Below, piece after piece: positions 1 to 64,000 of a DNA stretch of 64,000 bases (its first letter is position 1; each line of letters opens with the position of its first letter). This stretch comes from Ramazzottius varieornatus. Lineage: Eukaryota; Animalia; Tardigrada. Location: NCBI GenBank assembly GCA_001949185.1, contig BDGG01000001.1, positions 6,844,325-6,908,324 on the forward strand, in the 5' to 3' direction. The position numbers were made by a program, and so were the translations under genes. The notes under the pieces were generated by a model. It was not told where the DNA came from. It searched no databases and saw only the letters and a program-made list of their open reading frames with translations.

Positions 1-57
1 TTCCGGAGAGAATACAGTATTCTCGGTCATTCAGTTTTTCCTGACTCTGCATAAAAT

Positions 58-266
58 GGGGCAGCAGCAGAGTAGATCAGTAAGGCGGGGCTAGTTTAGC
101 GAGCATGAAGCGGGCAAAGAGAAAATTAGCTTCAGTGGGCCAATCAAGATTGTCGAAGTTGGAGGTGTGTGGGCTGATTGGTCGTTTGCGGATATTCTTT
201 AATTTCATGCCCCCTCCATATGATGTCATCTGGCCGCGCCTTACTGATCTACTCTGCCGCTGGCCC
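58..266. mobile_element. MITE with ~35-bp imperfect TIRs, GGG..CCC termini and AAAT target-site duplication (Sola-like)
   Basis: ggggcagcagcagagtagatcagtaaggcggggctag (58-94) is nearly the reverse complement of ctggccgcgccttactgatctactctgccgctggccc (230-266); aaat lies on both flanks (54-57, 267-270). Confidence 0.7.
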
Positions 267-370
267 AAATATCGTTATTCATCACACATGTCAGGCCATT
301 CTGCAGTCTATGTAGTGCTCACTTGCCGAACCCTCACATACCCGCGTACTTCAAAGTTAGTGTGCAGCGT

Positions 371-371
<1 letters not shown>

Positions 372-397
<26 letters not shown>
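372..397. repeat. (TG)n microsatellite
   Basis: About 13 TG units read directly. Confidence 0.95.
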
Positions 398-403
<6 letters not shown>

Positions 404-537
404 ACGTGCATGACATGATGAGCGTCTGTCGTGCAATTTTACTCTCGTGCACACTGCGTATATTGGTCTTCGCAGTTGTACCAAGATAGCAGAATGCACG
501 GCCGTGCGCATCTTCATTTTTTTCTCGTTATCTTTAG

Positions 538-3374
538 GTTTTAACCCGGAAGATTCCAGTCTGAGTGCCATCTTCCACGCACTTTCTCCTGCTGGTCTCC
601 TTTCTCGTAACCACACACAAACCGATGTCTCTAACGAGACGTTTGTCACGGAGGAAGAGCTAGTCGTGCAACATCCGTCGGAAAACGAAGAACCCCGCGA
701 GCGCACTTCTCTCGAAAGTGTGCTTGATACGATTGACACACACTCGGCGGGAACCACGCCACCAGACGACCCGCAAGTCCTCGAGGCATCACTCATCTCA
801 CAAGTGAGGTTTTGAGTTTTGCACATTGTACTACCTGTTCACACCGAGTCGCTACCACTCGTAAAACTAAGGGTGCCTTGAACTGGATAATTGTTCAATT
901 CTGAAACTAAGTTTCCTTGATTTGGCATTTTTTTTGCCACCTCCTGGAAAAGTAACTGGCCAGAAATCCATTCACAGGAAGTTTGGATCGACATGAAACG
1001 AGGGAAGGTGTGAAGGGACAATTCTACTCGACTTTTGCAGCTTTTGGGCCGTTTTACATTTGTCGGTATTTGACTGAGGTCCTGGAATGTTGTTGCTGTT
1101 GAGAACAATTAGAACAGGATCCGCGCTGCATGAAAAGTGGTCAGGAACATGCATCTGCCGTTCAGGACCAGAGCGGGAATTTTCCCACAAAACGATCGTT
1201 TCCGGCAAAATGGTCAAAATTTAACGGCTTTGAGTTTTTCTGCCGAGTTAGTTCAGTGTTCGTATGGTCTTCCTCGATACCCCAGACAGATCAGACAGCT
1301 GTAGATCTGCAGACATCAGCTCAAGAATCACAGTTCAAATATTTCCGCAGACTGCGTCTGACTCGCTTTGACATGTCATCCCCACCGGAAGCAGTACCAG
1401 TCGAGTTTGTGAAGCTGTTCCTTACTGTGATTAAACGACTTATGGTCCACTGTAGTCGAAACAGCTCAAAGACTTGTATGAACGGTGGGATGGAATGAAC
1501 GAAAAAAGGAATAATCTGAAGTTTTTCACGTCGAAATGGCAGGTGGTAGCGAGTTGACGTGAACAGTTCCTTTATATCACTTATAACTTTATTTTAACCT
1601 CTTTTTGGTATTAATTTCAAAAAGTGTAATCTGTCGGATGAGCCGTCGTTGTCGCACATGTGGGACACGAACAACCAGTCTGTCTTCGGGACCTTGAACG
1701 GGACTTTGGTGGAGCAGTGGAGTGAAGGGAAGGTGGCAGAGGAGAATGGCGAAGGGGAGACAAACGTCACGTTCGATAGTGAGAACCTGGATGTAACCAG
1801 GTTTTTACAGAAAGATAAGGAGAAGCCGAACGTGGGAGAGAAGAGAGTGGTAAATGAGAATGACACTTTCTTCGTGTCACCGGGCCTGCAGGGAACTCCG
1901 GCGGGACTGAACGAAACCTATTCACCGGTAAGATGTTCGCAAGAATTGAGTTTCCAAGAGTGTAAACTGTAAATTGTAATGGGGAAATGGTTTATGCGGA
2001 TGCACTGTAGGTTGTACCACACGACGTATCCCTCATGGATGCGTCTACCAGTTCCTCCCTTCCTGACAGTATCAACCAGGATCCGATCGTGTCTGAGATC
2101 CTAGGCAAGAAGCTCTTCACACCTGTCGTTAACACCTTGGACAATCCCTTCCAGCAGCGCCTTCGGTTCTTCCAAGAACAGATCCGTACGAATCCCCAGA
2201 CACCGACCGAAGCGACCAGCAGTGCCTTTAAGGAAGACACTCCCCGGCGACGGGCTTCACCCTTTACGCCATCCAAAGCGTCTAGCCCACTGAGTAACAA
2301 GACGTTCACGGAACCGCACAACCTGTCGGTCCACGAACGAGTGACCGAGCTGGAGAAGACACTCTCGCCCATCGATGCAACAGTCAGCCAGGAGAACTCG
2401 TCGTCGGATGGCGAGGAGGAAAACGTAAGTTTGGAAAATGCAGAAGTATATGGAATCTCTGCGAACAAGCTCGATAAGAATTTTTTTCCAAGTGGCGCAC
2501 ATTTATAGTGTTACTGGTTGTCAGGGTGCGGCGTTTGGAAAAACAGTCCTGTTGAATTTCTTTGTCGGTCTTCCATTTGATTTTTTAATTCGGATTTTTA
2601 TATTTTGTAGTACGAAAATGAGTTCGTGACGATGATACATCAACAACTGGTTCGTCTTGTCAGTTACGGCATTGTAGAACCTCAGGGAATCGGAAGGTAA
2701 AAAGCTGCATTTTTTTCAACTTTACTTTGGACATTTTGTTCATCATAATTAAGCCGATAGAAATTCGGTAGGAAATATTTTTACGACGAGTTGGTTTTTC
2801 CAGATGGACGATAACGGTTCCAGGAGAGCGGACCGTCCTCACTCTACTGATCAAAATTCCCCTGACGGTACGGGACATTGCCCAAGCTACGCTCCAGATT
2901 CAGTGCCAAGCCAAGATACTGTCGGGAAATATCAGGTACACGCAGGATGAGAAATTATGGTACAGTAAAAATTATGGCACAGGCATTTCGCTACGGCCGT
3001 ACGGAAGCGCGTACGTACGCGACCAATTCACAGTAATGTACTTTTCGACACTTTTCTACGGTCGGATTTCCATTTTGCCGTCCTTTCCGCCTGTCCCATA
3101 ATTTTTACTGTACCATAATTTCTCTTCTTGCGTGTACTCTATCCCTTTACGCCGCACTGTTCGTTCCTCTTCTAGATCGAGAACTAATGTGGACTCTTAT
3201 TGGGTTTATTTTTCCAGTCAAAAGAAGCTCGACGTGGAGGTGGAGCAGATTCTTCGCACGCCACAGTACCTGCTGGACGTGGTGTGTGCCTTGAAATGTC
3301 TGCAACGGAGGGAGGAAGCCACGATGGTCCGTCCGCCGCTGACCATGCGTCCTCCACCTGTTCTCGATTGGTAA
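538..3374 (+). CDS. 3' part of a spliced gene: long S/T/E-rich disordered region followed by a compact C-terminal domain (possibly KNL1-like RWD); 5' end not defined
   Basis: GT-AG-bounded exons at about 538-803, 1620-1927, 2011-2424, 2611-2696, 2804-2935 and 3218-3374; the last three join in frame as YENEFVTMIHQQLVRLVSYG...KILSGNISQKKLDVEVEQILRTPQYLLDVVCALKCL...VLDW*. Confidence 0.6.
833..1568. mobile_element. ~735-bp non-autonomous DNA element (family B), intronic copy 1
   Basis: Ends acctgttcacaccgagtcgctacc / ggtagcgagttgacgtgaacagtt; internal sequence colinear with 26095-26826 (e.g. tttttcacgtcgaaatg). Confidence 0.75.
2939..3134. mobile_element. ~200-bp Tc1/mariner-type MITE (family A), TA duplication
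   Basis: ~46-bp TIRs cacgcaggatgagaaattatggtacagtaaaaattatgg / ccataatttttactgtaccataatttctcttcttgcgtg, TA on both sides; further copies at 17713 and 25972. Confidence 0.85.
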
Positions 3375-3829
3375 CAAATTTATTCCGCATTTTCGTCTCT
3401 TTGTGCTACTATTCAGTTTCCTCTATGTTCTTCCAAGTTTTAACCTTACGATATCGCTAATCTCATGCTAAAAATCCGTTGTTCATGTTGCGATTTTTTC
3501 CATGGATTGAGTGTTTCTCCCTTGCTTACCTAGTCGTCCTTTCAATTTTCTTTCTTACCGTGTTTGTGTGTACTTTACAAGTTACAAGGAAAAAAGATGC
3601 GCACTGAAAAGTCAAGAAAAAATAGTAGTTCGGCAAACGAACTCGGCGAGATCGCTTTACCGAATGGCGCACAGTTTGAGCCAGTAACAGTGACAACGTG
3701 CGCCAGTTGGAAAAGGATCTTGCGGAGAGCCCAAACTACAGTAGTTACAATATCTTTTCTGGCGAAAGACACAAAAAAGCCTCGTGAAGAATGAAAGTGA
3801 ACCTTCTTGCAGAAGAACCGAGCAAGGAA

Positions 3830-6396
3830 TCAACCATGAAAAACATGAGAAGAATGATCTGCTCGCCAAAAAGAAAGGCAGGGTACAAAAAGGAGGAAGA
3901 CGAGAAGCAGAGTGTTGACAGTTATTTGGGAACCGGACGTAGTAGCATCCAGATCATGGTCGTGCATGGTGACATTGTAGTCGTTAGCCGTGTACCTCAC
4001 ATTCGGATCATATTTGGGTACTGTGGTGTCCATCAGCCAGCCGTCTCTGTTGTCGTCATAGACGACCTGCACGATGAAAGGCATGGCTCTCCGCACGTTG
4101 GCGTACACTCCCGGGAACCCTGACGCGCACCCGCTAAAACGTTCGAAAGTTGTTACGACCGAACTGATGCTCAAAGGACGTCTAGAAGCCAGGGTACGTC
4201 TCTAGAGTCTTCAGGCCGTTCTTACATGCCAAAGGACGTCAGAGCAGTCAGCTGCCACTGCACTGGCAATAAGGCTGGTGTCCGACACATGAAAGGTCCG
4301 CCACTGTCTCCTTTGCACCTGCAAGAAACAGATGGCTTACATGTAAGAATTGAAGTGCAGAAGATATCCCGTCAAAATTACGGGTTAGTGTCACTTGGCT
4401 ATGTCTCTGTCTATGGGTTTTACAATCGAGAGCTGGGCAAACAGGCTGTACAAGATCGCAGTCATAAGTGGCGCACGCTGTCGAAGTTATATGCTGGAGG
4501 CGTACGCCACTTGAGATAGCAATCTTGTACTGTAGCTTACGTGTCTTTCTCATCGCCACCAGATGCGCAAAGCATCTCCGGTGTCAGCCATCCATATCTT
4601 TTCGGGCATTTGTTCATGGGACAAGCACATTCGTTGGTGTCCATTACCGCCAGGTCGACCTGTTGTAAGACGCCGGAGGAAGCTTGTATCACCGAGCTCT
4701 GCGTCGTGAGGTCTTTGACACCGGAGTCTTTGCTGCTACCACCCCATCCTGTGGCGTAACACACGGTTCCCGCCGGTATCCGGGGCAGTCGCGGTAGGCA
4801 GATGGGGCTGATGGTATCGCCGAACCTGATCGGTTCGGTCAGTTTAAGGAGACAGTAGTCGTAGTTGACGAAGCGGAAGTCGGCGCTGAATGGGTTGGCG
4901 TAGTTGGGGTGGGGGATAACCTTGACAACTTTCTTGACCTGGCTTGGATCGGCTTGCTTGAAGCGATCGTGGATGCCGACCACAATGTCGTAGCTACCGG
5001 CTGGTACTGTCCTGAAAGGATCCATGAACAACGCTGGAGTGCACTAGTCATGCTACAGTGTCATCTCATGAAAGGTACGTGTACGTTAGAACACTTGAAG
5101 TTCAGCCTTTGAACGGCCAACTTACACTCCATTATCCACACAGCAGTGTCCGGCTGTCATAACCCACTGTGGTGCAATCTGCGAACAATCAATTTCCTGG
5201 GTTTTTTTTCCGGAAGAGTACAAGAATCAGCTGTCTTACAATGCTTCCGCCGCACATGGAAAAAATATTGGAGTCTCGGTTGGACCACATGCGAATCAGG
5301 ACTTGCCAGGGCCAACTGTTGGCTACAGCCTGAGACAAGCAAGACAGTCAACACAGTTCGATGACAGCCGAATTCCATCAGCAAAAGGGATTTACTGTAC
5401 CTCTACTCCTCCATAGATTCTGGTTCCGACCGCGCTGGCAGCCCGCACCTTCGGTACTCCACAGACGGTTGAACAGATTTCGTCCTCGCCCTGGGGGCAA
5501 TCATTGTTACCTGAAACATCGAAAACGCTTTCGACACGTGCATCTACATCGTTAATTTTGATTCTTGAAGGAGACGTTCTTTATTTGACCTCCTCCCAAA
5601 CTAGCTGAACTGCCTAGCGAACTCACCGTCACATATCTTATCGCCCGAAATGCACGATTTGGGCGAGTCGGTGGAAGACGCACATCTGTAATCAGCTGCC
5701 CCGCAGTCAGTCAGCGTGGCCGTCAGCTGAAATCCCTTCCGGGTCTCCGTGGCATCCGTCGAGAATAGGACAATCTAAACGTCAGCAAAGCATCGGCAGA
5801 CCCCAAAAATCGAGCACCAAAACGGACGTTTCCCAAGCCATCGACCATACCAGTGTGTCCGTGTAAGAAGTCAAGTTGATGAGTGCATTGCCGCAAAACT
5901 TGCCCATGACATACTCGGGATCTGTCTGCAAGCACAACGGTCATCTTGCGTTTCTCATACCATCTACACCTGCAACAAATTTCTCCTATGGTTGATTGAC
6001 TTGCAAAGAAACGAAATTACACTTGAGATCCCAGACGGCGACAGAGTCCCATTTGCAGCGCCCTTCCGAGTCGGAGGACTGCAGTTGAAAGTCCACTGAC
6101 TGCAGCGTGATGAAGGTATCTTTCAGGCCCATGATAATGTAGGCTATCTTGTAGTTATTTGGATAGTCCGTGCCGTAGTTAATTGATTTCAATGTTTGGA
6201 CATCAGTGGGGTTCCGAAAGCAGATGACTTCCGCTTCGGTGTTGTTGCCGATGGATGAGATGGACGTCAGATTGGCGGAACCTCGACAACCGGGACTGGA
6301 TGGCGCATAGGCCGAATGAAAAGTTATAATCGCACAAATTAGATTCACAAGTTGGAATGCAGATGAACATTTCGAACAGCCAAGGGCGTTCTTCAT
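3830..6396 (-). CDS. Secreted or membrane-tethered S1 serine protease: signal peptide, CUB, LDLa, trypsin domain, hydrophobic C-tail
   Basis: Signal MKNALG..FHSAYA; CUB (KSINYGTDYPNN, CKWDSVAVWD, GKFCG, RKGFQL); LDLa (KICDGNNDCPQGEDE); activation site R/IYGG; SWPWQV, TAGHC, YDYCLLKL, DTCKGDSGGP, PGVYANV; tail LLLVFLLFVPCLSF. Confidence 0.9.
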
Positions 6397-6982
6397 TTCC
6401 TCCTGACAACAGTCCACTCTAATTCGAAATCAGCAGTCCTCAGCGGAATTAACTTCAATACGGATGCATTTGCCTATCAAGACGGACAAACTTCAGTCCA
6501 GGGATCGGAAAAGGGAAGGCGGACAATGAATACGCTGGATATTTCAGTGCGATGCGTGAAAGCCAAATCCACTTGAATGATCGAGCTCGCGTATTCCACC
6601 GGACCATGTCAATCCAGCTTCAAGTTACAGACACTCGAAATGCGTAATGTCGCCGAGCAACGTTATAGTCCTATGCTCCAGAAATTTGCCCATAGTTCTT
6701 CTGGCATAGCGCAAAAACGATGTACTTATATGAGGACAGACCACATGGTGTAGTGAGAACATTAATTTTGGCAGTATGAAACAGCACCGCAGAGCCAGAG
6801 AGATTACTTAGTTAGATAAGAAAAGAAAATACCGTGTGCTGACAAAGGATGGCATACCAGGACGTTGAGGATAGAGTTGGTTGTACCGGTGATAAAATGA
6901 CATACTTAATCCATGAACCAAACCAAAGCAGCTATACTGTGCTCAATCAGATTTATGCGCCGCATCGTACTTTCGCAGTTCC

Positions 6983-8964
6983 TCATGGCATCCACAGAGG
7001 GCAAGTAGCATATTGCGGTAATGTCCGGAGGTGTGGGTCTGTAAGGTACTCACGATATTTGCATGGTTCAGAAGAAGCTAGTGAATATAGACTGTATCGA
7101 TAGTTCGTACCTCAATATGGGACGCCAGTGTTTTGGTGTACATGACGTCAAACTGCTTCTTGATGTGGCCCATGTCCTGCTCGCATCTCTCGATAACGGT
7201 CCGAACTAGGACTTTGTGATAAACCGTGACTCCCTTAAATGCATTATGAAGTCGCTCGGCGAAATACTTGTTCTTATTCTTGACAAACTTTACTGCAAAG
7301 CACAAGATGAAAGAATACCATAAGTGGCGCAGCCGTCTTTGGTTACCACAAACTGAATCTGAAATCGCGTCGTACCTATGTGTTCCAGCAAGTGTCCCAC
7401 ATCGCCATGCAGCTCTTTACCCACTACGGTCTCCACTTCAATGTCGGCCAGCTTTTCAAATTCCCGTATAACCAGCCGAAGGTGGGCAAAGCTGCGACCG
7501 GCGAAGATGGCGATAAGGGCGTCGTCTTTGGCCCAGTGTCGAGGGCCTGCATCGTACAAGGCTCGACCCTCCCATTTGGCCTGCATCTCGTTGACGTCCT
7601 TCCCGCTCTCTCTGGCGCCCTAAAGAGCAAAAAAGGCACAATGTATACTACGCTCAAGTACACACTCGCACTGTCTAATTTTAACCGAGGTGTTCAAAAG
7701 GATGCTTGCAAGTTGTAGGGCTTGAATATGGATTCCTAATTTGCTCACCATTAGGACGGCATTCAGCAGTTTCTTGAAATCGCTGGAACTGTGGACGTGA
7801 GAATCGATGTCGGCGCTCAGCTCTTTCTTGTATTCTAGAAGCAAACACCAACCATTATACCATGCCAAACTCCATCGCGACATTTTTCGCTGTGAAATAT
7901 CGTCGGTGAAGGAGACTTCATGAGTATGAGAGCGACAAAGCTTTGTCGAATTTCTCGAAATTATACAACTTCACAACATACGCAGGGCGTATTCGGTTTT
8001 CAGCGAGCGGAGCTCGCGGTTCGTCCGGGTGCATATGATATCTATCACCGCATCCTCATCCGTGGATATCCCCTGGCACAAGCAAAGTTTCAGCATTGCC
8101 GATGGTGCGAAGTAAACATGGTCTTTGCGCCTACCGTGATGGCATGATGTAGGAGTTGTGCTTCGTATTCGGCTGGCGTCTTGAACAGACCCTCCAGTAC
8201 CTCGTCCAAGTGACCGCTGAACAAGATTGTCAGCTCTCCCTTAAATGCTTTGATTATACTCTGCGTACGAGAAGACATCATCGCTTCAGAGAAGGATGCA
8301 CAATTATCGTAATAATATTATTACCACACCTTTCCATATTTGTCCCGGTAAACACTGGCGATTGCTTGCCGCTGTTTGTTGGTTCGTTTCGACAAGAGTT
8401 CGATGATAGCGCTCTCGTGTGTTCCTAAAACCATATGCACACACTCAAGCCAGTGTTTCTCAGTCCGGCAAACCCAAAGGCGCATTACTCACCGAGACCT
8501 CGCATGGCATCGTACAATACTTTGGCGTCGACCGCAGGATCAAATGGTTGATGCTCAAAGACCGTAGGTCCGACAATGGGTCCATCAGTTCCACCAGTGA
8601 CATTCATTTCCTTAAGGTAGGCCATCCTGTTCATAATGCGGACTTTTCGGTAGGCGTCGCGGCCTGCACGCTCACCAATGCTGGACGACCTGGAGCGGGA
8701 CAATGACTGGTCGGCCGAGAGCGTAGGTAAGGATGAGGCTATTCCCCCGCTACCACTGTCGCTGTCGGATGACGTATTGGCAGTAGAGAAACGTCTGTCG
8801 ATGCTGAACAAGGGAGGAACCTGGTCAAAATCAGAGCGAGGAATGGAAATGGCTGTTGCGGAGTTTAGCGTTGATTGATCAGCAGTAATGTGGATTTGTG
8901 GGATATCGGTGGAAGGGGTCCGTGACTCAGCCTGTGAATTCCGCAGGGCCGAAGCGGAAGCCAT
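6983..8964 (-). CDS. Annexin with long Ser-rich N-terminus (multi-exon, divergent)
   Basis: FDPAVDAKVLYDAMRGLG/TRESAIIELLSKRTNKQRQAI; PAEYEAQLLHHAI; YFAERLHNAFKG..LVRTVIERCEQDMGHIKKQF; ends HTSGHYRNMLLAPLWMP*. Confidence 0.9.
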
Positions 8965-9744
8965 TTAACGCTTCATTGATCTTGCTGAGTAGCGAGGCAT
9001 GTAACGCCGAAGTAATCGGCGAACCTGTCAAGTGAAAACCTGGTAAAGATCGTTTTTTCCACGAGAGGACTTCTTAACGAGAGGACTTCTCGAGCCTGGA
9101 TAAGAATGAGAGGTAATCGACGAACTGAAGTAGACGTGCCAAAGGATTTTATTCGTAAACAATTCAAGCACAATTGGCCAAATCAATGGAACAAATGCTA
9201 AAGACCTTCGGGATCGATACATTGTATCCTGATGAAGAGATACGAAAGACGAAGGTGAGAAGGAGCTGTCAACGATCAGCGTATTTCTCCCATGATTTAA
9301 CTGCCTTTTTGGGTGGCGCAAGTTCACACGCGCATACATTCCACGTCAGCACATTGCTAAGTTAGTATTGATTCGCTTAACCTTTACTAGTGGACGCAGT
9401 TTGCATAATTATATACCGGCCTGGACAAAATTACCGGCCACTGGCCAAATGCGATGGCCACCCGCTAAAGCTGAACAATCAACTAGTCAATCGATGCGCT
9501 GCCGCTGAAAATTAGGCAAACTGCGTGTACGTATCAGAATAATTCGGGTTCGATGTGCAACATGGTGATTCTCAACGTACTTATTGTACAAAATGAAATT
9601 TATTTACAGGTACCCATACCGTATTCCGTACTGCTAAAATTCAAGCCAGCCAAGAAAGATACACAAGCCATTCAGGAAAGGGTAATAACAGTGACAATGC
9701 ATGCTGCACGTGGTGACAATTTGGCGCTTCTTTGGCCAGGCCAT

Positions 9745-10017
9745 CTAGCCAACTATGAGGGGTCTAGCCACAACTGGGACTGGGACTGCGACTGGGACAA
9801 CCTCAACAACAGGACCAACTCGGCGGCGTCCTCTGCATTCGGCAAACTGCCCTTCGCAATATCCGCGGTTGAAACCCACATTTCGGCAGCATAGGTCAAT
9901 ATCTATTCGCCTGTCGAAAGCACCACATTCACGGTCGCAGCCTGGAACCCGCCTTGCATCAGCCCAAATCAGGAAAAGTCCGACGAAAATAAGAAGGGTA
10001 AGCTTCAGAGCCGCCAT
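9745..10017 (-). CDS. Diapausin-like secreted six-cysteine peptide 1 (single exon)
   Basis: Signal peptide then RRVPGCDRECGAFDRRIDIDLCCRNVGFNRGYCEGQFAECRGRRR; C-x3-C-x11-CC-x9-C-x6-C; TATAAA on the minus strand at 10098-10103. Confidence 0.85.
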   Translation of the reverse strand: MAALKLTLLIFVGLFLIWADARRVPGCDRECGAFDRRIDIDLCCRNVGFNRGYCEGQFAECRGRRRVGPVVEVVPVAVPVPVVARPLIVG

Positions 10018-10547
10018 TGACGCTATGCAGGAATAGCACTAGGCCGAACGAAACAGTGGGAAGCACGAGCAACGATTGAGGGACAAAAATATCCGTCTTT
10101 ATAACGCCTTTCGAGGAGCCTTCAAACCTGCCGAACTTGAGCAACCCTGTGGTGTCTGGAAAGACCATAGACACTGCGGAACTTGCCGAGACCTTCGGCG
10201 AGCTTGTCGGTGTTGTTTACCTACAACCGACAACCCCTCGCACAGTACAACAGATAAACAGCCACAGGCCAAGTGACAATTTGTTATTGAATCTAGCAGA
10301 CTATAGGTATAGGCATCTAGCCAACTATGTTGGCCAGTTTTGCTGTGGACGGTCCAAGAACAGTTAATTTTGCGCTATCTGGACATCAGGACTATTGCTG
10401 CACTGGATGCAAAATCACGGAATTGTACAAGAACTTATTACCAGCTGGCATAAGGCAGAAGGAGGGAATACGGAGTCGAATCAGATTATTCAAACCGAAC
10501 AAGCGCTCAAGTAAGCAGGCCAACAGCCGAGTTCCATAACGACACCT

Positions 10548-11058
10548 TACTAGTGATGGCGTATCATACAGGATTTTCTGTAATCTGTTCCAGTGGATCG
10601 ACAAACTACGCCTCGCAAAAGCATCACGGTTCGGTTTTGGTAGCTGGTCCATCAGCTCCAGTCGGCATGGCCAACCCTTTGATCTTCAGCTCTCTGCTCA
10701 TAATTCGAGTGTAAGCTTGCCTACCAGGTGACTTGCTCCGAATCTTTTCCGATCGTTTGAGAAGTGCGTCCGAGAAGCTAGGCAGTGGACAGGGGGCGAA
10801 GCTAGCGGTGGGTGGCGGAGAACTCAGCCGTCCAATTGTGCTAGTGTCGACTTCCTGGTCACTGGAAACGCTGGCGGTCGACAGACGACGGTCGAAAATG
10901 AACAAGGGCGGACGGTCAGAACCAGGACCTACTCTCGCCGGAACCACCACGTTGGAAATGACGGCTGGTTCCGTGGTCGTTCGAGCTGCGGAGGATTCTC
11001 TGGAATCTAAGTGCAAGCCTGCTTGGGATGCCGACTTGACAGCCATCAAAAGCATCAC
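10548..11058 (-). pseudogene. Decayed duplicate of the annexin first coding exon
   Basis: PPLFIFDRRLSTAS..GRQAYTRIM..PTGADGP matches annexin PPLFSIDRRFSTAN..GRDAYRKVRIM..GGTDGP; then a stop and frameshift, with KILYD (cf. KVLYD) before a GTAAGG donor-like site. Confidence 0.7.
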
Positions 11059-11865
11059 CGATCTTAGGGGAAAAGCAACAGAAAATTGTCTGGTAAATGA
11101 CTATGTTACACGGGGGAGAATTCGTGCAGTTTTCGTACCCTGCATTCTGCTGCGAGATGAATAGAAAGGGACTCTACCTTTGATCAACTCGCAGGACGAC
11201 TGGGAAATGCTTTCCATCCGTAAACTTCTGGACACAATTGCCGCAATCGATGGGTCGGATGATAGCTAAGGACTTTTGGGATCGATCTGCCTATTTGCAT
11301 CCCGTTCTTTTGTTACATACCTACGAGAAAGAACGCTTGGCCATAAGAGAACAAAGGCGGTCTCCTGCTGCATCTTTTATCGATCTTCCCCGCTTCAGCC
11401 AAAATTAACGCGGGAGTGTGATATTGATAGCTGGACCGCATCACTGCGGGAAATCTTCTACTATCGATATATGTTCACATCGTGTCGTGGGGGATCTATG
11501 TAGTCACCTGACATTTGAGCCATCAGAAACTTGCGATGTCCTAAGCGCATCACGAAATTCCGTTGGTAGTACTAAGCTCGCTTCGCGCACATTTGATGCA
11601 TTATTCTGTGCTCAACAGGAGATTGAACTATTATATGTGCGGAAAATATTGGGCCAGCTTTTGTAGGTCACTGGTCGGCAGTACGAAAAGCTTATGGTCC
11701 GATGTGGTATAGTGATCCCTATTTTCAAAACTGGTTTTTCATAACTGTTTTCTCTGTAACGAACGTCACGGTGTTAATCGACATGACCCTCAATAAGTGA
11801 CGGCACAATAAATAGCGCAAGTCGGTGTGCGCCGACTGCAACCCCACCGCTGAGATAGTCTTTTC

Positions 11866-12417
11866 TATGGTGAGCCGGTGAGTCGCGCGAGTCAAAGTCC
11901 ACAGTACTTCCACTGCGGTACGTGGGCCGAGAACCTCCATGCGCTGTGAGATACTTTTTCCGCGCATCCACCCGCGGGTTTTTGCCAGAGTTTCACCGCG
12001 GGCGTACGCCCCGATAAAATTCATTTCCCGCAAGTAGATGCGCGGTACAACTCTTTCTCCTCACTTCCACGCACGGTTCAACTGACCAATCGGCGGGTGC
12101 GCGCGAGGACAAACTAACACTAACCCGATGTGACGGGCGGTTAATAAATATGTTGGTTGGCGGGTGCATGCGCGAATCAAAATTCCTTGTGCCAATTTTC
12201 AGTGTATGGAAGTGCGGATGAAGTCTCCGCGCGTCCATCCGCGTACAAATTCTGTTAGGCCACGCTTCCATGCGCGGAAAAAGAAATTTTACCCGCCCGT
12301 ACACTCGCGGTGAAGCTCTTGCAGTAATCCGCCGGTAGATGCTCGGAAAATGTATTTCACCGGGCATGGACCCGCGGTCAAAATACTGTGGACTTTTGAG
12401 TCGCGCGGCTCACCATG
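11866..12417. mobile_element. Foldback-type MITE with long (>150 bp) imperfect inverted arms
   Basis: atggtgagccggtgagtcgcgcgagtcaaagtccacagta mirrors tactgtggacttttgagtcgcgcggctcaccatg; 11935-12030 mirrors 12272-12370. Confidence 0.8.
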
Positions 12418-12788
12418 CTTTCTCTAATTGGAGACAAGCAGAATACTGTATTACCCTGAACCGCAGTACAACTCTTACGTAATACATGTGACGTCTGAGG
12501 TTCTTTCGGGATAATTGTACATTAACTTTTTGCACATACAGAGTAGAAGATAACGTTAATTTACGGTACTGTAAATATTCGATGCTATCACGCAGTACGC
12601 ACACGTACGTGACGATGTACTCCCGTAGGGCGTTGCGCAGGCAGTAAAACCGGATCAGCGAATATTTACAGCATATGCTACAAACAGAAAAATGGAAAAA
12701 TCACCCGAAAAATATAAACGGCAGTGCTAGAATGAACCAGACCGATACACAGTGCAGCGGTGCCGCGCAACAACGGGGCACAAGGGAA

Positions 12789-13046
12789 CTACTTTCCAGG
12801 ACCGAAGCGGTCGCGGCGGCCATCGAACCGTCCGCGACATTGAGCGCCCCCTCTTCGTCCTTCGCACAATCCATTCTGGAATCCGTTACGACGGCAGCAA
12901 ACCGTGATATCAATCCGTCGGTCATCGCGTCCACATTCCCTATCACAGCGGCGAACTCGCTCCGCGTCGACGCATCCAGGAGCCGTCATTGCCAGCAGCA
13001 AGAACAGCGCAACTAACGCACAAAAAGAAAGCTTTAAACCTGCCAT
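12789..13046 (-). CDS. Diapausin-like secreted six-cysteine peptide 2 (single exon)
   Basis: MAGLKLSFCALVALFLLLAM.. signal; ERVRRCDRECGRDDRRIDITVCCRRNGFQNGLCEGRRGGAQCRGRFDGRRDRFGPGK. Confidence 0.85.
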   Translation of the reverse strand: MAGLKLSFCALVALFLLLAMTAPGCVDAERVRRCDRECGRDDRRIDITVCCRRNGFQNGLCEGRRGGAQCRGRFDGRRDRFGPGK

Positions 13047-13851
13047 TGCAGTGAAAGAGGATGATGCCGAGGACAGCGGCGGAAGTTGGTACAAAGATCT
13101 AACCAAATGGATACTTGAGGTCGAATTGTGCTGAAAATAGAATATAGCTAATACTCAGACGGCGGGTAAACAGACAGTGTTTTTATGTCTGAAGAACTTC
13201 GATACAGGTATGCGGTACATGGCAAAGCAAACAACACGGCAGTTCCTGATAGGCCATCCGTAGCCCCGAGATGTTCTTCGAATTCAGTGTTGCTTTGATC
13301 GAGCAGGTGGGTTCCTACTAGTGTGCGATGCATACACTACGGACAGGTTCCAAGATTCAGTCAACTCAGATACCGCTTGTTCGAACCAATTCATCATAAA
13401 CAACATTAGTCATGTGACCGACGCAGATCCGGCATTTGTGTCACATCGATTTAGTCTGTCTTAAGCGCGGAAGATGCCTTGGTGGGATGAACTGTATATA
13501 CAGTACTTTTTGTACAGTACAACTGTTTCCTCTGTATTTTGCGTAGCAGCAGACATAACGCATGTTGGCCAGCGCTGTGTAGCTTAAAAGCCTTAAATCT
13601 CGTACGAGACTTTACAAACAGCAGTCTTTCCGGAAACGGGCCAGAAAACTCACTCCCGAACACCCACCATTCGCACTAAAACCCCATTAGATGACATTGA
13701 GAATAAAAGTGTGATGAGAGGAAGCGGTCCTAATGTTGGTGAACAGCATGAAATGACCGAAGAAGAGTTTTCATCCAGTTTATACATTAATTTCAAAACC
13801 AAGTTGTGCACGTTTTTCGTGAGAGGCTGAGCCGTCTTGTGAAATTGAAGA

Positions 13852-14124
13852 TTAGAATATATCTGGAACGTTATCATATATCCAGAAGGGGGGACGGCGT
13901 GATCGACGACGTCCACGGCATTGCGCACGTCTCCCTCTTTGACAGAATCCCCGGTCAAAACCTTGCTGACGACAGCAGATCCTAATATCGACTCGCCGAT
14001 CGTCCAGTCCGCATTGTCGGTCACAACGACGAACTCGTCTGGTGACAGTTCCGGGATACTCAGCAGTGACAGTCAGCAGCAGGAAGAGCCCAATGAACAG
14101 GAGGGCGGACAACTTTACAAGCAT
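13852..14124 (-). CDS. Diapausin-like secreted six-cysteine peptide 3 (single exon)
   Basis: MLVKLSALLFIGLFLLLTVTA signal; RRVRRCDRQCGLDDRRVDIRICCRQQGFDRGFCQRGRRAQCRGRRR; TATAAA on the minus strand at 14289-14294. Confidence 0.85.
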   Translation of the reverse strand: MLVKLSALLFIGLFLLLTVTAEYPGTVTRRVRRCDRQCGLDDRRVDIRICCRQQGFDRGFCQRGRRAQCRGRRRSRRPPFWIYDNVPDIF

Positions 14125-14342
14125 TTTTGACAACAGAAAGCGACACAACAGAAGCTCTGGAATAACTTCGACCAGTTTGGAAAAATCAGTAATAGAGCAC
14201 GAAGTGAAGACTTTGATCAGACTGAAAGCAAGTACAGTACAAGTTGACTAGTGAGTGTAACCCTGGGAAATCAAGAAGCAAGGTGGTATTTATACCAGAT
14301 ACATATGTTAACAGTGCGGTTTGAAATGACTTGGATGAATAG

Positions 14343-14507
14343 AGTATTCCGGTATTCGACAGACAAAATTAACGGACTTAACCGCCTAAATGTTAATTCT
14401 ATTGATCCCGGATGTTTTTCAGAATGTATAGCGTATTCCGGTGTTTGACAGACGAAAGCAACGGAACCAACCGCCTAAATGTTCTATTGATCCCGGATAT
14501 CTTTTTA
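14343..14507. repeat. Two imperfect tandem copies of an ~89-bp unit upstream of peptide 3
   Basis: gtattccggt..gacagac..aacgga..aaccgcctaaatgtt..ctattgatcccggat occurs twice. Confidence 0.85.
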
Positions 14508-14780
14508 CTACGTCACGCAAAACAAATGCATAGTTTTGTATTTTTGACAAGATGGAAATTTCTGCATCGTGCACTGTATCGTGCTTCAGTATGGTATCGG
14601 CAGAGCTACACAGGCAGTAAGTAGCGCAGCGGAAGACCTGTTTTCGAAATATCACCTTTAGTTCCGCCTTCGGCAGCATAGGCACTAGGCACAAGTTTTG
14701 CACCGCTGCCGCAGTGATAACAAGAGGATCACAGCAGCGCGCGCAGTGTTCCACACACTTAGTTACTCCGCGAGATATTT

Positions 14781-15006
14781 GGGCTCTGGGCAAAGCTCTT
14801 TAGCCGGATGGGGTCATGGCGTAGAGGCACAGATGATGAAAATTCAGTAAAGACCAGGCCAAAGCGAGGGAAAGGTTTGGGGCCGCAATAATGAAAGCCA
14901 ACGATTTTCAGTTTCGGCCACAAGCCCCAGCAGCCCTTGTTGAATTTCCATTCGCTGTGCCTCTACGCCATGACCCCATCCGGTTGAGGAGCTTTGCCCA
15001 GAACCC
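14781..15006. mobile_element. Hairpin MITE with GGG..CCC termini and ATTT duplication (Sola-like)
   Basis: ~65-bp arms including the perfect 29-bp ccggatggggtcatggcgtagaggcacag and its reverse complement; attt on both flanks. Confidence 0.8.
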
Positions 15007-15616
15007 ATTTTTGAGTTCGTCCAAACCTGCACATATAATCCAAAAAAGGTGGGCTTCGGATGCGCATAGGCCCATCAAACCACTGCATGTCAGCTTGGAA
15101 GCTGACAGACGAGCTAGGTGATCGATGCTACTGGCTGCACTCGTATATTCTTTCTTGTCTGCTTCATCCGGGTGCTGGCCACTGCCCGCAAAATCTTCTC
15201 TAGGTGCGGCTTCATCCGACCGACAGCTGCAAAGCTCCATCCTGAGCCCCATATCTTTTACCATGCCAACCAGTGGCAGTTCGTCTACTACCGAGTTACC
15301 ACTATTGCATATGCTCAGACAACAAAAAATATCCAGTTCAAAAATCGTCCAGTCCATGTTGCGATCTTTAAGTTTTAAAGTCCATCTCCTAAAGATTCTC
15401 ACGCATACGTAACGTACCGCTACCTAGTTCGACTACTGGTCGTTCACCACCGACACTTGCAGCGGTGCATTGACTCTTTCAGATCCTAATGATGCGCATT
15501 GACCAGTTTTCAATCTAATAGAGAGCAACGCCCAAATCATTCGGCCTGGGTATCGTAACACTGTCGCTGACTAACCAGTGAAGGTTGCAAACTTGCGGTA
15601 CGGTAGTAACGGTACC

Positions 15617-17213
15617 ATGTATCAGCAACCAGGAGTACAATACGGCCAGCCAGGCATGATGATGCCGACGCAACCGATGATGGCGCCCTCTGGCCCGGCA
15701 ATGACGGGTCTGAGCAGTATGATGACATATCCACCTGTTTCGTGGATGCCTGCCCCGCCACCAATACCCGGCGTACCCCATGGTCTGGAATACCTCAACA
15801 CCCTCGATCGTTTATCAATAAGACAGCAAATAGAAATGTTAGAAAGTCAGTATTCATCGGTAGAACTCGTTATGCAACAAAACTGCGAAGCATCCTACTG
15901 ACAGAGACTGTTGCTTTCTAGTTTTTATCGGCTTCGAAACGACAAACCGATACACAGTACTAAACGCCATGGGTCAGTACATGTTTGGAGCAGCGGAAAT
16001 AACCGACTGTTGTTGGGCCCAGTGTGGTCCTGCCAGGTCATTCAACATGGTCATCATTGACGCGATCGGCCGGGAAGTTATCCATCTTATCCGACCATGC
16101 CGGTGCTCTTCCTGTTGGTGCTTTTGCTTCCTGCAGGTGAGCTATATTGAGCTTATAGTGAGCTTCTGATCCCGGTGTCACACTTTGTGAAGAGGCGTGT
16201 GGATCTTGTAGGAAATGGAAATCCAAGCGCCAACTGGGAACGCTTTCGGTTTCATCGAGCAAGAATGGACGTTGTGGGTACCCAAGTTTCGCATCATGAA
16301 TGCCAATCGCGAAACCGTCCTCCGAGTAGAAGGTCCCTGTTGTACGGTGGCCTGCTGTGGCGAAGTGGAGTTTTCAGTAAGGATCCGTTGATCTCTTATC
16401 AGTTATCTTTATTCTAAAACTCGACGAAGACGAGGGGTGTAACAATCATAATGCCTTGCCCAATGCAGTTTAATATGCTGTAGATTGTTACTCCGACGGA
16501 CGGTGTAGAGATCGGCAAACTGTCCAAGAAGTGGTCAGGTTTCGTACAGGAAGCCTTTACTGACGCCGACAACTTTGCTATCTATTTCCCAGTCGACCTC
16601 GATGTCCACACCAAAGCGACGCTCCTGGGACTGACCTTTCTGATAGTAAGTATAAAAACCTTTACGCGAATGGTATCAGTACGCGATATTGAAAAGGCAA
16701 CAGAGTTAGCTCCTAGCTCAAAAACGGGTCGTTGCTGAAGCCTCAGTAATTTATCAGCGGAAGGAAGTAAAGAAGGCTCAGCCGTTTTGCTGTACCATCG
16801 GGCACTTTTGAAGTCGAGCTCATGATGCTCCTTTTTGTTCTGAACGAGGCCCCCTTACCTTGATTGTTTTTTTATAGGATTTTATGTTCTTTGAGAGAGC
16901 GGCAAATCGCGAGAACAGTCCTGCGGCCCGCACGATGGGTGGCGGCAGGCATGGCCACGGTGGTATGCATGGTGCTGGGATGCATGCTCCCATGCACTCT
17001 CATTTCTGAGCTTTCCAGAATCGCCTGCAAAATATTCAATGGTAAAGCAAAACGACGAGATTCTGCCGCCTTGTTTTTCAATTTCGTTGACAAATACCAA
17101 TGTATTATATTGTCTCTTTCAATTGCCTAACTTTCTCCTTTCCTTCACAGGACTACATGTACTTCGAGAAGAAAGCTTCCGGCGGAGATCTTGCTCTGAA
17201 CGTCCTAATCTAG
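15617..17213 (+). CDS. Phospholipid scramblase family protein with two alternative terminal exons (stops at 17009 and 17213)
   Basis: Pro-rich N-terminus, [22 protein letters not shown], Cys cluster [24 protein letters not shown], Ca-binding [29 protein letters not shown]. Confidence 0.92.
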
Positions 17214-17712
17214 ATCTGCCCGCATTTCCGAGCACCCGGTTTTTCGGAACTGCGCCACTAGACTTGTCCGGCAGCCCCCAGTTTGATCTCGCAGTTGCGC
17301 ACACCGTCTTCCTGCATTTTGCCGAAGTGTTTCCGCCACCTTGGAAAGAGCCTAATATACTCGACTGTATGATCTTATGCTCGGACTCAATCGCAGCGGC
17401 GAGCAAAAGTACTACGTTCTATTCAGTCTAGTTCTTCCCGCTTGGACTGCTGTCACATGACGTGCTCAGAGTTTTAGATCGTACTGTGACCTCGGACAGA
17501 AACTCTGGTCTCGTCAGACACTTACCTTAAAACTGTACAGTACAATTCCTGGTTGGATCATTCCGCCACTGAGTGCATCTCATCCGGTCGCTATAAATCT
17601 ACCAAGCAGCTCAGAGACAAGGCTAAGAACTGGTACAACTTACGGACCGAATACGACAAGGAGTCGTCAGCCGTGTCGCAAGACTATTTGTACTTACTTC
17701 AGAATCCCTGTA

Positions 17713-17905
17713 CACGCACAACGGGAAGTTATAGTACAGCAAAAATTATGGAACACGCGGAAAGGACGGCAAAATGGAAATTCGACCGTAGAAAACTGTC
17801 GAAAAAAAGTTTAAAGGTGAATCAGTCGCGTACGTACGTTTTTCCGTACCGCCGTAGCGAAAAGGCCTGCCCATAATTTTTACTGTCCCATCGTTTCCCT
17901 ACGTG
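17713..17905. mobile_element. Family A MITE copy 2 (opposite orientation)
   Basis: Same TIRs and internal sequence as 2939-3134, TA flanks. Confidence 0.8.
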
Positions 17906-20900
17906 TATTAACCAGAAGCTTTCTGGAATAGTAAATTTTTCTTCACTGTGCCGGCAGATCCTCTTCGGTTCTTTTGATTTCAACGTATGTACCATCCATC
18001 CTTCGTAAACCATCTAATATCAGTTCAAGGCACTATCTAGCTACAGGGTACAGAGTACTGTGGAGTCGGACTGAGATGGGAGGCTATGCGTACAATGCAG
18101 TTGCTTGTATGGACTCTTCCAGCGTAACTTTCTTCGAAGACCATGCTGGAACACAGATAGGTCCAACGTAAAAACTTAAACGTTAGAACTGAAGGAATTT
18201 CTTCTGTTAGCCTGCTTACCTGGTGACAGAAGTTTTTCGTTGATAATGTTGGCCGTCACACGAGCCGTATCGCCCAGGACGATTTCCGAATGGTTGCCGG
18301 TTACGAAAGTGTAAACGTCCGGCTTTACAGTACAGACCTGCAAAGATTTCCGATACGTTCTTGATTCTTTGGAATACAGCAATCATAAGTATCAAACTAG
18401 CGCAAACATGCTCTTCATCTGATATCACACGACAATATCCGGGTTGGAATCGAATAATTCGGGTCACGCGATGAATGGTTTTGACTATCCTACCTTTGCG
18501 AGTTCGAAGTCATCGCCAACTGTTCACACCATCTTCTCGGAGCACTTGATCAGCGTAACTGGTCCGGTATATTTTCTTGATGGTTTGTAAGAATCCGCTG
18601 CCATCATCCTTAGGGTAAAGAGTCTTGCAGCTTCCGCAAGGTCGCTCTCTGGCGTGTAGCGAAAGTCCACGCAGCACTTCAGTTCTAGAGCGGCAATCTG
18701 CACCTTCTTCTCAAATGTTTTGGCCCGTTCGAGCTTGCTTGTCAGCTAAAACAAGAGGTTGGGGTACACTCAATGCATGAGTGTATCCCTCTAGCGTTGT
18801 CACTATATCGCTTGCGCGCGTACCTGTTTGCGCTGAGTCACTCATAAGCTCACTCATAAGCGCAGCAGCTGATCAGAACTTTGAATAGTTGGGCAGCCAC
18901 CATGCTTCCCAATGCCAGCCAACCGTAACTCCGAGTACGCTAGTTTTCGAAAATAACGGGAGCTCCGGAAAGCAAAATGTAGTTACACGTCACGAAAGGG
19001 GCGGAGCAAGGCCGTAGCTACAGTTGCAAAGTGAACGGGAGTGGCAACTTAATCTCTATAATGTCGGGACAGCAGCTCCAAAGAGTCAACGTTGGTATCG
19101 GATGTACAGTTGAACCCGTATGTGGTGACGCGTAGGTGTTTGCCAACAATTGCAGAGAAGGTAAGACCGAGCCTTCCGTTGGATGGACAAAGAACAATAT
19201 CTGCTTGGATTTTGGAACTTGGCACAGCTGAACAATCGACTGTTTCGGAACGATACAGTTTAAATCGTAGTGCTTGTATGCCGTATCGACGATGAGGGAC
19301 ATACCGTCGGCAATCTTCGAGTATACCTTGGAGGCGCTCAATGCATTTGAGGTGTTGGACAATAAATACATGTCTTTGACGAATAGTGATCCGAGTTCCT
19401 GAAGCGTCAAGGACAGACCGAAGTCGCGCTCCAGAACTAACCCGAGCTCCATCGCCATCAGCGAATCGATACCGCCAAAGACAAATCTTGATCCAACTTC
19501 CTGAAATCTTTGATACCTGATAAACGAAACAGCTTTAGTACTTTCAATGACTGACGCAGCTGTTTGGTACGGAAGAAAATCTGCATACCCATGATTTTGC
19601 CCACGGTCAGCGGGAAGTGTTGGAAACGTACTGTAGGTTGCTGTTTTTCTTTTGCTCAGCGTTCTCCTCCATGGCTAGCTTAGCCGTCCTTGGTGACGCC
19701 GTGTTCATAGCTGTGTGTTCGGAAATTGTCCACTTCAAGCCAATTACCCTCCAGACCTGGTCCGGAGACCCGGCCGTCCTGCTGGACCGTGATGGGGAGC
19801 CCGGAAGCACTCGCTACCGCAGCGTCAATGCGGAAACAGTCCAGCTTCAAAGTCCCAATGGAGTGAATGGACTGGACCCGTTCAACTGTAGGCTGATGTT
19901 GACTCAAAGATGGCACGGGAAGACACCATCGACAAGTGCCTCGCGATTACCTTTCAGCGTACCAGATACGCGGTTCTTTCCTGCATGAACCAAACCAAAC
20001 GGTTAAGCCCTATACTTCGTACGTGCGCCAAAAACAAGCGGAAAAGTGGTTGATAAATCTACGGTGACGCATGCTGGACTACTGGACGGATGGCGCTGAG
20101 TCTGACTGCTTTACCCACGATACCTTGGTCAACTGCAACCGCATGGAGTACATGGTAGTATCGGCCGTAATCATGGCCGCGATGAGAAAGTTCCTCGTAC
20201 ACGTTGTCCACTTTTTTCCACAGCACATCGTTTTCCAATGTACGATCCTCAGTGGGAGCAGACGGGACCAACGCAGCATAACTGGTACAAACGACATCAT
20301 TGCCACGGACCACATCACAGTAACCGTTTGACTTGGCAAAGTGGACGATCAGCTCAACTGTAGAGATCTTCAGGCTGATGCCCATGGGTTCGCATAGGAA
20401 ATGCACATCACTGAATGCACATCACTGCAATGCTCGGTCTTTCGTTTCGTGCAGCCACTTTGCTTGTAGAACTCATTGGCCAGCAGGTTTATTAACCCTC
20501 CCAAGGGAAAGACAGTCTGACCAGCAAATTTGTATTGGGAGTAATGGTGATTCAATGGATCCAGTAGATCAACTTTGATGGTGTTCTGTGCACTAGAACA
20601 CCGTTTGTGGATAAAGTCCGAAAAGTGTGGTGTTCGCCAGTCTGCCGAATGATCCCACTGGACGGCAGGACCGAGGAAGGGCGTATCACGAGGAGCGGGC
20701 AGACTAGGTATGGGGTAGAGTTGCTTCACGTCCGGATGCAGACCTCTGACGTACAGCTGGCCAAGGACCTCGTAGAGATGTGTTAAGGCGCTGGCCGAGT
20801 TGTGGTCCATAAGGGAAACCGAACAAGCCTGTGCACTGGCGCCGCTGATGGTTTGCTGCATGAACTGTTGTAAAACACCGTGCGGCGAAACTTCTATCGT

Positions 20901-22329
20901 GACCGCCTTGTCTGGTATGTTCCCTGCTACATGTCTAAATTGAACTGGGGAACGAAGATTATGAGAAAAGTAATCGGCAGACGCCAGTCGCGCTTCAGTC
21001 GTTGACCAGTCGGCTTCGGGAAAGGCTGAACTCAGCCATCGACTAGTTCTTGCTTTCGGCTCTAATATTACCTACAATAACAAAGAATAGCGTGGCCAAG
21101 CCTCAGTCAACAAGAAGTGTGCGATAATCACCTTCTGTAGAGAAGTGTGACATTTTACTGGGGCTTTTTCCATGTATGGTGAATGGTATATCCGTCGCAA
21201 AGGGGTCAATCGTGCCAATACGCATCTTTTCGGTTTCAGTTTCTCCACCAACTGTCCGATACTGTCAGCAGGTCCGGACGAAGTCACACTTTCCACAGAG
21301 TTGCCATCGACAATCCCTATGTCGGGATATTGTCCGATCAATCATTCCGCCTTTCTCAGACTTAATCCAACTTCCACCGTGCTATCGAGTGGCAGCTCCG
21401 ATTCCCTGATTGACAGACCAATATGGTAAACAATGAGCATTGCCTGTTCCAGCGTGATACAGCCGTCGGCGTAAGCACACCCGATCTCCCCAGTGCCGTA
21501 ACCGATGATACCATCCACAGGTACCTTTAGAGTCCGAAGAAAATCCACCAACGCCACCTGGATCGCTGTTATGCTCGTCATCGACACCGTCGGGTCGTGG
21601 AACGGTTCCGCGCTTTTGTGGCTCAGGATGGACAAAAGATCGAGGCCAAGTGGCTTCAGGACCGTTGCGCAGCGTTCGATTGTGGTCCGGAAGGACAGTA
21701 GCTGTAGGAGCTCAGCACCCATAGTCGGCCATTGACTTCCTTGTCCGCTGTACGCAAAAAGTATAGAATCAGAACCACAATGAACGATAGTTCAGCAAGA
21801 ATACAGACTGTGAAAACTCAGCTCGAAAAAATCTCACCCGAATATCCACCACACAGGTTTTCTACCCAAAGTGACTCGATCAACGACGATTGGTGGATTT
21901 TCCGCGTTGAGGATTGTGTATCCTCTTTAAGGCATGGAGGCCGGCTTGACGAAAGTGCTTTGCATCAGAAGATAGGGGACATAGGGATTCTTTGGAAATT
22001 TCTTGATGAAGTCCATTGCATGGTGCGCGGCTTGTTCGGTTCTTCCCATGCAGACAATCAATAGCGATTCCGCTACCTCAATCCCTTTTTCCATCACACG
22101 TGGGTTCCCCATTAAGACGTGATGAGCATTCTGTCCGCCAAAACCGAAGCAGTTTTGTCCTGCCAAAGTGGCGGTCCATCTTGTCGGCTCGGTGACGACC
22201 TGTAGGCGACCATCAATCAAGGCGGGGATGCGCGGGTTGGGGTTGTTGTAGTGCAGGTTGGGCGGAATGATGCCGGTTTGCATGGCTATGAGAATCTTGC
22301 ATAGCCCAACCGCACCTGAAGCATGCTCA

Positions 22330-24608
22330 CGAGGGGATTTTTCCAATCCGCCGCCTCTGATCCTCAAACCGACATCACAGGTGGATAGAGAAGAGTTTTC
22401 TCTATAGTCTGAACCGGAAACCTGGTCATCTTTCCGTTCCTGGAATAAACTGCAGGAACCGGAAGTTACGTCAAAATTAGGGCGGTACTGTACATTGACC
22501 GAGGCACAATCAATAAGTTTGATTTACTCATAGTTGATTGGCCAAAATTGATTGTTCCTTCCATCATATGAGCTTGTCGCTGTAGCATGACGCATCTTTT
22601 GTTGATTCTCTCCTCCATAATCTTCCCACAACACTGCGATGTACTCCATCAATCCCTTGAACGTGCTAAAGCTCCTGGAAGAGGAACACAAACTCCGGTA
22701 TCAACCGGACGATGCGCCAAGTGAAGCGGACAAGCAGCTGAAAGACATTATCAAAGGTAGGTATTTTTCCGAAGGTTCAGTGCAGAAGTAAGAGGTTTTG
22801 TTTCACCGGATTGTTGGAAGATTCTAGATCTTATTGACATCAAAATTGCTCGAAGCGACAGTCCTGTGCTGGAGGTTGAAGAGGACTTGCAGGGGGACTT
22901 ACAGCTCGACGGGCTAACGTTCGACGACTTTGAAAAGACGGCGGGTGATGCTAACCTGTTGAACGGTAGCGCTGAACGTTATTTCTTCGAAGATGATCGC
23001 TTGAACGAGCCCGTTACAAGTGACACTGAACCTTCGTCCCACGAAATATTTGTTCCGCGACTCCCAGATCCGAGAGTTCCGTCAAGCCAAGCTGTCGATC
23101 TCGACTACAAGAAACGTGCTGTTGATTACTGGTGTAACGCTACAGCAAAGAAACGGCGGAGCTTGTCTTCAGTCCGAAACCATTTCACAAAAGTTCGGGA
23201 CGAACGACAGCTAAGAGACTGGAAGAAACAGCTAGCTGAAGGCGGATCCCGATTCGACAAATTGAAAGTCATTCGCTTGGAGACAGCAAAGCAGTACTTC
23301 ATGGCCAAGCAGAAGACACAAGTAGTCAAGGATATGGATCTTCAACGATGGGCGATAGCCGCGAATAATGATGTGGATCTGCCTGGTTTCACCGCTTCGC
23401 CGTACTGGGTGTCAAAATTCAAACGGTAATTGATATCGTGCAAGAATTTACTTATCGATTTAACGAAGGCAGATCTTCTGTATTTGAACGTCGGCAAACG
23501 ATTTCACCTGAATCGTCAGTTCAAGTAGCGCACGTTACCGTACTCAATAAGTGACAGCGGCGCCGCTTGAAAAAAAACGACCTTTTCCAATTTGCTGGCA
23601 GTGTTCCGATGACATAAGGCGTGAAACACGTCGAGGCTATAACCCAGTCCGACAATTCCATGACTCATTCCTATACTGTCATGATAACAATCTCTCCCGG
23701 CATACGAAAGGTTTATCCTATTTTGTTCATCACCCTGAAAGAAGAAAAAGGAGTCTCTGGCCCAATCGTGTCTAAAACAATGTTCAAAGCTGATGTACAT
23801 CACTGTGTCGACATCGGGAAAAATGACGAAGAAGCTCTACCTGGAATGGTCCGAAAAAGTGTTGTTTCCGCATATGGAAGACCGCTGTATCCTTCTGGCT
23901 GACTCCTGGAAGACGTTCACCGATCAGGACGCTGTTATCGAACTCAAGCCCGAAGAGCTGCAGTACGAGATGATCACCATACCTCCCAAAGTGACTGGTA
24001 GTATCCACCCGTTGGATGTTCTTTGCTTCCGGATGTACAAGGGATGTTTCAAAAAGATCTCAAATTTCGTGTTTGTTAATGATATTCCTGTACATGTCCA
24101 TCATAGGGACGTAATCCTAAAACTTCATTCCTTACTGTATCAGCAGTTTCAGTCACCCAGATTCGAGAACCTAATTGTAAGTGCCTGGTTCAAGTTGGGA
24201 TATACGGATGAACGGGTACAGTATGTGAACCCCGCAAGCTTCATGTTCAAGAAGCTGAATGGCCGCTGCATTCATAATAACTGTAAGAATGCTGTCCTTC
24301 TGGTCTGTGGGTGGTGCAAAGGTCGCCTCTGTTTTCACCATTTCTATGATGTTCATCATTTCTGTACCATCTACCTGCCTTAATGTTTTTTTGAATTTTC
24401 CACTAGATATCTTTACGAGGACGGAAGTAACAGGTTAACTTGTAGCGCCACCTGTGTTGGAATTTTGACGTAACTTCCGGTTCCTGCAGTTTATTCCAGG
24501 AACGGAAAGATGACCAGGTTTCCGGTTCAGACCATAGAGAAAACTCTTCTCTATCCACCTGTGATGTCGGTTTGAGGATCAGAGGCGGCGGATTGGAAAA
24601 ACCCCTCG
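22330..24608 (+). mobile_element. Tc4/Tc5-type DNA transposon, 2279 bp, ~149-bp TIRs, TCA duplication in a CTCAG site
   Basis: TIRs 22330-22478 and 24461-24608 differ by about 2 nt; tca at 22327-22329 and 24609-24611; removing the element plus one TCA restores KS codons H-T-E-H-A. Confidence 0.92.
22639..24383 (+). pseudogene. Tc5-like DDE transposase (intron-containing, frameshifted or garbled around 23480-23790)
   Basis: HTH-like DMDLQRWA..FTASPYWVSKFKR; THSYT; ILLADSW; IPPKVTGSIHPLDV; C-terminal CGWCKGRLCFHHFYDVHHFC. Confidence 0.85.
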
Positions 24609-25971
24609 TCAGTATGGCCCATGTTGGACTTGACCGCTCCGCTGAGCAACGGTTTCGTACGACTGTTGGCGAAAGCCAAGGCAATCCCATTGGACTCTTG
24701 TGGGTCTCCGATTCGTGTTCCTGTTCCGTGTGCTTCGACATATTCCACCTCCTCTGGATCGATAACAGCTTCCGCGTAAACCTCGCGGATCAGCTGACCC
24801 TGGCTCTCCGATTACGGATACGTCACACCTAGAAAATACGGCGGTCGGCAGTTGACTGGACAAGATTAATTTCCCAAGTGGCGTACGTTTTCAGTGTAAT
24901 TGGCTAAGAGCGTGCGCCACTCGAAGAATCGATCTCGACGAAGTTGTTTATTTGCTTATCTCCCGTATTAAATTTGACTGATTAGAAAAGTTGCACTTTG
25001 CACAGATGGTTTAAACAAACGACAGTTTGGACAAAACGACTGCATTTAGAGAAGTTTAAACATTCAAGATTTGTAATTCGCCTCGCGATTCACGAAACGA
25101 AGGGGAGCTTCGTTCGTGAATCACAAAGAAAATCACCCGTAGGTTTCAAACATGAACGAATTGCCGTCAGTAATGCCCTGGCTGGCCGGAAGCACTGGGA
25201 AGCGTAATCGGTGCCCGGGCAACACAGGGCCTCCACTCCAGACAATGCATCAATCAGATCTGCATTTGAGCCGGCTCTTTTCTAACTTGGTGGGCTAATT
25301 ACTGCCGAACAAACCACCATGACCAGCAGCGGTCGTTTGTCCCATCGTTTTTCCCAAACTCGCCCGCGTTGTGCAACTTCTCAAAGCTTCTAGCGAATGC
25401 TTTTATAAACTTCGATTTTCAAAATTAATTAGTTCTCGTTTGTTCAAACCATCTGCGCAAAGTGCAACTTCTCTGTTGTTGGTAATAGCGCCCGAAGGTG
25501 AATATGCAGCTCTTACCTTGCTCCTTGTAGCCATCGTTGTTGGTCTTACTGTGGACCAATGTGGCGCAGATTCGTCTGGCATCTTTGCGTTTCTGTAGCA
25601 AGAAACACATGATGGCTTCGAACCGTACGTATCCATCTGCCGCTTCGTCGAAGACCTTGCACTTGGAGTCTTTGCAAAGTAGACCGAGCTTGGATATTTG
25701 GTAAGCAATCTTCGGCCGGTACACGAGGCTGACACCTCTCACCAAGGCAGCCGTACACTGTCCGTTCTTGATGTGGTTGTAGCCCTGGTAAACAGCCATG
25801 CCACTGGTGCAACATGCGGCGTCGATCCCGAAGGTGGGTCCTCGTAGATCAAAGGTGAAGGACAGACGATTAGCGAGAAAGGCTCGATGAGTGCCAATGA
25901 GGGAGTATCCGTCCACCTCTACGAATATTCGAATATCTTAAGACCACTCGCCATTTATGGTCCGACCGGTA

Positions 25972-26891
25972 CACGTACGATGGGAAATCACTGGACAGTA
26001 AAAATTATGGGACAGGCGGCAAGGACGGCAAAATGGATATTAGACCGTAAAAAAGTGTCGAAAAGTGTTTCACTATGAATCGGTCGCGTACGTAAACCCC
26101 GTTCACGCCACATCGCTACCTATAGAACTGCTGCGTTCGGGACTGGATCATCACTGAACTTCGGAACTAATTTTCCTTGGTTTAGTATCCTGGATATCTT
26201 CTAAATATTATCGGGCAGATATCTGTTTACGAAGAAGTCAGGATCGACATCAAACAAGGGGAGGTGCAAAGCGAAATTTGCACCAACTTTTGCTGTTTTC
26301 AGGTCCGTTGTCAAAAATTGTTTTCTCAGTAACGAACTGTGTTCATGCGATTTTCTTCATGAAAATAATTAGAACACGGCCCGGGCCGCATGAAAACTGG
26401 TTTGAAACAAGAATCTGCCACTCGGAGCCAGAGCTAGGATTTTCGCCACAAAACGGTTTTCCCGGCAAAATGAGCAACTTCGACCGTTTTAATTCATTTG
26501 CCGAGCTAGTTTGGTATTTCTGTGGTTTTTTGTGACTTTTTCAGACAACCCAGATAGTTTCAGGCCTACCCACGTCACATCAGGGATCGTATCTCAAAGG
26601 GGGATTTCTATAGTCCGCATTTCACCCCTGAACGACACGTCTTCCCACCGGAGGTCACACCAGTCGAATATCTGGAGCCGCTTTCCATCGTAACAAAACA
26701 ACTTATGGCTCAGTCGAAAGGCCTTGAAAAGTTGTATGAGCAGTGCGAAGCAGCAAACGAAACGGAGCAATCTGAATTTTTTCACGTCGAAATGCTAGGT
26801 GGAAGCGATGTGGCGTGAACGGGGTTGGGGTGTACGTGCTTCTTTACCGCCGTATCGAAAAGGCCTGTCCCATAATTACCCATCGTGCGTG
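25972..26891. mobile_element. Family A MITE copy 3, interrupted by a family B element
   Basis: Family A left half 25972-26094 and right half about 26831-26891 bracket the insert. Confidence 0.75.
26095..26826. mobile_element. Family B element copy 2
   Basis: TIRs aaccccgttcacgccacatcgct / agcgatgtggcgtgaacggggtt; colinear with 833-1568. Confidence 0.8.
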
Positions 26892-28296
26892 TACCGTAAG
26901 ACCGTTAACGTGAGACGGTGTAATAGCAGTATCAAAAGATATGGATAAAGAAGATATACCGTCAATGTCGAGAGAGGTCCAGGCTTCTCGCGCGTCGGAG
27001 TTCATCGTTCCCATAGATACTCCAGTGTTGGTATTTTTTATTTCCGCCGGGTTCATTCCCGCATCGATGAGTGACTCGTATGCAACTTCGTGAAGGATGC
27101 GGAGATGGGGATCCATCCCTTCAGCTTGCTTGGGGTGTACTCCGAAGAATGTTGCGTCGAATTTCTTGATGTTCTTTATAAAGCCGTGGGCTTTCGGTAC
27201 TCCAAAATAATCTACCACAAGACAAAAACTTGGACACTGATGTATCGATCGACCGTGCAGTCGATGTGTCGATCGAGTTCTGACCTTCATCACATCTCTC
27301 GGGGTTCTCGTGGACCATGTTGATTCCGTCCATCAGATTGTTCTTGAATTCTTCGACGTTCTCCGACATGGCACACCTAATGAATATCCCTGTGATGACG
27401 ACGTCGTCAGGATTCTCCATCGTTGTGAAACCAAGCGAAAGTGCAACCGGCGTCCGATCAACTTGGACGTGGACTCGAGTATTGGCAGGAAAAGCTAACA
27501 AGAGAGGGAGAGGAGAAAACAACGTGGTACACTCGAATAAGAACGACTAATAGTAATGCCGGTGTCGGGCCCGAATTTAAGAAATGAGGTGCCCAAGTAC
27601 ACTTCGCTGTTTGGTAAACAGACCGAAGGCTATTGCGACCTGCCAAATATCAATATCTTGCTACGAAAGAATGTATCAGTTTTCAGGAAACGATACTTGA
27701 TAAATGGTACTTTGAGCAATGGCGTGACTTTCTGATGTGCCAGCGTCAGGCATCCAGACATGGCTGCCGGCGGACTTTTCAAAAAAATGCGCCCCAGACT
27801 TGGCAGAGCGTGCTGGAAGCCTGAAAGTCAGCTGACAACTTGTTCGAGGGTGTCGGGAATGTTACCCCTCGTCTGAAACCGCGTGATTGAAGGATCTAGA
27901 AAAAGGCAGGTCTTCCACGCGGTAACACAAACCGGCGTCAATGTGGCACGCCAATTTCATTCACCTTAATCGAGGGAACGCTCCTTTGCCACCACAGTTC
28001 GCACGATGGCGGGCCAGCAGGAAGACAACGGATATGCAGGGTTGGTCAACGTACACGCATTTAGGAACGAATCTTTCATTATACTACATAGATAATATCA
28101 TGCAGCGTAGGGTATCACATTCATTTGTGAAGGTGTGCAGAAGTAAAATCTAAAGGAATACTGATTCGGCAAACAACTAATAATTCGACTAGACCTCGTG
28201 TCTCCAAGTTGAAGCAACAAAACGTGTCAATAAGGTTTCTAGGGTAAACAAGAGCCGTAAAAGTGCAAGGACGGTTAGTGTTTATAGTGAGAGACT

Positions 28297-31200
28297 TCAT
28301 GGCCAAGCTACATATCCCGTCGCCAGAGGCTGCGTAACAGGCGCCTTTGAGATCCTGTTTGAGCTGGACAACTGCGTGGTTGTCACTTCCTTTGGCAACA
28401 AGGGCGACTGAACGCCTTCCCCTTCCCCGTCAGCCGGTCTTTCGGTGGCACGTTGAGCCTTCTCCCACATCTTCTGCGGCCTTCCATCGCTTCCATGATC
28501 AGGAGAGTTGCTTATCTCTGAAAAGCCGGATGAGCCGGAAGTCGTACCGCCTAATACGCTATGTTGCGCAGCAGACGAGTCGTAGTTCGACGCTGGCTGA
28601 GAAACATACCCTGTATCACCTATAGAAACACAGGAAAGTTAACACTTGCTCCCGATACTCTGCGATAGAGTATCAACTCGAAAATTTAGAGTTCGGCTAA
28701 CACCCGACGAGATTGTTTTGCAAGTGGCGCACGCTTTCAGCAGCACTTGCTGAAAGCGTGCGCCACTTGGGAAAAATGCCCTTGTCGAATGTGTTGACTT
28801 TACTGGCGCACGTTTCCATCTTTTTTGAGTGAGAGCGTGCGCCACTGAAAAAGCGATCTTGTCGACTTCGTTCGCCTAGGTCCCCATTTGTTCCGGCCAG
28901 TCTAGATACCTGTCTGTTCTCGGCTGGACGCAGTGGATTGGTTAGGTTGTGAAAAACTTTCGGCAGCGACGTATCCGGAGCTAGGCGGAGCATCGGATTC
29001 CACACCCGAAGAGCCCAGAGAGTTCAGCCCCGTCAGTTCCGTGCCCACCGAGCCACTTCTGGGCAGGACCAAGTTGATAACTTCCGATGAACCCAGAGGG
29101 CGTCTCCTAGCGGCCAAAGACTGGCGACTGACCGCTAAGTGGGCCACACCCGGTACACTTCCGCGCCGTTTGGCCGACAAGGCGCTCTCCAGATCCAGCA
29201 TGGACTGGGACAAGCGAGCCACCAACGGGTTACTCCCTGTGTTTCGTCCTGTCTTTAGTGACTGACCATGTTCAGGGAACATCTTGTCAGGCGTGAAGGA
29301 GATGAAAGAGGTAACCTATCGATAAGAAGAGAATGAATCATCGACTAAGTTGGTAAACCTCCTGTCCGATTACGGATGACTAGCATTACAGTCCTGTACC
29401 TTGCCCACATCTTCAGGAGCCAGGCTTCCGATGCCTTCGCTTTGCTGACGCAGGTAACGACCGGTGTCGTCGCCTTCGACCATGGTGTAGTGAGTGCCCG
29501 TGTAGTTTCCAGGAAAAGCCGGTTTTGTCGGAAGAACGATGTTCCTGCTTGCTTTCTCGATGTCTTTGAACGTCCTCCGCATTCTGGAAAGATACAACCG
29601 TAACCACTCCAGACGTTATGCAATCGACAGCAAAAGTATAGAGTCGTACCGCTTGAAGGCTCTCCACAAAACAAAGAAGATGACGACCAATGCCAGGGCC
29701 GCAACAACCGAGCCGACCACGATGCGAACGATAGGAAGTGGTGTCGGTGGGGGAGCGGTCATTATGCACTGGTAAATCGAATAGCCGCTATTTGCCTCAC
29801 TAGCACTAGTGGTGATGCTCACGGAGAAGCAGTAGCGGGTGCCAGGCTGCAGAGTCGGCAGGACCGTGGATCGTAGACACGGCGGACCGGTGCCGGAGAT
29901 GTTGAACGGAACGTCCAAAACTTCATTTTGCACTGAAAGTACCAATTACGAGAGAAGTTCAATATATAATACTGCTGATTGTAGTTGGAAAGAAACTTAC
30001 AGCAAGCTGACTGATTTTCAGAAGGACAAGGCGAGTAGTTGATGCGGAAGCCATCAGCCTGCATGAACCGATGACAAGGCACCACCCAGTTGACTTCCAC
30101 TGATGTATTCGCCAGTTGATCCACCGTCAAATCGTCCAAGCCGTATTTCGCTGTGAAGAGAAACTTCCTAAGAGCCAATGTAACAGTTTTGAGAGTTCGA
30201 ATGCTGACTCACAGTCTTGTTCTCTGCACAGGTATCGGACCCAGTTCATGCCGCTATAGTCGATACTGCCGTCAGGCTTCTTCCGGTTGGCAGAGACAGC
30301 AAAGCGGTAGTGCTGGTGCTTGTCGTCCAGCTTGAGAAGGTAACTGCGGACGTTGGGGTCTCCAATGGTGACCACGCTCATCTCCGAGGTGCACTTGCCC
30401 ATGTGCGGATCCAAGGAGGTCGGACAGTAAAAGATTTGAAATTCATCGGCTGGCTCGTTCGTTTCCCAGTACACTTCGTAAGTTGAATCCTTCAGGATCT
30501 CCATGTTTGTGTGTGTAATTTTCACTGGGATGAAAAACGGAAAAATGAACAAAAAATCGGCACCGGAAGTCAAAGGAACAAGCGGACTAATTAAAAAACA
30601 GTAATTAGCATAAAACACTGGTCCTTCACGTACAGGGGGCGCTGCTGACAGGCGGGATAGTTGCGACCTCCGAGTAGTCTGACACATCCTGTCTCGACAT
30701 GTTATTTACTGGAATGATCTTGATCCTTATGGTCTCGTTGTACGGTGCATAAACTCGAAAGTTGCTGTAATCAGTCTTGGCCGTCCACTTCACTTCACCA
30801 TGATCGCCCAGCCCGTGAATCCTGTACAGGAAGTACGGACCATTCTGAAGCTCCTTCGGAACACCCTAAAAACAGAAACCAAAAAATCGTGGCTAATTAT
30901 CCCTTCTCGACAGAGAGTGGATTCTCAAATTTACCTTCCAGTAAACGTCAACTTCCCGCTTCATTCCCCCGCTCCTCTCTTCATAGGCTCCCGGGACGAC
31001 ACCTGGCTTCCCTGAAGGAACTGCAGTCGGTGTCAAGCACGTCGTATAGGTGTAGTTTCCCCAGTAGCCATTGTCAGCTCCAGTAGGGAACGCGCGTACT
31101 CGGAATGTGTAGTTACTGTAGGCGACGAGGTTCGGCACATCGTACCAGAATGTTCCACCCTTGTACATGTGGGCGTTGTCCAACGGACTCTGGCCTTTCA

Positions 31201-32965
31201 TGTTCTCGTACGCGTTCAGGTCCTGGGTCCACATAGCTTCTAACTCCGAGTCGTTCTTCCGGTAGTCAATCTCGAAGTCGAAGCCTTTGTGGTCACTTGT
31301 GACCCCCATGGACATCGTCCACTCCAGGTGACAGGTATTCGCATCGAGGGCCGACGCGATCAAGCTGGACGGCGCACCAGGGTTCGCTGCAAGAAGGACA
31401 GCCATTCAACATGAAAGTTAATGAATGCTCGGCAAACAAATTTAACAAGATCCTTTTGCGAGGTCGTTTTTCCAGCCTGTAACACCGAAAGTGTGTACCA
31501 CATGGGAAAGCAAATTAGTTGAGTTGCGTAAGTGGCGCAAGTATCCAGCATATACCATAAACAACGTGCGCCACGTTGAAAACCAAACTTGTCGTGCGGG
31601 TTTGCTGAGCTCTCAGATGATCCCGTCATCATCACTTACTGAATTTCTTGGGATCAACGGTTTCAGTCCAGCTGTCACTATACAGGTCGTTCGAAGCTGT
31701 GATGGTAATAGTGTGAACGTATTGCGACATATACGGCGGAGCAACTGTCCCATTGTTCTTCTTCGCCTCGGCTTCACGCGCTTCTTTGGTTCTAAATCGA
31801 ATAGAGCATCCGAATACTTCTCGGTTCTGTCCATTTCTGCGACCCGGAGGATGAGGCTCAGGACAAAGCTTCGCGTCCGCCACAGTTTGGTAACTGAGGC
31901 AAAGAAACATCAGAATTAGAGTGAATGCATAAATAAATTTTGAACTCAAAAGTGATTATTAAAGTCTTACGGGAGATGGTATTTCATGGTATAGTTGACT
32001 TGGGCCGAATTCGGGGCCGGAACGTCAGGTCGTTTCCACGAGCAGATCAAATCTTCCATCAAATTAGAGACGCACGTGAAATTGACGTATTTCTTTGGCG
32101 GCTCTGTAATTGGATGGAGGAAACAACAGGTCGTTATTTAATGAGGATCCAGAAAGAGGAAACGCGATACACTGATAAGACTTATTAGTACCTGCAATGC
32201 GGGCTGTGACCGAGCAGATAAACTGCTTGGTGGCATTCATGGGAACCATGCAGCGGTAACTCCCGCTGTCGCCCACGCCGGCATTCTCCACCTTTATTCC
32301 GCTAGTTTGCCCATCAACCGGAGTGATCAAAATGCGAGGATTGTCGGTGGCTATATCCATCGTGTTTTTCTGCCAGCTAATGTGGGCCGCTGACAGAGAT
32401 CGCTCCCGGGCGAATGTGGCATCCAGCGAACATCGAAGCTCAAAGGTGGATCCCACTGCGATGGACCTGTCGAAATGGTTCGGCGCGATGGCTGGAAAAA
32501 CATGAAAAATGCATGAGTGAGTGTATCGTTTCGACGGACCATTAGAACGACATCATGTCGATCGAAGTAAGCCTCGTTAAGAGTTAACACGATCGTAAAC
32601 CGAATCGTACAATATTTCAGTCAAGTCGCGCATACGCCAATGGTATATCAATACCACACCGCGTCAGTCCCATAAACTGCGCTGCCTCAAAACTGCCGCG
32701 CATGGTATAACACTATTCTTCATACGTCAATGAACGACTGTGCGTGTCATGGCATACGCAACGTGACGTCAGACGCGGACAAGCCTAGATCACTGACTGG
32801 TTGGAATGTGGAAGATTTGAGGATCAAAAAGGGAAAACGGGAATACTTACAGCCAACGTTCATTTTGGCAAACTTGTAACATGTCTCCTCAGGGTCGGAA
32901 GCCAGGGAACATGCTGATAGAAACGTGAGGAACAGAAGAAACTCCAACCACAACAGTGCCTCCAT
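28297..32965 (-). CDS. Domeless/gp130-like type I cytokine receptor (Ig, FnIII repeats, TM, cytoplasmic tail)
   Basis: Signal MEALLWLEFLLFLTFLSACSLA; Ig (DSGSYRC); FnIII with FRVRA..GYWGNYT (WSXWS-like) and PTAVPSGKP; LQPGTRYCFSV; TM IVVGSVVAALALVVIFFVLW; box1-like IVLPTKP; YLRQ and YVSQ (YxxQ); ends GYVAWP*. Confidence 0.8.
28692..28880. repeat. Family C palindromic repeat, dimeric copy (intronic)
   Basis: caagtggcgcacgctttcagc..gctgaaagcgtgcgccacttg followed by a second tggcgcac..gtgcgccac unit. Confidence 0.85.
31427..31612. repeat. Family C palindromic repeat, dimeric copy (intronic)
   Basis: gctcggcaaac .. aagtggcgca .. gtgcgccac .. gtttgctgagc. Confidence 0.8.
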
Positions 32966-34461
32966 TGCTTGATTTATGCAAACGACGGCAAAACATGCAC
33001 TCCAAACTACTTGTAGAACATGGGCTTCTTCATTCATCTGTCCACGTCTTCTAGGTTCACTCCTTGACTACATTAATCAATTATCCTGCAGAATATCCCA
33101 TCCGAAGGTCGACCGGAAATGGTCGGGCTCCGCTTCTGTTGATAAACAATCCGTCAAACATCAGTCGCTTTTATGGATTAATCCAGGATTATGATACGAT
33201 CCGCAGAAACTGGACTGCTTCACGATCATCGGGACTTCTTAAGAGCACATCCCGTTGAGGTGGACAATTTTACAAGCCGTCTGCCGTTCCAACGGTTAAT
33301 TGTGACATTGGTTTCAGGGGAGATTACAGCAGAAATCGATAATGGCGATGGCACCATGGATTCATGGGAGAGTAAAAAGCCTTCCCATATGGAGCAAAGG
33401 GAACGGCCGGAAAAGTGGTTCGATTCCAGTCAACAGAGAAAACCACTCCTCCTGTAATAAGAAGCTAGGTAGGTTTTGGTCCTATTCGATGTCAAACATG
33501 GAAAAGTCCGAAATGCGGTCAGTTTTTCTCGGTGAAAGTTACGTCATGCAGATGTTCAAGATTGTGCTTGCAGGCTGCAGGACAGTGTGTTCCCAGAAAT
33601 CAAACGCATGACGCAGGTGAGTGTTCTCCAGTCCCAGAGAGCAGGAATAGGAAACAAGAAGCAACAACGGAGAGCCCGTCTGTTTCATTCCGCTTTCCGA
33701 CTTTCGGAAGTTTTAAATTTCCTCATTAATTTCCGCAACGTAAGAAAGGAAAAGACGTTAGAGACCTATCGCTTTGCCATAAATTCAGCATCGCTTGTGC
33801 GTTTTGCTTTCTGAAGTGTGCCGAATTCATAAGCACACCAGGCACCAAACTGCAAAGTGGGGAACCTTTCGACTTTCGTAACTTGAGCCGGTTGACTGGT
33901 CCTGATTGTTGAGCCTTCGGCTGTTGTGGTTGGAGTTTCTTCTGTTCCATTCCACCTTCGGCTGCTGCAAAAAAATATGTTTCCGCTTTCCAAACTAACT
34001 TAGATTTCGAATTTGCCTGCGGAGCAGCAAGCTGCTAGAGGAAGAACAACTCTACGACAGTACGACGGAAGTCTGCACCATCTTCGGCGACAAGACTCAC
34101 GAGAGAATATGCCAGCGTATGACGTCAATTGTCGGTAACCGGTACTTCGGTCTGTACGTACAGTGCAGTAGCTCTTCCAAGCCATCAATCAAGCACGTGC
34201 AATGACGTCATTCCGGTCGACGTCTCTTAGAAATCTCTCTTTTCAATCAACTTGCTTGATTGAGTGTCGTCGTGGCCACTTGACCTTGCACGTAACACGG
34301 CAGCGGAAATACCTTCTTTCGATTTGCACTTGACTTCCGTTGCCACTTCTGGAGTACCGTCGGCTTCTGTTTTATTGAAACTGCAAGGTAAGTGTGACAA
34401 TCTCCTGGCTGAACCAGAACGCTGTCACGCTGATCGGATTTGTGCAGGTTGGCCCTAGAGA

Positions 34462-35330
34462 ATGTCGTCGTTGTGGCTGGTTTTGTGCGCTGCGCTCCTG
34501 CTGCTTGCCTCCGTGTTTGCTCAAGATGAAGAGCTCGGTGTGGAAGTCCTGGCCAAGCAAGAGAACTGTGACCGAGAAGCCAAGGAGGGAGACATGCTAA
34601 TGATGCATTATACGGGATACTTGGCCAAAGACAATACGAAATTCGATTCAAGGTGAATAGGATCGTTTGGTTTTCATCTGTTGCGCATGATATATATATC
34701 GCATTATGATCTTGGTTGTATTACATCTCGTGCCCGAAGAATGTGTCGTGACGTCATGGGTTGGTGTCACAGATTGTTTCACGGTTACTTTCATCCTTGT
34801 CCGCTCATTCCAGTCATGATCGTCAACAGCCTTTCACATTCGTCTTGGGTAAGGGACAAGTTATCAAAGGCTGGGATCAAGGCCTGATGGGTATGTGCAA
34901 AGGAGAGAAGAGGAAGCTGACGGTTCCACCGCATCTGGGCTACGGTGACCGGGGAGCTGGTGCCGTCATTCCAGGTGGAGCCACGCTCATCTTTGATACC
35001 GAGCTCGTGGATATCCAAGACGCCCCGCCGCAACAGAACATCTTCAAGCAGATCGACACTGACGAAGACAAGATTGTAAGCAAGGTCGAACTCTACAAGT
35101 TCATCGAAGGCCAGATTGCTCAAGCCAGGGAAGCTGGTCAGACCGCACCGGATATCAACACTGACAAGATCGTCGCGGAAATCCTGGAACATGAAGACGC
35201 TGACAAGGTAAAGTCCTGCTTAATCCTTCATCCCAGCTTCAGAGTCTCAGTTGGCTCATCGGGATATTTTCTTTAGGATGGTTTCATCTCCTTCGAAGAG
35301 TTCCGAGGACCAAAGCATGACGAACTCTAA
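34462..35330 (+). CDS. FKBP14: ER FKBP-type peptidyl-prolyl isomerase with EF-hands (FKBP7/14-like)
   Basis: Signal peptide, [39 protein letters not shown]-hands DTDEDKIVS and [14 protein letters not shown]-terminal HDEL. Confidence 0.93.
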
Positions 35331-35573
35331 CTTTGCTCAAATATATTCCATGGTTTTCGTTTGTCATCTTCTTTCCTTTTATACTATCATGTGTGTCATT
35401 TCCCGAGATCTTCCAAAGCTTTCTGTTTTTATTTGTGTCTTGGTTTCTTGTGAAGAGTGCCTTACTGGAAGTTGTGGTCGATTTTATACGGATGTTCGTC
35501 GTCTAATAAAGCTTTATACTCATGAGTTTCTCCCATTACTCCAACCAAGGGAACCGAGGAAGAACCACGAAAG

Positions 35574-64000: not shown

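Follow-up and report, generated by a model that had tools for sequence, protein, structure and literature searches.

Three transcribed, tandemly arranged genes of the tardigrade Ramazzottius varieornatus encode likely members of the diapausin peptide family

Background

Diapausins (PF08036, Antimicrobial_6) are made as short precursors with a leader, carry the cysteine array C-x3-C...CC...C...C, and include the Gastrophysa peptide DSP (PDB identifier 2E2F), blapstin and Manduca diapausin-1. Members have otherwise been described from insects, from springtails and from nematodes of the soil; a literature search for a tardigrade diapausin found none. In the sections of PMC10051947 drawn on here, the disulfides are paired C1-C3, C2-C5 and C4-C6, the characterised members of the family are antifungal, and the springtail peptides follow the motif C,X3,C,X9-14,CC,X9-11,C,X6-9,C. 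Springtail and free-living nematode diapausins form multi-gene sets in which double-domain precursors also exist; these genes, from phyla other than that of our host, are predictions in PMC10051947 and PMC10506718. A diapausin-like peptide of an iridovirus is likewise on record (PMC10506718, in the part cited). Among the beetle peptides, blapstin is antifungal and showed no inhibition of ion channels, and DSP has been reported to block Ca2+ channels. The nematode diapausins have been proposed to result from animal-to-animal transfer from beetles, perhaps via an iridovirus (PMC3175473, PMC3337135), and a recent survey, in the portion cited, calls for more taxa to be sampled so that such transfer can be tested (PMC10506718).

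The CSab defensins, such as drosomycin (PDB identifier 1MYN), the plant defensins and the scorpion short toxins, resemble the predicted fold of the peptides described below in having a helix held on a β-hairpin by disulfides. In the CSab arrangement, the C-x3-C of the main helix pairs with a C-x-C in the last strand. Peptides of this type have been reported from tardigrades (PMC5116183).

Gene cluster and precursor architecture

In a 64 kb window of the R. varieornatus genome, i.e., the whole stretch of DNA that was analysed, we identified three intronless ORFs of 85-90 aa, all uninterrupted and on the minus strand. Gene 1 (P0001, 90 aa; 9745..10017) encodes a hydrophobic leader, a six-Cys core at residues 27-61 and a Gly-Arg-Arg-Arg site, which is followed by a Val/Pro-rich tail that is a predicted propeptide. 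The product of gene 2 (P0002, 85 aa; 12789..13046) has a leader with two extra Cys, its core at residues 34-70 and a short basic tail, the last residues of which are Gly-Lys. In that of gene 3 (P0003, 90 aa; 13852..14124), the leader is followed by a short acidic and dibasic pro-piece, the core at residues 34-69, a poly-Arg site and a short tail. The best 12-residue Kyte-Doolittle mean of the N-terminal hydrophobic stretch lies between 3.0 and 3.06 in each precursor and, judged on this hydropathy measure, all three are short precursors with a putative signal peptide.

The Cys spacing is C-x3-C-x11-CC-x9-C-x6/8/7-C in genes 1, 2 and 3, respectively. The loop lengths given in the original prediction (11 residues for loop 2 and 6, 8 and 7 for loop 4) were reproduced on measurement, and the landmarks that it had described as shared, such as RV..CDR[EQ]CG, are invariant columns in the alignment of the three peptides. 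The six-Cys motif matches three times in the window, each match being one of these genes, and in none of 40 windows generated by Markov simulation. The description of the peptides as very Arg-rich applies to the products of genes 2 and 3, in which Arg makes up 28% of the post-signal part, but has to be tempered, since Asp and Glu residues offset the charge. The net charge from the first to the last Cys is -2, +2 and +4 for peptides 1, 2 and 3, the first core thus being slightly acidic, and that of the whole post-signal part is +4, +8 and +11. The spread of core charges suggests different targets or compartments for the three paralogs.

Transcription, annotation and selection

None of the sequencing runs listed is recorded as RNA, and the RNA status of X4, X8 and X17 was deduced from intron-skipping joints that are missing in the DNA run X1. 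Each ORF, the transcription of which the original prediction had left to be checked, is covered by RNA contigs: gene 1 in two of the three runs (9366-10020 in X4 and 9370-10035 in X17), and both gene 2 (12370-13156 in X8, 12461-13425 in X17 and 11178-13156 in X4) and gene 3 (13484-14294 in X4, 13667-14200 in X8 and 13548-14247 in X17) in all three. No contig of X4, X8 or X17 has a splice joint inside any of the ORFs. Runs X10 and X13, which bear other organism labels, have identical sequence and no joints, and were excluded both as orthologs and as proven RNA. At 80% likeness, the peptide genes are not covered in runs X22 and X24; this absence carries no evidential weight, and divergent alleles were not seen in these two runs.

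A TATA-like box on the minus strand lies upstream of each ATG and may serve as promoter element: TATAAA at 10098..10103, 86 nt upstream of gene 1, CATAAAA at 13181..13187, 141 nt upstream of gene 2, and TATAAAT at 14288..14294, 170 nt upstream of gene 3. Near the first of these boxes, contigs of two runs end at 10070, others ending at 10020 and 10035. Contigs over gene 2 end at 13156 in both X4 and X8, with further ends at 13140, 13250 and 13425, and those over gene 3 end at positions spread over 14200-14294.

A collection of 15 billion proteins contains neither an exact nor a near match to the three peptides, whereas it does contain the products of neighbouring genes on the same scaffold. The expectation that such genes are easily missed by annotation is thus borne out for the collection searched. 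Constraint among the paralogs is evident from pN/pS values of 0.21-0.36, far below 1, with bootstrap upper bounds of 0.36-0.57; core pS is 0.80-0.87, core pN is 0.18-0.29 and synonymous sites are saturated. The genes are real, transcribed and constrained.

Relationship to the diapausin family

Neither the full nor the mature sequences of the three peptides have a match in Pfam, PF08036 (curated cut-off of 25 bits) included, and of 132 candidates from a word-based search started from the three precursors, none reached E<=1. A profile of the mature domain reached P0005 (E 1.5e-8 among 1.84 billion proteins), and a further relative, P0007, was reached through precomputed PF08036 matches. These two Logan proteins of 124 aa are the closest, and the only persuasive, database relatives, with 35-43% identity and 15 invariant core columns. 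They have a spacing of x3/x10/CC/x9/x6, as against x3/x11/CC/x9/x6-8 in the tardigrade peptides, and differ from these in containing His and Lys and in carrying two tandem six-Cys domains per precursor, as in the double-domain forms mentioned above. A profile made from P0005 and P0007 only scores 27-34 bits on the three peptides, whereas Cys-fixed shuffles reach at most 13-16 bits (0/1000 attaining the real score in each case), and the homology of the three peptides to these proteins is firm by sequence comparison. PF08036 itself matches P0005 and P0007 with E-values of 0.02 and 0.007 (15.4 and 16.8 bits), under the 25-bit cut-off, and P0005 has a Penaeidin score slightly above its Diapausin score in Pfam. 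The profile check proposed in the original prediction therefore has a divided outcome, in that the three peptides lack a PF08036 match of their own and are weakly linked to the family through P0005 and P0007. An oyster protein (P0004, 4054 aa, E 1.6e-32) was dropped, its score being the sum of 20 weak repeat matches to profile positions 10-31 only.

The family papers, as far as the cited part of PMC10051947 goes, place members by Cys motif and homology, so the missing Pfam match lowers but does not exclude membership. The spacing of all three peptides falls within the springtail motif given in that part of PMC10051947. The claim that a loop 2 of 11 and a loop 4 of 6-8 residues set apart a lineage-specific family has accordingly to be given up, as the published springtail range contains all three and they do not represent a novel variant. 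Compared by eye, gene 3 and the springtail HduoDiapausin9 are alike at 15 of 36 core positions outside loop 2 (six of them Cys), including a six-residue run up to Cys6, and Mesorhabditis g1242 has non-Cys landmarks in common with the tardigrade peptides. There are also differences from described diapausins: the loops are 11/9/6-8 as compared with 9/10/6 in blapstin, the core is Lys-free and rich in Arg and Asp, C-terminal extensions follow the Gly and basic site, and another residue stands in place of the His that most listed springtail diapausins have after CC. 2E2F was absent from the results of PDB sequence searches, the weak other matches being 8gxt (E 1.4), 6u8y (E 0.71) and 6aty (E 0.25), and the A4 query gave none; scans of metagenome and viral contigs yielded confirmed pattern matches in 0/431 and 0/55 cases, respectively. 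Diapausin is the best family assignment for the three peptides, and membership is likely, though on indirect grounds; we regard the genes as likely additions to a known family, from a phylum not previously represented in it.

Predicted structure

In two AlphaFold models (mean pLDDT 85.5 and 81.0), the predicted elements are a short helix and a bridge at the N-terminus, a second helix and a hairpin. In 2E2F, two helices go with a three-stranded sheet, an arrangement that the peptides may share. In VIA searches, both superimpose end to end on DSP (PDB identifier 2E2F), model 1 with a Z-score of 4.3 and an RMSD of 2.0 over 39/41 residues and model 2 with a Z-score of 4.0 and an RMSD of 2.2 over 40/41 residues. 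Drosomycin ranks first in both searches (Z 4.7 and 5.3, RMSD 2.1-2.3 over 41-43 residues); together with the plant defensins it ties with 2E2F for model 1 and scores more than 1 Z higher for model 2, all Z-scores being below 6. 2E2F is not among the matches listed by Foldseek against the PDB, where all leading rows are CSab peptides. Thus, the predicted models, for which the original prediction had proposed a comparison with the diapausin fold, are compatible with that fold, though CSab peptides score as well or better. Of the outcomes that the original prediction named as refuting it, namely a lack of profile or structural similarity to diapausin, of transcripts, or of constraint among the paralogs, none was observed, the profile link being weak. 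The two groups differ in where their cysteines lie: the main helix of the tardigrade peptides bears the adjacent CC and their last strand a single, final Cys, after which each of the three has Arg-Gly, and the C-x-C of CSab peptides, visible in the 6ATY alignment, is lacking.

The best viral fold match of both models in BFVD is the protein 308L of IIV-6 (Q91FL6; probability 0.91 and 0.99), with TM-scores of 0.69-0.70 and 35-36% identity over 40-42 columns (E 0.38 and 0.09). 308L is uncharacterised and may be equivalent to the published iridovirus diapausin-like peptide.

Function and alternative explanations

We propose, with a probability of roughly two in three, that the three real, transcribed and anciently duplicated genes encode peptides that are likely diapausins; by prediction, these are secreted and serve in antifungal defence. 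The leader would send the precursor along the secretory pathway and then be removed. Sites of a Gly and basic residues are substrates for convertase cleavage and C-terminal amidation, and processing of this kind at the conserved site after the sixth Cys would release a peptide of ~41-43 residues. Three disulfides, if paired as in diapausin, would lock the two helical segments onto the β-sheet, and an Arg-bearing, partly hydrophobic surface might then attach to the fungal cell envelope and damage it, by analogy with what is reported for blapstin.

That the ORFs are chance products, pseudogenes or contamination is hardly credible: the missing match in the 15-billion-protein collection would fit it, but the simulated windows, the RNA cover and the low pN/pS refute it, and a single DNA contig of run X1 (7000-12413) connects gene 1 with the spliced annexin gene. 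An independent offshoot of the CSab defensins or drosomycin, with a diapausin-like Cys array acquired by convergence, is quite improbable. It would account for the leading fold matches and for Atlas neighbours that are all CSab-type clusters (0.76-0.81, at lead level only, all matches being below 0.9), and it agrees with the reported occurrence of CSab peptides in tardigrades (PMC5116183); the placement of the cysteines argues otherwise, as do the sequence relatives, which match PF08036 and not any defensin family, and the non-Cys residues resembling springtail and nematode diapausins by eye. Rather unlikely, too, is a non-immune role within the diapausin family, in which the peptides would modulate channels in gland secretions or protect cuticle, egg or tun. 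The reported Ca2+ channel block by DSP, the fold common to scorpion channel toxins, transcripts in runs of several studies without known infection, and cores under purifying and not diversifying selection point in this direction, whereas blapstin is antifungal without ion-channel inhibition, the characterised members are antimicrobial throughout the cited papers, and constitutive expression fits a standing defence as well.

As to origin, a founder gene that came by horizontal transfer, with soil arthropods, nematodes or an iridovirus as source, or by retrocopying would explain the lack of introns, and appears doubtful. Genes next to the intronless coding regions are rich in introns, the best viral fold match is an iridovirus protein, no tardigrade ortholog is found at E<=0.001 among 1.84 billion representatives, and the distribution of the family over hexapods and nematodes is patchy, with transfer proposed for Pristionchus (PMC3175473, PMC3337135 and, in the part cited, PMC10506718). 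Against this, the saturated synonymous sites imply a long residence in the genome, and the three genes are missing from a collection in which their neighbours are present, so that absence in other tardigrades may reflect under-annotation; the GC3 of 0.46-0.51, close to the overall GC of the window (0.46-0.51), is uninformative. Between the peptide genes lies the annotated gene P0006 (143 aa; minus strand, 10624..11055, with a spliced upstream intron at 11063-11177), which is in part paralogous to the first coding exon of the annexin gene next to it and is likely a relic of tandem duplication at the DNA level in the cluster. The horizontal or retrocopy option raised in the original prediction thus finds no support, and an old tandem DNA duplication fits as the origin of the cluster.

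The presence of old paralogs in a third phylum of ecdysozoans is relevant to the test of transfer, without deciding it, and the missing database entries make proteome-based absence unreliable for the diapausin family. We tentatively suggest, as a possibility that is at present less probable than not, that the diapausin family goes back to early ecdysozoans but has been obscured by incomplete annotation, and that in tardigrades it forms an old, constitutive set of amidated antifungal peptides arming the animal before it dries into a tun. If so, gene loss and overlooked genes would account for the patchy distribution cited for beetle-to-nematode transfer, and defence in tardigrades, which lack a canonical Toll pathway, could be studied through concrete effector genes. 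The three transcribed and constrained candidates are direct targets for assay and knock-out in a model species and relevant to tardigrade immunity.

Two further features of the window may be mentioned. A MITE-like inverted-repeat element at 11877..12414, to which no strand applies, lies between gene 2 and P0006; in run X1, the DNA depth over it is elevated and contigs have loose ends there. The window also contains an HDAC3 exon that matches R. varieornatus RvY_02480 at 99% identity, with Hypsibius next at 81%.

Three overlooked six-cysteine peptide genes

Three intronless open reading frames (ORFs) for six-cysteine peptides lie on the minus strand of the window at 9745-10017 (gene 1, 90 aa), 12789-13046 (gene 2, 85 aa) and 13852-14124 (gene 3, 90 aa), at the place given by the original prediction, and they are real genes. 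The peptides of genes 2 and 3 are 54-59% identical to that of gene 1, and 31 columns are invariant in the alignment of the three. The measured cysteine spacing, C-x3-C-x11-CC-x9-C-x6/8/7-C in genes 1-3, agrees with that claimed, and a six-frame scan of the whole window with the six-cysteine motif gave three matches, to genes 1-3 only; in 40 versions of the window simulated with a third-order Markov model, the motif had no match. As judged by hydropathy, all three ORFs carry a hydrophobic N-terminal stretch typical of the predicted signal peptides. The proposed Arg richness is present but in part balanced by Asp/Glu, and the net charges of the six-cysteine cores of genes 1, 2 and 3 are -2, +2 and +4.

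Contigs of eight sequencing runs were compared with the window. Run X1 is DNA, while X4, X8 and X17, from three studies, are shown to be RNA by contigs that skip neighbour-gene introns kept in X1. Genes 2 and 3 are spanned by listed contigs in all three RNA runs and gene 1 by those of X4 and X17, its cover in X8 being faint only; thus the transcripts set as a test by the original prediction are present for all three genes, and no joint falls within any of the ORFs in these RNA contigs. Runs X10 and X13, which have other organism labels, cover all three genes without joints, and cover of the three genes was absent in X22 and X24. TATA-like boxes precede the start codons of genes 1, 2 and 3 by 86, 141 and 170 nt; contig ends lie 31-36 nt below these boxes in some cases and not in others, and therefore provide a weak hint. 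A tandem duplication of ~85-89 nt (14335-14504) is seen just upstream of the TATA-like box of gene 3.

Synonymous sites between the paralog cores are saturated (pS 0.80-0.87) and pN is 0.18-0.29, with bootstrap intervals of pN/pS below 0.6; the codon alignment, guided by the protein alignment, is biased to low pN, but the contrast with pS is large nonetheless, in agreement with constraint among the paralogs. The exact sequences of the peptides are absent from a collection of 15 billion proteins, where a search found no near copies of 46-158 aa either, and a mature-domain profile did not find them among 1.84 billion representatives. The same collection does contain HDAC3 and P0006, the annotated product of a gene between genes 1 and 2, from the same scaffold.

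Relationship to the diapausin family

None of the three peptides matched any Pfam model. At E<=0.001, the mature-domain profile matched two of the 1.84 billion representatives, the unnamed Logan protein P0005 (E 1.5e-8) and a 4054-aa oyster protein (P0004), which was dropped as a relative, its match being a repeat artefact. Addition of P0005 to the profile led to a second Logan protein, P0007 (2 of 592 candidates, the other being P0005 itself). These two proteins, 79% identical, are precursors of 124 aa in which a C-x3-C-x10-CC-x9-C-x6-C domain occurs twice in tandem, a layout similar to the double-domain forms among nematode diapausins described in the available part of PMC10506718. Both match the Diapausin model (PF08036) below its cut-off of 25 bits (P0005, E 0.02; P0007, E 0.007), and P0005 has a similar score for Penaeidin. 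A profile built from just P0005 and P0007 gave 34, 27 and 28 bits for the three window peptides, scores reached by 0 of 1000 Cys-fixed shuffles of each peptide.

The motif of springtail diapausins, C,X3,C,X9-14,CC,X9-11,C,X6-9,C in the accessible text of PMC10051947, takes in all three window peptides, and loop 2 is 13-14 residues in Mesorhabditis diapausins (PMC10506718, in part); therefore the long loop 2, originally regarded as distinctive, is ordinary for the family. Counted by eye, 15 of the 36 core positions of gene 3 that lie outside loop 2 are shared with the springtail HduoDiapausin9, 6 of these being Cys. We estimate a probability of roughly 0.85 that the three peptides belong to the diapausin family.

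Predicted structure and function

AlphaFold2 models of the gene 1 and gene 3 cores, from alignments of 3 and 5 sequences (mean pLDDT 85.5 and 81.0), show a short N-terminal helix, a CC-bearing main helix and a hairpin. Foldseek searches against the PDB returned CSab peptides at E of at least 0.8, and the beetle diapausin DSP (2E2F) was absent from these results. A wide VIA search aligned 2E2F end to end with the models of gene 1 (Z 4.3, rmsd 2.0, 39/41, rank 5) and gene 3 (Z 4.0, rmsd 2.2, 40/41, rank 10); drosomycin scored Z 4.7 with gene 1, tied with 2E2F, and Z 5.3 with gene 3. The predicted fold thus appears compatible with a diapausin and does not set the peptides apart from CSab defensins; the Cys array, however, separates the two groups, and we consider a convergent CSab origin unlikely. 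In a viral fold library, 308L of Invertebrate iridescent virus 6 is the best match of both the gene 1 model (prob 0.91, E 0.38) and the gene 3 model (prob 0.99, E 0.09), at 35-36% identity. An iridovirus peptide homologous to DSP is described in the available parts of PMC10506718 and PMC9963324, and 308L is plausibly this peptide, an identity that a literature search did not confirm (PMC6669658, in part).

Diapausins with an antimicrobial function are the reading we favour for the three peptides. The leader would send the precursor into secretion, and three diapausin-like disulfides would form. A Gly followed by a basic site is conserved after Cys6 in the three-peptide alignment; such sites direct trimming and possibly amidation, and the precursor would be trimmed there, perhaps with amidation. 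The mature peptide would bind, and then damage, fungal envelopes. A non-immune role is unlikely: blapstin, a beetle relative, is antifungal at 5-7 uM and deforms fungal membranes without ion-channel inhibition, in contrast to DSP (PMC10269622, in the text available).

The cluster is probably a set of overlooked tardigrade members of a known family, in a phylum without diapausin reports among the literature matches listed, though subscription papers, matches beyond those listed or supplements could hold a prior mention. Matches for R. varieornatus with defensin contained no tardigrade diapausin, and diapausin as a whole word together with tardigrade names was absent from the best-ranked matches listed, a ranking that favours papers with more terms. 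Neither diapausin nor defensin occurs in the accessible text of a tardigrade immunity paper, which treats antimicrobial peptides as yet to be found (PMC7056985), and diapausin does not occur in that of a 2026 review (PMC13389832). CSab peptides have already been reported from tardigrades (PMC5116183, in part), and the window peptides are therefore preceded by other candidates for a defence role in this phylum.

Genomic surroundings and origin

The cluster is flanked by an annexin gene on one side and a scramblase gene on the other, and one HDAC3 exon of this stretch shows 99% identity with R. varieornatus RvY_02480 (Hypsibius exemplaris, 81%). One DNA contig links annexin and gene 1, and the cluster is therefore not contamination. 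The spliced P0006 gene (10624-11055, intron 11063-11177, minus strand; 143 aa, NCBI entry present) is similar over 91 aa (37%, E 3e-7) to the exon in which the annexin coding sequence begins, and the two genes have in common a 22-nt upstream repeat, its copies 2068 nt apart. These sequence similarities suggest an old tandem DNA duplication that took along part of the annexin gene; nothing in the analysis supports a recent transfer or retroposition of the three genes. The likeness of P0006 to annexin is confined to that first coding exon (8485-8964), which is Ser-rich, and P0006 lacks the annexin repeat.

An X4 RNA contig (10270-13156) bridges P0006 and gene 2, possibly by read-through, and a GT..AG joint (10510-10594) on the strand opposite to P0006 occurs in one run. 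Parts of the cluster are flanked by two MITE-like inverted-repeat elements (11877-12414 and 14780-15007), each of which gives signals of multiple copies in DNA run X1. The annexin gene is adjoined by a CUB-domain trypsin-like serine protease gene (4537-6429, minus strand). Fatty-acid-synthase/polyketide-synthase-like exons with an acyltransferase domain (19018-27546) are split by a Tc5/DDE transposase (22761-24383), with a ketosynthase-like stretch on either side of it (21927-22523 and 24403-24832).

Follow-up and report, generated by a model that had tools for sequence, protein, structure and literature searches.

Three candidate diapausin-like peptide precursors of the tardigrade Ramazzottius varieornatus with a putative amidation site and mutually unrelated C-terminal tails

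Three intronless, paralogous ORFs on the minus strand of the Ramazzottius varieornatus window (the whole 64,000-nt stretch of DNA that was analyzed) encode precursors of cysteine-rich peptides, here called copies 1 to 3, that are likely, judging from their sequences, the first reported diapausin-like peptides of a tardigrade and that have a known precursor design (Table 1). The reading that we prefer, with a probability of roughly 45%, is that they are likely antifungal, diapausin-like paralogs with predicted secretion, in which a Gly-Arg-Arg site is likely cut, leaving a core that becomes amidated and a tail that is probably a disposable C-terminal pro-piece.

Table 1. Features of the three precursor genes and of the neighboring annexin duplicate, in positions of the window.
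Feature	Position	Strand	Description
Copy 1 ORF	9745..10017	-	90 aa, with a hydrophobic leader (roughly residues 1-21) ahead of the diapausin-type core, G-R-R-R, and the Val/Pro tail
Copy 1 core	9835..9939	-	C-x3-C-x11-CC-x9-C-x6-C
Copy 1 Gly-Arg-Arg-Arg	9820..9831	-	Predicted convertase/amidation site (from sequence; use putative)
Copy 1 tail	9748..9819	-	24 aa released by predicted cut, net charge 0, last residue Gly
Annexin duplicate	10487..11351	-	Degenerate duplicate of the annexin gene 5' part (source 8434-9283)
Copy 2 ORF	12789..13046	-	85 aa
Copy 2 core	12837..12947	-	C-x3-C-x11-CC-x9-C-x8-C
Copy 2 R-G-R	12828-12836	-	Common to all copies; monobasic in copy 2
Copy 2 Gly-Arg-Arg	12813..12821	-	Offset 4 residues downstream relative to copies 1 and 3
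Copy 2 released piece	12792..12812	-	7 aa released by predicted cut, net charge +1, Gly-Lys end
Copy 3 ORF	13852..14124	-	90 aa
Copy 3 core	13918..14025	-	C-x3-C-x11-CC-x9-C-x7-C
Copy 3 Gly-Arg-Arg-Arg	13903..13914	-	Followed by more basic residues, which may be alternative cut sites
Copy 3 tail	13855..13902	-	16 aa released by predicted cut, net charge 0, last residue not Gly

A six-frame scan of the window for the Cys frame returned three matches, all of them copies 1 to 3. A preliminary description had placed the locus at 9745..13930, where the three ORFs are indeed found, but copy 3 runs past 13930 to 14124. The products are predicted to be secreted: leader hydropathy peaks at 2.8 to 3.1 within the first 20 residues of each copy, and an N-terminal helix is present in both structure models (copies 1 and 3). 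Signal-peptide cleavage sites were placed by eye. Further basic motifs are R-V-R-R, immediately N-terminal to Cys1, and, in copies 2 and 3, a G-R-R internal to the disulfide core.

The genes are apparently expressed, judged by contigs from four spliced-looking libraries that were taken as RNA by guess only. In all four runs, contigs span the copy 3 ORF, its tail included, and cover the copy 2 tail, and in three of them the copy 1 tail is covered; contigs of these runs also carry five GT-AG joints in the neighboring annexin gene and one more at 11063-11177. No joint, indel, or variant letter is listed within the tails in contigs from these runs, and the crossing of the tails without joints rules out that they are misread introns. 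A loose contig end at 13156 near copy 2 carries adapter-like sequence, which we take to be an adapter, and suggests the 5' end of the copy 2 mRNA.

The diapausin motif, as given in PMC10051947, is C1,X3,C2,X9-14,C3C4,X9-11,C5,X6-9,C6, and the cores of all three copies fit it. Copies 1 to 3 share with the diapausins (diapause-specific peptide [DSP, 2E2F], PF08036, blapstin, and the springtail and nematode members) a predicted signal peptide, the six-Cys spacing with its CC doublet, a Val a few residues ahead of Cys1, the sequence C-C-R-x-x-G, and, in the models of copies 1 and 3, a whole-length structural alignment to Cys6+1, but they are much richer in Arg. Pfam returned no family for any of the three precursors or the three cores, and copies 1 to 3 fall below the curated cut-off of 25 bits for PF08036 (Antimicrobial_6). 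They are therefore filed as diapausin-like rather than as PF08036 members; 3 of 23 published springtail diapausins likewise have no InterPro match. The diapausin-type core had not been recognized in the preliminary description.

In structure comparisons, the models aligned with diapausin and with defensins alike. The copy 1 model (residues 21-62) aligned with diapausin 2E2F (residues 1-41) at a Z score of 4.2 (rmsd 2.0, 40 aligned residues, 32% identity, rank 2), and the copy 3 model (residues 28-70) aligned with the same residues at a Z score of 3.0 (rmsd 2.5, 41 aligned residues, rank 19), where ranks are among 48,161 chains and the models were built from 6-row alignments with mean pLDDT values of 70.6 (copy 1) and 66.9 (copy 3). 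In both, the alignment stops at the Arg after Cys6. The predicted fold of copies 1 to 3 is a helix with a beta-hairpin, and packing of a helix on a beta-hairpin is shared with the CS-alpha-beta defensins such as NsD7 and drosomycin. The 2E2F fold scores are tied with or below those of defensins: NsD7 reached Z scores of 4.2 (copy 1) and 5.0 (copy 3), equal to or above diapausin, and a plant defensin and drosomycin outrank 2E2F for copy 3. Leads from the Atlas were mixed and all below 0.9, those to defensins scoring 0.83 to 0.87. However, CS-alpha-beta defensins have a terminal C-x-C, and copies 1 to 3 have the CC doublet instead; the CS-alpha-beta motif as given in PMC10051947 (C2,X3,C3 on the helix; C4,X7,C5,X1,C6 at the end) was not found in them.

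Exact look-up in the protein collection found none of the three precursors, and a word-indexed search with copy 3 as the query gave six candidates, none at an E value of ≤1. A profile search against 1.84 billion representatives gave six matches, two of which (P0002 and P0005) are repeat proteins and were discarded as spurious, and a second profile search kept 5 of 824 candidates, 2 of them new. Among these relatives, P0003 and P0004 match the Pfam diapausin model weakly (E values of 0.02 and 0.00025; 15.4 and 21.5 bits), and P0011 carries a precomputed match to it. None of the 431 pattern matches in a metagenome scan was confirmed, and thus no ortholog was found by exact look-up, word-indexed, profile, and metagenome searches. 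Solved structures yielded nothing at an E value of <0.3 by sequence search, and Foldseek yielded nothing at ≤0.001 in the PDB and viral libraries; no tardigrade diapausin was found in the searched literature.

The initial observation that C-R-G-R marks the last Cys of every copy was correct (3 of 3), as was that of G-R-R-R in copies 1 and 3; copy 2 has a single Arg after that Gly. The motif is invariant although its Arg codons differ among copies (AGA/CGC/CGT and CGC/CGG/CGT), which indicates that it is maintained at the protein level. The cores as a whole are under purifying selection (pS of 0.83 to 0.96 versus pN of 0.19 to 0.29 among copies 1 to 3), and invariance also extends to 14 of 32 non-Cys core columns, so that conservation of C-R-G-R within the three copies is only moderately above chance (P of about 0.08 for three consecutive columns). 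Cys6-Arg-Gly-Arg lies in the last strand of both models (E58-64 in copy 1 and E68-72 in copy 3), which offers a structural reason for its conservation.

Gly followed by at least two basic residues stands at the end of the predicted mature peptide; this Gly is Cys6+2 in copies 1 and 3 but Cys6+6 in copy 2. Composition-preserving shuffles produced a Gly with two basic residues no more than 8 residues from Cys6 in 2.8%, 12.7%, and 5.1% of cases, values that are not independent because the copies share an ancestor. Only 1 of 100 published diapausins has Gly and two basic residues in a long tail, compared to 3 of 3 here, and this rarity, together with retention in three saturated paralogs, suggests that the site is used. 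Gly-Arg-Arg after Cys6 was absent from all five relatives found by the profile searches. G-R-R-R fits the convertase/carboxypeptidase/PAM route (PMC5863496), and cleavage with amidation is plausible from the sequences of copies 1 and 3, which would then share the C terminus of the solved diapausin, the Arg that follows Cys6. The proposal that each precursor releases an amidated Cys core is thus plausible for copies 1 and 3, but in copy 2 the shared position is monobasic, so the copy 2 product would end four residues later. In addition, copies 2 and 3 and a springtail diapausin all have G-R-R within the core, which indicates that the motif need not be cut. The predicted site adjoins a disulfide, and Val follows the basic cluster in copy 1; both features are unfavorable for convertases.

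If the site is used, the predicted signal peptide would be removed first, a furin/PC-type enzyme would cut within the Arg cluster, a carboxypeptidase would trim to Gly, and PAM would amidate the product. The resulting Cys-Arg-amide cores would have 41 aa in copy 1, which is the diapausin length, and 49 aa in copy 3; in copy 2, the amidated core would instead extend four residues further. Everything behind the cut would be removed, so that tail sequence and stop position could drift, and the tail would at most aid sorting or mask the core. By analogy, the core would act against fungi.

The tails agree with their first description in that copy 1 has a Val/Pro-rich tail ending in Gly and copy 2 has one ending in Gly-Lys. 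They are also unrelated, as had been stated: no significant similarity was found in DNA, in-register, or protein tests except in one uncorrected pair. Local DNA scores over 60 nt had P values of 0.17 to 0.30, and in-register identity was 7, 9, and 12 of 30 (P = 0.78, 0.34, and 0.14), the last being the alignment of the copy 2 and copy 3 tails, which was rejected by the shuffle test. Among the three protein pairs, one reached P = 0.035, uncorrected, from a 4-residue match. Three-frame reading and DNA alignments ruled out the tails as frameshifted versions of each other. After R-G-R, the tails extend 26, 12, and 18 codons, lengths that fall within the local run-to-stop distribution (median of 16, quartiles of 6 and 31).

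Several known precursors have this layout. Scorpion MeuFSPL (PMC5863496), mussel myticalins (PMC12294457), and Ascaris cecropin P4 (PMC2834666) likewise consist of a signal, a mature peptide, and a variable C-terminal piece, and a Gly with a basic cluster precedes that piece in FSPL (GKRRR and a propeptide; PMC5863496) and in myticalins A and B, as in copies 1 to 3. Myticalins also include offset dibasic sites (PMC12294457). In contrast to the predicted disulfide-bonded tardigrade cores, these families have linear mature peptides and acidic or charge-rich pro-pieces, whereas the pieces here are short, neutral or +1, and mutually unrelated. By analogy, copies 1 to 3 may work like Gly-dibasic antimicrobial peptide (AMP) precursors, yet they stand outside those families. 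Among diapausins, 3 of 23 springtail members and 13 of 77 complete nematode sequences (16 of 100) have long variable tails, compared to 3 of 3 here.

It is possible, though doubtful, that the precursors are left uncut after the core and that the tail is an attached variable extension, with processing limited to amide formation at its end (Gly in copy 1, Gly-Lys in copy 2). R-G-R(-R-R) would then extend the last strand, where the models place R-G-R, and add a cationic patch, and net charge would be higher for the uncut mature forms (+4, +8, and +11 for copies 1, 2, and 3) than for the cut forms (+1, +5, and +8). Melittin-type precursors retain the basic cluster and lose the terminal Gly only (PMC5863496), two springtail diapausins have tails of 12 to 13 aa with a Gly-Lys or Gly end, one of them without any dibasic site, and among the 16 published diapausins with long tails, 4 have a terminal G or GK. 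However, the solved diapausin requires nothing past Cys6+1, copies 1 and 3 carry the canonical convertase motif R-G-R-R, and the tails have pLDDT values below 60 and no secondary structure in either model; a functional attached tail would also be expected to keep some homology. It is unlikely that an amidated diapausin-like core is accompanied by a second active linear peptide, different in each copy, that aids or modulates the core, as had been proposed. The Gly or Gly-Lys ends of two of the three tails (P = 0.014, post hoc) are at odds with pure drift and would amidate the released pieces, and the copy 1 tail retains 11 Val in 24 residues through three different codons. Nematode diapausin OTIPU g10625 has GRRR after the last Cys and then a 15-aa tail with a Gly end, and in nematode g10918 a GRRR linker connects two cores. 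There are also precedents for a natural C-terminal pro-piece that modulates its AMP and for synergy of Pro-rich peptides with defensins. On the other hand, the released pieces are uncharged or +1, one is only 7 aa long, the copy 1 tail is partly a repeat of four tandem GTC(C/G)CA hexamers, and the characterized pro-piece, that of cecropin P4, is nonantimicrobial and inhibitory (PMC2834666). With no significant likeness or detectable shared ancestry among the tails of the three paralogs, random-frame lengths, low charge, and the known pro-piece layout, a second functional peptide is weakly supported at best. Decidedly improbable is the bolder form, a diapausin subfamily with an amidated core and an exchangeable second peptide that each paralog has newly drawn from its 3' sequence, that is amidated in two of the three copies, and that tunes or potentiates the core; if true, the parallel GRRR-plus-tail nematode diapausin would make core plus exchangeable peptide a recurring design.

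We consider it very unlikely that the products are diapausin shaped but nonantimicrobial, e.g., ion-channel modulators or secretory-gland or cuticle/egg peptides, with the Gly-basic site reflecting neuropeptide-like processing. The fold neighbors do include channel-active cysteine peptides besides defensins, with low tied scores, and the Atlas leads are mixed. However, small tandem clusters of cationic, diverging Cys peptides, such as that formed by copies 1 to 3, are typical of AMPs. According to PMC10506718, no role has been established for nematode diapausins, but in the available text, including that of PMC10051947, the characterized diapausins are antifungal.

The available text of a survey of tardigrade immunity leaves open whether tardigrades possess novel AMPs (PMC7056985). 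Copies 1 to 3, apparently expressed and absent from the searched protein collections, are concrete candidate effectors. Diapausin-like genes in a third ecdysozoan phylum make patchy inheritance more plausible, which bears on the proposed beetle-to-nematode transfer of diapausins. The question of the tails is an ordinary one unless free tails turn out to be active.

The intact annexin gene next to the peptide genes matches Pfam Annexin at an E value of 2.8e-9. Its degenerate duplicate is identical to the source at 485 of 776 aligned bases (score of 135.5 versus a shuffle maximum of 68.5), and the 3' UTRs of copies 1 and 2 are weakly alike (53.5 versus 46.5 for shuffles). Copies 1 and 2 likely arose by tandem duplication of a peptide gene together with the annexin 5' end. 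A neighboring HDAC3 exon shows 99% identity to R. varieornatus, which places the host among the tardigrades. A 16-nt match between the copy 1 stop region and 10314-10329 was not significant (E value of 0.06; score of 34 versus a shuffle maximum of 34.5).

Three paralogous minus-strand open reading frames (ORFs; copies 1, 2, and 3) encode precursors that all consist of a hydrophobic leader, a core with spacing C-x3-C-x11-CC-x9-C-x6/8/7-C (copies 1/2/3), an R-G-R motif, and a tail. A six-frame scan of the whole window found no further copy of this Cys frame. Translation of the ORFs gave the three tails as quoted in the preliminary description. These are present in mRNA as read because contigs from 4 of 24 listed sequencing runs, whose RNA nature is presumed, extend across the copy 2 and copy 3 tails in all four runs and across the copy 1 tail in three, with no joint, indel, or variant letter listed within the tails. 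The same runs skip five GT-AG introns in the neighboring annexin gene and one further intron (see the table). Exact look-up did not find the three proteins in a collection of 15 billion protein sequences, and word-indexed and profile searches found no close homolog, so the three genes are likely unannotated. Copy 2 has an extra Cys before the core; signal peptide cleavage after residue 28 would eliminate it, and otherwise it would be unpaired. The contig joint of run X9 within copy 2 is probably a library or assembly artifact.

Positions of the peptide genes and surrounding features in the window
Feature	Position	Strand	Detail
Copy 1 ORF	10017-9745	minus	90 aa
Copy 2 ORF	13046-12789	minus	85 aa
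Copy 3 ORF	14124-13852	minus	90 aa
Extra Cys of copy 2	12972-12974		residue 25
Contig joint, run X9	13044-12844		1/4 runs
Annexin 5' region	8434-9283
Degenerate copy of annexin 5' region	10487-11351		485/776 bases identical
Contig-covered duplicate region	10250-11351	minus	spliced
Intron in duplicate	11063-11177
Contig of run X1	13156-10270
Exact match	9742-9757 / 10314-10329		16 nt
MITE-like inverted repeat	11877-12031 / 12274-12414		71% over 157 nt
Loose contig ends	11929-11931
Short palindromic repeats	within 2493-58114		13 dispersed, ~43 nt, 63-100% alike
Element with terminal inverted repeats	22334-24605		repeats 145 nt (99%), two long frames
Exact duplicate	44186-44485 / 44863-45162		300 nt

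The core spacing fits the motif published for diapausins, C1,X3,C2,X9-14,C3C4,X9-11,C5,X6-9,C6 (PMC10051947, available text). No Pfam family matched the three copies. A profile built from them matched six proteins at an E value of ≤0.001 among 1.84 billion, four of which were judged genuine Cys-frame relatives; two of these four matched the Pfam diapausin model below its cut-off, and one further relative carries a precomputed Pfam diapausin assignment. AlphaFold models built from six-row alignments had mean pLDDT values of 70.6 (copy 1) and 66.9 (copy 3), and 40 and 41, respectively, of the 41 residues of the solved diapausin 2E2F aligned to them. With the copy 1 model this structure came second (Z 4.2, rmsd 2.0, 32% identity); with that of copy 3 it came 19th (Z 3.0), below drosomycin (Z 4.6) and the plant defensin NsD7 (Z 5.0). 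Diapausins and defensins are not separable by fold alone but are separated by cysteine pattern, and the three peptides are classed as diapausin-like, not as members of PF08036. Among relatives P0003, P0004, and P0011 from the profile searches are a protein from the fungus Ophiocordyceps and two-core precursors with Cys-Gly at their end. The best viral fold match, which was not significant (E 0.5), was Q91FL6, 308L of invertebrate iridescent virus 6; an iridovirus diapausin-like gene is cited in PMC10506718.

No tardigrade diapausin appeared in the literature searched, which covered few subscription journals, so a published one may exist. In the available text of PMC6889759, the single mention of a diapausin-type peptide concerns Panagrolaimus nematodes; that of one other paper names tardigrades solely as ecdysozoans, and that of PMC5116183 mentions tardigrade CS-alpha-beta sequences and no diapausin.

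Cleavage of the precursors at the Gly-dibasic signal, here G-R-R(-R), is somewhat favored. Counting for it, the last residue of 2E2F falls in both models on the Arg that follows Cys6 (residue 62 in copy 1, 70 in copy 3). A core that had been cut out, trimmed, and amidated would have this same end in copies 1 and 3, and the predicted copy 1 product is 41 aa long. The Arg codons of R-G-R carry synonymous changes among copies, and all three copies have a Gly-dibasic signal no more than 8 residues from Cys6, which shuffling yields at rates of 2.8%, 12.7%, and 5.1%, although the copies are not independent. A mass spectrometry search of tardigrade neuropeptides set amidation as a fixed modification (PMC11879619), which would imply amidation machinery in tardigrades. 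Counting against cleavage, the shared position in copy 2 reads R-G-R-F, with one basic residue only and G-R-R four residues further on; 14 of 32 non-Cys core columns are invariant (three in a row, p ~0.08); copies 2 and 3 and one springtail diapausin also have G-R-R between Cys5 and Cys6, inside the loop; R-G-R lies in the last strand of both models; copy 3 may offer several alternative cut sites, some not leading to amidation; and the motif is found in none of five unnamed relatives.

The leading reading, to which we assign a probability of about 0.45, is that of diapausin-like peptides whose core would be freed at the Gly-dibasic site and whose tail would drift as a cleavable pro-piece. Drift behind a cut site predicts tails such as these, which have no significant similarity to each other in DNA or protein. 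Their lengths after R-G-R (26, 12, and 18 codons in copies 1, 2, and 3) match those of random open frames in flanking non-coding DNA (median 16 codons, quartiles 6-31, 3,299 starts), the copy 1 tail contains four tandem hexamers, and the pieces that would be released (24, 7, and 16 aa) have net charges of 0, +1, and 0. Against drift point the Val richness of the copy 1 tail (11 in 24 residues) and a terminal Gly or Gly-Lys in two of the three tails; among 2,979 frames of the window that run to a stop, 7.0% end this way (p 0.014, post hoc).

These terminal residues also favor two active peptides per precursor, as the preliminary description had proposed, but the tails lack significant similarity while the cores are constrained (pS 0.83-0.96 versus pN 0.19-0.29 among copies), and we regard this third-ranked reading as improbable. 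The observation behind that proposal was confirmed, and its interpretation found partial support. Amidation of an uncut peptide explains the terminal Gly equally well, and a tail that stays attached to the peptide ranks second, although it is rather unlikely. Least probable is a non-immune role; beetle diapausins are described as antifungal (PMC10269622), and the role of nematode diapausins is given as unproven (PMC10506718, available text).

Similar layouts are described for other precursors. Scorpion FSPL has GKRRR ahead of a C-terminal propeptide, and melittin-type precursors retain their basic cluster and are trimmed of the final Gly only (both PMC5863496). Myticalins carry Gly with a dibasic site, sometimes offset, and a C-terminal extension that varies (PMC12294457); mytilins have a C-terminal extension too (PMC12466427). 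In cecropin P4, the pro-region has no antimicrobial activity and acts as an inhibitor of the mature peptide (PMC2834666, PMC6780910).

Tails of ≥10 residues after Cys6 were tallied by eye from supplements of published diapausins. Three of 23 springtail diapausins are tailed, none with an internal Gly-dibasic signal; one ends in Gly-Lys without a dibasic site and one in Gly (PMC10051947). The nematode set (PMC10506718, supplement 3) held 116 rows, of which 39 incomplete ones were dropped; 13 of the 77 complete rows are tailed, with one more row with extra cysteines not counted, and 4 of the 13 contain a basic pair. One of the 13, OTIPU g10625, resembles tardigrade copy 1 in having GRRR after the last Cys and Gly at the end of the tail, so the Gly-dibasic layout with a tail is not unique to the tardigrade. 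Nematode g10918 is a two-core precursor with a GRRR linker. By this tally, long variable tails are common among published diapausins (16/100) and the Gly-dibasic form rare (1/100).

The degenerate annexin 5' duplicate occupies the same place behind copy 2 that annexin itself has behind copy 1, and copies 1 and 2 likely arose by tandem duplication of a peptide gene together with the annexin 5' end. The reading frame of the duplicate ends at 10624, short of the annexin repeat. One X1 contig links copy 2 to the duplicate, which need not reflect a single transcript. The exact match, which is not significant (E 0.06), spans the copy 1 stop codon and lies close to where the duplicated annexin piece ends. 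Loose contig ends suggest copies elsewhere of the MITE-like repeat downstream of copy 2. The element with terminal inverted repeats lies inside what we take, by eye, to be a fatty-acid-synthase gene, and, likewise judged by eye, it may encode a transposase. A long HDAC3 frame matches R. varieornatus RvY_02480 at 99% identity across 85% of its length and the Hypsibius protein at 81%, which identifies the window as tardigrade DNA; the 300-nt duplicate that flanks an N run at its 5' end is likely an assembly artifact.
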